DNA from: Gammaproteobacteria bacterium
GTDB taxonomy: Bacteria > Pseudomonadota > Gammaproteobacteria > GCA-001735895
NCBI GenBank assembly: GCA_050288105.1
Contig: JBNKDE010000001.1
Span: 16,097 to 80,096 of the forward strand
Direction: 5' to 3'
DNA: 64,000 nt
Shown: positions 1-64,000 of the stretch, one piece after another
Numbering within the stretch: position 1 is the first letter of the stretch
Layout: every line of letters begins with the position of its first letter
Notes under the pieces: model-generated
What the model was told of the DNA's origin: nothing
The model's database searches: none
What the model saw: only the letters and a program-made list of their open reading frames with translations
Made by a program: the position numbers and the translations under genes

Positions 1-7
1 AGCCGCA

Positions 8-232
8 TTGACAAAAGCTATTACTTTAGCTGGATCACAAACCGAACTTGGCCGCGTTGTTGGTAAAAACCAGGGGCATGTATCGGCATGGATCCGAAGA
101 GATCACAAGGTTCCAGCCGATTTGGTGCTTCCAATATGCTCAAAGCTTGGTGGCCAAATAACACCCTTTGAGCTACGCCCGGATGTTTTCGGTAGCTCGC
201 TGGATGACCTGTTAAAAGCTGTCTGTCCATGA
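8..232 (+). CDS. Cro/YdaS-like HTH DNA-binding regulator (start may be cut by the window edge)
   Basis: 74-aa ORF whose residue pattern (...QTELGRVVGKNQGHVSAW...) resembles short phage HTH regulators. Confidence 0.45.
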   Translation: MTKAITLAGSQTELGRVVGKNQGHVSAWIRRDHKVPADLVLPICSKLGGQITPFELRPDVFGSSLDDLLKAVCP

Positions 233-266
233 AACAACAATAATCAATAAACCGGAGAATAAAAAC

Positions 267-722
267 GTGACCACAATCAGTTCTGTATCAGATGCTGCTT
301 ATCACACCGTGCATGATTACCCAGGTGGTGCGCCTTCGCTCGCGCCGCGTATTGGTATTTCGTCGCATCGGGTGCTTGACGGTAAAGTCAAACCAACCGA
401 CGAGTATCACAAACTAACCCTGGATGAGGCGTGCAAGATCATCGCGCTCACGGGTGACTTGCGCATCTTACGGGCTATGGCTGAAGAAAACCGACAGCTG
501 CTGGTGCCAATGGTTGATTGCATGGTAAGTGATGCGGCACTGCTGGATACCTACACCAACCTGATGAAAGAGCTGGGCGAGTTTTCCGGCTCTTTTCACG
601 ATGCGTTATCAGATGGCCGCATCACGCGCGCCGAGTTCGAGCGCATGCAAAAAGAAATGAATGATTTCTTTATGGCAGGCAATGAATTACTCAACCGTGC
701 AGAACAGCTGATTGATGATTGA
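267..722 (+). CDS. Phage CII-like regulatory protein
   Basis: 151-aa ORF in the phage regulatory region upstream of the primase; resembles the CP-933/P4-type CII family. Called by recall only. Confidence 0.4.
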   Translation: MTTISSVSDAAYHTVHDYPGGAPSLAPRIGISSHRVLDGKVKPTDEYHKLTLDEACKIIALTGDLRILRAMAEENRQLLVPMVDCMVSDAALLDTYTNLMKELGEFSGSFHDALSDGRITRAEFERMQKEMNDFFMAGNELLNRAEQLIDD

Positions 723-996
723 TACCGATTTCCTCCATCCCATTGTGGTCACTCCTGTGGGCTTTGCATCGCCTTTTGGGCGGTGCTGTTTTATTTTTGA
801 ATGGTGCGCTTATGACGCCGACTGAACAGATAGCAGTATCCAGGTTAATCGACGATCTGGAACAGGCGCACCATGATCGGGACGATAAGCGATTTGATGA
901 GCTCACCCGCGCAGCCAGAACATTGTTGCGGGTTGAATCTGAGGGCAGGATCCAGTTGGTCCGTGAGAACGGTCTGGTTGATTATCAGAGGGCTGG

Positions 997-1503
997 TTGA
1001 TGAGTATTGTTAAAAGGGGCCTGAGAACGAATGATAGGCTGCAAACCCCTGAATGGGTCTACTCGAGACTTGGGCAGATAGATCTTGATCCATGCGCTGG
1101 TATTGATACCAACATCGGTTCTGTGAACTGGGCTATCGAGCGGGGCGAGAATGGGCTAGAAAGAACTTGGTTTGGTTTCGTGTACTGCAACCCTCCGTTT
1201 AGTCAGAAAGAAGCATGGGCGGAGCGTATGCAAAATCATGGGACAGGAATTATAGTTTTACCAGAGCGTGGTTCCGCGCCGTGGTTTTCACCATTGGCAG
1301 CAAGCGCTGGTTATTACTGGGTAATGGGAAAAAAAATTAACTTTGTTGGGGGGCCGAGCAGTAACAACTTGGGTAGTTGCTTGTTTCCTTTTGGGGAAGA
1401 GGCATTGCGGAGGTTAGAGGAAAGCGGGCTTCCAGGGCATTTAGTAGAAGTTAAGATTATTCGGACGCGTAGCTCTTACCACCAGATGGTTAGCAATGAC
1501 TGA
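997..1503 (+). CDS. Phage DNA N6-adenine methyltransferase (Dam family)
   Basis: The 'VYCNPPFS' motif (motif IV, N/D-PP-F/Y, of N6A methyltransferases) and a size typical of small phage Dam enzymes. Confidence 0.65.
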   Translation: MMSIVKRGLRTNDRLQTPEWVYSRLGQIDLDPCAGIDTNIGSVNWAIERGENGLERTWFGFVYCNPPFSQKEAWAERMQNHGTGIIVLPERGSAPWFSPLAASAGYYWVMGKKINFVGGPSSNNLGSCLFPFGEEALRRLEESGLPGHLVEVKIIRTRSSYHQMVSND

Positions 1504-3754
1504 CCCGATAAGCAACGCACTAACCCAGCTCACCGCCTACGGCCTGCAGCTCGATCAGTTTGAATGCGATGGCAAGCTGCGGCGCGTAAAAACCACCGAT
1601 GATAAAGGCAGTAAAAAATCAGGCTGGTACGTGGCGCATGAGTTTACCCTGGATTCTGGCCGCACGGTGATTACCGGCAGGTTCGGTAACTGGAAGGTCA
1701 GTGATGAACCGCAGGAATTTAAGTTTGATGCCACTTTCACTGAGAGTGAAAAAGCGGCATTCAAAGCGAAGCAGGAAGCGCAGCGCCAGGCGGCAGCTAA
1801 AGAAAAACGCGCCAGACAAAAGCAGGCCGCCGCTAGAGCTGAAAAGTCATGGCCTAATTTGCCGAAAGAGGGTCATAGCGATTACCTGGCACGCAAGAAG
1901 ATATACGGCTTTGTGTGCCGCTATTCTCGCGGCTGGATTGCCATACCGTTATACAAAAATAATAAGCTGGTCGGGTTGCAGTGGATTAAACCCGATGGTG
2001 AAAAAATCTTTTTAACCGGCACTGAGAAAGAGGGTGCTAGTACCATTATTCAACAGGGCAGTGATGATCTGCCACGGATCTTATGCGAGGGATATTCAAC
2101 AGGCTGTAGCCTCGCGATGGCGAAGCCTGAACACACCGTGGAGGCTTGCCACGATGCAGGCAACCTGCTGGTTGTAGCGAAGGCTTATATCAAATCAAAA
2201 ATACCGTTTATGGTGGCTGCTGATAACGATCACCAGCTGGCGGTGCGGCGTCCAGACATTGGCAACAAAGGCATCAACATTGCGCGCGAGATTCAGCGCC
2301 TGTCACCTAAAACCCCGATCTACTGGCCTGATTTTCTGCCTGAAGACTCTGGATCTGATTTCAATGACTTACACGTTTCAAAATCGCTGGACGCAGTCAG
2401 GGAGATATTCAATCGGCGCGAGCCGCAGGCTTTGGTTTCCGAAGATAGCCAGGATAATGGTTTTAATGAGCTTTGTCCGCCTTTTGAAGGTGAGCAAGTA
2501 GATGATGATCCGCCCCCCGATCCTGATTGGCAACTGAGGCTAACCAAGGTTAAGTCACGTGGTGGGCCACTAAAGATTGAAGGGACGGCCAGCAACATCG
2601 CGTTGATATTCGAGCATGACCCTGAGTTTTCAAAGGCTCTGTCTTACTGTGATTTCAGTTACCGAATTATAAAGCGCCGTGAGATTATGCCTCAGGTTAC
2701 TGATGGTGAGTGGATTGATAGTGATACCAGTGCTGCCTTGATCTGGATGGCTAGAAAATACGGTTTTGAACCTTCAGATCCTAAGCTTGCTCATGCGTTA
2801 GTTAATGTGGCAAAGCACAACCGTTTTCACCCGGTGCGTGATTACCTGGAGAATGTTGTTTGGGATAAAAAGGAAAGGTTGGCGAATTGGCTGGCTGATG
2901 TTTATGAATCTGATGCACCGCCAGATTACCTGGCTGCTGCTGGAAAAAAGTTTTTGATAGGCGCTGTGGCACGAATATTCAGGCCTGGCTGCAAAATGGA
3001 TAACGTGCTGATATTGGAAGGTGAGCAGGGCTTACGTAAGTCTACCAGTGTCCATAAGCTGTTTGGTGAGTGGTTTAGTGACTCACCTATTCCCCTGGGT
3101 GATAAGGACAGCTATCAAAATATTCAGGGTATCTGGTGTCACGAACTCGCGGAGCTTGATAGCTTCAACAAAGCAGAGAGTACAACCGCTAAAAACTTTT
3201 TCACCCAGACTCGTGATCGATATCGGCCAAGCTATGGACATAGGGCAGAGGATTTTCCTCGTCAGACGGTTTTCGTCGGCACCACTAATCAAGATGAGTA
3301 CCTAAAAGATTACACCGGGAATCGGCGTTATTGGCCTGTTAAGTGTCGCATTGCAAACCTGGAATTGATTGAAGCTTATCGTGATCAATATTGGGCTGAA
3401 GCAGTTCATCTGTACAAACAAGGTGCCACCTGGTGGATTGAATCTGAAGCGGAGCGCCAGCTTTTCGAGGCTGAGCAAGACAGCCGGTTACAAGTTGATC
3501 CATGGCAGTACCATATTGAGCGCTATCTTACTAAGGATGCAGGTGAGTATGTAACCAGCGCAGAAATATTATCAGACGCCATCAAGAAAGATGCCGGTCA
3601 TGTTACTAAGGCTGATCAAAATCGTATCAGTCCAATCATGCAGGCAATCGGATGGAAGCATAAGAAGAAAAGGATCTGGGTTGGTACAGAAAAGCTGCCG
3701 CGCTGGGTTTACGTGAGGCCTGAAAAACCGTCGAAAGTGGGGGAATTAGAATGA
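1496..3754 (+). CDS. P4-type bifunctional DNA primase/helicase
   Basis: 752 aa with a Walker A P-loop (EGEQGLRKST) in the C-terminal half and an N-terminal primase-like region, the P4 alpha/D5-like architecture. Confidence 0.8.
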   Translation: MTDPISNALTQLTAYGLQLDQFECDGKLRRVKTTDDKGSKKSGWYVAHEFTLDSGRTVITGRFGNWKVSDEPQEFKFDATFTESEKAAFKAKQEAQRQAAAKEKRARQKQAAARAEKSWPNLPKEGHSDYLARKKIYGFVCRYSRGWIAIPLYKNNKLVGLQWIKPDGEKIFLTGTEKEGASTIIQQGSDDLPRILCEGYSTGCSLAMAKPEHTVEACHDAGNLLVVAKAYIKSKIPFMVAADNDHQLAVRRPDIGNKGINIAREIQRLSPKTPIYWPDFLPEDSGSDFNDLHVSKSLDAVREIFNRREPQALVSEDSQDNGFNELCPPFEGEQVDDDPPPDPDWQLRLTKVKSRGGPLKIEGTASNIALIFEHDPEFSKALSYCDFSYRIIKRREIMPQVTDGEWIDSDTSAALIWMARKYGFEPSDPKLAHALVNVAKHNRFHPVRDYLENVVWDKKERLANWLADVYESDAPPDYLAAAGKKFLIGAVARIFRPGCKMDNVLILEGEQGLRKSTSVHKLFGEWFSDSPIPLGDKDSYQNIQGIWCHELAELDSFNKAESTTAKNFFTQTRDRYRPSYGHRAEDFPRQTVFVGTTNQDEYLKDYTGNRRYWPVKCRIANLELIEAYRDQYWAEAVHLYKQGATWWIESEAERQLFEAEQDSRLQVDPWQYHIERYLTKDAGEYVTSAEILSDAIKKDAGHVTKADQNRISPIMQAIGWKHKKKRIWVGTEKLPRWVYVRPEKPSKVGELE

Positions 3755-3759
3755 ATTCG

Positions 3760-4045
3760 TCCATTTTGTTCCGCGTGTTCCGCAACTGTTCCAACCTTTT
3801 TTGCATAGGTTGGAACGCCTTTCGCCTTTTCCTGATGCGGCTTTCAGAGGTTTGTTCCGCATGTTCCAACCTTTTTCCTCACGTATATGTGCGCACGCGC
3901 GCGCACGTGCGGGTGTGTGTATATATACCTCACACAGGTTGGAACACTGGAACAAACAGTAATAAACAGCCAAGAATCAAAAACTTAACCTGTTCCAACC
4001 CATTCAAAAAAGGTTGGAACAGTTGCGGAACGGTTGGAACATTCT
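3760..4045. repeat. Iteron-rich putative phage replication origin with an alternating purine-pyrimidine tract
   Basis: At least 7 copies of GGTTGGAAC / GTTCCAACC in both orientations and a repeated GTTCCGC motif. Tract cgcacgcgcgcgcacgtgcgggtgtgtgtatatata at about 3886-3925. Lies immediately downstream of the primase gene. Confidence 0.5.
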
Positions 4046-4271
4046 ATGCCGATTGAATTTAACCGACGTAGTAAGCAGGTCTGGGTGAGTACGTGCGGTC
4101 TATACCGGATCTCCTGCATCGGGAGCCGCGGGCATTACCTCTACTCGGCCAGCTACAAGCTGTGTGATGATCAATACGAACAGCTAGGGCTATTCGAAAC
4201 TGCTGACTCTCAAGCGAATGCTGACGCAGCCAAAGCGGCATGCAACAACCACCACGAAGCGAGGCAATCCC

Positions 4272-4883
4272 ATGTTTGAATTTAGCGTCAAATCCGATAT
4301 CGATAAAACCATCAAAGCAGTCGGTAGCTTTTACGCAAAACAGGTGCCGTATGCTGCATCGGTAGGCATCAACAACACGTTGAAGGATGTGCAGAAGTTA
4401 GAGCAGGCAGCTATCAAACGTGATCTGGATAATCCAACACCGTCGACCGTGAAGGGCATCAGGATCTCGCGCAGCAATAAGCGTAACCTGGTTGGATCAG
4501 TGTTCATCATTCCGAACATTGACAAGTTTTTAAAATACAACATCGAAGGCGGCACCCGACCACCGCGCAGCAGGGCAGAAGCTGTGCCAGTCGATATCAA
4601 ACTGAACCGCTACGGCAACATACCTGCCCGCCGTCAGGGCAAGCTCGCCAAACTGTTGAGCAGACCTGATACATTCAGTGCCACCATCAAAGGTGTTGCC
4701 GGTATCTGGCAGCGAGGCAAAGGCCGTAACCGTAATCGCGTTACGCTCCTGGTGGCATACGAAAGCCAGACCAGATACGAGAAGGGCTTCGACTTCTATC
4801 GTTATGCCGAGAAGACAGCAGCCAAACGCTGGCCCCGCAACTTCAGCAGAGCATTGACCCAGGCGATCAGGTCAGCCCGATGA
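4272..4883 (+). CDS. Hypothetical phage protein
   Basis: ORF with a plausible RBS (gaggcaa) ahead of ATG 4272; no recognisable domain. Confidence 0.4.
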   Translation: MFEFSVKSDIDKTIKAVGSFYAKQVPYAASVGINNTLKDVQKLEQAAIKRDLDNPTPSTVKGIRISRSNKRNLVGSVFIIPNIDKFLKYNIEGGTRPPRSRAEAVPVDIKLNRYGNIPARRQGKLAKLLSRPDTFSATIKGVAGIWQRGKGRNRNRVTLLVAYESQTRYEKGFDFYRYAEKTAAKRWPRNFSRALTQAIRSAR

Positions 4884-4963
4884 TAACCCCACACAAAAAA
4901 GGTACTCCCCAGCACCTTCCGTCGTGGGTAATTCGCACCCCGGTTGTTGATTAGTTATAGGAT

Positions 4964-5581
4964 TTGTGGAGGCACTTTACTTTCATGACACAAGACAAAA
5001 GTAGCAAAGTCGATAAACCAGATTTATCAGCAAATATCACCAGTCAGGCCGTTACAGCTGTCGAGTTCGCTGAGTACGTTGGATTGACCGTTCAGCGTGT
5101 CCATCAACTGGTTTCCAATAAAATTTTGCGTAAAGCTGCGCGCGGGGCGTTCGACCTGAAGCCGTGTGTACATGACTACTGCAAGTATCTGCGTGACAAG
5201 TCTGGCGGGTCTGATGGCGCTCAAAGTGAGCGTGAGGCGAGGGTGCGATTGCTTGAAGTGAAAGCGGACATTGCCGAGCTGGAACACCTCGAAAAAGCGA
5301 GGGTGATGATTAACGGTGAAGTCCGCAAAAAACAGGATTCTGCATTAGCGGTGATTCTGCAAAACAACCTGCTGTCGATGGCGGACCGGCTGTCACCAGA
5401 GCTGGCCGCTGAAACTGATGCGGTTGCTATACACAAGCAAATTACTGCAGAGGTCAGGAACAGTTTGAATTCTGTGATAACGGATATGGAGTCCACCGAG
5501 GTTGATGATGCCACGATGGATATTGTGCGGCGTGATTCGCTGCAGGCTTATGAGCAAAACAGCAAAAGTGATGTTTCTTGA
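4964..5581 (+). CDS. Terminase small subunit (Nu1-like, N-terminal HTH)
   Basis: Sits directly upstream of the large terminase. N-terminal HTH-like segment and a coiled, charged middle region like lambda Nu1. Confidence 0.5.
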   Translation: MWRHFTFMTQDKSSKVDKPDLSANITSQAVTAVEFAEYVGLTVQRVHQLVSNKILRKAARGAFDLKPCVHDYCKYLRDKSGGSDGAQSEREARVRLLEVKADIAELEHLEKARVMINGEVRKKQDSALAVILQNNLLSMADRLSPELAAETDAVAIHKQITAEVRNSLNSVITDMESTEVDDATMDIVRRDSLQAYEQNSKSDVS

Positions 5582-5602
5582 GAAACCAACCGGGAGAATG
5601 AT

Positions 5603-6325
5603 ATGAAACAGATAAAAGAAATACCTGATTTTATTAAGCGAATGAACGGCCAGGACTACATCGATAAAACCCGTGAGTACCTTGATTACCTCGAGGAACA
5701 TTTAAACAACGTTGCAAAAGCCTTCAGTGAACTGACAATGGCTTGCGATGGAAAGGAATCATGGGTTGGAGACGACTACACTTGGCATATGTTCAAGCAA
5801 GAAGTTGAGAATCACGATTTGTCTAAATTTAGCAAGGAAGAATTTGTGCCTTACAGGGATAAGTTTTTTTCAACTGAGGGGCAGGTATTAAAAGACCCAG
5901 GGTTCGACAAGGCATGGGAACACCATAAACATAACAATCATCATCACCATGAAACTGCTGAAAACTTTATGGACTTGGTGCATATGGTTATTGATTGGAT
6001 GGCTATGAGTTATAAGTTTGGTGACAACCCAAGGGATTTTTATAACAAGACAAAGCCTCAAATGAAGTTTGATAAAAAACATCACGACTATATTGATTTT
6101 TTGTTTGACTGCCTGGAGGAATATCGGTCTCTAAAAGCAAAATTGGTTATACGCTGGCAACCTCAATTTGGACAATGGTATCTATGCCATGCCACAAGCT
6201 ACCAGAACGCATTCGGTAAAGAGGTTAATGGTTTTAATACTCGTGGGGAGGCTGCTGAATTCGCGCGTAAGCAAGGGTTTGAAATTGAGAAACATGAACA
6301 TGATCAATTGCAAAATTATTTATAG
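5603..6325 (+). CDS. Hypothetical His-rich protein (AT-rich moron)
   Basis: 240-aa ORF, visibly more AT-rich than the flanking phage genes, inserted between the small and large terminase genes. Contains the run HHKHNNHHHHE. Confidence 0.5.
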   Translation: MKQIKEIPDFIKRMNGQDYIDKTREYLDYLEEHLNNVAKAFSELTMACDGKESWVGDDYTWHMFKQEVENHDLSKFSKEEFVPYRDKFFSTEGQVLKDPGFDKAWEHHKHNNHHHHETAENFMDLVHMVIDWMAMSYKFGDNPRDFYNKTKPQMKFDKKHHDYIDFLFDCLEEYRSLKAKLVIRWQPQFGQWYLCHATSYQNAFGKEVNGFNTRGEAAEFARKQGFEIEKHEHDQLQNYL

Positions 6326-6333
6326 AGGTTGAT

Positions 6334-6519
6334 ATGGCGAAAGTAGAACTAAAAATAAACATAAAAGATGCATTAGAAAAAATAGAAAAACTGAATACTG
6401 AAGTCGATAAATTCAAAATCGCAATGTTTCAGGCGAGGATTGCTGCAAATGGCACCGCAAAAGCTATGCATGATTTTGTCGAAGCTTGCAATAACATTGA
6501 TATCGATTTAAAGCAGTAA
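6334..6519 (+). CDS. Small coiled-coil protein (part of the AT-rich moron)
   Basis: 61-aa ORF with the same AT-rich composition, co-oriented and tightly spaced. Confidence 0.35.
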   Translation: MAKVELKINIKDALEKIEKLNTEVDKFKIAMFQARIAANGTAKAMHDFVEACNNIDIDLKQ

Positions 6520-6522
6520 AAA

Positions 6523-8490
6523 ATGCTCCTCTCCGAAGCTCTCCCTGGTTGGTACGAAGGCTTAAAACCTAAGCCCGAATTAACCGTGTCAGAGTGGGCG
6601 GATGCGAAACGAGTTTTAAATCAACGGTCCTCTGCAGAGAGTGGGGCTTGGCGTACCAGCCGAGCGCCATTCACTAAAGATATTATGGATGATTTAAGCG
6701 TGCACAGTTCAGTTGGTGAAGTTTCTGTGATGAAAGGCGTTCAAATTGCTGGTACTGAAAGTGGTAATAATTTTATAGGTTACATTATCGATCATGCGCC
6801 TGGTCCCTGGATGGTTGTGCAGCCGACGGTTGATATGGGCAAACGTTGGAGTCGCCAGCGCTTGGGTCCGATGATTGAAGACATGCCTTGCTTGTCAGAA
6901 AAAATAAAACCTTCGCGCAGCCGTGATAGTGGTAATACGACTTTGTCAAAGGAGTTTGATGGTGGGCTAGGCATTATCACTGGCGCAAATAGTGCTTCTG
7001 GACTTCGGTCGATGCCTGCAAAATATTTAATGAAAGATGAGCTGGATGCATGGCCTATTGATGTCGATAAAGAAGGCGATCCTAGCGAAATCGTTGATGC
7101 GCGCACAACAACATTTAGTCGTAGTAAAATTTTAAATATCAGCACGCCCACCGATAAAGCAACCAGCCGCATCTGGCGAAAGTACAAGGAAGGTGATCAG
7201 CGTAAGTATCATGTTCCTTGCCCACATTGCAAAGAGCTGCAGGTTTTGAATTTAAAATCTTTGGTGTGGGAGAAGGACGAAAACGGCGACGCGGATCCTG
7301 ATAGCGTGCAGGCTGTTTGTGAACACTGCGGCGCTATGATTCCGGAGTATCACAAAACCTGGATGCTGGCCAATGGTAAATGGATCCCGACTGGCCCGCG
7401 CAATGATCGGCATCACAGTTATCATCTGCCTAGTTATTATTCCCCGCTCGGCTGGATGAGTTGGGCTGACATTGTTCGCAAGTTTATAAAATCAGAAAAA
7501 AGCCGCGAGCTCCTGCAGGTGTTTACCAACCTGGTGGATGGCCTGCCATTTGAAGATAAAACCGAGCATGTTGATGCCAGCTACCTGCAGGAACGTGCCG
7601 AAGCCTATGCGCTGGGAAAATGTTACCTGGGTGATTTAATATTAACGGCTGGCGTTGATACGCAGCCAGATCGATTTGAGATCGAAGTGTGGGCGCATGG
7701 CATGAATCACTCGCGCGTTATCGATTATCAGGTGATCTGGGGCGACCCTGAAGACCGTGAAACGCGCAGCCAGTTAGATGACGCGCTGGCATTACGCTAC
7801 CCGCACGAATCAGGTGTCGAGTTAAAGATAGCAGCTGCGGGCATAGATTCAGGCGGGCATAATACGCAAACCATTTATAATTTTTGCCGTACTCGCAAGC
7901 GCCGCCAGATTTTCGCGTTAAAAGGTTACAGCCAGCGCTGGAAACCTATCATCGGCAAGCCAACTAAAGTGGATGTTTCTGTATCAGGCAGGACCATCAA
8001 AAATGGTGCTGATCTGTGGATGGTTGGATCTGATACCGCCAAAAAGCATATATACACCCGCCTGGCGAAAACGGATCCTGAAAAGGATGGTTATATCTAT
8101 CTAAGCAAGGAGCTGAACAAGGAATTTTTTGACGGCCTGACCAGTGAGCGCATATCGACCCGATACGTAAAAGGGTTTCCGGTTAAGGAGTTTGTCAAGG
8201 ATCCGTCAGTGCGCAACGAGCCGCTGGACTGCGCCGCGTATGCAATCTGCGCGTATTACAAGCTTGGGCTCAACCGCTGGCGGGCAGCGCAATGGAAACA
8301 GTTAGAAGAAAAAGTGCAGCCAGTCACAAAGGATCTATTCGCCGAAGCTGACGGCGACGAAGGTGCGCCCGCGGATCCAGAAGAGCCACCGCGAACCGCT
8401 ACAAAAAAATCAAAGTCAATCCGTAAACGGCGTAGGGTTGGCCGTGGTGGTTTTGTTAACGCAGGAATGTCCGGAGGAACAGGTGTCTGA
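6523..8490 (+). CDS. Terminase large subunit (lambda GpA family)
   Basis: 655 aa, the size and organisation of lambda gpA (N-terminal ATPase plus C-terminal nuclease); sits in the packaging module. Confidence 0.85.
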   Translation: MLLSEALPGWYEGLKPKPELTVSEWADAKRVLNQRSSAESGAWRTSRAPFTKDIMDDLSVHSSVGEVSVMKGVQIAGTESGNNFIGYIIDHAPGPWMVVQPTVDMGKRWSRQRLGPMIEDMPCLSEKIKPSRSRDSGNTTLSKEFDGGLGIITGANSASGLRSMPAKYLMKDELDAWPIDVDKEGDPSEIVDARTTTFSRSKILNISTPTDKATSRIWRKYKEGDQRKYHVPCPHCKELQVLNLKSLVWEKDENGDADPDSVQAVCEHCGAMIPEYHKTWMLANGKWIPTGPRNDRHHSYHLPSYYSPLGWMSWADIVRKFIKSEKSRELLQVFTNLVDGLPFEDKTEHVDASYLQERAEAYALGKCYLGDLILTAGVDTQPDRFEIEVWAHGMNHSRVIDYQVIWGDPEDRETRSQLDDALALRYPHESGVELKIAAAGIDSGGHNTQTIYNFCRTRKRRQIFALKGYSQRWKPIIGKPTKVDVSVSGRTIKNGADLWMVGSDTAKKHIYTRLAKTDPEKDGYIYLSKELNKEFFDGLTSERISTRYVKGFPVKEFVKDPSVRNEPLDCAAYAICAYYKLGLNRWRAAQWKQLEEKVQPVTKDLFAEADGDEGAPADPEEPPRTATKKSKSIRKRRRVGRGGFVNAGMSGGTGV

Positions 8491-8770
8491 TATCGAAAAC
8501 GATGATGATTTTGTGGAGAGCGTAGGCAGTATGATCGATTACTACATGGATCTACGAGGTAACCCGCCTGAAGATTGCCAGGCGCTGGCCAAAGCGGTCA
8601 TGCAAAGCATTCGCGAACGGTATCAAGGGGAGCGCGTTACTATCAGAAAACGTACGTCATCAATAAAGCGACAAATACGCGCTGAGTTTAACGGCCAGAA
8701 TATTGAAGAAATCATGCATCGATACGGTGTTAGCAGGGCAACGGTTTATCGGTATCTAGGCCGAAAGTAA
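8483..8770 (+). CDS. Mor/C-family late transcription activator
   Basis: The C-terminal segment ...IRAEFNGQNIEEIMHRYGVSRATVYRYLGRK closely parallels Mu Mor (...IWNDFNGRNVSELTTRYGVTFNTVYKAIRR). RBS GGAGGA lies ahead of GTG 8483. In the +1 frame relative to the terminase gene. Confidence 0.55.
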   Translation: MSDIENDDDFVESVGSMIDYYMDLRGNPPEDCQALAKAVMQSIRERYQGERVTIRKRTSSIKRQIRAEFNGQNIEEIMHRYGVSRATVYRYLGRK

Positions 8771-8824
8771 ATAATCTCAAAACTGGCAGCACCTGAGACA
8801 ATCGCCCGCTAATCTGCGGGCATG
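8768..8824 (+). repeat. 57-bp element, copy 1, identical to 13462-13518; ends at a start codon and contains hairpin GCCCGC-taatct-GCGGGC
   Basis: Exact sequence identity with the second copy, read directly from the sequence. Confidence 0.85.
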
Positions 8825-9253
8825 AAAATATTATCTTTCCTACCGCCGCGAGGTTCTGACGACTGGGGATCCGGTGAGTTCGGCGCAGCGCGTGGCAATC
8901 ATAAACACCGAGGTATCGATCTCGCGTGTTACCCCCAAACTGAAATTATGTCGCCTGTAGGCGGCAAGGTCACAAAACTGGGTTATCCCTATGCGGACGA
9001 CTTAAGTTATCGCTATGTTGAGATCGAGGATAGCAACAGCTACAAGCACCGATTTTTTTATGTTCAGCCACTGGTTGAAGTGGGTGAACTTGTTACACAT
9101 GGCGATGTTATCGGTCATGCGCAAGACATAGCCAGCCGCTATACCCGCCATAAAATTCTCGACGGCGAAATTGTTTCGCAAGTCATGAAAAACCATGTTC
9201 ACTATGAAATATTGGACAAAGGCGCGCCCATTGATCCGGGGAGGTTTGTATAG
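8822..9253 (+). CDS. Peptidase M23 family protein (putative endolysin or virion peptidoglycan hydrolase)
   Basis: HRGID (HxxxD) and NHVHYE (HxH) metal-binding motifs typical of M23/LytM peptidases. Confidence 0.55.
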   Translation: MKILSFLPPRGSDDWGSGEFGAARGNHKHRGIDLACYPQTEIMSPVGGKVTKLGYPYADDLSYRYVEIEDSNSYKHRFFYVQPLVEVGELVTHGDVIGHAQDIASRYTRHKILDGEIVSQVMKNHVHYEILDKGAPIDPGRFV

Positions 9254-9780
9254 TGAGTTGGCAGGATATCGTTAAAAGTGTTGCGCCCGTTATTGGTACT
9301 GCTCTGGGTGGTCCATTAGGTGGCATGGCAACCAAAGCAATCAGCTCAGCCCTATTCGGTGATGATGAACCACTAGAAGGCTCAGCGCTTGAAAAGAAGA
9401 TTGCGGCTGCCGTCACTGGTGATCCGGAAGCACTGCTGAAAATTAAGCAGGCCGATCAGGCATTCGAAACCAAAATGGCAGAGCTTGGGATTGATCTTGA
9501 AAAAATCGCGGCTGAAGATCGCCAGAACGCCCGCAATCTCGCCATCAATACTACTTTAGCCCCTCAATTGATTATTGCTTCTCTCTTTATCATTGGTTTT
9601 ATCGCGGTGCTCTACACGGTGTTTAAAGGTGACATAGCTATGACAGAGCAGCAGAGTAATATTGCCATGTACCTGCTTGGTATTTTGTCTGCAGGGATTG
9701 TGCAGATCATGAATTTCTTTTTCGGCTCCAGTGCTGGCAGCAAGGAGAAAACGCACAAACTATCTGCAGTAGTCAGGTGA
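9253..9780 (+). CDS. Putative holin (3TM / GTA-holin-like)
   Basis: Gly-rich N-terminal segment MSWQDIVKSVAPVIGTALGGPLGG, with hydrophobic transmembrane segments in the C-terminal half. Adjacent to the peptidase. Confidence 0.4.
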   Translation: MSWQDIVKSVAPVIGTALGGPLGGMATKAISSALFGDDEPLEGSALEKKIAAAVTGDPEALLKIKQADQAFETKMAELGIDLEKIAAEDRQNARNLAINTTLAPQLIIASLFIIGFIAVLYTVFKGDIAMTEQQSNIAMYLLGILSAGIVQIMNFFFGSSAGSKEKTHKLSAVVR

Positions 9781-9784
9781 AACG

Positions 9785-10279
9785 ATGGTTGAAGATTTAA
9801 CAACAGATCATTTAATCGATGATGATCCATCTTTGACGAAAATGAATCGCCGGTTTAATGACCATGTACGCATTGTTAGCACAAGGTTTGGCCAGTTACG
9901 CGATGTTATCCAGCACAACACAGAAACGGTCGAAAGCTTAAACGCTAGATTCGAGTTGCATGATGTGCAAGAAGTTGAATTTCGCGAGGACATTACCAGC
10001 ATGGTGCAGGGTTGGGTCAATGTCACCCACGAGTTAGCGCACGGGATTAAAGAGCTGGGCGAAGAAACGCGCGAACTACGCAAAGATATTGCCGCGCAAC
10101 AGTTAGTCATTACGCCGATACAAAAGGGTTTGAACTGGTTTCAGGTCACTAAAGTTATTTTGGCCTGGTTGTCAGCAATTGGTGCTGGGATTATGACTGC
10201 AGTCGGGTTAATAGTTTTTATTTTAAAGCTGGCGGGACCGAGCATTATCGGTTTGATAACGCCGATTATGGGGCCATAG
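9785..10279 (+). CDS. Hypothetical protein with a C-terminal transmembrane region
   Basis: ORF whose C-terminus is hydrophobic (ILAWLSAIGAGIMTAVGLIVFILKL). Confidence 0.4.
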   Translation: MVEDLTTDHLIDDDPSLTKMNRRFNDHVRIVSTRFGQLRDVIQHNTETVESLNARFELHDVQEVEFREDITSMVQGWVNVTHELAHGIKELGEETRELRKDIAAQQLVITPIQKGLNWFQVTKVILAWLSAIGAGIMTAVGLIVFILKLAGPSIIGLITPIMGP

Positions 10280-10281
10280 AA

Positions 10282-10629
10282 ATGCAAGCATACATCAACT
10301 GGTTTATTACGCATCCAGTACTCGCATTCATCCTGCTATTTATTCAATACGCCGTGTTGATGACCTATCAGAGCAGGCTGAAAAATAGCGCTTTAGGAAA
10401 ACCGTTATTCCTGTGGTTTATCTGGCAGGATTGGCTGATGAATTTCATGATGACTTTTTTGTTTCTGGATCCACCTGGTAATTTAACTGAAGTCGTCACG
10501 GGCAGGATGGAGCGATATAAATCTACTTTTTCGACATTACGACCAATCACCTGGTTAGATAAATTTCAGTATGGATTTGCAGTGAGGCTTTGCAAAATCC
10601 TAAATCGATTCGATGAGAATCATTGTTAA
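10282..10629 (+). CDS. Hypothetical membrane protein
   Basis: ORF with two hydrophobic segments. Confidence 0.4.
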   Translation: MQAYINWFITHPVLAFILLFIQYAVLMTYQSRLKNSALGKPLFLWFIWQDWLMNFMMTFLFLDPPGNLTEVVTGRMERYKSTFSTLRPITWLDKFQYGFAVRLCKILNRFDENHC

Positions 10630-10646
10630 TTAACGAGGGTTAAACC

Positions 10647-11015
10647 ATGGGTAAATATGTAAACGATGCGTTACTTGATGCTGATCACAATGAATGCATC
10701 AACAACGCCAATCAAATCCACGTCTGTGCCGCTGAACCGACTACGCGCACGGAGGCGGTCACTACCAACAACCTGGCGTCGGGTGCTTTAACCAGTGGGG
10801 ATTTTACGCTGGCCAATGGCGACACATCCGGTCGTAAGATGACTACTGCTGCTCAGACCGGCTTGAGTATTACCTCATCTGGAACGGGTGATCATGTGGC
10901 GATCACTGACGCAACACGTCTACTGATTGTAACCACCTGCACAGGTCAGGTGCTGACATCTGGCGGCACGGTAGACACTGCCGCGTTTGACCGTGAAATT
11001 CTTGATGCTGCTTAA
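10647..11015 (+). CDS. Hypothetical protein (Thr/Gly-rich)
   Basis: ORF preceded by an RBS (gagggttaaacc ATG). Confidence 0.35.
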   Translation: MGKYVNDALLDADHNECINNANQIHVCAAEPTTRTEAVTTNNLASGALTSGDFTLANGDTSGRKMTTAAQTGLSITSSGTGDHVAITDATRLLIVTTCTGQVLTSGGTVDTAAFDREILDAA

Positions 11016-11277
11016 GGAGCAACTAAAATGAAAATTGAAATTACTGAAGAAGTTATAAAGCTGAATGTTGGTGGAAAGCTGCAGGTTTACAACAAAGGTG
11101 ACGTAGTCACTGTCGAAGACCCGATCGGCGAGCTGTGCTGTCAACATGGTTGGGGACTGGATGTGGATGGTGCTGTTCCAAGCAATGAGCGCAAACCGGG
11201 TGCCAATGGAAAGGTTGTGCCTGATAACGTGGTGACTAAACAGGCTTAGTTTTTAGATCATTAACTGGAGAAATAAC

Positions 11278-11619
11278 ATGAAATACTTGATTTTACTTTT
11301 AGCGCTATTCAGCTTTAGCGCTTTGGCTGATGTAACCGCAACATGGACACCTGGTGCACCAGTTCAAGGCGCAGATGTTCAAGGTTTTAACTGGTACTAC
11401 GGTGATTCAGCAGGAAACGTGCAACAGAATGTAATTAACATTCCTGACCCTAATTCGACAAGTCATACAACCACGGTTATTCCTGATGGTGTTTGGTATG
11501 CTGGGATAACGGCTTACGCAACGAATGAAAGCCCGATGTCTGAAATCGTGCCATTTACTGTTGTAGGGGGTGTAGTAGTAAAAAGCCCAAACGTCCCTAC
11601 GGGCTTCAGTTTGCAGTAG
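11278..11619 (+). CDS. Secreted hypothetical protein (signal peptide)
   Basis: N-terminal MKYLILLLALFSFSALA signal peptide, with RBS ggagaaataac ahead of the start. Confidence 0.45.
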   Translation: MKYLILLLALFSFSALADVTATWTPGAPVQGADVQGFNWYYGDSAGNVQQNVINIPDPNSTSHTTTVIPDGVWYAGITAYATNESPMSEIVPFTVVGGVVVKSPNVPTGFSLQ

Positions 11620-11636
11620 CTGAGCCCGCTTCTCCT

Positions 11637-13148
11637 GTGACAGAATTTACGTTCGACGGAACCGCCGGAACCCCGCTTGATACATACGATGCAGGGTTTC
11701 AAGGAACGTGGGAGCTTAATGGCTCAGGCGGGTCACTGCCTACCTCTGTATGGTCTCCGCAGTCAGAGTATTACACAGCCGGAACAGATCAGAATTCACA
11801 TAGCAGAATAGTCATCGGTGATGGATCTCTTGGAGCAGGTGGCTTTATACGTGTCGGTGTTCGGATGGGCGCATCAACGACCGGCTATGAAGCTTATTTG
11901 AACTCAGCAACATCTATAATAATATCAAGAGACGGGACATACTACGACACAATAGTATTATCAAATAGCTATGCGGTAGCCGCAGGGCTGATACTAGACG
12001 TGTATATTAATGGGTCTAATGAACCTGAAGTCTATATCGATGATGGTGTCAATTCTGAAACAAGCACGGCATCAGCTGATCAGGCACCGATCACTGGCGG
12101 GTACCCCGGTTTTAGGGAGTATGCTGCCGGAGCAGGGATGGCTATTGAAACGTGGAGCGATGGTGCTGGTAGCGGGTCCGCATCTATAACACCAGATGAT
12201 CTATCGCATTCACAGTCTCTGTCAGCGTCCTCATTTACTCAGCATAATAGCCTGGCTCCAAATGCTATTGATCATACTCAAACCTTAGGTGCGAGCGCGC
12301 TAACTCAACACAATAGCCTAACCCTGGACGCTATCGATCATAGCCAAACACTAGATTCCAGTGGTTTAACCGTTTCTGGTGGCGTTACTCCAGATCCAGT
12401 CACGCATTCACAAACTGTGGATGCATCTGCGCTAATACAGCATCATTCAATAATCGCAGCTGATTTATTGCACGGCCAAACCCTGGCAGTCAGCGCGCTA
12501 ACTCAACATTCAGTCATCGCGCCTGATGCTATTGAGCAATCGCAAACCCTTGATGCATCCGCGCTCATTCAGCACCATGCCGTAATCGTCAACGACATCA
12601 CGCATTCAGTGACGATGAGCAGTAGCGGGTTAACACAGCACAACGTGGTTGCGCCGGATGATATCGAACAGGCACAGGTGCTGGATATCTCAGCCATCGT
12701 GACCGCTGGCACTCTGTCCCCTGACAAGCTGACACATGCACAAACTATCGATGCATCAGTATTAACGCAGCATCATTCCATCGCAGTCGACAACCTGCTG
12801 CATACTGTAGTGCTGGATAGCACGTCCCTGGTCTCGCATTACGCGGTTAATCCAGACGATATCACGCACGCTAGCACGCTATCTGTCACAACAATCAGCG
12901 CATCAAATGCCCTGCAGCCGGATAATATCAATCACGCGCAATCACTCGATGTCACTGTGTTAACCCAGCATTATGTGATTAACCCTGACGCGTTGACTCA
13001 TGCGCAATTGTTGGATGCTACGTTAATTGATAACGGATTAACCCCAGACATCATCCAGATCGTCAGCAGCGAGTTCACTATCATCCGCAGCCTGGCCAGC
13101 AATCACAACATCAAACGCACTCTGACCCAGACAGGTAAATTATCATGA
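11637..13148 (+). CDS. Tandem-repeat protein: N-terminal lectin/jelly-roll-like domain followed by about 16 repeats of a 19-aa unit (xLTQHxxxxPDxIxHxQxLDAS)
   Basis: The 19-aa periodicity is visible in the translation and the matching 57-bp DNA periodicity across about 12180-13060. Possible non-ATG (GTG) start. Confidence 0.55.
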   Translation: MTEFTFDGTAGTPLDTYDAGFQGTWELNGSGGSLPTSVWSPQSEYYTAGTDQNSHSRIVIGDGSLGAGGFIRVGVRMGASTTGYEAYLNSATSIIISRDGTYYDTIVLSNSYAVAAGLILDVYINGSNEPEVYIDDGVNSETSTASADQAPITGGYPGFREYAAGAGMAIETWSDGAGSGSASITPDDLSHSQSLSASSFTQHNSLAPNAIDHTQTLGASALTQHNSLTLDAIDHSQTLDSSGLTVSGGVTPDPVTHSQTVDASALIQHHSIIAADLLHGQTLAVSALTQHSVIAPDAIEQSQTLDASALIQHHAVIVNDITHSVTMSSSGLTQHNVVAPDDIEQAQVLDISAIVTAGTLSPDKLTHAQTIDASVLTQHHSIAVDNLLHTVVLDSTSLVSHYAVNPDDITHASTLSVTTISASNALQPDNINHAQSLDVTVLTQHYVINPDALTHAQLLDATLIDNGLTPDIIQIVSSEFTIIRSLASNHNIKRTLTQTGKLS

Positions 13149-13468
13149 CCGACGACATCACGATATCGCACACCATCAGCCTGAGCGATGAGGGCACAGA
13201 TTTTCAATCGATCATCATGGAAGAAGGCGCGGTCGTTGACATCAGCACATCAACCGAGCAGGCGATTATTTTAAAAGATCCGGATGGCGTCGACAGTGTA
13301 AAAATTGGCGAGCTAGTCAATGATGGCACTGACGGTCTGCTGCACTATACCCGCCAATCTGACGATATCTCACAGCTCGGTATCTGGGCTTATCGTGGCC
13401 GTGTAAAATTCGGAGCTGGAAAAACATTCCACGCGATCAACTGGGTTTATTTTGAAGTGATTAAATAA
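13145..13468 (+). CDS. Hypothetical protein
   Basis: ORF overlapping the preceding stop codon by 4 nt. Confidence 0.4.
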   Translation: MTDDITISHTISLSDEGTDFQSIIMEEGAVVDISTSTEQAIILKDPDGVDSVKIGELVNDGTDGLLHYTRQSDDISQLGIWAYRGRVKFGAGKTFHAINWVYFEVIK

Positions 13469-13518
13469 TCTCAAAACTGGCAGCACCTGAGACAATCGCC
13501 CGCTAATCTGCGGGCATG
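13462..13518 (+). repeat. 57-bp element, copy 2, identical to 8768-8824
   Basis: Exact sequence identity with copy 1; ends at the ATG of ORF 13516. Confidence 0.85.
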
Positions 13519-14109
13519 AGCAACGCTTTTGATACCACTAACGCGCCGACGACTGAGCCGGTAGAAATTATCGCCGGTGATTACACCACCTGGCGGCGCA
13601 CTGATTTATCAACCGACTATCCACCTGCAGAATATACCTTGAGCTATGAAGCTCGCAGCGAAGGCACACCAGCACGTCGCATCACCATCGAAGCAGCCGA
13701 AAGCAACGGTGATTACCTGGTTGAGCTAACCAGTGCCACTACGCTCGGATACCTGGTCGCAAACTATCATTGGGACGCCTTTATTATCCGCAACAGTGAT
13801 ACCAATCGCGTTCGTATCGATAGTGGCATGTGGTCAGTGCTGGCTGACAAAGCCACCAGCGCAGATGACCCTGCCACCTTTGCTAAAAAAATGCTCAACC
13901 AGATCGAAGCCGCGTTATTACATCGAGCAACCAATCAACAACTCGACGTGCTCGCCTACAGCTTAAACATTGATGTCAGTGCCACGCGGGATCCCGCAAA
14001 GCTGTTAGAGCATCGGGCCTATTGGCAGCGTAAATTAGTTATAGCAAACCGCAAGATAAGAGCGCGCAAGGGTCAAAGTCATAGCGGATACCGCAGGGTG
14101 AGATTTTAA
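13516..14109 (+). CDS. Hypothetical phage head-assembly-region protein
   Basis: ORF between repeat copy 2 and the portal gene. Confidence 0.4.
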   Translation: MSNAFDTTNAPTTEPVEIIAGDYTTWRRTDLSTDYPPAEYTLSYEARSEGTPARRITIEAAESNGDYLVELTSATTLGYLVANYHWDAFIIRNSDTNRVRIDSGMWSVLADKATSADDPATFAKKMLNQIEAALLHRATNQQLDVLAYSLNIDVSATRDPAKLLEHRAYWQRKLVIANRKIRARKGQSHSGYRRVRF

Positions 14110-15629
14110 TGGCTGGTTTTCAAATAGTTGATGGTAAATGGCACCACGCGCCAGTCGCAAGGAAATCTCGTTCGCGCGGAACCATGCCAGCCTTAAGGCG
14201 TTCTTTTGCTGCTGGAAAGGTCGATGATTTAACCTATTCATTCAGTGGCAGTCATAACCATATTAACGAAGAGTTGCGCCAAAGCCTGCGCCGTATTCGG
14301 GCGCGTTCTCGTCAGTTATGTATGGATAACGACTATGCAAAAAAATTCATACATGTTGTTAAAGCTAATGTGGTTGGTGTTAACGGCATAGTGCTGCAAT
14401 CGCGTGCCGTTGACGCAAAAGGTGACCTGGACACCTATGACAACAACCTGATAGAAAACGGTTGGAAAGACTGGGGCAAGCCATATAACTGTACCGTGTC
14501 TGGCCAGCATAGCTGGCACGATGTTCAATCACTCATTATCGGCAGTATCGCGCGTGATGGTGAGGTACTGGTCCAGCTGATTGAAAAAGCATCAGCGCCT
14601 TATGGTTTTGTACTGCGTATTTTCCCCGCTGAATATCTTGATGAAAACGACAACCGCACATTGCCTGGCGGGCATAAAGTCGTCATGGGTGTGGAATATG
14701 ACGCCGATGAAATGGTGGTTGCTTATCACATCAGAAAAGAGCATCCAGGAGCTTATCGCAACGTATACCGTAGCACTGAGTATCGGCGTATCTCGGCAAA
14801 AAACATGATTCACCTGTTTGTTTCTGAATACCCTGAACAGGCTCGCGGCATTCCTTGGATGCATACTGCCATCAGGCGCTTAAATATGCTTGGCGGATAT
14901 GAAGAAGCTGAACTTATCGCAGCCAGAATCGGTGCCTCAAAAATGGGTTTTTTCACCAGCCCAGAAGGCGACGGGCCAACACCATCACAGATGGCACCAG
15001 ACGGAATGGACGGTAATGATCATGAACTGATTGACGAAGTGACGCCAGGTATGATTGAAAACCTACCTGAAGGTTATGGGTTTCAGTCATTCAATGCTGA
15101 TCATCCATCAACCGCATACGACGCTTTTACAAAAGCTGTTTTGCGCGGTGCGACTGCTGGCCTGAATGTGGCTTATTCATCGGTGGCGAATGATCTGACT
15201 GACGTTAATTTTTCCAGTATACGTGCCGGAGTAATCGACGAGCGTGATCAATGGAAAATGCTACATAGATTCATGATAACGCATCTATGTGAGCGCGTTT
15301 ATAACAGATGGTTACCGATGGCTATCATGCGCAAAAAACTGCCATTGCCATTCAAAAAAATCGACACCAAATATCAGAGTATTTACTGGCAGCCGCGCGG
15401 CTGGCCCTGGGTTGATCCATATAAGGACTCGAAAGCAAACAGCGAAAATATATCGATGGCTGTAGATACGCGCACCGATATCGCGGCTGCCAGTGGAAAA
15501 GATTTTAAAGATGTAATTGACCAGCTTGCCTATGAAGAAAAACTCGCTGCTGCTGCTGGTGTAGATATCACCCCAATCGGAAAACAATCAGGAGGCAACA
15601 ATGCCGCAGACTTACAGCAAGACGATTGA
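14109..15629 (+). CDS. Portal protein (lambda gpB family)
   Basis: 506 aa, sited after the terminase and before the protease-capsid gene; size and residue pattern match lambda-type portals. Confidence 0.8.
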   Translation: MAGFQIVDGKWHHAPVARKSRSRGTMPALRRSFAAGKVDDLTYSFSGSHNHINEELRQSLRRIRARSRQLCMDNDYAKKFIHVVKANVVGVNGIVLQSRAVDAKGDLDTYDNNLIENGWKDWGKPYNCTVSGQHSWHDVQSLIIGSIARDGEVLVQLIEKASAPYGFVLRIFPAEYLDENDNRTLPGGHKVVMGVEYDADEMVVAYHIRKEHPGAYRNVYRSTEYRRISAKNMIHLFVSEYPEQARGIPWMHTAIRRLNMLGGYEEAELIAARIGASKMGFFTSPEGDGPTPSQMAPDGMDGNDHELIDEVTPGMIENLPEGYGFQSFNADHPSTAYDAFTKAVLRGATAGLNVAYSSVANDLTDVNFSSIRAGVIDERDQWKMLHRFMITHLCERVYNRWLPMAIMRKKLPLPFKKIDTKYQSIYWQPRGWPWVDPYKDSKANSENISMAVDTRTDIAAASGKDFKDVIDQLAYEEKLAAAAGVDITPIGKQSGGNNAADLQQDD

Positions 15630-17412
15630 AACAGGCTTTGAATATCGCAGCCTGAAGATTGATCAACGATCAATCGACGAAGAAGCCAGAACCGTGGAAG
15701 TCGCGTTTTCATCAGAAGACCCGGTCGACCGTTGGTTCGGTAAAGAAATTCTCGATCACTCTCCATCATCTGTTCGCCTGGGGAGGCTGAACAATGGTGG
15801 CCCGATCTTGATGGACCATGACCGCCGTGACCACGTGGGGGTTGTTGAGTCCGCGACCATTGAAAGTGACCGCAAGGGGCGGGCGCTTGTGCGCTTTGGT
15901 AAGAGTGCACGCGCAATGGAAGCATTCCAGGACGTGGTCGACCGTATCCGTAAGCACGTATCGGTTGGATATCGAATCCATAAGATTGTGCTGGAAGAAG
16001 AAAACGATAAAGAAGGCGAGATCTACCGCGCGACAGACTGGGAACCATACGAAATCAGTTTTGTATCTGTTCCTGCTGATGCAACGGTGGGTGTTGGTCG
16101 TTCAACTGAAACAAAATTTAAAACCGAGGTAATTATGCCAAAGAATCAACAACCGGCACCTGGCTCCGAAGAAAACCGCCAGTCCGCCCCTGCGGCACCA
16201 GCACCATCGATTGATGTATCGGCGGAAGTTGAAAAACGAGCCAGAGCAGAGCTGGACCGTATCGACACTATTCGCAAGATGGGTGACAAATACGAATGCG
16301 CGGATCTGGCGCGCCAGCATATCGACGACAAAAAGTCCGCTGATGAAATGACGCGCGCAGTACTCGCGTTAATTGCTGAACGTCAAAAAGAAGAAAAGCC
16401 AACCACGCAAATTGGCCTTTCTGGTCGCGAAACTCAGGAATATAGCCTGATGCGCGCCATGCGAGCGTTGGCAACCAATGACTGGTCAAAAGCCGGTTTC
16501 GAGCGTGAGGCCAGCCTGGCCATTGCCGACGCACTAGGCAAAGAGGCGCGCGGATTTTTCGTCCCTTATGAAATCCAGTCTCGTGTAATGACTACCGGCG
16601 TAGCTGCTGACGGTGGCAACCTGGTGGGCACTGATCACATGGCAGGATCATTCATTGATTTTCTGTACGCCAATTCAGTGCTCGGTAAGCTGAACGCTAT
16701 CTTTCTGGAAGGCCTGGTCGGTGATATCGACATTCCTCGCCTTGATGGCGGTGGTGCCTTTACCTGGGTCGCTGAAGATGGTGACGGAACCGATGATGAT
16801 GGTGTACTGGGTACAGTGGCCATGTCACCACATACCATTGCAGGCGCTGTGCCTATCTCTCGCAGACTGCTGAAGCAATCTTCTCCTAGTGTAGAGGCAA
16901 TGATTCAGCGTCACCTGGGCCGCAACGCAGGTCTTGCAATAGACCTGGGCGGACTACAGGGCACAGGCGCATCAAACCAGCCCACAGGTATCAGCCAGAC
17001 CACTGGCGTTGGCACCGTGACCATTGCCAGCGCAGGCTCACCGACCTGGGCGGAGCTGGTCGAGTTCGAAACCGATGTGGCTACCGCTAATGGCCTGGAT
17101 GGTTCCACAGCTTACGTCACTACAGCTGGTGTGCGCGGCAACCTGAAAACCACCAAAAAGGATGCAGGCTCTGGCATTTTCTTGATGGAAAAGGGAGAGG
17201 CAAACGGTCATCCAGTCGAGATCAGCAACCAGCTGGCAGCCAACAGCATTATCTTTGGAAACTATCAGGATGTTGTTATTGGTATGTGGGGAGTGCTCGA
17301 CCTGGTGGCAGATACGGCCACTAAAGCCGCCTCTGGTGGACTAGTGTTACGTGCTTTTCAGGATGTCGATGTCGGCATCGCGCACGCTGGCTCGTTCAGC
17401 GTTAACGCTTAA
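15601..17412 (+). CDS. Prohead protease fused to an HK97-family major capsid protein
   Basis: 603 aa. The C-terminal half (...GTDHMAGSFIDFLYANSVLGKLN...TVAMSPHTIAGAVPISRRLL...) is HK97-capsid-like; the N-terminal roughly 180 aa are protease-like. Confidence 0.75.
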   Translation: MPQTYSKTIETGFEYRSLKIDQRSIDEEARTVEVAFSSEDPVDRWFGKEILDHSPSSVRLGRLNNGGPILMDHDRRDHVGVVESATIESDRKGRALVRFGKSARAMEAFQDVVDRIRKHVSVGYRIHKIVLEEENDKEGEIYRATDWEPYEISFVSVPADATVGVGRSTETKFKTEVIMPKNQQPAPGSEENRQSAPAAPAPSIDVSAEVEKRARAELDRIDTIRKMGDKYECADLARQHIDDKKSADEMTRAVLALIAERQKEEKPTTQIGLSGRETQEYSLMRAMRALATNDWSKAGFEREASLAIADALGKEARGFFVPYEIQSRVMTTGVAADGGNLVGTDHMAGSFIDFLYANSVLGKLNAIFLEGLVGDIDIPRLDGGGAFTWVAEDGDGTDDDGVLGTVAMSPHTIAGAVPISRRLLKQSSPSVEAMIQRHLGRNAGLAIDLGGLQGTGASNQPTGISQTTGVGTVTIASAGSPTWAELVEFETDVATANGLDGSTAYVTTAGVRGNLKTTKKDAGSGIFLMEKGEANGHPVEISNQLAANSIIFGNYQDVVIGMWGVLDLVADTATKAASGGLVLRAFQDVDVGIAHAGSFSVNA

Positions 17413-17509
17413 TTCTTAGAAAAGCAGGTTTCTCAGGAAACAGAGTGCAGTACTAACCCGCTGGCCGGTTAACGCCGGTCAGCAATTAACAAAATTAAGA
17501 GGCAATAAA

Positions 17510-17866
17510 ATGTCAGACGAAGCAAAAAAGAAAATGAAAATCATCCTGACCCGTGGCTGTGTGATTGACGGTGAAAAGGTAAAAGCTTTTACCGCTTGTA
17601 CCGTGAGTCGCGGTGACGCTATTTCTATGATCAATGCAAAACGCGCAGTTGAAGACAACGCCGACAACCGCAAGGTTATTGATGATATGAAAAAGGAAGC
17701 AGCGAAAGCAGCAAAGGCTGAAGCAGCGAAAGCTGCGGCAGCTGATGCAACGGTTGAAGAACTTGAATCATCTCTTGAGCGCGCCCTGGATGAGCTCGCA
17801 TCATTTAAGGAAAGGCTCGAAGCGGCAGAAACGGAACTGGCGGCATCAAAAGGCGATAGCAAATAA
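17510..17866 (+). CDS. Hypothetical head protein with an Ala/Lys/Glu-rich coiled coil
   Basis: ORF with a good RBS (aagaggcaataaa ATG). Confidence 0.4.
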   Translation: MSDEAKKKMKIILTRGCVIDGEKVKAFTACTVSRGDAISMINAKRAVEDNADNRKVIDDMKKEAAKAAKAEAAKAAAADATVEELESSLERALDELASFKERLEAAETELAASKGDSK

Positions 17867-18148
17867 ATGCCAGCCCAAACGCAACAAGATTTTGCAAACC
17901 TCGTAGACGGCAGTGATTTTACAACTGCCGTCTATACAGGCGCTAACATCGAGCTATCCGGCATCCTGAGCCGTGGCCCTGGTGGCGCGTTAGACGTTAA
18001 CGACAACCGTCTACGCCTGATGCTGGTGCGTGAAGATGCTGACAAGGTCGCTATCGGCTCAACCATCACGGTAGCAGGCAACTTTTATACCGTGCGCGAA
18101 AAAGAACCGGGTGACCGTGCTGTCACGCTGGTGCTGGAGGCAGATTAA
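17867..18148 (+). CDS. Hypothetical head-tail connector-region protein
   Basis: ORF tightly coupled to its neighbours. Confidence 0.35.
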   Translation: MPAQTQQDFANLVDGSDFTTAVYTGANIELSGILSRGPGGALDVNDNRLRLMLVREDADKVAIGSTITVAGNFYTVREKEPGDRAVTLVLEAD

Positions 18149-18672
18149 CTATGTGCTCTATTGATCAAAACACACTTTATGAAGCATTGGGCGAAATTGT
18201 TAACCGCATCGAAGCGTGTGGCGCTTCACCTGAATTAACCGATGCGGTGTCCTTAGCCAGCGATTTACGGCAAGCAGTTGGAAACGATTTCAATCCAGCA
18301 GATTCATTTGCATTTGATCGCGTATTTAATGTCCTGGCTGAGGAAAGAGCCGGATAAATTTAATAACTGATTAATTTTTTTTAGGGTAATTATTATGGCT
18401 TGGTTTATACAACCTAATCAAATTGCAGACAAGGACGGCAACGGCACAGGCCGCTGGAGAATGACAGCGACAAGTGATGAAGATGGTGGTGGTCCTTATG
18501 GCGATGTAACACATGATCACGGCTCTGCAGAAGAGGCGATGGAATGTGATCTCTGTGATGAGTACACAAGTAAGGTGTCAGGATTCCCAACAAGAAAGGC
18601 ACAGGCAGAAGCTGAGGAAGCTCGTGACCGTGCGGAATATGAACGCCTTAAAACAAAATATGAGAGCTAACC

Positions 18673-19107
18673 ATGCATAGACGCGAAACCATACTACAGA
18701 CCGTTTTAACCTTGCTGACTGGCCTGGCAACAACCGGCAGCAACGTAAAGCGTGCCAGAGCGTATAAACCTGACGTACTGCCCGCATTAAGCATTGCACA
18801 AGGCCCTGATGTGCTCTCGCCAGAACATGCCTACCTGGGCGATATCATGCGCCAGCTTACCGTACGGATCGCGGCACACGTCCAGGACACCACCAACCTG
18901 GAAACAGAGCTCAACCAGATCAGTGCAGAAGTCTATGCCGCCTTGACTGCAGATCGTAGCCTGGGCCTCGACTATGTCTTTGACCTAAACATAGAGTCAG
19001 ATTCAGATCCAGAGATCGAAGGTGGTGAAACACAACAGCCTGTTGGCCGTTTGGTCATGGAATACAACCTGATTTATGAACACAGCGACACGTCGGCGGA
19101 GGCGTAA
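18673..19107 (+). CDS. Hypothetical head-tail adaptor-region protein
   Basis: ORF in the structural block. Confidence 0.35.
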   Translation: MHRRETILQTVLTLLTGLATTGSNVKRARAYKPDVLPALSIAQGPDVLSPEHAYLGDIMRQLTVRIAAHVQDTTNLETELNQISAEVYAALTADRSLGLDYVFDLNIESDSDPEIEGGETQQPVGRLVMEYNLIYEHSDTSAEA

Positions 19108-19267
19108 CTCATGAATGTTGAAATGTGGCACCCAGAGGCCGACCCGGAATATAAGCATCCAATCCTTGTGCGCCCTGGTGGCGTCGAGGCAATGAAACTA
19201 AAAGGCTGGACGGACGAAAAACCGGAGCCAGAACAAACAACTGAAACCGTAAAAGAGGGTAAAGAAA

Positions 19268-19660
19268 ATGGCTAAAGTAGTTGGTCGTAATGGAGTTTTA
19301 AAAATTGGTGCTGTTACCGTTGCAGGCCTTAAGTCAATCTCAGAAAGCGAAAGCTGTGAAGCGATTGATGATTCAGAACTTGGTGATCAGGAATTGACCT
19401 ATGTCGCCGGTGATATCACTCGAAACTATACGGCAGAGCTGCATTGGGATAAAGCTGATGCAACTGGGCAGGGCGCGCTTGAAATTGGTGCAACAGTGAC
19501 TGCAGTTTATCAGCCTGAAGGTGATGCCTCAGGTGCGGAAACAAATTCTATAAGCGCTTTGGTGACAAACCTTGGCCGCGCTAATGAAAAGGGTTCGATG
19601 GTAACAAAGACTGCCACTCTGTTGGGATCCGGCGCTAAAACTGTCGGTGCGGTGGTTTAA
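19268..19660 (+). CDS. Putative major tail protein
   Basis: 130-aa ORF upstream of the chaperone-like and tape-measure genes; assigned by position. Confidence 0.4.
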   Translation: MAKVVGRNGVLKIGAVTVAGLKSISESESCEAIDDSELGDQELTYVAGDITRNYTAELHWDKADATGQGALEIGATVTAVYQPEGDASGAETNSISALVTNLGRANEKGSMVTKTATLLGSGAKTVGAVV

Positions 19661-19663
19661 TCA

Positions 19664-20029
19664 ATGAACATTGCAGAAATCGGCGCGCGTCATTTGGCTA
19701 ATGCGCTATCTGGTGAAATGCATCATTGTACAGTCACAGAATGGCGTGATAACGAAGGTAAACCTGTCAAGGTTTACTGGAAGCCAGTGACAGGTAGCCA
19801 GCAATCAATTATTGACAGCGCCAGTGGTGAAGTAAACCGGACTTGCATGACGGTGAAGGAACGCGCATTAAATGCTGATGGCTCAAAAATATTTAAGGAT
19901 AACAGCCTTGCCTCGCTAAATAACGATTATGACTATGACGTAATCCGCACGTTGGCGCTGGTGATTTCTGGTGACATTGGTTACAGCAGTTTCACAGAAA
20001 AAGCAATTGAAGAAATGGAAAAGGAGTAA
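19664..20029 (+). CDS. Putative tail assembly chaperone
   Basis: Lies between the major tail and tape-measure genes. Confidence 0.35.
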   Translation: MNIAEIGARHLANALSGEMHHCTVTEWRDNEGKPVKVYWKPVTGSQQSIIDSASGEVNRTCMTVKERALNADGSKIFKDNSLASLNNDYDYDVIRTLALVISGDIGYSSFTEKAIEEMEKE

Positions 20030-20174
20030 AAGACGATGCGCTGTTATTCCTGGCTTATGAATATGCGGGGTACATTGGCCAGAGCGTATCAACCGTGCGT
20101 GATTTACCCGTTGCAGAGCTTGTCGGCTATGCCGCTTATAAAAAAATAGTGCTTGAATCAATATCGGAATAATT

Positions 20175-21278
20175 ATGCCAGTCAGCACACACGAGACCCG
20201 TTTTTTACTCACCGCCAAAGATAAAACAAAAGGCGTAGTAAAAGGCTTTAAAAAAGATTTTTCCGATATGGGTAAAACCGTAGGCGGCCTGCATACAAAA
20301 TTGCTGGCTCTGGCTGGTATCGGTGGCATGGGCGCGTTAATAGGTGGCATAGTCAACACCAACCGCGAAATGCAGACCTTAAAATCAAGCTTAACCACGG
20401 TTACAGGTAGTGCTGAAGCATCAGCCAGCGCCTTTGAAAAAATCCAGAAGTTTGCCGTCACCACACCATTCGATTTAAACAACTGGACCGAAGCATTTAT
20501 CAAAATGAAAGCCCTGGGCCTTGATCCATCAGAAGCCGCACTCACCAGCTACGGCAACACTGCAGCGGCAATGGGTAAAGATCTAAACCAGATGATAGAA
20601 GCAGTCGCAGACGCCGCCACGGGTGAATTTGAGCGGCTGAAAGAATTTGGCATCAAAGCAAAATCACAGGGTGAAGAAGTCACGTTCACGTTCCAGGGCG
20701 TAGCCACTACCGTTGGCAAGAACGCGAAGGAAATCGAGCAATACCTGCAATCGATAGGGCGTGAAAAATTCGGCACCGCCATGGCTGACCAGATGAATAA
20801 TTTAGGCCCAGCGTTTTCAAACATGAATCAGGCATTTTCTACTCTGGCAGTCAAAATAGGTGAAGCAGGGCTTAATGATCTAGTGATTGGATTGACCCGA
20901 AACATCACAGATTTTACTAACAGCTTTAGCGAAGAACGTCTGCACACAATCAAAAGCTTTTTTAAAGGTATTAATGATGGTTTTGCGTCTATTGCCGAAG
21001 TCATTAATGCCATCACCTGGCTACAGGGCAATGACATGCTGGAGCAATGGCAAAAAAACAACCCAGACCAGTTCGCAGGTGCGGGCAGTGTACCTGGTGG
21101 CTACCAGCTGGGTGATTTTAATCGGTCAAACGGCAACGCTGATTATTTAAATAAGCTACGTGAGCTTGAAGGTCAGAAAGATGATAAAACATCAAAGGCG
21201 CTGGAAGAAAACAATCGTTGGCAGGCGCAAATATTAGACGCCATCAAAAACCAGAAACCCTACGCAGTAGCCGGATAA
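20175..21278 (+). CDS. Tail tape measure protein (short, 367 aa)
   Basis: A tape-measure-like N-terminal region (...LHTKLLALAGIGGMGALIGG...) and coiled alpha-helical composition. Confidence 0.55.
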   Translation: MPVSTHETRFLLTAKDKTKGVVKGFKKDFSDMGKTVGGLHTKLLALAGIGGMGALIGGIVNTNREMQTLKSSLTTVTGSAEASASAFEKIQKFAVTTPFDLNNWTEAFIKMKALGLDPSEAALTSYGNTAAAMGKDLNQMIEAVADAATGEFERLKEFGIKAKSQGEEVTFTFQGVATTVGKNAKEIEQYLQSIGREKFGTAMADQMNNLGPAFSNMNQAFSTLAVKIGEAGLNDLVIGLTRNITDFTNSFSEERLHTIKSFFKGINDGFASIAEVINAITWLQGNDMLEQWQKNNPDQFAGAGSVPGGYQLGDFNRSNGNADYLNKLRELEGQKDDKTSKALEENNRWQAQILDAIKNQKPYAVAG

Positions 21279-21281
21279 CCT

Positions 21282-22055
21282 ATGGCAGTAAAAATCGATC
21301 TAAAAAGCGGCAGCACCTGGGTTCGTGATAAAAACGGTGACAGGGCCACACGTATTGCTCATATAACCGGCGTAACAGGCACGCCTGACGCCCTACTAAA
21401 GGCTGCTCTTGATGACCCAGCTATGCCTCAGTACGGCGATCATATTGACCCGGCGGATGATTCATCGATCACCGTACAGAGCATTATCGTGTCTGCATTG
21501 TCCGGCGATGTCTATCAGGCGCGCATTGAGTACTACCATGATCCAGGGAGCGTGAGCGGATCCTCCAACGCCACCGTTCAATGCAACGCAGCCACCACCG
21601 TCGAAGAAACGGCGCTAGATATAAATGGCGCAGCGATGGAAACCGTTTACACCGTAGCAGAGCAGCTGCTGTGGCAATATTCAATAGTGAAGCCCGCCTT
21701 CAGCGCCGAAGTAGAGCGCCCACGAGTTACCTATGATTTTGAGTATACCGATACAGCCTTTCCGAAAACGCTCATTGATACCTATCTGGGCAAGGTAAAT
21801 TCGGTCATCTGGAACAGTTACGCGATCAATACCGTCCTGTGTACTGCCATCAATGTCAGCCAGCAGGGCGATAATTACAGGATCAGGTTTTCATTTGCAT
21901 ATAACGAAAATACCTGGAAGTTTATCGCATCAATACCGGATGCGGTTGACAATATCGCCAGCTCAACCGATGTAGATCTAAACCTCACTACCGGAACAAA
22001 GGAATTCGACGTTTATGATGAGGTCGATTTTTCCCCGCTAGGGTTCACTTTGTAA
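21282..22055 (+). CDS. Hypothetical distal tail protein
   Basis: ORF following the tape measure gene. Confidence 0.4.
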   Translation: MAVKIDLKSGSTWVRDKNGDRATRIAHITGVTGTPDALLKAALDDPAMPQYGDHIDPADDSSITVQSIIVSALSGDVYQARIEYYHDPGSVSGSSNATVQCNAATTVEETALDINGAAMETVYTVAEQLLWQYSIVKPAFSAEVERPRVTYDFEYTDTAFPKTLIDTYLGKVNSVIWNSYAINTVLCTAINVSQQGDNYRIRFSFAYNENTWKFIASIPDAVDNIASSTDVDLNLTTGTKEFDVYDEVDFSPLGFTL

Positions 22056-22393
22056 TGAACAACGAGTGGTTAAAAGGCGTTAAGCCTGGTGATGTAATCA
22101 CAGCAGAAATGCTGAATCGCATGACCAAAGCAATCAACGCCAACACCCGAGCAGTCAGCGGCCCTAAACAAAAAACCAACCTGGATGCAGCGGCACAGCC
22201 TGGCGTTGGCACCAGTGGCGGGGCTGCAATTGGCGATGAGGTATTCACAGCAGGCCCTGCGGATATCACCAGCACAACAGTTAACATAACTGATGATGCG
22301 GGAGACATTGTCCCGGTCGAGCGCGTTGATAATATTGTATTTACCGAGACCACCAGCGGGCGAACCATGACGCTGTCAATCACATACGTTTAA
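22055..22393 (+). CDS. Hypothetical tail protein
   Basis: ORF overlapping the preceding stop codon. Confidence 0.35.
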   Translation: MNNEWLKGVKPGDVITAEMLNRMTKAINANTRAVSGPKQKTNLDAAAQPGVGTSGGAAIGDEVFTAGPADITSTTVNITDDAGDIVPVERVDNIVFTETTSGRTMTLSITYV

Positions 22394-22396
22394 AAC

Positions 22397-23710
22397 ATGG
22401 CTGAGCATATCGGGTTATTTAAATTTGCCGTAGCCGCAGCTGGGTTCGAAGCTGTTGCAACTCCCTTAGATTACACAAGCGTAAATACGATATATTGTAA
22501 CGCGGCTTTTTCTGTTGACTGGGGTGATGGGACATTTGTCCCGTATGCTGCGGGGGCGCAAAGTTCAGTAGCAAGCGGCATAATTACTGTTAAATCATCA
22601 GCCTGCACAACGTTCCAATTTTTAACAGATACATTCTCTGATATCGATGTCACTAAAGCTGATTCAATAACCAGTATTTACAGGTCATTCAGAAATTTAA
22701 CCAACCTGACCAGTTTTTCATCTGTCACACTGACGAATGTTACCTCTGCATCCGGTGCCTGGGATGGATGTTCTGGTTTAACCTCATTCCCAGCGTTGAG
22801 TTTTCCAGCAGCCACCAGTTTCAACAGCACCTGGGAAGACTGCACAGGCTTAACGTCATTTCCGGTTATTAGTGTTCCTGTTGGCGATCGTTTTCAGGCA
22901 ACATGGAGAGGCTGCACAGGTTTAACCTCATTCCCTGATATTGATTTGTCGTCCGGCACTGATTTTTATAGTGCCTGGCAAAATTGCACAGGCATAGTGA
23001 CATTCACACCAACTGATATGTCAGGCGCCATTGAGGCTGATCAGGCGTGGCAAAATTGCTCAGGACTAACATCGTTTCCTTTGGTTGATTTAACAAGCTG
23101 CACTAATTTCAGCGGGGCATGGAAGGGGTGTACTGGATTAACGTCATTTCCATTGATAGATTTTAGCGCTGCGTTAAATCTTAGTAATGCATGGGATAGC
23201 TGTACTGGATTAACATCGTTCCCAGCAATAGACACATCATCTGTTACTAATTTTTATCAAGCATGGACTGACTGCTCTGGATTAACTAGCTTCCCATCTC
23301 TTAACGTTGCATCTGGTTTAGATTTTGGCGCCACATGGTATAAGTGCTCTGGTTTAACATCTTTCCCTGCGCTGACGTTTACATCTGCAACAAACCTAAA
23401 TTTGACGTGGGGAAACTGCACAGGGCTGACCAGCTTCCCAGCAACTAATTTCCCATCTGGTGACATATTTAATTATATGCTAACTGGGTGTACCAGTATC
23501 GTAACCGTTGGCGCTTTAGGAACATCTTCTGGAACCTCTTTTATAAGAATGTTTTCTAGCAATGCCGCAATGACCACAATAGACGCGCTTGATACAACAA
23601 ACACATCAGCAGCAACACCAGATTTATTTTTAGGTTGCACATCGCTGACATCGCCTGATTCGACAGAGCAGACATTATTAAAAAGCGCTTCAGGGTATGA
23701 TTTTAACTAA
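22397..23710 (+). CDS. BspA-like leucine-rich-repeat protein, putative tail fibre / receptor-binding protein
   Basis: About 13 repeats of a 23-aa unit (AWxxCTGLTSFPxxDxS), like the BspA-type LRR (LRR_5); it is the last structural gene. Confidence 0.55.
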   Translation: MAEHIGLFKFAVAAAGFEAVATPLDYTSVNTIYCNAAFSVDWGDGTFVPYAAGAQSSVASGIITVKSSACTTFQFLTDTFSDIDVTKADSITSIYRSFRNLTNLTSFSSVTLTNVTSASGAWDGCSGLTSFPALSFPAATSFNSTWEDCTGLTSFPVISVPVGDRFQATWRGCTGLTSFPDIDLSSGTDFYSAWQNCTGIVTFTPTDMSGAIEADQAWQNCSGLTSFPLVDLTSCTNFSGAWKGCTGLTSFPLIDFSAALNLSNAWDSCTGLTSFPAIDTSSVTNFYQAWTDCSGLTSFPSLNVASGLDFGATWYKCSGLTSFPALTFTSATNLNLTWGNCTGLTSFPATNFPSGDIFNYMLTGCTSIVTVGALGTSSGTSFIRMFSSNAAMTTIDALDTTNTSAATPDLFLGCTSLTSPDSTEQTLLKSASGYDFN

Positions 23711-23802
23711 CAAAACAGGTAAATAACCACGTACAACGCCAAAATTTGATGAAATTATCGCAATATTGATATACTGGATTTATTTCAAACAAGGTCAGGG
23801 CA

Positions 23803-24099
23803 ATGAAAAGGATTTTAATACCAATTTTACTACTACTCTCATTCTCCGCAGCAGCAGACGAAAGCAACTGTGAAGGGTTACGCTGGAAGCTGGGTGACAC
23901 CAACGGACAACTCGGCATCTGGCGCGGCAGAGTCACCCCAGGGAAAGTAGAAACAATCTATTTAGAGCTATACAGCAAAGCAAAAGGCCTGATCGGGCAA
24001 GGCAGCGCACACCCAACACCATCAGGCGCATGGAAAATCGTGCTTTATGCAGATTACCAGGTCAGGAAAGAACACATCGAAAAATTCTACTGCGAATGA
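23803..24099 (+). CDS. Small secreted protein (signal peptide), prophage-end cargo
   Basis: MKRILIPILLLLSFSAAA signal peptide; lies between the fibre gene and the tRNA. Confidence 0.4.
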   Translation: MKRILIPILLLLSFSAAADESNCEGLRWKLGDTNGQLGIWRGRVTPGKVETIYLELYSKAKGLIGQGSAHPTPSGAWKIVLYADYQVRKEHIEKFYCE

Positions 24100-24215
24100 A
24101 ATTGATGCAGAACTAAATTTAACGGTTGCCAAATCGCTAAATCATTGAATTTTAAAAACACACTGTCCAAAAAGTGTCCCAAAACTGGAGGAAAGCAAGG
24201 TATACAGTCATTTGT

Positions 24216-24302
24216 TGGTGCCCAGGAGAGGACTTGAACCTCCACGACCGTAAGGCCACTAGCACCTGAAGCTAGCGCGTCTACCAATTCCGCCACCTGG
24301 GC
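24216..24302 (-). tRNA. leuX-like: tRNA-Leu (anticodon CAG), 87 nt with encoded CCA
   Basis: Cloverleaf read by hand: acceptor GCCCAGG/CCTGGGC, long variable arm, anticodon loop TTCAGGT. Confidence 0.85.
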
Positions 24303-24415
24303 AAGGTGAGGACGCGAAATATACCTGAGCTTTATTAAAAGTCAATAATTGAGTGTGGCTTTTGACCGCTTTCTATATACTGTCGCCTGATTTTTTTATA
24401 ATTAAGTAAGATATT

Positions 24416-26713
24416 TTGATAAAAGACCCTTTTAAAGAGCGAGAAGCTCAAAATTACGACCGTCCAGTCGCCAGCCGCGAGTACCTGCTCGACCTCATCA
24501 ACCAACAGACTGTTCCCATCAGCCTGGAACATATCGCTGAAATCCTGAATTACGAATCCGAAGAGGATATCGAGGCGATTCGCCGCCGCCTGAATGCAAT
24601 GGCGCGCGATGGACAGGTGTTCAAGAACCGCCGCGGTGGCTTCCTCAGTTTCGAGCATATGGACCTGGTCAAGGGCTATGTACAGGCTCACCCGGATGGT
24701 TTTGGTTTTTTGACCCCGGAAGCGGGCGGTAAGGATATCTTTATCTCGGCGCGCGAAATGCGCAAACTGATGAATGGCGATAAGGCTGCGGTGAAAATCA
24801 CCGGCTATGATCCGCGTCGCGAACGCAACGAGGGTCATGTGGTGGCAGTGCTGGAGCGCGCGCACCAGTCGGTGGTCGGGCGCTATTACCGCGAAAAAGG
24901 CATACATTTTGTCATTCCTGACGACAAGCGTCTGAATGATGACATCCTGCTGAGCCAGGATTACGACCATAGCGCGCGCCAGGGCGATATCGTGCTGGTC
25001 CGAATCCTCGAGTATCCCGACCAGCATAATCAGCCCATCGGTATGATCGAAACCGTGCTGGGTAAGGAAAATGCGCCCGGGCTGGAGGTGACTATCGCGC
25101 TTAACACGCACGATATTCCGCACAAATGGAATGACGCCGTGTTACAACAGGTGCACCAGATTCCCTCTGAAGTTGAGGAGCCAGATAAGAAAGGCCGTCT
25201 GGATCTACGCGAGCGGCCATTTGTCACCATCGATGGCGCCGATGCGCGCGACTTTGACGATGCGGTCTACTGCGAGGAAAGTGATACCGGTTTCCGCCTG
25301 TTTGTCGCCATCGCAGATGTCTCGCACTATGTGCACAAAGATTCCGCCATTGATAAGGAAGCAGTGATCCGGGGAACCTCGGTATATTTTCCGGGCGAAG
25401 TCATCCCCATGCTGCCTGAGGTGCTGTCGAACGGCCTTTGCTCGCTGAATCCCAAGGTGGATCGCCTGGTTATGGTGTGCGAGATGGAAGTGTCGCTCAA
25501 TGGGACCATTAAGAGCTACCAGTTCCATGAGGGCATCATCCATTCGCATGCGCGACTGATTTACGATCAGGTGGATGCATTCCTGTTTCAGGGGGGAGAA
25601 GATGCCACCTGTGAACCGCTCAGACATGCCCTGCAAAACCTGAAGCTGGTTTACCAGTCATTGGCCAAAGCGCGCAAAAGACGCCATGCTATCGAGTTTG
25701 ATACGCAGGAAGTGGTATTCGAATATAACGAACAGCGCAAGATCGAGAATATCCATCCCTACGAGCGCAACGAAGCGCATCTGGTGATTGAGGAATGCAT
25801 GATTGCCGCCAACATTTGCGCGGCGAAATTCCTCAAGAAACATAAAATCCCATCACTTTACCGCGTACATGCCGGACCCAATCCAGACAAGGTGCCGGGA
25901 ATGATTGAATTCCTTGCGGTATATGGTGTGCGTATGCAGGGGCTGGAACCGACACCGCAGCAGTACGCCGAAGCGCTGGAGCAGATCAAGGACCTGGAAG
26001 AATTCGATATGATCCAGACCGTCATGCTGCGCTCGTTGTTACAGGCCTGCTACAGCCCGGATACCAAAACCGGACACTTCGGCCTGGCGCTCACTGATTA
26101 TGCCCATTTTACCTCACCGATTCGGCGCTACCCGGATCTGCTGGTACACAGGGGTATTCGCCATGTCCTGCAGGGTGGCGACGCCAGTGATTTTGCCTAC
26201 AAACCTGACATGATGACAGCGTTAGGCGAGAGCTGTTCACGCTTCGAGCGTCGTGCCGACGAAGCCACGCGCGATGCTGCAGACTGGTTGAAATGCGAGT
26301 TTTTACAGAAGCATGTCGGCCAGCAGTACGATGGCCTGGTCACCTCGGTGACCGGTTTTGGCATGTTCGTGCAGTTGAAGGATTTAATGATCGATGGCCT
26401 GGTACACGTGACTTCGTTAAAGCGCGATTATTATCACTTCGATGCGGCGCATCATCGACTGGTTGGCGAGAAAACCGGACGCGTATATCAGCTCGGGGAC
26501 CGCGTAACGGTACAGGTCGCACGCGTGGATATGGACGAACGCAAGATCGATTTTGACCTGATTGCGAGTTCATCCAGTAAATTTACTGGAACCGACAACA
26601 GTGCCGATAAAAATACGCGTGGTAAAAAACCACGTGCTGCGAAAAACAGCGGTAAAAAGAAAACGCATTCAAAAAATAAAACCAACAAGAAAACCTCTAG
26701 ACGGAAGAAGTAA
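24416..26713 (+). CDS. rnr: Ribonuclease R
   Basis: Matches the E. coli RNase R sequence pattern along its length (DPFxEREA N-terminus, RNB-domain and S1-domain motifs, Lys-rich C-terminal tail). Probable TTG start. Confidence 0.9.
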   Translation: MIKDPFKEREAQNYDRPVASREYLLDLINQQTVPISLEHIAEILNYESEEDIEAIRRRLNAMARDGQVFKNRRGGFLSFEHMDLVKGYVQAHPDGFGFLTPEAGGKDIFISAREMRKLMNGDKAAVKITGYDPRRERNEGHVVAVLERAHQSVVGRYYREKGIHFVIPDDKRLNDDILLSQDYDHSARQGDIVLVRILEYPDQHNQPIGMIETVLGKENAPGLEVTIALNTHDIPHKWNDAVLQQVHQIPSEVEEPDKKGRLDLRERPFVTIDGADARDFDDAVYCEESDTGFRLFVAIADVSHYVHKDSAIDKEAVIRGTSVYFPGEVIPMLPEVLSNGLCSLNPKVDRLVMVCEMEVSLNGTIKSYQFHEGIIHSHARLIYDQVDAFLFQGGEDATCEPLRHALQNLKLVYQSLAKARKRRHAIEFDTQEVVFEYNEQRKIENIHPYERNEAHLVIEECMIAANICAAKFLKKHKIPSLYRVHAGPNPDKVPGMIEFLAVYGVRMQGLEPTPQQYAEALEQIKDLEEFDMIQTVMLRSLLQACYSPDTKTGHFGLALTDYAHFTSPIRRYPDLLVHRGIRHVLQGGDASDFAYKPDMMTALGESCSRFERRADEATRDAADWLKCEFLQKHVGQQYDGLVTSVTGFGMFVQLKDLMIDGLVHVTSLKRDYYHFDAAHHRLVGEKTGRVYQLGDRVTVQVARVDMDERKIDFDLIASSSSKFTGTDNSADKNTRGKKPRAAKNSGKKKTHSKNKTNKKTSRRKK

Positions 26714-27450
26714 TGTCTGGTCAGTACGTTTATGGCTTGCATGCAGTTAAGAAAATGCTGCAATTCTCGATTGATGACTGCGAGGCGCTGTATTTTCAGG
26801 AAACGAAAAACCAGCGCCTGCAGCAGATCATCAGCCTCGCCAAACAGAAGCAACTAGCGCTGCAAAAAGTCGACCGGGAGAAGCTGACCGAGCTGGCCAA
26901 CACCGACAAGCATCAGGGTTGCGTACTCAAGGTGAGTGCGCAGCATGCCAAAGCTGTCAGCCTGAAAGAGTTATTACTCAATGTCAGCGACAGTGATCTG
27001 TATCTGGTGCTGGATGGCGTGCAGGATCCGCATAACCTGGGTGCCTGTCTGCGCACGGCTGACGCCGCCGGGGTCAGGGCGGTGATTGTGCCCAAAGACC
27101 GTGCGGTAGGCATTACGCCGGTGGTGAAAAAGGTCGCTGCCGGTGCAGCTGAGTCTGTCCCCTTAATTACTGTGACCAATCTCGCCAGAAGCCTGAAAGA
27201 AATGAAAGACGCCGGTATCTGGCTGGTCGGCACCAGCGGCGATGCCGACAAAACCCTGTATCAGGAAACACTACGCGGTCCCGTCGCGGTGGTGATGGGT
27301 GCGGAAGGCGAAGGCATCCGCCGCCTGACCGCCGAACAATGCGATTACCTGGTCAAGCTCCCGATGCTGGGTCAGGTGGAAAGCCTGAATGTGTCGGTGG
27401 CGACCGGGGTTTGCCTGTATGAAATTAATCGCTCGAGACGAGATGATTGA
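26713..27450 (+). CDS. rlmB: 23S rRNA (guanosine-2'-O)-methyltransferase RlmB
   Basis: SpoU/TrmH-like methyltransferase of about 245 aa, translationally coupled to rnr as in other gammaproteobacteria. Confidence 0.85.
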   Translation: MSGQYVYGLHAVKKMLQFSIDDCEALYFQETKNQRLQQIISLAKQKQLALQKVDREKLTELANTDKHQGCVLKVSAQHAKAVSLKELLLNVSDSDLYLVLDGVQDPHNLGACLRTADAAGVRAVIVPKDRAVGITPVVKKVAAGAAESVPLITVTNLARSLKEMKDAGIWLVGTSGDADKTLYQETLRGPVAVVMGAEGEGIRRLTAEQCDYLVKLPMLGQVESLNVSVATGVCLYEINRSRRDD

Positions 27451-27480
27451 TTTTTGTTGCGTAGTTACATACCTTTGAAC

Positions 27481-27629
27481 AACGGACACCCAAGCACTAA
27501 CCGGTAATCCTGGTGTTTATCGGGCTCTGGGGCTACCCCAGGGTGCAATGATTACATCCTTAACGTAGCAGGAACGTCGTTGCACTGCGTGCAATCAAGT
27601 TCATGCGGACCCTGAGTTGGGTGTCCGTT
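27481..27629 (+). ncRNA. Retron msr-msd non-coding RNA
   Basis: Perfect 13-bp inverted repeats a1 (aacggacacccaa, 27481-27493) and a2 (ttgggtgtccgtt, 27617-27629) flank a roughly 120-nt region containing hairpins (ctgggg-cta-ccccag; ttgcac-tgc-gtgcaa). Lies immediately upstream of, and co-oriented with, the RT. Confidence 0.6.
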
Positions 27630-27652
27630 TTTTATTTCATAAGGAGAACATT

Positions 27653-28963
27653 TTGCATGGCCGACAGCGAAGTGATTTCGCTCAGCAATTAAGTTACTGG
27701 TTTTACAGCGCCGAATGGCACTACACCACCCTGTTGTCGAGCGCAATTCAAGCAATCGATGCGTTACCTGATGATATTGATCAACTGATTAATCAGTTAT
27801 TACTGGCCTTTCCTGTTAAACCTTCCCAGCAAGAGATACATCACTTTGTTGACCAGCACCCACTGGTAAGCTGCTGGTTTAACTGGTTTGTGAAAAAACC
27901 GAAAATTGTTCAGTACGCACTGCAAGGTCATGAACCGGCTTGCGAGAGTTCTCCCTCCCTGGCAACAACTAATGATTTACTGTTCTGGTTTGGTATTACC
28001 CAGTCGCAGCTAGACTGGCTTTGTGATACCAAATTTCGTCATGGTGATTATCGCGATCAACTGCAGCATTATCACTATCACTGTGTTAATAAACCCAGTG
28101 GGGGAGTTCGATTAATTGAATCACCTAAAAGCTTATTAAAATTTCTACAACAAAAAATAGCGCAAGATATTCTCTGTCATGCGCCGGTTCATGAAGCAGC
28201 TCATGGATTTAGGGCTAAACATAGCTGCTTAACCCATGCCAGAAATCATACTGGGAAAAGGTATTTATTAGTTTACGACCTGGCACATTTCTTTCAGTCT
28301 ATAGACTGGTTGCCTGTCTATCAGGTATTCAGAAATCTCGGCTATAACAAACTGATCGCGAGCACGCTAACCAACCTATGTACACACCGCTGTGTGTCAG
28401 GCGTGCCTGAGTTATCTCAACTCGACCCTCAACAACGTCAACGCGTTAAGCAAAGACATCTGGCGCAGGGTGCACCGTCTTCACCGGTACTTTCCAATGC
28501 GGTGATGCTGCGGCTGGATCGGCGCCTTAGTGGGTTAGCTGCAAGCCTGGGTCTGGTTTATTCACGCTATGCTGATGATTTAGCTTTTTCAACGGACCAG
28601 CATCGGGACTGGAATTTTTTAGAACCATTGATTGGCAGTATATGTATTGAAGAAGGTTTTGAGCTGAATTTTAAAAAAACGCGCCTTAAAGCCAGCCATC
28701 AAAAACAGAAGCTGGTGGGCATTGTTATCAACAATACACCTAACATTGAGCGTAGTTACTACGATGAGTTAAAAGCGATTTTAAATAATTGCATTCGTCA
28801 TGGTGCGGCTAGTCAGAACAGGTTGAATCATCCGGATTTCCCTGCCTATCTGTCGGGTCGTATCCAGTATGTGAATTCTCTGAATCCAGTTAAGGCTGAA
28901 AAGCTGAGAAGAGTATTTGAGAGAATTGATTTTTCCAAACAACAAGGGGACTTGCCTTCTTAA
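27653..28963 (+). CDS. Retron-type reverse transcriptase with an N-terminal extension of about 90 aa
   Basis: RT motifs VYDLAHFFQSI, LAQGAPSSPVLSNAVM, YSRYADDLAF and KLVGIVIN are co-linear with retron Ec86 RT. RBS AAGGAG lies ahead of TTG 27653; the six-frame ORF opens at 27617. Confidence 0.8.
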   Translation: MHGRQRSDFAQQLSYWFYSAEWHYTTLLSSAIQAIDALPDDIDQLINQLLLAFPVKPSQQEIHHFVDQHPLVSCWFNWFVKKPKIVQYALQGHEPACESSPSLATTNDLLFWFGITQSQLDWLCDTKFRHGDYRDQLQHYHYHCVNKPSGGVRLIESPKSLLKFLQQKIAQDILCHAPVHEAAHGFRAKHSCLTHARNHTGKRYLLVYDLAHFFQSIDWLPVYQVFRNLGYNKLIASTLTNLCTHRCVSGVPELSQLDPQQRQRVKQRHLAQGAPSSPVLSNAVMLRLDRRLSGLAASLGLVYSRYADDLAFSTDQHRDWNFLEPLIGSICIEEGFELNFKKTRLKASHQKQKLVGIVINNTPNIERSYYDELKAILNNCIRHGAASQNRLNHPDFPAYLSGRIQYVNSLNPVKAEKLRRVFERIDFSKQQGDLPS

Positions 28964-28984
28964 TCCCGCGACCGTTGACCTTCT

Positions 28985-29182
28985 TTAGATGTCATCAGGG
29001 GAGGGCGGAATCAAATGCCTATCATCGGATTCCCTGCCTAATTCATCATCTATATACCACTCATCTACCATTTGCTGTAAATGCTGATGTCGATTACCGC
29101 GCTCTGCAGAGCGACTACGTTGGTGCACACCACCTTTGCGCAATAACGGATTCATCGCCACGCGATTTCTACGCCCAGGCAT
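28985..29182 (-). CDS. Small basic-N / acidic-C ORF (65 aa), possible last gene of the RtcB operon
   Basis: ORF overlapping the stop codon of the 320-aa gene by 14 nt. Confidence 0.2.
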   Translation of the reverse strand: MPGRRNRVAMNPLLRKGGVHQRSRSAERGNRHQHLQQMVDEWYIDDELGRESDDRHLIPPSPDDI

Positions 29183-37932: not shown

Positions 37933-39006
37933 ATGCATACCCGACACTCCAGAATCATTATTGATTTAGACGCAATTCGTTTTAACTATCAATACCTGAA
38001 AAATATCGCCATCGACAGCAAGGTGATTGCTGTGATCAAGGCGGATGCCTACGGGCATGGCGCAATCGAAGTGGCGCAGGCATTACCCGAGGCAGATGCC
38101 TTTGCAGTGGCCACAGTGCCAGAGGCAATGGCACTACGTGATGCGGGGATACAGCATAAAATCGTCGTGCTGGGCGGCGCTGTAAACCAGAATGAAATGC
38201 AGCTTTGCTTCACGCACAGGCTCGACCCCGTTATACATCAAACCTGGCAGATCGATTTATTGAGAGCCTGCCGAGAACCGTCTTCAATAGATGTCTGGGT
38301 CAAGTTTAATTCCGGTATGGGACGACTTGGATTTTCAACACATCATATGGACGAAGTCATCCAGCGCCTGAACAATATAGCTGCGGTTGATGAGGTTCGA
38401 CTAATGACGCACCTGGCCAACGCCGATGATGTTGAAGACATGAAATCAGGCGAACAGATCGAACAGGTCAGTCAATTGGGTCTGGACGATTATGAATGGG
38501 GTATCGCTAATTCAGCAGGCATACTCGGCTGGCCGGTTAGCCAACGGCGTTGGGTGCGGGCTGGCATTGCATTGTACGGCAGCGATCCCTTACTGGCTCA
38601 GGACCACGCGGGCGTGCTCAAACCTGCGATGCAGTTCCAGTCAGAGATTATCGCCATCAACACACGTAAGCAGGGCGAACGTATTGGCTATAGTGGTCTC
38701 TATATCTGCCAGGACGATCAACAGATAGCGGTAGTCGGAGCAGGGTATGCCGATGGATATCCAAGGCACATGATGAATGGTTATGTCATGGTCAATGGAC
38801 AAAAAGCAGATATTGTAGGGCGTGTCTCGATGGACATGATCACGATAGATGTCACCGGGCTGGACGTAAAACCGGGTGATGAAGTGATCTTATGGGGCAG
38901 CAATCCACTCGCCTCAGAGATTGCCAGATTGAGTGAAACAATCCCTTATGAACTGTTTTGTCATGCAGGTTGCCACGGACAACGAGAATATCTGAATAAA
39001 AGTTAA
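37933..39006 (+). CDS. alr: Alanine racemase
   Basis: The PLP-binding motif AVIKADAYGHG. Start placed at MHTRHSRIIIDLD, just after the dnaB stop codon. Confidence 0.85.
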   Translation: MHTRHSRIIIDLDAIRFNYQYLKNIAIDSKVIAVIKADAYGHGAIEVAQALPEADAFAVATVPEAMALRDAGIQHKIVVLGGAVNQNEMQLCFTHRLDPVIHQTWQIDLLRACREPSSIDVWVKFNSGMGRLGFSTHHMDEVIQRLNNIAAVDEVRLMTHLANADDVEDMKSGEQIEQVSQLGLDDYEWGIANSAGILGWPVSQRRWVRAGIALYGSDPLLAQDHAGVLKPAMQFQSEIIAINTRKQGERIGYSGLYICQDDQQIAVVGAGYADGYPRHMMNGYVMVNGQKADIVGRVSMDMITIDVTGLDVKPGDEVILWGSNPLASEIARLSETIPYELFCHAGCHGQREYLNKS

Positions 39007-39061
39007 AATAGGGCTAGCAAAGCGGCAATAAAATCCGTAAAATCTCGGCTCTTTCAGACAG

Positions 39062-39138
39062 GCGCCTGTAGCTCAGCTGGATAGAGTACTCGGCTACGAA
39101 CCGAGCGGTCGGAGGTTCGAATCCTTCCAGGCGCGCCA
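39062..39138 (+). tRNA. argV-like: tRNA-Arg (anticodon ACG), 77 nt with CCA
   Basis: Acceptor GCGCCTG/CAGGCGC, anticodon loop CTACGAA. Confidence 0.85.
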
Positions 39139-39145
39139 TCCATAA

Positions 39146-39178
39146 AAGAACCCACCCTAGCGGTGGGTTTTTTTATGG
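39146..39178 (+). terminator. Rho-independent terminator
   Basis: acccaccc-tagc-ggtgggt stem followed by TTTTTTT. Confidence 0.6.
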
Positions 39179-39418
39179 ATGACACAAAAAATCTGGTTCG
39201 AGCTTACAGTAGATGGAAATCCATCTTTCGTTTTAGTCCATTGTTAATCGATTAATAGCCTGTCAATCTAAGAGTCTAAACGCGGGGATCCTGGCGGGTC
39301 GAGGAATGATTTACAACTATTAGGTGGGTGAATTTGAGATCAATATATCTATTTATTATTGATTAGCTTGTACCCCTGACCCAGGCAGAATCAGATGCAG
39401 CCTTCAGTAGGTTGGTGA

Positions 39419-40036
39419 CTAATCGTAGTCTGCGTTATCCGAAGTATTTTCTGACTTATCAACACGCACCCATTTCCATCCGGTAATCATGGGCTTGACC
39501 AGGTTTTCTTTTTTCCATAGCCGGTAAAATAGGATGGCTAACAGATGTAGAACAACCAGTATCAACAGGATATCTGATAACCAATGGTGCCACCAGGTCA
39601 TGCTATTGACTACCGATGAGCTGACATAGCCGACCAGAGGGGCAGATTCGAAAAAATCATCCGACTCGATGAAGAGTCCGCTCGTTGCCTGTGAGATAAG
39701 AATCAGCAGTAACGCCAGTACGGACAAAGCACCAACTGGGTTATGACCAGGTGTGCCACTGGGTGTACGTTTCGGCGCATCTTTCAGGTATTTGATAATC
39801 TTTTTGGGTATGGGTAGCAGACTGGACCAGCGCACAGGTTGCGGGCCAATAAAGCCCCAGATGATACGGAATACGAGTAACCCAAGGATTGTGTAACCAA
39901 GGTAGAAATGCCAGCGAATATTATCGAAAGACATGAATTCACCGATTACCCAGTTGCTGATAACCAGGGTAGCCAGGATCCAGTGCCACAGTCGGGTCAC
40001 TGGATCCCAGATTTTCTGTAATTTAAGAGGGGCCAC
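39419..40036 (-). CDS. Cytochrome b561 family protein
   Basis: Four-helix membrane protein with the conserved His ligands (HWxxxxL...H patterns). Confidence 0.65.
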   Translation of the reverse strand: MAPLKLQKIWDPVTRLWHWILATLVISNWVIGEFMSFDNIRWHFYLGYTILGLLVFRIIWGFIGPQPVRWSSLLPIPKKIIKYLKDAPKRTPSGTPGHNPVGALSVLALLLILISQATSGLFIESDDFFESAPLVGYVSSSVVNSMTWWHHWLSDILLILVVLHLLAILFYRLWKKENLVKPMITGWKWVRVDKSENTSDNADYD

Positions 40037-40050
40037 GCGAAGCTTATTCG

Positions 40051-40518
40051 TTATTCTTTTTCGCGGAACTCGTCATGGCATCCTTTACAGGACTTGCCCA
40101 GAGCGCCGATCTTGCTTTTCATCTGGTCCTTGCCATTGCCAGCCACTGCTGCCAGTTCGCGTACGGCGGTTGCGTATTTTTTGCCGTAGTTGCCGATTTC
40201 AGGATAGGTTGTCCAGATTTTAGGTAAGGCGGTGGTGTCACCCGGGTAGTTCTCATTGTCACTACCTTTGACCCAACTGCTACGGATGTCGATTTCGAGC
40301 AGTTTTTGCAGATTGTTTGCGAGCATGCTGGCTTTTTCAGCATCATAATCCATATCGCCTTTAGCCATAGCAAACAGTGGTCCAGCGAAGTAGGAACGCA
40401 GCTGCATCTCACCCTGTCTTGCCTGTATTGCCTTTTTGTTGGGATCCTTTGCGGCCAACGCGGGTAAGCTGAGTGATAGACCAATCATTAATAGTCCAAC
40501 CTTTCCAAATGTGTTCAT
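40051..40518 (-). CDS. Cytochrome c' (class II c-type cytochrome)
   Basis: Signal peptide MNTFGKVGLLMIGLSLSLPALA and the C-terminal CKGCH haem-binding motif; start placed at M61 of the ORF, which has a GGAGAC RBS. Confidence 0.7.
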   Translation of the reverse strand: MNTFGKVGLLMIGLSLSLPALAAKDPNKKAIQARQGEMQLRSYFAGPLFAMAKGDMDYDAEKASMLANNLQKLLEIDIRSSWVKGSDNENYPGDTTALPKIWTTYPEIGNYGKKYATAVRELAAVAGNGKDQMKSKIGALGKSCKGCHDEFREKE

Positions 40519-40737
40519 CAATAGTCTCCGTAAATAGGTGATTGAGCGCGCAGTATATGGGTCTCGATTTAGCCTGACATCGTAATAATTCGCACAAAGC
40601 CGGGGTTTGAAAAATAAATCCTGTTGCCGGTTATCATGGATTAAGTATCTGAAAAGGCAGATAAAATCTCTATCCATTAATCCCACTGTAGTCAACACAT
40701 ACTGCTTTCAGCATTAAAGACTGCAAAAGGTGCTTTT

Positions 40738-41670
40738 TCATTCCGCTGTTTTTAATAATTCCTGTAAAAATACTTCCAGAATAAAATTTGATCGGCCGCC
40801 CTTACGCGTAATCGCAGAATAATGGGTAACTAATTTTCTTTGCTCGGGCTGGACGGCTCTAAGCTCTCCTTCCTTGACCCAGCGCTCAGCGAAATGGGTG
40901 GGTAGAAATCCAAGATATCGTCCGCTGAGTATCAGAAAAGCAGTTCCTTCCCTATCGGTAGAAGAGGCGGTTGCGCGCAGTATTTTTTGTTGCTGTTTTA
41001 TCTTCGCTGCCTGCGGATAGGCTGGCAATACCGCGTCGTAGCGGGCTAGTTCTGAATCGCTTAGCGTAGAGTGGTCAGCATCAAACAGGGGGTGTCCCTG
41101 ACTGCAATAAAGCAGGGATTTTTCCTTATACAGCGGGATATAGTTGAGTCCCGGCAGGGTGCGCAGGTCGGGTACGACTCCAATATGTAGCTGACCATCC
41201 AGAATTGAGGTTTCAATCTGGTTAGGCGGGATCATGCGTATATTGATGACTACTTCAGGTCCCTTGTCTTTCAGGGCAGCTAGCGAACTGGTTACGCGCA
41301 TCTTTGGGTAGGTAACCAGGTTGTCTGTAATGCCGATATTCAGTTCGCCTTTTAATTCGCGATTGATGGCGTTGATCTGTGTGCGAAAGTTTTCCAGGTC
41401 AGACAGCAACTGCAGCGTCGCCTGATATACCTGCTCACCTGATTCGGTGACCGAAAATCCGGATCTGCCGCGATGGCATAAACGCATATTGAGCAGGCTT
41501 TCGAGCTCTGAGATAGCCATGCTGATGGCTGGGCGGCTGATATTGAGCTCGACTTCGGTAGCTGCAAATCCACCACTTTCGACCACTGATCTGAAAATCC
41601 GTAGCAGGCGGATATGAGCGTCGCCGAGTTTTCTGGGGAGTAAATTCGCTGGACTATTCATGAGCTGCAC
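40738..41670 (-). CDS. LysR-family transcriptional regulator (BauR-like)
   Basis: N-terminal LysR HTH; diverges from the aminotransferase gene. Confidence 0.75.
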   Translation of the reverse strand: MQLMNSPANLLPRKLGDAHIRLLRIFRSVVESGGFAATEVELNISRPAISMAISELESLLNMRLCHRGRSGFSVTESGEQVYQATLQLLSDLENFRTQINAINRELKGELNIGITDNLVTYPKMRVTSSLAALKDKGPEVVINIRMIPPNQIETSILDGQLHIGVVPDLRTLPGLNYIPLYKEKSLLYCSQGHPLFDADHSTLSDSELARYDAVLPAYPQAAKIKQQQKILRATASSTDREGTAFLILSGRYLGFLPTHFAERWVKEGELRAVQPEQRKLVTHYSAITRKGGRSNFILEVFLQELLKTAE

Positions 41671-41785
41671 TTGGTTAACTAAATGCTTAACTATAGTTAA
41701 ATAAACTGTAATTTACTAACCTAATACCGAGTTCATAATAGGCGCTGTCCCTTTGCCCACACAAAACCCATCAATCGAGGTGAAC

Positions 41786-43132
41786 ATGCTTACTAAAACA
41801 GACAGTCTGGCGGCATATAATTTGACCCAGGAGCAACTGGATGCTCACTGGATGCCATTTACTGGTAATCGGGATTTTAAACGCAATCCGCGTTTAATGG
41901 TCGCAGCCGAAGGACGCTACTATACCTCGGCTGATGGTCGTAAGATTTTTGATGGTTTATCGGGTTTGTGGACCTGTGGGGCAGGGCATAGTCGTCCCGA
42001 GATTGCCGAAGCAGTACATCAGCAGATTAAAAGTCTGGATTATTCACCAGCATTTCAATTTGGCCATCCTAAATCGTTTCAACTGGCGCATCGCATTACT
42101 GAATTAATGCCTGCGGGACTGAATCGAGTCTTTTTCACTGGTTCAGGCTCTGAGTCGGTTGATACGGCGTTGAAGATCGCACGTGCCTACTGGCGTAAAA
42201 TGGGGCAGGCCAGTAAGACGCGTTTTATTGGACGTATCAAGGGCTACCATGGTGTCAACTGGGGTGGCATCAGTGTGGGGGGCATCGGCCCCAATCGCGC
42301 ACTATTTGGGCAGGGCATAGATGCGGTGCATCTGCCACATACCATGTTGCCGGAAAACAAATTTGTCAAAGGTATGCCGCAACATGGTGCTCACCTCGCA
42401 GATGAGCTGAATGAGTTAATTGCGTTACATGATGCATCGAATATCGCTGCCGTTATTGTGGAACCCCTGGCCGGTTCAGCCGGTGTCATTCCTCCTCCCG
42501 TGGGCTATTTAAACCGCTTGAGAGAAATCTGTACGCAGCACAATATCTTATTAATTTTTGACGAGGTCATTACCGGCTTTGGTCGTATGGGTTCGATTAC
42601 CGGATCGCAGGAATTTGGTGTGGTACCCGATATCATGACGGTTGCAAAGCAGATTACCAATGGCGTCATACCCATGGGAGCGGTGATATCCAGACAGGAT
42701 ATCTATGATACCTTTATGCAGGAAGGTGGCCCGGATTACATGCTGGAGTTCCCTCATGGTTATACCTATTCAGCACACCCAGTCGCCTGTGCTGCGGGTC
42801 TTGCATCGCTGGATATACTGAAGAACGATGGGCTGGTTGAACGAGTAAAGTCTATGGCACCTTATTTTGAAGAAGTGTTGCATAGCCTTAAGGGCACGCG
42901 CTACGTTAGTGATATTCGCAACTACGGCCTGGCGGGTGCTTTGACTATCGAGCCAGCGCCTGGTGAGCCTGCTTTACGGCCGTATCAAATTGCCATGAAA
43001 TGTCTGGATAAGGGCTTTTACGTCCGCTACGGTGGGGATGCGATTCAGATGGGGCTGCCCTTTACAGTAGAGAAGGCGGAGATAGACAGTTTGATAAACG
43101 CCCTGGGCGATGCCATAAACGAGCTGGATTAA
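41786..43132 (+). CDS. bauA: Beta-alanine--pyruvate (omega) aminotransferase, class III
   Basis: Strong co-linearity with Pseudomonas BauA (HWMPF..., LSGLWTCGAGHSR, FDEVITGFGR, KQITNG). RBS GAGGTG. Confidence 0.8.
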   Translation: MLTKTDSLAAYNLTQEQLDAHWMPFTGNRDFKRNPRLMVAAEGRYYTSADGRKIFDGLSGLWTCGAGHSRPEIAEAVHQQIKSLDYSPAFQFGHPKSFQLAHRITELMPAGLNRVFFTGSGSESVDTALKIARAYWRKMGQASKTRFIGRIKGYHGVNWGGISVGGIGPNRALFGQGIDAVHLPHTMLPENKFVKGMPQHGAHLADELNELIALHDASNIAAVIVEPLAGSAGVIPPPVGYLNRLREICTQHNILLIFDEVITGFGRMGSITGSQEFGVVPDIMTVAKQITNGVIPMGAVISRQDIYDTFMQEGGPDYMLEFPHGYTYSAHPVACAAGLASLDILKNDGLVERVKSMAPYFEEVLHSLKGTRYVSDIRNYGLAGALTIEPAPGEPALRPYQIAMKCLDKGFYVRYGGDAIQMGLPFTVEKAEIDSLINALGDAINELD

Positions 43133-43180
43133 GCCCTTACCGGGTTCCAGATCGCGTAATACTAATCAAAGAGAAAAATC

Positions 43181-44671
43181 ATGATAACAGTTGGCCATTT
43201 AATTAACGGTGAAATCATAAATCAGGCAGATCGATTGCAGGATGTGTTCAATCCAGCTACCGGTGCAGTCAGTAAACAGGTTGAATTAGCCTCAGTGGAG
43301 ACGGTTGAACAGGCCATTGCTGCTGCCGAAGCGGCATTTCCTGAGTGGAGAAATACGCCGCCGGCAAAAAGAGCCGCAGTGATGTATCGCTTCAAGTCCT
43401 TGCTGGAGGAAAATGCTGACCAGATATGTCGGATGATTGGCGAGGAGCACGGTAAAATCTGTCATGACGCAGCTGGTGAACTGCAACGCGGTATTGAAAA
43501 TGTCGAGTATGCCTGTGGTGTTCCTGAGCTGCTGAAGGGTGAATACAGCAAAAATGTGGGGCCTAATATCGATTCATGGAGTGAATTCCAGCCCCTGGGT
43601 GTGGTGGCAGGCATTACCCCGTTTAACTTTCCTGCGATGGTACCCTTATGGATGTATCCTATGGCGATTGCCTGTGGTAATACCTTTGTTCTGAAGCCAT
43701 CCGAACGAGATCCTTCATCCGCTCTATTCATTGCGCAGCTGTTGACGCAGGCGGGTTTACCCAAAGGCGTTATGAATGTTGTTAATGGCGATAAAGTCGC
43801 GGTAGATACGCTCTTGACAGACAAACATGTCAAAGCCGTCAGCTTTGTAGGTTCTACATCCATTGCAGAATATATCTACAGCACGGCAACCGCACACGGA
43901 AAGCGTTGTCAGGCCCTGGGTGGGGCGAAGAACCATGCGATCGTGATGCCCGATGCAGATATTGATAATGCGGTCAATCAATTGCTGGGCGCTGCCTTCG
44001 GTTCTTCCGGCGAACGTTGCATGGCTTTATCTGTTGCTGTTGCTGTTGGGGATAATACTGCCGATATCCTGATAGAAAAGATGCGGGCGGGTATGTCTGC
44101 ACTGCGGGTTGGAGAAGCAAGCGATGCTGAAAATAATTTTGGACCGTTAATCACCAGAGAACATCAGCAGAAAGTGATTGGATACATCGACAGCGCCGAA
44201 AAGGATGGTGCAAGCGTGGTTGTCGATGGTCGCAAGCCATCGGTTGCAGGGTTTGAGCAGGGTTTTTTTGTTGGTGCGACGCTAATTGATCATGTGACAC
44301 CTACGATGGTGAGCTATCAGGAAGAAATCTTTGGACCGGTGTTGCAGGTTGTAAGGGTGAAAACCATGCAGGAGGCGATGCAGCTTATTAATGACCACGA
44401 GTACGGCAACGGTACCTGTATATTTACCCGCGATGGTGAAGCTGCACGCTATTTTTCGGATCATATCCAGGTCGGTATGGTGGGAATTAATGTGCCGCTA
44501 CCCGTTCCAGTTGCTTACCATAGCTTTGGTGGCTGGAAACGCTCGTTGTTTGGTGATCTGTACGCCTATGGTCCGGATGCGGTAAAGTTCTACACGCATC
44601 GCAAGACCATTACTCAGCGTTGGCCATCAGCGGGTATCAGGGAAGGGGCTAGTTTTTCCTTTCCAAGTTGA
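43181..44671 (+). CDS. bauC/mmsA-like: CoA-acylating malonate/methylmalonate-semialdehyde dehydrogenase
   Basis: Aldehyde dehydrogenase family with the catalytic Cys region ...GERCMAL..., about 496 aa. Confidence 0.75.
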   Translation: MITVGHLINGEIINQADRLQDVFNPATGAVSKQVELASVETVEQAIAAAEAAFPEWRNTPPAKRAAVMYRFKSLLEENADQICRMIGEEHGKICHDAAGELQRGIENVEYACGVPELLKGEYSKNVGPNIDSWSEFQPLGVVAGITPFNFPAMVPLWMYPMAIACGNTFVLKPSERDPSSALFIAQLLTQAGLPKGVMNVVNGDKVAVDTLLTDKHVKAVSFVGSTSIAEYIYSTATAHGKRCQALGGAKNHAIVMPDADIDNAVNQLLGAAFGSSGERCMALSVAVAVGDNTADILIEKMRAGMSALRVGEASDAENNFGPLITREHQQKVIGYIDSAEKDGASVVVDGRKPSVAGFEQGFFVGATLIDHVTPTMVSYQEEIFGPVLQVVRVKTMQEAMQLINDHEYGNGTCIFTRDGEAARYFSDHIQVGMVGINVPLPVPVAYHSFGGWKRSLFGDLYAYGPDAVKFYTHRKTITQRWPSAGIREGASFSFPS

Positions 44672-44704
44672 TACTGGTTATTAACGAAAAAAGCAGGACA
44701 ATCC

Positions 44705-45352
44705 ATGAAATCATTTACCGCATCCGACGGACATCAATTTTCCGCTTACCAGAGTGATCCAGACACGGCGCCCCGCGCTCTGGTAATTATTATCCAGGAA
44801 ATATTTGGTGTGACTGATCATCTCCGAGATATCGCTGACCGGTTTGCGGAAAATGGCTACAGAGCGGTGGTACCTGCTTTTTTTGATCGCATCGATCCTG
44901 CGATTAGCCTGACTTATGATGATGTAGAAACCGGTCGCGAACTGGCCATGCAACTTCAATCTGACCAGGTGCTACTCGATATCGCCGCTGTGATTGATAG
45001 CAATCCGGGTGTTAATGTCGCTGTGGTCGGTTTTTGCTGGGGAGGTACGCTGGCCTACCTGGCTGCCAGTCAGTTGAATCTGTCAGCGGCCGTTGCCTAT
45101 TACGGTACCCGTATTCAGCAGCACCTTGATCAGAAACCAAAATGTCCGTTTCTGTTCCATTTTGGAGCGAAGGACCAGCTGGTTTCTGCAACCGATGTTG
45201 AAAAGATCCGTCAGGTAAATTCGCAAAGCACATTCTTTATCTATGAGGATGCGGGTCATGCCTTCAGCTGTGAACCTCGCCCCAGCTATCATGCTGAAAG
45301 TGCTGCGCTGTCCTGGAGTAGAACACTGGAATTCCTTTCGCAGCAGACCTGA
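44705..45352 (+). CDS. Dienelactone hydrolase family protein
   Basis: GFCWGG nucleophile motif and an alpha/beta-hydrolase-like layout. Confidence 0.6.
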   Translation: MKSFTASDGHQFSAYQSDPDTAPRALVIIIQEIFGVTDHLRDIADRFAENGYRAVVPAFFDRIDPAISLTYDDVETGRELAMQLQSDQVLLDIAAVIDSNPGVNVAVVGFCWGGTLAYLAASQLNLSAAVAYYGTRIQQHLDQKPKCPFLFHFGAKDQLVSATDVEKIRQVNSQSTFFIYEDAGHAFSCEPRPSYHAESAALSWSRTLEFLSQQT

Positions 45353-45603
45353 TCAAGGTCGTTGGTTCAACCCGCCAGGCGCTTTTCCCTCCGCAATGCA
45401 TGTCCCGAGGCAGCCACTGAGGCTGTTTCCAATGCGTCAATATGTTGAAAGTTAACGCTCTGTCGAAGTGTCAATTAACTGGCGCAATGTGTTTTAAGCG
45501 CTGATTTTTGAACTCAATTTGATGTTGAGCGTTAATCTTCATATTTAATAAGTCGTTGAAATTCAATGGAAAATAGCTGATTTCCTGATGCCTGGGGTCT
45601 TTA

Positions 45604-45620
45604 TGGCATTAACCTTGCTT
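45604..45620 (+). promoter_or_regulatory. Sigma-54 promoter (TGGCAT-N5-TTGCT) upstream of fliL
   Basis: GG at 45605-45606 and GC at 45617-45618 with canonical spacing, about 35 nt upstream of the fliL start. Confidence 0.55.
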
Positions 45621-45651
45621 CACCAGAGTTGGCTGATACAGGAGAGCAATA

Positions 45652-46140
45652 ATGGCTGAAGAAGAAAATCCAGAACAAGAAACTACCAGTAGTAAAAAGA
45701 AACTCATCATCATAATCGTAGCCGCGCTATTGCTGGTTGGTTTAATCGCTGGTGTTGCCATGATGTTTCTGGGCGGTGATGAAACCGAGCAGGTGGTAGC
45801 CGAGGAGACAGGACCCAGTAAAGGCGAAGCACAATATTTTGAACTCAAGCCTTTCACCGTGAACCTTTCTGCTGACGACGAAGTGGCTTTTCTGCAGGTA
45901 CAGATTCAGGTGTTGACGTATTACAGCGAGGTAACCGAACAGCTGGAAAAACACCGCCCATTGATTCGCAACAACCTGACCCTGCTTTTCGCACAGCAGA
46001 AATCTGTAGAGCTGCGATCACCAGAAGGCAAACAGGCGCTGCAGAAAAAAGTTCTGGAAAGCATTCAGAACGTGATCAACAAATACGGTAAAGGCGGGCA
46101 GATTGAGAACGTGTTTTTCACCAATTTTGTGATGCAATAA
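45652..46140 (+). CDS. fliL: Flagellar basal-body-associated protein FliL
   Basis: Single N-terminal transmembrane helix; position immediately ahead of fliM. Confidence 0.75.
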   Translation: MAEEENPEQETTSSKKKLIIIIVAALLLVGLIAGVAMMFLGGDETEQVVAEETGPSKGEAQYFELKPFTVNLSADDEVAFLQVQIQVLTYYSEVTEQLEKHRPLIRNNLTLLFAQQKSVELRSPEGKQALQKKVLESIQNVINKYGKGGQIENVFFTNFVMQ

Positions 46141-46160
46141 TTTAACGGCAGAGAAATAGC

Positions 46161-47231
46161 GTGAGTACAGACATATTAAGCCAGGATGAAGTCGATGCCC
46201 TGTTGCATGGGGTAGACGATGGTGCTGTCGACACCTCTGTCGAAGACGATTTGCTGGATGGAGAAGCACGCGCTTTCGATTTTAATAATCAGGAACGCAT
46301 TATCCGGGGGCGCCTGCCCACCCTGGAAATGATCAACGAGCGATTCGCTCGATACTTTCGCGTTAATTTTTTTAATATGCTGCGCAAGACGCCTGAGATA
46401 TCGATCAATGGTATCCAGATGATCAAGTTTTCTGAGTATATCCACACGCTGTTTGTACCCACCAGTCTGAGTTTAATCAAGATGCAACCTCTAAAAGGTA
46501 CCGGAATGATTATGCTGGATCCAAAACTGGTATTTATTATCGTCGACAACTTCTTTGGAGGCGACGGCAGCATCCATGCCAAGATCGAAGGTCGTGAATT
46601 TACCAGTACCGAATTACGCGTTATAGAAAAAGTCGTGAATATGTGTTTCGTGGATTTGAAGCAGGCCTGGGAACCGATCATGGAAGTGAACTTCGATTAC
46701 CATAACCACGAAGTCAATCCTCACCTGGCCAATATCGTCAGCCCAACCGAAGTGATTGTTGTTTCCAGTTTCCATATTGAGCTGGAAGGTGGGGGTGGAG
46801 ATATACACATTGTTTTTCCCTATTCAATGATCGAACCCATTCGCTCAATACTGGACGCCGGTGTGCAGTCAGATCTGAGCGAATTAGATGACCGCTGGTC
46901 AGTTTTGTTAAAAGAAGAACTGATGCATGCAAAGGTTGAGCTAACCGCAATATTTGCGGAGAAAAGCCTTAAGGTCGGAGATTTAATTAACCTTCAGGCG
47001 GGTGACATTATCCCCATTGATATGCCCGAACAGGCCATCCTGATGGTTGATGAAATGCCCGTAATTCGGGGCCGCTATGGTGAGCATGACGGCAATGCGG
47101 CGATACGTGTTGAAAATATTTATGAACTGACTTCACCCGATGATCCTTTGATGAAAAAACTCAATGCAAAAGACAATGGCAAGCTGGAGATACTGGCGAT
47201 GACCAAAGCTAAAGACAAGAATGTGAAGTGA
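46161..47231 (+). CDS. fliM: Flagellar motor switch protein FliM
   Basis: The N-terminal CheY-P-binding motif LSQDEVDALL. Confidence 0.9.
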   Translation: MSTDILSQDEVDALLHGVDDGAVDTSVEDDLLDGEARAFDFNNQERIIRGRLPTLEMINERFARYFRVNFFNMLRKTPEISINGIQMIKFSEYIHTLFVPTSLSLIKMQPLKGTGMIMLDPKLVFIIVDNFFGGDGSIHAKIEGREFTSTELRVIEKVVNMCFVDLKQAWEPIMEVNFDYHNHEVNPHLANIVSPTEVIVVSSFHIELEGGGGDIHIVFPYSMIEPIRSILDAGVQSDLSELDDRWSVLLKEELMHAKVELTAIFAEKSLKVGDLINLQAGDIIPIDMPEQAILMVDEMPVIRGRYGEHDGNAAIRVENIYELTSPDDPLMKKLNAKDNGKLEILAMTKAKDKNVK

Positions 47232-47256
47232 TGAAACAGATGCTGGAGATAAAGCA

Positions 47257-47661
47257 ATGAACGACGAAACCGAAGACGCAGTTGATCAGGAAGCGATGGC
47301 TGACGAATGGGCGGCGGCGATGGAAGAGCAAAGCGCTGCCGAAGCTGAGGTTGCCAAGGTGGGTACACAACCACTGGGTAAGGAAAGTGTACAGCATGGT
47401 GACGTCAACCTGGAGGTGATACTGGATATCCCGGTCACCATTTCAATGGAAATTGGACGTACCCGGATCAGTATTCGAAACCTGCTGCAGTTAAATCAGG
47501 GTTCTGTCATCGAACTGGATCGGCTGGCAGGAGAGCCTATGGATGTACTGGTGAATGGTACTCTGGTGGCACATGGTGAGGTGGTTGTGGTGAATGAGAA
47601 ATTCGGTATTCGTTTAACCGATGTGATCAGTCCTGCTGAACGTATCAAGAATTTAAAATAG
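47257..47661 (+). CDS. fliN: Flagellar motor switch protein FliN
   Basis: C-terminal SpoA domain (LDIPVTISMEIGRTRISIRNLLQL). Confidence 0.85.
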   Translation: MNDETEDAVDQEAMADEWAAAMEEQSAAEAEVAKVGTQPLGKESVQHGDVNLEVILDIPVTISMEIGRTRISIRNLLQLNQGSVIELDRLAGEPMDVLVNGTLVAHGEVVVVNEKFGIRLTDVISPAERIKNLK

Positions 47662-47671
47662 CCAGCCTGAA

Positions 47672-48106
47672 GTGATGAAATACTTACTGTTGATATTGTT
47701 CCTGACGCCCTTACAGAGCATGGCGCAACAGGCAGTTGAAAAAACTTCTGCAGTAGATCCTGTTTCATCTTCGTATATGATTAAACTTACCGCTGGACTG
47801 GTGCTGGTGGTTGGACTGGTTTTTTTTCTGGCCTGGCTGGTAAAAAAAACCCAGCTGGTACAGGGCTCTAACTCAGGTCTGATCAAGATAGTCAGTGCCA
47901 TATCCGTCGGACAGCGCGAACGAATTGCGTTAATTCAGGTGGGGGAAGAACAGATACTGGTCGGCCTCACTCCTGGCAGAATAGATAAATTGCACAAGCT
48001 GGAAAAAGCGCTCAGCGTAGACCATGCAGCGGTGCCCGCGTCAAACTCTTTTCAACAAAAATTCCAGCAACTGATCAATAAAGGTAAATCCGATGAGATG
48101 GATTAA
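47672..48106 (+). CDS. fliO: Flagellar biosynthesis protein FliO
   Basis: Position in the cluster and a single transmembrane segment. Confidence 0.7.
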
Positions 48107-48842
48107 TCTGATCTGGGTGCTGTTATTGTTTGTTGCGTTACCGGCAGAAGCACAGCTAGCCGGTATTCCCGCATTAAGCGTCAGCGGTGGTGCGGCCGAC
48201 GGTCAAACTTACAGCGTAACACTGGAAATTCTGGCACTGATGACTGTGCTGACAGTGTTGCCAGCGATCCTGCTGATGATGACTTCCTTTACTCGTATCG
48301 TCATCGTATTAGCGATTCTCCGACAGGCAATGGGGACTGCGTCTTCACCCTCAAATCAGATAATTATTGGTCTGGCACTTTTCTTATCCCTGTTTATTAT
48401 GTCTCCTGTTTTGGTACAGGTAAACGACCAGGCGGTGCAACCTTATCTACAGGAAAAAATGTCGGCGATACAGGCCATCAAGGTTGCAGTGGAGCCTTTT
48501 AAAACCTTTATGCTGGCACAGACCCGCGAAACCGATATACGCATGTTTGCCGATATTGCGGGCATTGATTCCATCGCTTCTCCGGAAGAAACTCCGCTCA
48601 GATTATTGTTACCCGCCTTTGTTACCAGTGAGCTGAAAACAGCGTTTCAGATCGGCTTCATGATTTTTATCCCTTTTGTCATCATCGACCTGGTGGTTGC
48701 CAGTGTATTGATGTCTATGGGTATGATGATGCTCTCCCCATTAATTATTTCATTACCATTCAAGTTGATGCTGTTTGTACTGGTGGATGGATGGTCTTTG
48801 ATTATGGGTACCCTGGCATCGAGTTTTCTGGTCAACAGCTAA
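48093..48842 (+). CDS. fliP: Flagellar export apparatus protein FliP
   Basis: Signal peptide plus the conserved FliP core. Confidence 0.9.
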
Positions 48843-48852
48843 AAGGGGGCAA

Positions 48853-49123
48853 GATGAATGCAGATACTGTTATCGATCTTGGACAGCAGGCTTTATATGT
48901 CATCGTAATGCTGGCAGCGCCGATGTTGCTGTCTGCACTGGCAATAGGTCTGTTGATTGGTATGTTCCAGGCAGCGACCCAGATTAATGAAATGACCCTC
49001 AGCTTTATTCCCAAGCTGCTGGTTCTGGTTTTATCCATCATGGTGGCGGGTCCGTGGATGCTGGATACGATCCTGAATTTCACTAGACGTCTGTATTTAA
49101 GTATACCGGGCATGTTGGGGTAG
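48853..49123 (+). CDS. fliQ: Flagellar export apparatus protein FliQ
   Basis: About 90 aa with two transmembrane segments; starts MNADTVIDLGQQ. Confidence 0.85.
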
Positions 49124-49125
49124 CG

Positions 49126-49899
49126 ATGGACGTTGATGCTGCACAGGCAACTGCATTTGTCGGATCACTACTCTGGCCCTTTATGCGTATTTCAGCCATG
49201 CTGATGGCTATGCCTGTGATTGGTACCAGACTGGTCTCTGTACGAGTACGCGTGGTACTTGCGGTGGTAATCAGCTTTCTGGTGCTACCACTGCTTCCCG
49301 AAATGCCTGCGGTAGAACCACTGTCAGCAGCAGGCCTGACCATCTCGGTGCATCAGCTGCTGATAGGTCTGGCGATGGGGTTTATCCTGCAACTGGTACT
49401 GGGAGCGCTGACGATCGCTGGTGAAGCCATCGCGATGACCATGGGCCTGGGATTTGCATCCATGGTCGATCCGGCTAATGGTGTCAATGTGCCGGTACTA
49501 TCGCAGTTTTTCCTGATTCTGGGCACGCTGTTATTCCTGGCACTGGGTGGTCATCTGATGGTAATTCAACTGGTGGTAAGCAGTTTTCAATCCATTCCAG
49601 TGGGGCTTGAGGGGATACAAAGGGAGAGTTTCTGGGTCATCATCAGTTTTTCCAGCCAGATGTTTATAGCAGCTATCTGGATTGCATTGCCCGCATTGAT
49701 TTCGATTTTAGTGATTACCCTGGCGATGGGCATTATGACCCGCGCTGCACCTCAGCTAAATATATTTTCTGTAGGCTTTCCGGTCACCATGCTGATGGGG
49801 TTTGTCATTTTGATGCTGTTGATACCCACCATACTGCCGCGCTTTAACCAGCTGCTGTTAATGGGTATGCAGGCTAGTCAGAGGATTGGAGGGTTGTAA
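49126..49899 (+). CDS. fliR: Flagellar export apparatus protein FliR
   Basis: Polytopic membrane protein in the conserved position. Confidence 0.85.
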   Translation: MDVDAAQATAFVGSLLWPFMRISAMLMAMPVIGTRLVSVRVRVVLAVVISFLVLPLLPEMPAVEPLSAAGLTISVHQLLIGLAMGFILQLVLGALTIAGEAIAMTMGLGFASMVDPANGVNVPVLSQFFLILGTLLFLALGGHLMVIQLVVSSFQSIPVGLEGIQRESFWVIISFSSQMFIAAIWIALPALISILVITLAMGIMTRAAPQLNIFSVGFPVTMLMGFVILMLLIPTILPRFNQLLLMGMQASQRIGGL

Positions 49900-51026
49900 T
49901 GGCTGACAACGATACCAGTCAGGAAAAGACCGAACAGCCGACGCCGAAAAAACTGCGCGAGGCGCGCGAGAAAGGACAGATTCCACGCTCCAAGGAGCTG
50001 AACAGCATGACCATTATGGTCGCGGGTGCGATCGGCCTGCTGTTTATGGGGTCATATATTATTGGCTCGCTATCAGGTTTGATGACTAGCGGTTTCAGCC
50101 TGTCACGTGTGGAGATACAGGATACAGCCTCTATCATCATTCGATTTGAAAATGCCATATACGATGCATTTATCGGTTTATTACCGTTTCTGTCTCTCAT
50201 GGTTATCGTGGCTATTTTGACACCTTTAATGCTGGGCGGCTGGTCTTTCAGCCTTGACCAGATCAGTTTTAAAGGCGAGCGACTGGATCCCATCGCAGGA
50301 ATAAAACGAATTTTTTCCGCACGCGGTTTGATGGAGCTGGTGAAAGCCCTGGCCAAGTTTCTGGTGGTGTCGGTTATTGCGGTTATTTTTATGTGGACTA
50401 ATGCGGACGAATTTCTGCATCTGGGACGTGAGCCGTTTTATCAGGGGCTGACCCATGCTGCCTGGCTGTTTGGATATGCATTTCTGGTGATGTCGCTGGC
50501 GCTATTACTGATTGCTGCCATTGATGTTCCATTCCAGCTCTGGGATCACAGCAATAAGCTGAAGATGACGATGCAGGAAGTACGCGATGAAATGAAGGAA
50601 ACCGAAGGTCGCCCAGAGGTCAAGTCACGCATTCGTGGGCTACAGCAGGAAATGGCCCAGCGTCGCATGATGCAGGATGTACCCGACGCCGACGTCATTA
50701 TCACCAACCCTACTCACTATGCGGTAGCGCTTAAATACGATCCTGAAACCATGGCGGTTCCTGTGGTGGTGGCTATGGGTAAGGATTTGATCGCACTCAA
50801 GATCAGAGAAATCGGACAGGCTTCCGGCGTCGAGATCTTTGAAGCACCACCATTGGCGCGCGCGTTGTTTGCCCATTCCAAACTGGGTCAGGAAATACCA
50901 GGGCAGCTGTATTACGCAGTCGCACAGGTTCTGGCCTTTATCTTCCAGTTAAAAAATGCCCGTGAGCATGGACTGGATATCCCGGATCGACCCGATCCTT
51001 ATGTTCCAACCGATGAGCAGAAATAA
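49899..51026 (+). CDS. flhB: Flagellar export apparatus protein FlhB
   Basis: The NPTH autocleavage motif (ITNPTHYAVAL). Confidence 0.9.
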   Translation: MADNDTSQEKTEQPTPKKLREAREKGQIPRSKELNSMTIMVAGAIGLLFMGSYIIGSLSGLMTSGFSLSRVEIQDTASIIIRFENAIYDAFIGLLPFLSLMVIVAILTPLMLGGWSFSLDQISFKGERLDPIAGIKRIFSARGLMELVKALAKFLVVSVIAVIFMWTNADEFLHLGREPFYQGLTHAAWLFGYAFLVMSLALLLIAAIDVPFQLWDHSNKLKMTMQEVRDEMKETEGRPEVKSRIRGLQQEMAQRRMMQDVPDADVIITNPTHYAVALKYDPETMAVPVVVAMGKDLIALKIREIGQASGVEIFEAPPLARALFAHSKLGQEIPGQLYYAVAQVLAFIFQLKNAREHGLDIPDRPDPYVPTDEQK

Positions 51027-51028
51027 TT

Positions 51029-53122
51029 ATGGCTACGCTTGTTCAACAAATTCGAGGCTTTAACACACAGGGACTGGCAGCGCCGTTGCTGGTCATCATG
51101 ATGCTGGCAATGGTGGTTATTCCGCTACCGCCGATGGCGCTGGATATGTTGTTTACTTTTAATATTGCGTTTGCGCTGATCGTGGTACTGGTGTCGGTTT
51201 ATGCACTACGACCGCTCGACTTTTCGGTATTTCCTACCATATTGCTGGTGGCTACCCTGTTGCGTCTGGCACTGAATATCGCCTCTACCCGGGTGGTACT
51301 GCTGGAAGGCCATACCGGCACCGCTGCTGCGGGTAAAGTGATAGAAGCCTTCGGTGATTTTGTTATCGGTGGTAACTATGCAGTCGGTCTGGTGGTTTTT
51401 GGTATTCTGGTCATTATAAACTTTGTGGTGGTAACCAAGGGTGCAGGTCGTGTGTCAGAAGTCAGCGCTCGATTTACCCTGGATGCCATGCCGGGTAAAC
51501 AGATGGCGATAGATGCAGATCTGAATGCCGGATTGTGTACTCAGGATGAAGCCCGTCAGCGCCGCGCCGAAGTTGCACAGGAAGCGGATTTTTACGGCTC
51601 TATGGACGGTGCCAGTAAGTTTGTTCGTGGTGATGCGATTGCCGGTATTCTCATCCTGTTTATCAATATCATTGGCGGGCTCGCGATCGGCATCCTGCAG
51701 CATGATATGGCCGCGTCTGATGCCTTACGCAACTATACGCTGTTAACCATAGGTGATGGTCTGGTCGCACAGATACCTTCACTGGTGCTCTCTACTGCCA
51801 CTGCGATTATTGTTACCCGTGTGTCGGCTTCCAGTGAAATGGGCGGCCAGGTGTTTGCGCAGATGTTTGAAGACCCGCGCTCCCTGATCGTAACAGCCTC
51901 TATCCTGACCGTGATGGGAATCATCCCGGGTATGCCGAATTTTGCATTCCTGTCGCTGGCGGCTATCTCGGGTGGCCTGGCTTACAGCATCCAAAAGAAA
52001 AAGCAGCGAATTGCCGAGGAAGTGGAAGCGGTTCCTGCAGTAGTAGAAAAACCGCAGCAGAAAGAACTCAGCTGGGATGACGTCAAGACTGTAGACATGA
52101 TTGGTCTGGAAGTCGGCTACGGGTTGATTCCGCTGGTAGATGAGCGTCAGGGTGGTGAGTTAATGACTCGCATCAAGGGGGTGCGCAAGAAACTCTCGCA
52201 GGAACTGGGCTTTCTGGTGCAGTCCGTACATATCCGCGATAACCTCGATTTACCACCGAATGGCTATCGCTTAAGCATGCTGGGTGTGCCTATGGGTGAA
52301 GCAGAGGTTATGCCCGGTAAGGATCTGGCGATCAATCCTGGAACGGTTTATGGAGAATTGAGTGGGATTGCCACCAAAGATCCTGCGTTTGGGCTGGATG
52401 CTGTGTGGATTGATCCGGCTCAGCGCGATCATGCGCAGACCCTGGGTTATACGGTGGTGGATGTCTCCACCGTGGTTGCAACCCATCTGAGTCAGATGCT
52501 GCAGGAGAATGCGCATGAAATGATCGGGCACGAAGAAGTCCAGCAATTGATGGAAGTGCTCAAGCGCAATGCCCCCAAACTGGTAGAGAACCTGACGCCC
52601 AAACCGTTGCCGCTGTCAGTGATTGTCCGCGTCCTGCAGAGCCTGCTTCAGGAACAGATATCCATTCGCGATCTACGCACGATAGCCGAAACCTTGGCGG
52701 ATTATGGTCAGCACAGTCAAGATCCCGGCATTTTGACCTCTCAGGTCAGGGTGGCTCTGGGTCGTCAAATCGTACAAAGTATCTATGGAATGGCTTCAGA
52801 GCTTACTGTGATGACCTTGCACCCTTCGCTGGAACAGATTTTGCAACAGTCAGTACAGGGAGAAGGTGGCAAGGTGATGGCGTTTGAGCCCGGTCTTGCT
52901 CAGGTGATGCATAACTCACTCAGGGAAAGTACACAGAACCAGCTGGCGAAAGGACAACCTGCCGTGTTGCTGGTATCTCAGAACCTGCGTGCTTTCCTGT
53001 CGCGCATGGTACGCCACGGTATTCAGGGGCTGCATGTGCTGAGTTATGAAGAAATCCCGGAAGATAAACAGATTAAGGTGATTGCCAGTGTGGGAAATCC
53101 GGCAAACACGCAGGGGCAATAA
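51029..53122 (+). CDS. flhA: Flagellar export apparatus protein FlhA
   Basis: 697 aa with an N-terminal membrane domain and a cytoplasmic domain. Confidence 0.9.
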   Translation: MATLVQQIRGFNTQGLAAPLLVIMMLAMVVIPLPPMALDMLFTFNIAFALIVVLVSVYALRPLDFSVFPTILLVATLLRLALNIASTRVVLLEGHTGTAAAGKVIEAFGDFVIGGNYAVGLVVFGILVIINFVVVTKGAGRVSEVSARFTLDAMPGKQMAIDADLNAGLCTQDEARQRRAEVAQEADFYGSMDGASKFVRGDAIAGILILFINIIGGLAIGILQHDMAASDALRNYTLLTIGDGLVAQIPSLVLSTATAIIVTRVSASSEMGGQVFAQMFEDPRSLIVTASILTVMGIIPGMPNFAFLSLAAISGGLAYSIQKKKQRIAEEVEAVPAVVEKPQQKELSWDDVKTVDMIGLEVGYGLIPLVDERQGGELMTRIKGVRKKLSQELGFLVQSVHIRDNLDLPPNGYRLSMLGVPMGEAEVMPGKDLAINPGTVYGELSGIATKDPAFGLDAVWIDPAQRDHAQTLGYTVVDVSTVVATHLSQMLQENAHEMIGHEEVQQLMEVLKRNAPKLVENLTPKPLPLSVIVRVLQSLLQEQISIRDLRTIAETLADYGQHSQDPGILTSQVRVALGRQIVQSIYGMASELTVMTLHPSLEQILQQSVQGEGGKVMAFEPGLAQVMHNSLRESTQNQLAKGQPAVLLVSQNLRAFLSRMVRHGIQGLHVLSYEEIPEDKQIKVIASVGNPANTQGQ

Positions 53123-53176
53123 GCTGACTGGGTGGCCTTATACCGACTAAAGAACAGAATATGATAATCAGGTGTA

Positions 53177-54730
53177 GTGATGAGAATTAAGCGTACTTAT
53201 GGAGCTACCATGCGTGAGGCACTGGCACAGGTAAAACTGGAGCAGGGACCTGATGCGGTTATTTTAGGAAATAAGAAAGTACCGGGTGGCGTGGAAATTC
53301 TATCAGCGATAGATTTCGATCATAAACAGGTTGATGCTTATGCCGGGAATCCTTCTATTGCATTGAGCGAAGCTGTCTCTGAACCCGCCTGGCAGACACA
53401 GGCAATCCCAGAGCAGCGGACGCTACCGCAAAGCGCCGAGCTTGCCGCTGCGAGCGTGCCTGATTTTATCTTTGAACAAAATGGCGAAGGTAGAAAAGAG
53501 CCTGTGCTCGGGATGCCAGCCCAGATTATTCCGATGCAGTCTAAAGTGGCACAGGCAGAACCCGAAAGGCCCCCAATCATTAAACCCACGGTCTCCAGAC
53601 CGACTAACAAAATACAGAGTACGCCCAACTCTAAAGCCGCCCCTCAGCCAAAGGTAGCGCAAAAGCCTGCGCCTAAAAAAACACTACCTGTTGAAGAAGA
53701 AGCACAGGCTCGCGCTGCCCAGGCTGATCAACTGTTGAAGAGTTTACGTAACAATGAGTACGGCCAGCGCCCGCATCATGATTTGTCTAATCCTATGATC
53801 GAGGAAGTGAAGGGCGAGCTGCAAAACCTGCGTGAACTGATGGCGAGTCAGTTAAACGTGCTGGAGTGGGATCGTTTCAACCAGCGCCATCCAGTCAGGT
53901 CTGTATTGTTAAATCTGATGACAGAGCTGGGGCTGGGCACCGATACCTGTGAAATGATTTTTGAAAAACTGGGCGTGCTGAATGACGACCCGCACAAGGT
54001 CTGGCAGAAAGCGCTGGGTATCCTGGCTACCTCCATACCCATTAGCCAGCATGATATTCTGGCCGAGGGCGGCAGGATTGCACTGGTGGGTTCTACCGGC
54101 GTCGGCAAGACTACCACGATTGCCAAGCTGGCGGCGCGCTTTGCACATACCCACGGTAAACGTTCGGTAGCGCTAATCAGTACCGATAATTTTCGGGTAG
54201 GGGCACAGGATCAGTTACAGCATTTCGCTCGTCTTCTGGAGATCCCTTTACTGACAGCACACACTAGTGAGGAACTTACCGATAGTCTCAAAATGCTGGA
54301 AGATAAGCGCCTGGTGCTGATAGATACTGCGGGCATGAGCCAGACTGATGTACGCCTGTCAGAACAGTTTCATAGCTTGCAGCATGGTTCCCCGGAAGTG
54401 CAGCCCTACCTGGTATTGTCTGCCAATACGCAGCTTGCGGCGGTGAATGCGACGGTCAAATGTTTTGCCCGAGTCAAGCTGGCCGGCACCATAATTACCA
54501 AACTGGACGAATCAGCCAGTCTTGGGGGGATTTTGACGGCATCTATTCGCCATCAGTTGCCGATATCCTATTGCGGCACAGGGCAGAAGGTTCCAGAGGA
54601 TTTACAGCCAGCGAAAAATCATCGGCTGGTGAGCAAGGCGGTGTCACTGATGCAGAACTATACCGAGCAGGTGGATAAGGAAACCCTGGCATTTCGTTAT
54701 AACCATCTGATATCAACCACCCGGAGCTAA
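53177..54730 (+). CDS. flhF: Flagellar biosynthesis GTPase FlhF
   Basis: SRP-type GTPase motifs (GSTGVGKTTT, DTAG). Confidence 0.85.
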   Translation: MMRIKRTYGATMREALAQVKLEQGPDAVILGNKKVPGGVEILSAIDFDHKQVDAYAGNPSIALSEAVSEPAWQTQAIPEQRTLPQSAELAAASVPDFIFEQNGEGRKEPVLGMPAQIIPMQSKVAQAEPERPPIIKPTVSRPTNKIQSTPNSKAAPQPKVAQKPAPKKTLPVEEEAQARAAQADQLLKSLRNNEYGQRPHHDLSNPMIEEVKGELQNLRELMASQLNVLEWDRFNQRHPVRSVLLNLMTELGLGTDTCEMIFEKLGVLNDDPHKVWQKALGILATSIPISQHDILAEGGRIALVGSTGVGKTTTIAKLAARFAHTHGKRSVALISTDNFRVGAQDQLQHFARLLEIPLLTAHTSEELTDSLKMLEDKRLVLIDTAGMSQTDVRLSEQFHSLQHGSPEVQPYLVLSANTQLAAVNATVKCFARVKLAGTIITKLDESASLGGILTASIRHQLPISYCGTGQKVPEDLQPAKNHRLVSKAVSLMQNYTEQVDKETLAFRYNHLISTTRS

Positions 54731-54735
54731 TCAAC

Positions 54736-55599
54736 ATGGATCAGGCGCAAGGACTAAGACAGATGAAACATCAAAAACCGGTGCAGGTGATTGCCATAAC
54801 CAGCGGTAAGGGCGGTGTGGGTAAGAGCAACATATCGGTGAACGTCGCTGTCGCACTGGCGCAGCAGGGCCAGAATGTGATGATCATGGATGCGGATCTG
54901 GGGCTGGCCAATATTGATGTTCTGCTGGGGCTTTCCCCGGGATACAACCTGTCGCACGTGATCAATGGTGAATGCTCTCTGGATGAAACCTTGATTGACG
55001 GACCTGCTGGGATCAAAATAATTCCTGCATCATCGGGTACACGCGAGATGGCTGACCTCAACTCCGTGCAGAATGCCGGAATCATACGCGCCTTTTCTGA
55101 TCTCACCGCGCCGATAGATACGCTGTTAATCGATACGGCTGCCGGTGTCTCTGACTCTGTTGTGAGTTACGTACGTGCCGCACGTGAAGTTATTATTGTG
55201 GTGTGTGATGAACCCGCATCGATTACTGACGCCTACGCGATGATCAAGGTGATGAATCGAGACTTTCAGGTACAGAGATTTCACGTTTTAGCCAATATGG
55301 CCCATAGCATTCAGCAGGGACGTGAGCTATATATGAAGTTAGCAAGAGTAGCCGACCAATTTCTGGATGTTACGCTCGATTTTGTTGGTTCGGTCCCCTA
55401 TGACGATTATTTGAGAAAAGCGGTACAAAAGCAAAAGTGCGTAATAGAGATGTACCCCCGAAGCCCGTCAGCGATGGCGTTCCGCAAAATAGCCCAGAAG
55501 GCGATGAGTTGGCCAGTGCCGAGAACAATAGAGGGGCATCTGGAGTTTTTCATCGAGAGATTGATGGATTACAGCGGCAACAGCGAGGTGAGAGGCTGA
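54736..55599 (+). CDS. fleN: Flagellar number regulator FleN/FlhG (MinD-like ATPase)
   Basis: The deviant Walker A motif (TSGKGGVGKSN). Confidence 0.85.
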   Translation: MDQAQGLRQMKHQKPVQVIAITSGKGGVGKSNISVNVAVALAQQGQNVMIMDADLGLANIDVLLGLSPGYNLSHVINGECSLDETLIDGPAGIKIIPASSGTREMADLNSVQNAGIIRAFSDLTAPIDTLLIDTAAGVSDSVVSYVRAAREVIIVVCDEPASITDAYAMIKVMNRDFQVQRFHVLANMAHSIQQGRELYMKLARVADQFLDVTLDFVGSVPYDDYLRKAVQKQKCVIEMYPRSPSAMAFRKIAQKAMSWPVPRTIEGHLEFFIERLMDYSGNSEVRG

Positions 55600-56324
55600 T
55601 GAATGGGCATGCCATGTATGCTGAAGTGGAACGATATGGTAAAGAGAATATCGTTGCGCGGCATGCTGCATTGGTGAAACGAATTGCTTTTCATCTAGTC
55701 AATCGATTACCGGCGCATGTACAGGTAGATGATTTGATTCAGGCGGGTATGCTGGGGTTGCTGGAAGCAGCCAGTAATTTTGATGCCAGCCAGGGTGCCA
55801 GTTTTGAAACCTATGCAGGTATTCGAATTCGCGGCTCTATGCTGGATGAAATAAGAAAACTGGACTGGACACCCCGTTCAGTTCACCGAAAATCGCGTGC
55901 TGTGAGTGAAGCGATTCGAAAAATTGAACATCAAAAGGGGACTGACGCGACTGATCAGGAAATTGCACAGGAGTTGGGCATCTCACTTTCTGAATATCAC
56001 CAGATTTTGATTGATACCAACAGTAGCAGGGTATTCAGTATTGAGGCGTTGCAGGAAGAAAACGATTATCAGGTGCCTGCAGAGAATAATAACTCACCAT
56101 TCGACCACATAAGCGATGATGAGTATCAAAAGCTTTTAGCTGATAGTATTCGCAGTTTGCCAGAAAAAGAGCAGTTGGTGATGTCACTTTATTACCAGGA
56201 TGAATTGAATTTCCGGGAGATCGGTCAGGTACTGGATGTCAGCGAATCGCGAGTTTGTCAGATTCATGGCCAGGCCATGTTGCGTATCAGAAGCAAGATG
56301 TCAGACTGGATTTCCAGTCGCTGA
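55599..56324 (+). CDS. fliA: Flagellar sigma factor FliA (sigma-28)
   Basis: Sigma-70 regions 2 and 4. Its ATG overlaps the fleN stop codon (tgATGa). Confidence 0.85.
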   Translation: MNGHAMYAEVERYGKENIVARHAALVKRIAFHLVNRLPAHVQVDDLIQAGMLGLLEAASNFDASQGASFETYAGIRIRGSMLDEIRKLDWTPRSVHRKSRAVSEAIRKIEHQKGTDATDQEIAQELGISLSEYHQILIDTNSSRVFSIEALQEENDYQVPAENNNSPFDHISDDEYQKLLADSIRSLPEKEQLVMSLYYQDELNFREIGQVLDVSESRVCQIHGQAMLRIRSKMSDWISSR

Positions 56325-56408
56325 TCCCCATATCCTCTTTCGGGTTAATTCAATAGGTTTATTCTATAATAGCCCTGTGAAGATTTGATTTTATATTATG
56401 CTTAAACA

Positions 56409-56416
56409 GCCGATAA
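56409..56416 (+). promoter_or_regulatory. Sigma-28 (-10) element GCCGATAA upstream of cheY
   Basis: Exact match to the sigma-28 -10 consensus, about 55 nt upstream of the cheY start. Confidence 0.5.
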
Positions 56417-56469
56417 CGCTTTAAAGCGCATTGTTGGCTTATCTAATGTATGCAATAGGCGGAGGTTGC

Positions 56470-56856
56470 ATGGATAAAAATATGAAGATTCTGATTGTTG
56501 ATGATTTTTCGACCATGCGTCGAATTATCAAGAATCTGTTACGTGATCTGGGCTTTAACGACACCACGGAAGCAGATGATGGTCAGACTGCTTTGCCTCT
56601 ACTACGCTCCGGAAAGTTCGATTTTCTGGTCACTGACTGGAATATGCCTGGAATGGATGGGCTGACGTTATTAAAAACCGTACGCGCGGATGAAAACCTT
56701 AAAGATATGCCCGTGCTAATGGTAACTGCAGAAGCTAAACGTGAGCAAATCATCGTAGCCGCTCAGGCAGGTGTGAATGGTTATATTGTTAAACCATTCA
56801 CTGCAGTGACCCTGAAAGAGAAGATCGAAAAAATATTTGAGAGGTTAGAAGGATGA
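56470..56856 (+). CDS. cheY: Chemotaxis response regulator CheY
   Basis: Receiver-domain residues (DD..., D57-equivalent in [12 protein letters not shown], ...K109). Confidence 0.9.
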
Positions 56857-57599
56857 GCAAAGTTGAAAATCCCAATTACCTGACTGAAGAATATTTAGCT
56901 CGTCTCAATGAGTTGGGTAACGCCCTCAACCAAAACAATAATGATGCGGCTAATCGATTAATTGGAGAATTAACCACGCTACGAGAATCTTCCCTGTTTC
57001 AGGAACTGGGTAAAATCACACGTGAGATTCATGACTCGATTAATGCGTTTAGCGACGACCAACGTGTTGTGGAACTCACAGAAGAAGAGATACCGGACGC
57101 AAAGGAGCGATTGAACTACATTGTTACCAAAACTGAGCAGGCAGCGCATAGAACAATGACTGGCGCGGAAGCGGCGATGGAAGTGATCGATGAGTTTAAT
57201 GAATCCGCAACAGAAATACAGCAGCGCTGGAAGGAATTCCGTACCAGTAAGTTATCCAAGTCTGATTTTTTAACTTTAAGCGACGATATTGATTCATTTT
57301 TATCCTCAATCCGTCCAGAGAGCGATAAAGTCAGGGCAAAAATGACCGATATTATGATGGCTCAGGATTATCAGGATTTGACCGGGCAGATGATTAAACA
57401 AGTGATTAGTATGGTACAGGAGGTAGAAGAGAAGCTGGTTCGGCTGGTGGCAATTTCGGGAGCAAAACTGAGTACCTCGGAGCAAAAGCATGTCGATGGC
57501 AGCATGGCGCATGGGCCTCAGTTACCTAACGCGAATAAAGCAGAAGTCGCTACCAGTCAGGATGAGGTAGATGATTTACTGGCCAGTTTGGGGTTTTAG
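56853..57599 (+). CDS. cheZ: CheY-P phosphatase CheZ
   Basis: Position after cheY and the conserved C-terminal CheY-binding peptide ([12 protein letters not shown]). Confidence 0.8.
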
Positions 57600-57649
57600 T
57601 AATTGTCGGGTGATTTTCATCAGATTTTAAGTATTAGACGGGTAAGCCG

Positions 57650-59764
57650 ATGGCAATCGATTTAGAAGACGACATCTTGCAGGATTTCCTGGTAGAAGCA
57701 GGCGAAATACTGGAAGGGTTAAATGAACAATTAGTCGATCTTGAACAGTCGCCGGATGATTCAGATCTGCTAAATGCTATTTTTCGTGGTTTTCATACGA
57801 TTAAAGGTGGTGGTAGCTTTCTTTCCCTGACCAACCTGGTTGAGATATGCCATAAATCAGAAGACGTTTTTAATCTTTTACGTAATCATGAGATTAGTCT
57901 TAACGCGGATATGATGGATGCGTTCCTGCGCGTGCTGGATGAAGCCAATAGCATGTTCGAGCAGATTAAATCCGGGGAAGATCCCTCGCCGGCAGATCCT
58001 GAATTACTGAAAGAGCTGGTAACCATGCAGAACCCTGCTGCTGTAGCGGAAGCCCCTGTAGAAGCGGAACCTGAGCCTGAAGAAGAGGCGACGGTTGCAG
58101 AAGCGAAAAATGAAACGCCTGCAGTTTCAGCACAGCAGGCTGAAGCAGCAGCAAACGAATTTGTATCTGGCAAGGATGAAATCACTGATGAAGAGTTTGA
58201 GCATCTGCTGGATGCCCTACATGGTTCGGGTGCTCCACCAAAAGCGGTAGAGATCGCGAAACCAGCTGCCGTCGATAAGGCTGCTGACAGTGACGAAATT
58301 ACCGATGATGAATTTGAAGCACTGCTTGATGAGTTACATGGGAAGGGTGCCGGGCCTACCGGTGCTAATGCCAGGAAACCGGTTGCGAAAGCAGCTGAGA
58401 AAGGCATAAAAGCTGACGACGACAAGATCACCGATGAAGAGTTTGAATCTTTGCTGGATGAAATGCACGGCAAAGGCAAAGGCCCTACCTCGGCATCTGC
58501 CCAGAAGCCCGCGCAGAGTGCGCCCGCGGCTGAGAAAAAACCAGCGGCCGCCGCTAAGCCAGCAGCTGCGGCAGTTAAAAAGGAGAGCTCTGCTCCCAAG
58601 GGTGAAACAACTGTTCGTGTAGATACCGCTCGCCTGGACGATATTATGAACCTGGTTGGAGAGCTGGTTCTGACGCGTAATCGTCTGAATACGCTACGTC
58701 AGACATTTGACGATGAACGCGTACATAAGGCTATTTCCAGCCTGGATGTAGTAACCGCTGACCTGCAGACTGCCGTGATGAAAACGCGTATGCAGCCGGT
58801 AAAAAAGGTTTTCGGGCGCTTTCCCAGGGTTGTTCGTGATTTAGCACGCAGCTTGAAGAAAGAGGTTTCTCTGGAGCTTGAGGGTGAAGAAACCGACCTG
58901 GATAAAAATCTTGTTGAAGCGCTCGCCGACCCACTGGTGCATCTGGTACGTAACTCAGTTGACCATGGTGTAGAAACGCCGGAAATTAGAGAGAAAGCTG
59001 GCAAGCCCCGACAGGGCGTTGTGGTGCTGTCTGCGCAACAGGAAGGCGACCATATTCTGCTGTCTATCCGCGACGATGGTGCAGGTATGGATCCGGAAGT
59101 TTTACGCAGTAAAGTCATCGAGAAAGGCCTGATGGATGCAGAAGCAGCATCGCGTCTGGATGATAAGGGGTGTTTTGACCTGATTTTTATGCCCGGCCTG
59201 TCGACCAAAGAGCAAATCTCCGATGTGTCGGGGCGTGGTGTAGGTATGGATGTGGTCAAAACCAAGATTTCACAGCTTAATGGAACCATCGACATTGAAT
59301 CCGAACTCGGAAAAGGAACCGAGTTACGTATCAAGGTTCCATTGACACTGGCGATATTGCCTACGCTGATGGTTCAGCTGGGTACCCGTAAATTTGCGCT
59401 GCCGTTGTCTATCGTGAACGAGATTTTCGAATTGAGTTCCAAGAAGGTTAACGTGGTCGACGGCAGGGAAGTGGTGCTCAATCGTGGTAAGGCCCCGCCT
59501 ATGTTTTATCTGCGCAAATGGTTATTAAACGGAAAGGAAGCGGGCCAGAAGTTTGATGGTGACCCTCATGTTATTATGGTTCAGGTCGGTAACACTTCCG
59601 TGGGTTTCGTTGTAGATCAGGTCATTGGCCAGGAAGAGGTAGTAATAAAACCACTGGGCAAGATGCTACAGGGGCTGCCGGGCATGGCGGGCTCCACCAT
59701 CACGGGTGATGGCAATATTGCTATTATTCTGGATGTACCAGGGTTACTTAAGGCATATACTTGA
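57650..59764 (+). CDS. cheA: Chemotaxis histidine kinase CheA
   Basis: HPt domain motif (HTIKGG), catalytic HATPase region, C-terminal CheW-like domain, and Ala/Pro/Glu-rich linker repeats. Confidence 0.9.
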   Translation: MAIDLEDDILQDFLVEAGEILEGLNEQLVDLEQSPDDSDLLNAIFRGFHTIKGGGSFLSLTNLVEICHKSEDVFNLLRNHEISLNADMMDAFLRVLDEANSMFEQIKSGEDPSPADPELLKELVTMQNPAAVAEAPVEAEPEPEEEATVAEAKNETPAVSAQQAEAAANEFVSGKDEITDEEFEHLLDALHGSGAPPKAVEIAKPAAVDKAADSDEITDDEFEALLDELHGKGAGPTGANARKPVAKAAEKGIKADDDKITDEEFESLLDEMHGKGKGPTSASAQKPAQSAPAAEKKPAAAAKPAAAAVKKESSAPKGETTVRVDTARLDDIMNLVGELVLTRNRLNTLRQTFDDERVHKAISSLDVVTADLQTAVMKTRMQPVKKVFGRFPRVVRDLARSLKKEVSLELEGEETDLDKNLVEALADPLVHLVRNSVDHGVETPEIREKAGKPRQGVVVLSAQQEGDHILLSIRDDGAGMDPEVLRSKVIEKGLMDAEAASRLDDKGCFDLIFMPGLSTKEQISDVSGRGVGMDVVKTKISQLNGTIDIESELGKGTELRIKVPLTLAILPTLMVQLGTRKFALPLSIVNEIFELSSKKVNVVDGREVVLNRGKAPPMFYLRKWLLNGKEAGQKFDGDPHVIMVQVGNTSVGFVVDQVIGQEEVVIKPLGKMLQGLPGMAGSTITGDGNIAIILDVPGLLKAYT

Positions 59765-59813
59765 GATTGATGTAGATTAATTTAACAAATGGTCAGCAAA
59801 CTTTATTTTCATT

Positions 59814-64000: not shown

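Follow-up and report, generated by a model that had tools for sequence, protein, structure and literature searches.

The late promoters of phages P2 and P4 depend on Ogr/Delta and carry a TGT-N12-ACA dyad near -55. Leaderless mRNAs are uncommon in Gammaproteobacteria; in temperate phages and transposons they include lambda cI, transcribed from PRM, and Tn1721 tetR. To our knowledge, the known gammaproteobacterial leaderless cases are low-level regulatory genes. In the late promoters of phage Mu a -10 hexamer is present without a -35 hexamer, and a Mor/C dimer binds a dyad; this is an imperfect 16 bp dyad with 5-bp arms and a 6-bp spacer, centred at -43.5 (PMC2582627, PMC4390567).

Here we describe a marine prophage in a 64-kb window (the whole stretch of DNA that was analysed) in which a 58-bp repeat stands ahead of two operons. 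Judging from its sequence and that of its relatives, this repeat is probably a complete activator-dependent late promoter, present twice, that would start transcription on the ATG of the gene behind it. On this most likely reading, the type of element is familiar and only its leaderless design is unusual.

The repeat and the operons around it

The sequence TAAATAATCTCAAAACTGGCAGCACCTGAGACAATCGCCCGCTAATCTGCGGGCATGA is found at 8768-8825 and at 13462-13519, both on the forward strand, as a perfect direct repeat with zero mismatches; at 58 bp it is one base longer than the 57 bp of the initial annotation, and both copies finish in ATGA. No third copy was found elsewhere in the 64 kb with up to 3 mismatches allowed, and a shuffled-sequence control gave 0 matches in 100 shuffles, so that chance alone would produce no such repeat. 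An assembly artefact, which had been raised as a concern, is excluded because an independent Logan assembly contig (L001, which breaks within copy 2) and equivalent paired elements in relatives support the repeat. The two copies probably owe their perfect identity to a duplication or gene conversion that happened recently in this lineage; function would not need it.

Copy 1 begins exactly on the TAA stop codon (8768-8770) of a Mor-family gene, as had been annotated; the same was said of copy 2, but this copy begins 4 nt ahead of the TAA stop (13466-13468) of ORF 13145-13468. Each copy does close with the ATG of the next gene, that of an M23 peptidase (8822..8824) or that of a 197-aa head-tail joining protein in the W position (13516..13518). 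The Mor-family gene (8483..8770, forward strand, 95 aa), read from the sequence as having a GTG start and the Shine-Dalgarno (SD) sequence GGAGGA, overlaps the TGA stop (8488-8490) of the gpA-type large terminase gene (6523-8490). Its product matches the PF08765 Mor profile above the curated threshold (30.5 bits; cut-off 24.9), is annotated by PHROG as a late transcriptional activator (E 3.4e-8) and has C-terminal helix-turn-helix (HTH) matches at residues 70-92 of 95; we presume that it is the activator of both copies. The other gene identities (terminase, Peptidase_M23, portal and protease-capsid fusion) were likewise borne out.

The first operon, the cassette between the repeats (8822..13468, forward strand), runs from the M23 peptidase to a conserved 107-aa last gene and holds, in between, a phrog_1544 protein and six ORFs without family matches, one of which encodes a 503-aa protein bearing 22-aa repeats. 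The 107-aa gene is homologous to the gene that precedes W in L002 (E 5e-33) and in the cassette-less relative L091 (E 6e-15). The second operon (13516..24099, forward strand) runs to the end of the prophage and encodes the W-like protein, a lambda-type portal (14109-15629), a protease-capsid fusion (15601-17412), head-tail connectors, the tape measure and distal tail proteins; an element model scan found no further copy downstream in this operon. Copy 1 is the predicted late promoter P1 of the lysis/accessory operon (60.3 bits with model R1) and copy 2 the predicted late promoter P2 of the head-tail operon (64.8 bits).

Anatomy and position of the element in relatives

The comparison set consisted of uncultured marine relatives in which the protein downstream of the element is 42-72% identical, and the layout was derived from 15 distinct elements aligned on the ATG. 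All 15 share one order: an A-tract, a dyad, ACA, a -10-like hexamer, 6 G+C-rich nucleotides and an ATG without SD. Every one of the 15 has ACA, A(-11) and T(-7), and exactly 6 nt from hexamer to ATG; of 17 elements tallied separately, 14 have C(-8) and 14 have G(-14), and positions -13, -10 and -3 carry almost no information. The hexamer itself varies (TAATCT, TAGTCT, TAGACT, TATCCT, TAACCT, TATTGT, CATTAT, CACACT, GATAGT). Over 568 kb of related loci, the element model finds these intergenic copies and no others, all on the coding strand.

The dyad has the general form GT-NNN-A / T-NNN-AC, and its centre lies 35.5-38 nt ahead of the ATG in every relative with a clear dyad, irrespective of the arm sequence. 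Of 15 relatives, 11-14 preserve the six core pairs, three inner pairs show changes on both sides, and the dyad extends to perfect palindromes of 9-11 bp in L010, L018, L094 and L060. In the window it reads TCTCA-N14-TGAGA (8775..8798 in copy 1 and 13469-13492 in copy 2, forward strand) and is a predicted activator-dimer site; it follows the A-tract (8768-8774 in copy 1) and is centred 35.5 nt ahead of the A of the ATG. This motif occurs in the window at the two repeat copies only, and twice each in L008 and L009. The -10-like hexamer of the window is TAATCT (8810..8815 and 13504-13509, forward strand). Four copies in relatives are leadered: they have a longer leader and no ATG behind the hexamer, and the spacing between dyad and hexamer is unchanged (L008 copy 1, TATACT; L009 copy 1, TATTTT; L010 copy 1, TAACCT; L093 copy 2, TAGGGT), which indicates that the hexamer goes with the dyad rather than with the start codon. 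The gene downstream has a clear SD in the leadered cases of L008 and L010, and the M23 gene behind the leadered copy of L009 is again without a clear one.

The relatives have the same gene order (large terminase TerL, Mor, peptidase and other genes, W, portal) with the element at the same two places. L008, L009 and L010 have two copies per locus and L093 has three, and L002 to L007 carry a perfect 64-bp pair that is unlike the sequence of the window. Within a genome, the copies range from 100% identity (the window and L002) down to 60-67% (L008 and L010); between genomes, identity is 57-77%. More distant relatives have a canonical TTGACA-N16/17-TAcAtT promoter with an SD leader at the same place before W, which makes a promoter here the norm of the family. 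Between the preceding gene and the W element, L093 has a GC stem with seven consecutive T behind it, in a terminator-then-promoter layout.

In six lineages the interval from TerL to W includes a Mor-family gene, which is located upstream of the element: directly after TerL in L002, L008, L009, L010 and L093, and behind one small intervening ORF in L066. The homologues of L009, L093 and L066 also match PF08765 (4.3e-14 for L066). In L066 the dyad is TGTGAC/GTCACA and the Mor recognition helix reads LTRRHIYR versus SRATVYR. The adjacency in six lineages and the joint change of helix and dyad in L066 give indirect support to a Mor-family protein that may activate middle/late promoters through the dyad. 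L091/L092 and L094 have the element, but the sequenced stretch of their contigs contains no Mor gene. Moreover, L010 has a GAGACA-type copy 1 and a GTGCAA/TTGCAC-type copy 2 in one genome, and two arm types are awkward for a single sequence-specific activator.

A predicted leaderless promoter and its alternatives

Both start codons are backed by the N-termini of homologues, which are conserved or aligned there: among 31 proteins of the W-like family, N3 and F5 never vary and M1 hardly does, and alignments of M23 peptidase homologues run from M1. The genes at 8822 and 13516 are the first after gaps of 51 nt and 47 nt, and they lack an SD, which most other prophage genes have. The annotated absence of an SD held up, with an anti-SD duplex of -2.5 kcal/mol at the repeat starts versus -6 to -12 kcal/mol for most other prophage genes.

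The proposed mechanism is that of a sigma70-type late promoter without a -35 hexamer, in which the dyad about 36 bp before the start would substitute. The TAnnCT hexamer is recognisable, the -35 region is GGCAGC-like with no match to TTGACA, and a two-hexamer sigma70 scan finds nothing in the repeat. TAATCT would occupy -12 to -7, with G at -14 and a 6-nt G+C-rich discriminator behind it; since TAATCT stands exactly 6 nt ahead of the ATG, zero leader is predicted, and the A of each ATG (A8822, which is 7 nt past the hexamer, and A13516) would be +1. The Mor-family protein (8483-8770), made together with the terminase, may attach to the dyad as a dimer and bring in host RNA polymerase, so that copy 1 would drive the lysis/accessory operon (8822-13468) and copy 2 the head-tail operon (13516 to about 24100). 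The transcripts would open with AUG, which would explain the missing SD at these two genes only. The anatomy of the element, its conservation and its positions are observed directly; promoter activity, start site and dependence on the Mor-like protein are all predicted here from sequence comparison. The initial annotation had already considered duplicated Mor-dependent late promoters; the comparative data favour that reading, with the -10 and the leader corrected. It had taken the 5' ataat for the -10, but this stretch is kept merely as an A-tract (AAATAA, AAAAAAG or AAATAG in relatives) and is therefore not a -10.

Some features sit less easily with the promoter. TAATCT matches TATAAT at only 3 of 6 positions. 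The M23 gene of L009 without a clear SD behind a leadered copy, the contigs that have the element and no Mor gene, and the rarity of leaderless mRNAs in Gammaproteobacteria also speak against it. Since the dyad is 24-25 bp long and centred near -36, its promoter-proximal half-site would lie at -28 to -24, which would be unusual for an activator. Palindromes of 9-11 bp are equally expected of a nucleic-acid stem. An alternative is an RNA-level element in a long read-through transcript of the terminase operon, a two-hairpin signal (dyad stem plus AUG-adjoining stem) that could serve SD-less translation of the AUG, RNA processing or stability, or antitermination as nut/put do; we regard this as unlikely. 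It is consistent with the predicted fold of both copies as two hairpins (-17.3 kcal/mol; z = -3.0 and -1.7), with covariation of the dyad arms (4 double-sided changes at each of three pairs, a score reached by 0 of 500 shuffles), with the perfect 9-11 bp stems in some relatives, with one arm position of L002 that would be a U-G pair and with the tolerance of two arm types within L010. The second hairpin, however, is not conserved. As annotated, a 6-bp stem GCCCGC/GCGGGC directly adjoins the ATG, and the RNA is predicted to fold as GCCCGC-TAATCT-GCGGGC (8804..8821 and 13498-13515, forward strand) with the hexamer in the loop; its 3' arm (8816-8821) is the discriminator between -10 and start. 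Across the 15 relatives only 41% of cells pair in this hairpin, and L008, L010, L014 and L093 have it weakly or not at all, so the annotated notion of a translational control structure finds weak support. The GC hairpin is a lineage-specific inverted repeat that brackets the -10 hexamer and does not form the functional core. Against an RNA element also stand the mere 5 bp and 14-nt loop of stem 1 in the window and the terminator-like hairpin just upstream of the L093 element, and an RNA element leaves unexplained why A(-11) and T(-7) never vary, why the gap to the ATG stays at 6 nt and why the hexamer spacing is constant in the leadered copies. A covariance-model search of Rfam 15 gave no match overlapping either copy, even at E up to 10. 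A scan for intrinsic terminators lists none in the repeat, where ATGA and no U-run follows the hairpin; with no U-run behind either stem, the repeat is not an intrinsic terminator.

A different -10 has a slightly smaller chance of being right. GACAAT (8797-8802) matches TATAAT at 4 of 6 positions, its inner ACA is invariant and about 10 of 15 elements have an xACAAT motif; transcription would then start near 8809 with an SD-less leader of about 13 nt, the GC hairpin at the head of that leader would stabilise the 5' end, and the dyad, overlapping the core promoter, would be an operator. Yet L018, L095, L010/L100 and L008 lack the T of position 6, this hexamer stands at a variable 15-19 nt from the ATG, there is no consistent -35 hexamer 16-18 bp away, and the leadered copies L008 copy 1 (GACAAA) and L010 copy 1 (GACAAC) are without the motif and have good TAnnCT hexamers downstream. 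The SD-less translation start would also stay unexplained. Least probable of all, in our view, is that the repeats are a footprint or substrate of insertion and excision of the 4.7-kb cassette, by homologous recombination or site-specifically through an HTH_7-type protein, with no regulatory role needed. Perfect 58-bp direct repeats do bracket a block of varying content (an M23 or M15 peptidase, 5 to 13 genes), L010 is chimeric at its second copy, and identity is higher within the window and L002 (100%) than between genomes. A single copy where most of the block is missing, which the initial annotation had suggested looking for, is found in L091/L092, L094 and L066. The last gene of the cassette is nevertheless still present in these cassette-less relatives, so a mobile unit would not coincide with the stretch between the repeats. 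The block and its flanks hold no recombinase gene; between 6523 and 17412 no recombinase domain was found, the Mor-like protein having an HTH alone. As the anatomy is kept while the sequence diverges, and within-genome identity drops as low as in L008 and L010, copy identity is not under selection. The annotated case against insertion was that relatives would show the same two copies around universal core head genes: the two copies, their positions and the syntenic block are indeed there, but the block is variable and made of lysis/accessory genes. Insertion scars, as annotated, do not agree with relatives whose elements share this build and these positions; the repeats mark operon starts at a mosaic hot-spot, and a role in recombination could accompany promoter function as a side effect without replacing it.

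Comparison with described late promoters

If the leaderless late promoter is confirmed, a Mor-family activator site, a minimal -10 and a leaderless start would be united in a compact, portable late-gene switch of about 58 bp. The element would provide natural gammaproteobacterial late operons, beyond regulatory genes alone, with a leaderless first cistron, bear on the use of leaderless translation outside actinobacteria and archaea, and extend the known promoter geometries of Mor/C activators. More tentatively, it is possible that a whole lineage of uncultured marine temperate siphoviruses runs both late operons (lysis and head-tail) from Mor-type leaderless promoters with an unusually wide dyad at -36, whose arms are exchangeable provided that symmetry is kept; this would suggest that the activator recognises shape or a DNA hairpin and not base sequence. 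Annotators should treat the eye-catching hairpin and the perfect repeat as secondary features, since the conserved signal is the dyad, the hexamer, the 6 nt and the ATG. Should the promoter prediction fail, the element would still be a conserved operon-boundary marker in a phage group without a cultured member.

The element resembles the Mu promoters in its small phage-encoded HTH activator of the Mor/C family and in the several late promoters per genome that have a -10, no -35 and an imperfect dyad over the -35 region; its A/T-rich stretch upstream is comparable to the partial UP element of Mu Pm (PMC2582627, PMC4390567). It differs in geometry, since its dyad measures 24-25 bp, with arms 14-15 bp apart and a centre about -36 from the predicted start, and a Mu-type 16-bp dyad at -43.5 is not present in the window element. 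The two papers do not describe Mu middle/late transcripts as leaderless (PMC2582627, PMC4390567). Unlike Mu, the present phage is a lambda-like siphovirus (gpA terminase, lambda-type portal) and not a transposable phage, and its activator gene sits behind the large terminase.

As in P2 and P4, several late operons each have a copy of an activator-dependent promoter, and the outer bases of the dyad partly agree, (T)GT...ACA. Ogr, however, is a zinc-finger protein and the Mor-like protein an HTH protein, and dyad spacing and position differ; we do not claim membership of the P2/P4 late promoters for the window element. With lambda cI and Tn1721 tetR the element shares a -10 hexamer 6-7 nt upstream of an ATG that would be +1, and no SD. 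In contrast to those two, leaderless transcription is predicted here for the genes that open both late operons (lysis and morphogenesis), in an arrangement that is conserved across a phage lineage.

The repeat pair and its prophage setting

The window takes in the right-hand part (24 kb) of a prophage carried by a marine gammaproteobacterium; DnaB is 88% identical to that of metagenome-assembled Gammaproteobacteria. Reading rightward, we found genes for a cII-like protein (267-722), a primase-helicase (1496-3754), a small terminase (4964-5581), a gpA-type large terminase (6523-8490) and a Mor-family protein (8483-8770; GTG start, Shine-Dalgarno (SD) sequence GGAGGA), the last of which overlaps the terminase stop. 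These are followed by repeat copy 1 (8768-8825), an M23 peptidase (8822-9253), eight further ORFs that extend to the end of the cassette, that is, of the gene block between the two copies (9253-13468), repeat copy 2 (13462-13519), a W-position head-tail joining protein (13516-14109; W-like protein), a lambda-type portal (14109-15629), a protease-capsid fusion (15601-17412) and tail genes up to 24099. A minus-strand tRNA-Leu(CAG) at the prophage/host junction (24216-24302) is probably the attachment site, and the integrase must be encoded further left than the window reaches; the host genes rnr (RNase R) and rlmB (RlmB-type methylase) are located downstream of this tRNA (24416-27450).

Several other features of this DNA were recorded. 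In the fusion, a single 603-aa ORF encodes prohead protease (Peptidase_S78) together with major capsid protein, and all close relatives have this fusion. Within ORF 11637-13148, a 503-aa cassette protein without a family match, four diverged 32-nt cores spaced at 66 or 132 bp (12279-12574) correspond to 22-aa repeats, and repeats with a 66-bp period are also present in the equivalent large proteins of relatives (8006-9469 in L002, a contig from an uncultured marine relative). The last large tail-region protein (ORF 22397-23710; 437 aa, no Pfam match) contains at least seven diverged 72-bp (24-aa) tandem repeats (22741-23304); its positional counterpart in the related contigs L010 and L092 matches DUF285 and LRR_5. 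In the host DNA adjoining rlmB, a 448-aa reverse transcriptase ORF (27617-28963; RVT_1, E 3.9e-25), which could belong to a retron, a group II intron or a defence-associated system, is followed by a 103-aa ORF, and an RtcB RNA ligase and a Band 7/SPFH protein are encoded on the minus strand (30177-33219) beside a Met(CAT)-Leu(TAG)-Lys(CTT) tRNA cluster (32874-33219).

The repeat, TAAATAATCTCAAAACTGGCAGCACCTGAGACAATCGCCCGCTAATCTGCGGGCATGA, occurs at 8768-8825 and 13462-13519 with 0 mismatches over 58 bp, so that the perfect identity reported in the initial annotation holds, but the length is one more than the 57 bp given there. Each copy had also been said to begin at the preceding stop codon, which is correct for copy 1 (on the TAA of the Mor-like gene), but copy 2 starts 4 nt before the TAA of ORF 13145-13468. 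We confirmed that both copies end at the ATG of the next gene, that a GCCCGC/GCGGGC stem abuts this ATG and that no SD sequence precedes it (anti-SD duplex energy of -2.5 kcal/mol vs -6 to -12 in most other prophage genes). Other prophage genes without an SD are few, and mostly overlap the preceding gene or start within a few nucleotides of its end. Protein comparison indicates that the start codons of the M23 peptidase and the W-like gene are genuine: the W-like family (31 homologues) shares the N-terminus MSNxFD, in which N3 and F5 never vary and M1 hardly does, and the alignment with M23 peptidases from two relatives begins at M1. Allowing up to 3 mismatches, no third copy was found in the 64-kb window, nor in shuffled sequence, and an Rfam search (E up to 10) returned nothing on the repeat. 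An assembly artefact was considered and rejected, given that an independent Logan assembly is interrupted within copy 2, the usual behaviour of assemblers at a repeat, and that the design is common to relatives.

Paired elements in related loci

With 6500-15700 as the query, megablast gave no match among phage records or E. coli genomes, and the exact 42-mer of the repeat was absent from GTDB representative genomes. Likewise, single-protein scans of viral contigs (W-like and Mor-like queries) and of genome contigs (W-like query) returned none. The Mor-like protein had no tblastn match in cultured phages, and its word-indexed homologue search gave 3 matches in all. Cultured phages include no close relative, the best matches of the W-like protein among them being Roseobacter CRP phages (32-35% identity). 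Homologues of the W-like protein at 42-72% identity came from marine metagenomes.

In contigs L002 to L007 the gene order is that of the window (TerL, Mor, peptidase, about nine genes, W, portal), with an M15 peptidase instead of M23, and a perfect 64-bp direct repeat, of the same build but different in sequence, occupies the same two positions. There are three copies of the element in L093 and two each in L008, L009 and L010, and one copy, before W, in L091/L092, L094 and L066, where most of the block is absent and a homologue of its last gene is kept. The repeats had been suggested to be scars of a modular insertion. Since paired elements occur at the same places and the cassette-poor relatives with a single copy still have the last cassette gene, this suggestion was abandoned; the copies mark the starts of gene blocks within a region of mosaic content. 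A cassette gene of L002 and L003 also has a perfect 19-bp tandem duplication (AAGCACACTCATAAATACT twice; L002 6480-6517) at its end.

Quantification of copy identity within a genome gave 100% for the window and for L002, 87% for L093 (first vs third copy), 82% for L009, 67% for L008 and 60% for L010, with 57-77% between genomes. Thus, in some lineages a recent duplication or gene conversion has left the copies perfectly identical, an identity that function would not require. A 58-bp direct repeat could also allow rare deletion of the cassette.

Anatomy of the element and the promoter reading

We derived the anatomy of the element from an alignment (A4) of 15 distinct elements, numbered with the A of the ATG as +1; tallies for -14 and -8 were taken over 17 listed elements. 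A conserved A-tract at about -55 to -49 is followed by a dyad, GT-NNN-A...T-NNN-AC, whose centre lies 35.5-38 nt upstream of the ATG, by an invariant ACA after the right arm, and by a G at -14 (14/17). A hexamer then occupies -12 to -7, with A(-11) and T(-7) invariant and C(-8) in 14/17 (TAATCT, TAGTCT, TAGACT, TATCCT, TAACCT, TATTGT, CATTAT, CACACT or GATAGT), and is separated from the ATG by exactly six bases, mostly G/C. Positions -13, -10 and -3, beside the invariant ones, are essentially random, and the invariance of A(-11) and T(-7) is therefore due to selection rather than recent common descent. This is the signature of a putative sigma70-type -10 element placed for transcription to start on the A of the ATG. 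As further evidence, four copies without an ATG directly behind still have a TAnnnT hexamer at the same dyad spacing (L008 c1, TATACT; L009 c1, TATTTT; L010 c1, TAACCT; L093 c2, TAGGGT), and for the leadered copies of L008 and L010 the downstream gene has an ordinary SD. At the same place, more distant relatives have a promoter of the textbook kind (TTGACA-N16/17-TAcAtT), together with an SD leader. When 568 kb of related loci were searched with a structure-aware element model, the only matches were these intergenic copies, each of them on the coding strand; the window gave no match beyond its two. In L093 the preceding gene and the W element are separated by a GC-rich hairpin (AAAGCAGGC-TTTG-GCCTGCTTT) with seven T behind it (9910-9937); this looks like an intrinsic terminator dividing two late transcription units, in a terminator-then-promoter layout.

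The duplicated Mor-dependent late promoters proposed in the initial annotation are thus supported by the element anatomy in relatives, with details corrected: the 5' TAAATAAT, taken there as a possible -10, is conserved only as an A-tract, which also disposes of it as a T4-late-like box. Overall, we regard the promoter reading as somewhat better than an even bet, and hold the leaderless start and the dependence on Mor, each taken separately, a little less firmly. One of its two main rivals keeps the same promoter region with GACAAT as the -10 and a short leader; we did not adopt this as the main reading. We rejected a sigma54 promoter (TGGCAG, between the dyad arms), because the GG and GC elements lack the -24/-12 spacing in the window and miss it by one in L091.

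The other main rival is an element acting at the RNA level, and the dyad bears on both it and the promoter reading. Its six core pairs are retained in 11-14 of the 15 elements, changes on both sides were counted four times at each of the three inner pairs, and the arms fall into the types TCTCA/TGAGA, TGCAA/TTGCA, TAAAA/TTTTA and TGAC/GTCA; such covariation would fit a dimeric DNA-binding protein co-evolving with its sites or, equally, a nucleic-acid stem. In favour of the protein, a Mor-family gene lies upstream of the element, within the TerL-to-W interval, in six lineages, and in L066, with arms TGTGAC/GTCACA, the Mor recognition helix reads LTRRHIYR vs SRATVYR, a suggestive sign, from only two classes compared, that the helix tracks the arms. 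Against a simple protein-activator picture count the two arm types within the L010 genome (TTGTCC...GAGACA after the Mor gene, 2886-2945; a perfect 11-bp palindrome, GTGCAACCAAC/GTTGGTTGCAC, before W, 6999-7058), the dyads that are perfect palindromes of 9-11 bp, and some single-copy relatives whose contigs, as far as sequenced, show no Mor gene. The mixed dyads of L010 point to promoter swapping by recombination. As for the GC stem next to the ATG, only 41% of cells are paired across relatives and it is absent in several; it is not conserved, and in the window just brackets the hexamer. That it locally masks the AUG in read-through RNA is speculation, and an intrinsic terminator at the repeat was rejected for want of a U-run.

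Comparison with phage Mu

Searches of the literature on leaderless late promoters of phages yielded no comparable case that depends on an activator. Mor and C of phage Mu act at promoters with a -10 but without a -35, at a 16-bp dyad centred at -43.5 (PMC2582627, PMC4390567). The Mor-like protein of the window scores above the Mor family threshold, and the predicted promoter resembles a Mu late promoter in outline. It departs, however, from the geometry that defines the Mu promoters, in that the dyad described here spans 24-25 bp and is centred near -36.

What the first reader, a model, noticed from the sequence alone, without database searches (positions are those of the whole stretch)
27481..28963. 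Retron with an N-terminally extended RT and no co-oriented effector gene
The msr-msd unit with perfect 13-bp a1/a2 inverted repeats is followed immediately by a retron-type RT, so the retron assignment is solid. All canonical RT motifs are present. The RT is about 436 aa, roughly 90 aa longer at its N-terminus than Ec86-type RTs. The only downstream genes are convergent, and the upstream gene is rlmB. Most characterised retrons need an adjacent effector: ribosyltransferase, ATPase plus HNH, 2TM, TIR and so on. Either the N-terminal extension is itself the effector or a regulatory domain, or the convergent operon supplies the partner. Either would be a non-standard architecture.
Basis: partly seen in the sequence, partly recalled or inferred. 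Interest (0 to 1): 0.75.

Follow-up and report, generated by a model that had tools for sequence, protein, structure and literature searches.

The report
Effector-less retron of a catalogued orphan lineage
This is a real, well-conserved retron made of only a small structured RNA and a reverse transcriptase with its own extra N-terminal domain, but it belongs to a retron lineage already listed as lacking a partner gene, so the layout is normal for its family and only its function remains unknown.

Summary
A 13-bp perfect a1/a2 inverted repeat (27481-27493 / 27617-27629) encloses a structured ncRNA. A 436-aa retron-type RT follows it (TTG 27653 to 28963).

- The same ncRNA lies just upstream of the RT in 81 of 88 related loci. 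Covariation is strong: 97% of cells paired, 19 of 31 pairs compensatory.
- The N-terminal extension is a roughly 80-aa five-helix bundle. It occurs only on RTs of this family, has no invariant polar residue and no fold match, so it is unlikely to be an enzymatic effector.
- The convergent genes (p65, p320, RtcB, SPFH) are not the partner. Two relatives with 78%-identical RTs keep the retron between rlmB and rpsF but lack these genes. p320 homologues elsewhere sit without an RT.
- About 88 loci share no neighbouring gene, and flanking gene orientation is random.
- All members tested match PADLOC RT_other/RT_outgroup full-length, well above RT_XIII. The family most likely equals Mestre et al.'s "clade 11", a lineage already described as lacking accessory genes.

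Verdict: a new member of a known kind, under purifying selection (dN/dS about 0.1), function unknown. Interest is modest.

The parts
27481..27493 (+). a1 arm of the closing helix of the retron ncRNA (5' end of msr)
   Evidence: Perfect 13-bp complement of 27617-27629. In alignment A4, 9 of the 10 scored pairs of this helix show compensatory changes, with 95% of cells paired.
27494..27494 (+). Predicted branching (priming) G, in the context CCAA-G-C
   Evidence: Invariant G directly 3' of a1 in all 28 aligned ncRNAs. Simon 2019 places the priming G at this position. Actual 2'-5' branching is inferred, not shown.
27500..27514 (+). Variable msr hairpin 1 (ACCGG-UAAUC-CUGGU)
   Evidence: Read from the sequence. 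Relatives carry a hairpin of different sequence and length at the same place. It was not scored for covariation because the alignment is poor there.
27525..27543 (+). Invariant msr hairpin CUCUGGGG-CUA-CCCCAGGG, the family signature
   Evidence: Present, almost unchanged, upstream of the RT in marine and soil homologues. 100% of cells are paired; the C-G to U-A swap occurs at one pair in 7 sequences.
27568..27606 (+). Two-tier msd hairpin, the predicted template for the msDNA
   Evidence: Outer stem: 6 of 7 pairs have compensatory change. Inner stem: 3 of 6. Also present in the minimum-free-energy fold.
27616..27616 (+). Invariant G directly 5' of a2, opposite the branching G; predicted first templated base
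   Evidence: Invariant column G133 in A4. Mestre 2020 describes 'two opposing G residues'. Its role is inferred.
27617..27629 (+). a2 arm of the closing helix
27484..27626 (+). Whole ncRNA as matched by covariance model R1
   Evidence: The only + strand hit in the 64-kb window (104.9 bits, E 1.6e-21). Fold z-score is -4.8 against shuffles. There is no Rfam family match.
27641..27647 (+). Shine-Dalgarno AAGGAGA for the RT
   Evidence: Read from the sequence. It lies 5 nt before TTG 27653.
27653..28963 (+). Retron reverse transcriptase, 436 aa
   Evidence: PADLOC RT_other 1e-128 (residues 4-431) and RT_outgroup 1e-121. Pfam RVT_1. AF2 pLDDT 90. The best PDB folds are retron RTs. dN/dS is 0.10-0.12.
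27653..27892 (+). Family-specific N-terminal five-helix domain (residues 1-80)
27968..28024 (+). Two short helices (residues 106-124, motif DL..W.GI....L.WL) leading into RT motif 0/1
   Evidence: Conserved across the family (L109, W112, L120, W122). Helices in the model. PADLOC RT_XIII and RT_III-A profiles begin to align here.
28568..28579 (+). Catalytic YADD (residues 306-309)
   Evidence: Y306, D308 and D309 are invariant and A307 is nearly invariant in 39 sequences. Codons read.

Best explanation
This is a bona fide retron with two components and no cis-encoded effector. It belongs to an RT family that is already catalogued as 'other/outgroup' in PADLOC and that most likely equals clade 11 of Mestre et al. 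2020.

How it most likely works:
- The ~150-nt ncRNA folds with a1/a2 closing a variable hairpin, an invariant GGGG-YUA-CCCC hairpin and a two-tier msd hairpin.
- The RT binds this RNA and primes from the 2'-OH of G27494.
- It starts copying at G27616 and reads back through the msd hairpin. The product would be a branched msDNA of roughly 50-65 nt that stays bound to the RT.
- The ~80-aa N-terminal helical bundle is a private structural module of this family. It most likely holds the ribonucleoprotein together, by contacting the invariant hairpin or another protein subunit, rather than acting as a toxin.
- The output of the system does not depend on any adjacent gene. Either the RT-msDNA particle works with a factor encoded elsewhere, or it acts on its own.

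Shown here: the conserved RNA structure, RT integrity, purifying selection, the restriction of the N-domain to this family, and the absence of a conserved neighbour.
Inferred: msDNA synthesis and its length, the role of the N-domain, and the biological function.
For: - ncRNA covariation: 97.1% of cells paired, 19 of 31 pairs with compensatory change, 0 of 500 shuffles reach the observed values, and slid controls give 33-49% paired.
- Covariance model R1 finds the ncRNA just upstream of the RT on the + strand in 81 of 88 RT loci. More than 50 of these were not used to build the model. It gives one + strand hit in the window and none in two control loci.
- RT: retron motifs are intact. It matches RT_other/RT_outgroup full-length, including the N-terminus. 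The closest solved folds are retron RTs. dN/dS is 0.10-0.12 overall and 0.12-0.14 for the N-domain.
- N-domain: of 152 hits among 1.84 billion representatives, nearly all lie at or near the N-terminus, and every hit examined is an RT of this family or a fragment of one.
- No partner gene: no non-RT protein cluster occurs in more than 6 of about 88 loci. Flanking gene orientation is random: 31 co-oriented against 30 convergent downstream, 29 against 31 upstream. No Pfam family recurs in more than 3 of 121 immediate neighbours. No conserved small ORF lies downstream. No retron accessory family was found in the 64-kb window.
- Literature: clades 2 and 11 lack associated proteins. Clade 11 has two predicted msr/msd families and no accessory module, and occurs in Pseudomonadota, Actinomycetota and Acidobacteriota.
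Against: - No msDNA has been shown for this locus, and I found no experiment for this family.
- Membership in Mestre's clade 11 could not be tested directly, because its reference sequences and covariance models are not available here. Mestre described clade 11 as essentially actinobacterial, whereas this branch is marine gammaproteobacterial.
- No sigma-70-like promoter was found upstream of a1.
- A partner encoded elsewhere in the genome cannot be excluded from a 64-kb window.
- dS is near saturation (1.1-1.5), so the dN/dS values are approximate.
- The N-domain is mildly acidic, which does not favour direct RNA binding.
Confidence: 0.8

Rival explanations
1. This is a tripartite retron whose effector is supplied by the convergent cluster p65-p320-RtcB-SPFH (28985-32576).
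For: The cluster lies directly next to the RT here and in the 76%-identical relative L003. RtcB and SPFH are plausible stress or defence parts. p320 has no known family.
Against: L001 and L002 (78%-identical RT, same rlmB-to-rpsF slot) lack the cluster, and L002 keeps a deletion scar of it. Homologues with about 50% RT identity sit among unrelated metabolic genes. p320 homologues (847) in Beggiatoa and Ketobacter have no RT, RtcB or SPFH nearby. The orientation is convergent. The papers that mention both a retron and RtcB do so only in passing.
Confidence: 0.04
2. The N-terminal extension is itself the effector, a toxic or enzymatic domain fused to the RT as in types I-C, VII-A1, XI and XII.
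For: The domain is strictly linked to this effector-less family and is under purifying selection. Fused effectors do exist in other retron types.
Confidence: 0.1
3. This is a degenerate type XIII (myxobacterial-type) retron that has lost its SWIM/winged-helix and HEAT/ARM genes.
For: RT_XIII is the next-best profile (2e-88). Type XIII RTs also have an extended N-terminus, and Mx65 also lacks the N of NAXXH. One of 121 neighbour genes (in L080) partly matches HEAT-ARM_XIII.
Against: Every family member tested scores 120-205 bits higher on RT_other than on RT_XIII, and RT_XIII never aligns to the first ~100 residues. About 88 loci lack the type XIII genes. Both the RT and the ncRNA are under clear constraint, so this is not decay.
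Confidence: 0.05
4. The RT and ncRNA form a retron-like pair that does not make classical branched msDNA. It would instead make another cDNA product, like the two-component DRT2 or DRT9 systems, with the cDNA or RT itself as the defensive agent.
For: Only two components are conserved. DRT2 and DRT9 RTs appear among the weaker fold matches. From my own knowledge, DRT2 uses an RT plus an ncRNA alone.
Against: All the retron hallmarks are present: the a1/a2 helix, the invariant G at the a1 boundary and the opposing G, the region X histidine and motif 7 glycine, and retron RTs as the closest folds by about ten orders of magnitude in E-value over DRTs.
Confidence: 0.08

Closest known systems
Orphan retron lineage 'clade 11' of Mestre et al. 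2020 (PADLOC RT_other / RT_outgroup; SPIRE clade11-A/-B)
   Same: Retron RT plus an upstream msr/msd, with no recurrent accessory gene. The RT matches RT_other and RT_outgroup full-length, including the N-terminus. The host range fits, with relatives among Pseudomonadota and in high-GC soil and peat metagenomes.
   Different: Membership was inferred by proxy only. The marine gammaproteobacterial branch scores lower on RT_other (413-429 bits) than soil or betaproteobacterial members (470-530 bits). Whether its ncRNA matches model A or model B is unknown.
Type XIII retrons (Retron-Mxa1/Mx162, Mxa2/Mx65, Sau1/Sa163, Nex2/Ne144; RT clade 10)
   Same: Next-best RT profile. The RT has a ~100-aa N-terminal extension of unknown function. 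Region X has a substituted Asn, as in Mx65. The pattern looks like vertical inheritance at a fixed chromosomal site.
   Different: No SWIM/winged-helix gene and no HEAT/ARM gene. The N-terminal regions do not align by HMM. The ncRNA is short, about 150 nt.
Retron-Eco5 (Ec107) branch of clade 2
   Same: A chromosomal retron, not in a prophage, with no linked effector.
   Different: From PADLOC profile lengths and Simon 2019: the Ec107-like RT is about 307 aa with no N-terminal extension and has YCDD instead of YADD. The RT_Ec107-like profile scores only 179 bits here.
Retron-Eco1 (Ec86, type II-A3)
   Same: The closest solved RT fold (7v9x_A, E 4e-19, 28% identity). Same ncRNA logic of an a1/a2 helix, a priming G and an msd hairpin.
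   Different: Ec86 has a cis-encoded NDT effector and a 320-aa RT without the N-domain.
DRT2 and DRT9 (UG/Abi-class RT plus ncRNA defence systems)
   Same: Two-component systems of an RT plus an ncRNA with no separate effector. This is an analogy only.
   Different: A different RT class with weak fold matches, and no a1/a2 helix or branching-G architecture.

Membership tests
Retron (general) | Retron-type RT with region X (NAXXH, H most conserved), a YADD core and the motif 7 VTG-type glycine | tested here: met
   H199, Y306, D308, D309 and G356 are invariant and A307 is nearly invariant in 39 sequences. Region X reads HARNH, with N replaced by H as reported for Mx65. The best PDB folds are retron RTs.
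Retron (general) | Adjacent ncRNA closed by a1/a2 inverted repeats, with a conserved priming G at the 3' end of a1 and an msd stem-loop | tested here: met
Retron (general) | Production of 2'-5' branched multicopy ssDNA (msDNA) | not testable with these tools
   Needs nucleic-acid extraction or RT-DNA sequencing.
Tripartite retron systems, types I-XIII (Mestre 2020) | A specific accessory or effector gene next to the RT, or an effector domain fused to it | tested here: not met
   No conserved neighbour in about 88 loci. No accessory-family hit in the window. No known domain is fused.
Type XIII retron | RT belongs to clade 10 | tested here: not met
   RT_XIII scores 296 bits against 429 for RT_other, and aligns only from residue 101. 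The same gap appears in all 20 other family members tested. This rests on HMM scores, not on a tree.
Type XIII retron | Linked SWIM Zn-finger/winged-helix protein and HEAT/ARM (WGR) protein | tested here: not met
   None in the window. Among 121 immediate neighbours, a single protein (in L080) gave partial HEAT-ARM_XIII and WGR_XIII matches.
Clade 11 orphan retrons (Mestre 2020) | RT groups with the clade 11 reference sequences | not testable with these tools
   The reference sequences and HMMs are not held here. The proxy is a full-length best hit to PADLOC RT_other/RT_outgroup and a matching host range.
Clade 11 orphan retrons (Mestre 2020) | No associated protein cluster | tested here: met
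Clade 11 orphan retrons (Mestre 2020) | ncRNA matches the clade11-A or clade11-B msr/msd model | not testable with these tools
   Those covariance models are not in Rfam (no hit) and are not available here. My own model R1 defines one coherent ncRNA family.

The most novel reading that the evidence does not exclude
Retrons of this orphan family would be self-sufficient two-component systems. The RT, with its private N-terminal helical domain clamped to the invariant GGGG-YUA-CCCC hairpin, together with its msDNA, would be the whole machine. It would act either as a stand-alone phage sensor and effector, or as a domesticated ribonucleoprotein with a cellular role that is inherited vertically in a core-genome slot. 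In either case it would not be a guard for a toxin.
Probability: 0.25. Interest if true: 0.7.

Novelty: new member of a known kind. Interest (0 to 1): 0.3.

Why it matters
Retrons are currently understood as three-part toxin-antitoxin-like defence systems. Lineages with no effector (the Ec107-like branch and clade 11) are the unexplained exception.

This locus does not open a new category, but it is a clean example of that exception. It has a compact ~1.5-kb unit and a strongly covarying ncRNA with an invariant hairpin. Its N-terminal domain is found nowhere else. Close relatives that kept the retron while losing the neighbouring genes show that the unit stands alone in cis.

The fragment could be used directly to test whether effector-less retrons make msDNA and whether they defend against phage. 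The covariance model and the N-domain profile built here would also help annotate this family, which Rfam, Pfam and NCBIfam currently miss or leave below threshold.

Tried and rejected
- Rfam scan of the locus at E up to 1: only a chance IRES match.
An alignment query would have reached further.
- MAFFT alignment A3 put a1/a2 out of register between the marine and soil clades, so RNAalifold missed the closing helix. I fixed this by trimming each sequence to its a1 and a2 ends (A4) and writing the structure by hand.
- Free search for the best 12-nt a1/a2 pairing sometimes picked other registers, because soil members have 18-20-bp helices.
- Foldseek against afdb50, meant to compare the N-domain with the N-termini of type XIII RTs: the library was unavailable.
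- Promoter scan: no sigma-70-like site upstream of a1.
- Supplements of Mestre 2020 are not held, so clade assignments could not be looked up.
- Literature searches for retron plus RtcB, and for effector-less retron function, gave nothing relevant.
- The Khan et al. census text gives no result specific to clade 11.
- Considered and rejected: a link between the retron and the prophage. The relative L003 has the retron without any prophage upstream.

Full report
**1. What is in the sequence**

Between the stop codon of rlmB (27450) and position 28963 lies a compact unit.
- A perfect 13-bp inverted repeat has arms at 27481-27493 (AACGGACACCCAA) and 27617-27629 (TTGGGTGTCCGTT). It extends to 16 nt at 94% complementarity.
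- The mechanical ORF begins at TTG 27617, inside a2. The likely start is TTG 27653, five bases after an AAGGAGA Shine-Dalgarno. This gives a 436-aa protein that ends at 28963.
- Public gene calls for a 99%-identical copy use the same start. The TTG and the first residues are conserved in relatives.
- Pfam sees only RVT_1, at residues 145-358.
- Upstream are rnr and rlmB. Downstream, all on the opposite strand, are a 65-aa ORF, a 320-aa protein with no family (p320), RtcB and an SPFH/Band-7 protein. After these come three tRNAs, a Cro/CI-type HTH gene and rpsF-rpsR-rplI.

The only change is that a2 starts one base earlier than stated.

**2. The RT is a retron RT, and its extension is a family trait**

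- An AlphaFold2 model built on 39 homologues is confident (pLDDT 90.4). Its best matches among solved structures are retron RTs: Ec86 (7v9x_A, E 4e-19, 28% identity), Eco2 and Eco7/Ec78. Group II intron and DRT enzymes follow about ten or more orders of magnitude behind.
- An alignment of 39 family members has these invariant residues: H199 (the H of region X, here HARNH), D209, Q272-G273, S277-P278, Y306, D308, D309 and G356 in motif 7. A307 of YADD is nearly invariant. These are the retron-specific features named by Mestre et al. and Simon et al..
- PADLOC profiles RT_other (1e-128, residues 4-431) and RT_outgroup (1e-121, residues 6-426) match the protein end to end, including the N-terminus. 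RT_XIII (2e-88) and all other retron types align only from about residue 101-138.
- The RT stays below the curated cut-off of every NCBIfam retron family; St85 scores 203 against a cut-off of 235.
- About 60 proteins of 420-445 aa from marine Gammaproteobacteria (Arenicella, Exilibacterium and metagenome-assembled genomes) cover 96-98% of the query at 45-78% identity. A wider set at 35-47% identity comes from Burkholderiales genomes and from soil and peat metagenomes.

**3. The ncRNA is real and defines the family**

- The region upstream of each RT homologue examined carries the same layout:
  - a1 ending in CCAA;
  - an invariant G (27494 here);
  - a variable hairpin;
  - an almost invariant hairpin CUYUGGGG-YUA-CCCCARGG (27525-27543);
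  - a linker;
  - a two-tier hairpin (27568-27606);
  - an invariant G (27616);
  - a2.
- I scored a hand-written structure on a 28-sequence alignment trimmed to a1 and a2.
  - 97.1% of cells form standard pairs.
  - 19 of 31 pairs show compensatory double changes.
  - None of 500 column shuffles reaches the observed values.
  - Sliding the partners by 1-3 columns drops pairing to 33-49%.
  - The a1/a2 helix alone has 9 of 10 pairs with compensatory change.
- The single-sequence fold of the window RNA reproduces these helices, with a z-score of -4.8.
- A covariance model built from this alignment finds one + strand hit in the whole 64-kb window (27484-27626, 104.9 bits). It finds a full-length + strand hit just upstream of the RT in 81 of the 88 RT loci searched, more than 50 of which were not used to build it. 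It finds nothing in two control loci.
- Rfam has no matching family.

**4. The N-terminal extension**

- In the models, residues 1-80 form five helices. A low-confidence linker follows (about residues 84-104), then two short helices (106-124) that lead into RT motif 0/1.
- A profile of the first ~93 positions, run against 1.84 billion representative proteins, finds only 152 proteins. Nearly all hits lie at or near the N-terminus. Every hit I examined is an RT of this family or a truncated fragment that runs on into the RT. Ten further carriers all match RT_other best and none matches RT_XIII best.
- The only positions conserved in at least 90% of sequences are L13, W22, L27 and P57, which look like core residues rather than a catalytic set.
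- The domain is under purifying selection, with dN/dS of 0.12-0.14 against 0.07-0.08 for the RT core.
- I read it as a family-specific structural or interaction module, not an enzymatic effector. Its actual contact partner is unknown.
- N-terminally extended retron RTs are not new in themselves. The myxococcal type XIII RTs have an extension of unknown function. I could not test whether the two extensions share a fold, because the AlphaFold library was unavailable.

**5. There is no partner gene in cis**

- Homologues at about 50% identity sit among unrelated metabolic and regulatory genes.
- I clustered all ORFs of at least 90 aa from about 88 loci. No non-RT cluster is shared by more than six loci, and the largest such clusters are antisense artefacts or generic families.
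- Flanking genes are oriented at random: 31 co-oriented against 30 convergent downstream, and 29 against 31 upstream.
- Among 121 immediate neighbours, no Pfam family recurs more than three times. PADLOC finds one partial HEAT-ARM_XIII match, in L080.
- No conserved small ORF lies in the 450 nt downstream of the RT in 69 loci.
- None of the 61 other large ORFs of the window matches a retron accessory family.

**6. The convergent cluster is not the partner**

- The 76%-identical relative L003 has the same order: rnr, rlmB, retron, p65, p320, RtcB, SPFH, HTH, rpsF.
- In L001 and L002 (78% identical) the retron sits in the same slot and is followed almost directly by rpsF. L002 retains the last 21 codons of SPFH and the C-terminal part of the HTH gene, which is a deletion scar.
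- The retron was therefore kept after these genes were lost.
- p320 has 847 homologues. In Beggiatoa and Ketobacter they have no RT, RtcB or SPFH nearby.
- The few papers that mention both a retron and RtcB do so only in passing.

**7. Comparison with what is known**

- Mestre et al. noted that a few RT clades, namely branches of clades 2 and 11, have no associated protein cluster. They left open whether these use trans effectors or have another function.
- A 2026 survey treats clade 11 as a standard reference group. It has two predicted msr/msd families (A and B) and no recurrent accessory module, and clade11-A is enriched in Pseudomonadota, Actinomycetota and Acidobacteriota.
- The family studied here fits that description and is already captured by PADLOC's RT_other/RT_outgroup profiles.
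- I could not verify identity with clade 11, because the reference sequences and models are not available. I therefore give it as the most likely placement, not as a tested one.
- The family is clearly separate from type XIII. The score gap is 120-205 bits, the N-terminus does not align, and there are no SWIM or HEAT genes.

**8. Mechanism, with what is shown and what is inferred**

- Shown:
  - a constrained RNA with retron architecture;
  - an intact, constrained retron RT (dN/dS 0.10-0.12; dS is near saturation, so the values are approximate);
  - strict coupling of the RNA, the N-domain and the RT;
  - independence from neighbouring genes.
- Inferred from established retron biochemistry (Simon 2019, Mestre 2020):
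  - priming from the 2'-OH of G27494;
  - initiation opposite G27616;
  - copying of the msd hairpin;
  - termination near the U/A-rich stretch at about 27555-27565, giving an msDNA of roughly 50-65 nt.
- Speculative: the biological output.
  - The fixed position between core genes in three diverged genomes, and the absence of defence-island context elsewhere, fit long-term vertical retention.
  - This pattern was reported for myxobacterial retrons and discussed by Mestre et al. as possible domestication.
  - A defence role through an unlinked factor, or through the RNP itself, is equally open.

**9. Verdict**

The finding is real and correctly described. Its two proposed explanations are not supported, and the architecture is the norm for a catalogued orphan retron lineage. 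It is a new member of a known kind. The open question it touches, what effector-less retrons do, is real but is not specific to this locus.

Noticed in passing
window 1-24100, with tRNA-Leu(CAG) at 24216-24302 (-): A prophage-like block ends next to a tRNA-Leu gene, about 3 kb upstream of the retron. It includes CII/CP76 (267-719), a VapE-like primase, terminase gpA, a lambda-type portal, and tail and tail-fibre-like genes. One of these, a 437-aa protein at 22397-23710, is full of CTGLTSFP repeats. The relative L003 has the retron without this block, so the two are unrelated.
   Followed up: partly
window 28985-32576 (-): The convergent cluster p65-p320-RtcB-SPFH/Band-7 is a variable insert between the retron and a tRNA cluster. 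It is present in L003 and L091, absent in L001, and deleted with a scar in L002. L001 carries a 64%-identical RtcB paralogue about 9 kb upstream instead.
   Followed up: partly
window 29169-30131 (-): p320 belongs to a widespread uncharacterised family: 847 homologues at E up to 1e-5, about 310-340 aa, mostly Gammaproteobacteria. It has no Pfam, NCBIfam or PADLOC match. In Ketobacter it is also followed by a small ORF of 77 aa. By eye, a D...E-x-Q stretch (MDIDLERGEALIEEIQND) hints at a PD-(D/E)xK-like nuclease. This was not tested.
   Followed up: partly
window 32874-33219 (-) and 33539-34132 (+): A tRNA-Met/Leu/Lys cluster and a DicA/Cro-type HTH gene lie between the variable insert and rpsF. 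In L002 only residues 85-197 of the HTH gene remain next to the SPFH remnant, which marks one deletion event.
   Followed up: partly
P0191 (535 aa), P0254 (647 aa), P0258 (576 aa): Some RTs of the family carry extra N-terminal material. P0191 has two tandem copies of the N-domain. P0254 has about 220 extra residues, including a long acidic E/D/W-rich stretch, ahead of the domain.
   Followed up: no
L080 2882-6328 (+): One soil-metagenome locus has a 1149-aa HEAT-repeat protein directly upstream of the retron. It partly matches PADLOC HEAT-ARM_XIII (2.8e-29) and WGR_XIII (1.2e-08). It is the only hint among 121 neighbours of a link to type XIII accessory genes.
   Followed up: partly
window ~45600-61900 (+): A flagellar export and chemotaxis cluster (FliM, FliN, FliP, FlhB, FlhA/FHIPEP, an SRP54-type FlhF, ParA/MinD-like ATPases, CheZ and CheW). 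This places the retron in an ordinary core-chromosome setting.
   Followed up: no
window 27430-27480: No sigma-70 consensus promoter was found between the rlmB stop and a1. A TTGATTTTTG...CATACCTT stretch that overlaps the rlmB stop is conserved in the three close relatives. The ncRNA may be transcribed from a non-consensus promoter or by read-through from rlmB.
   Followed up: partly
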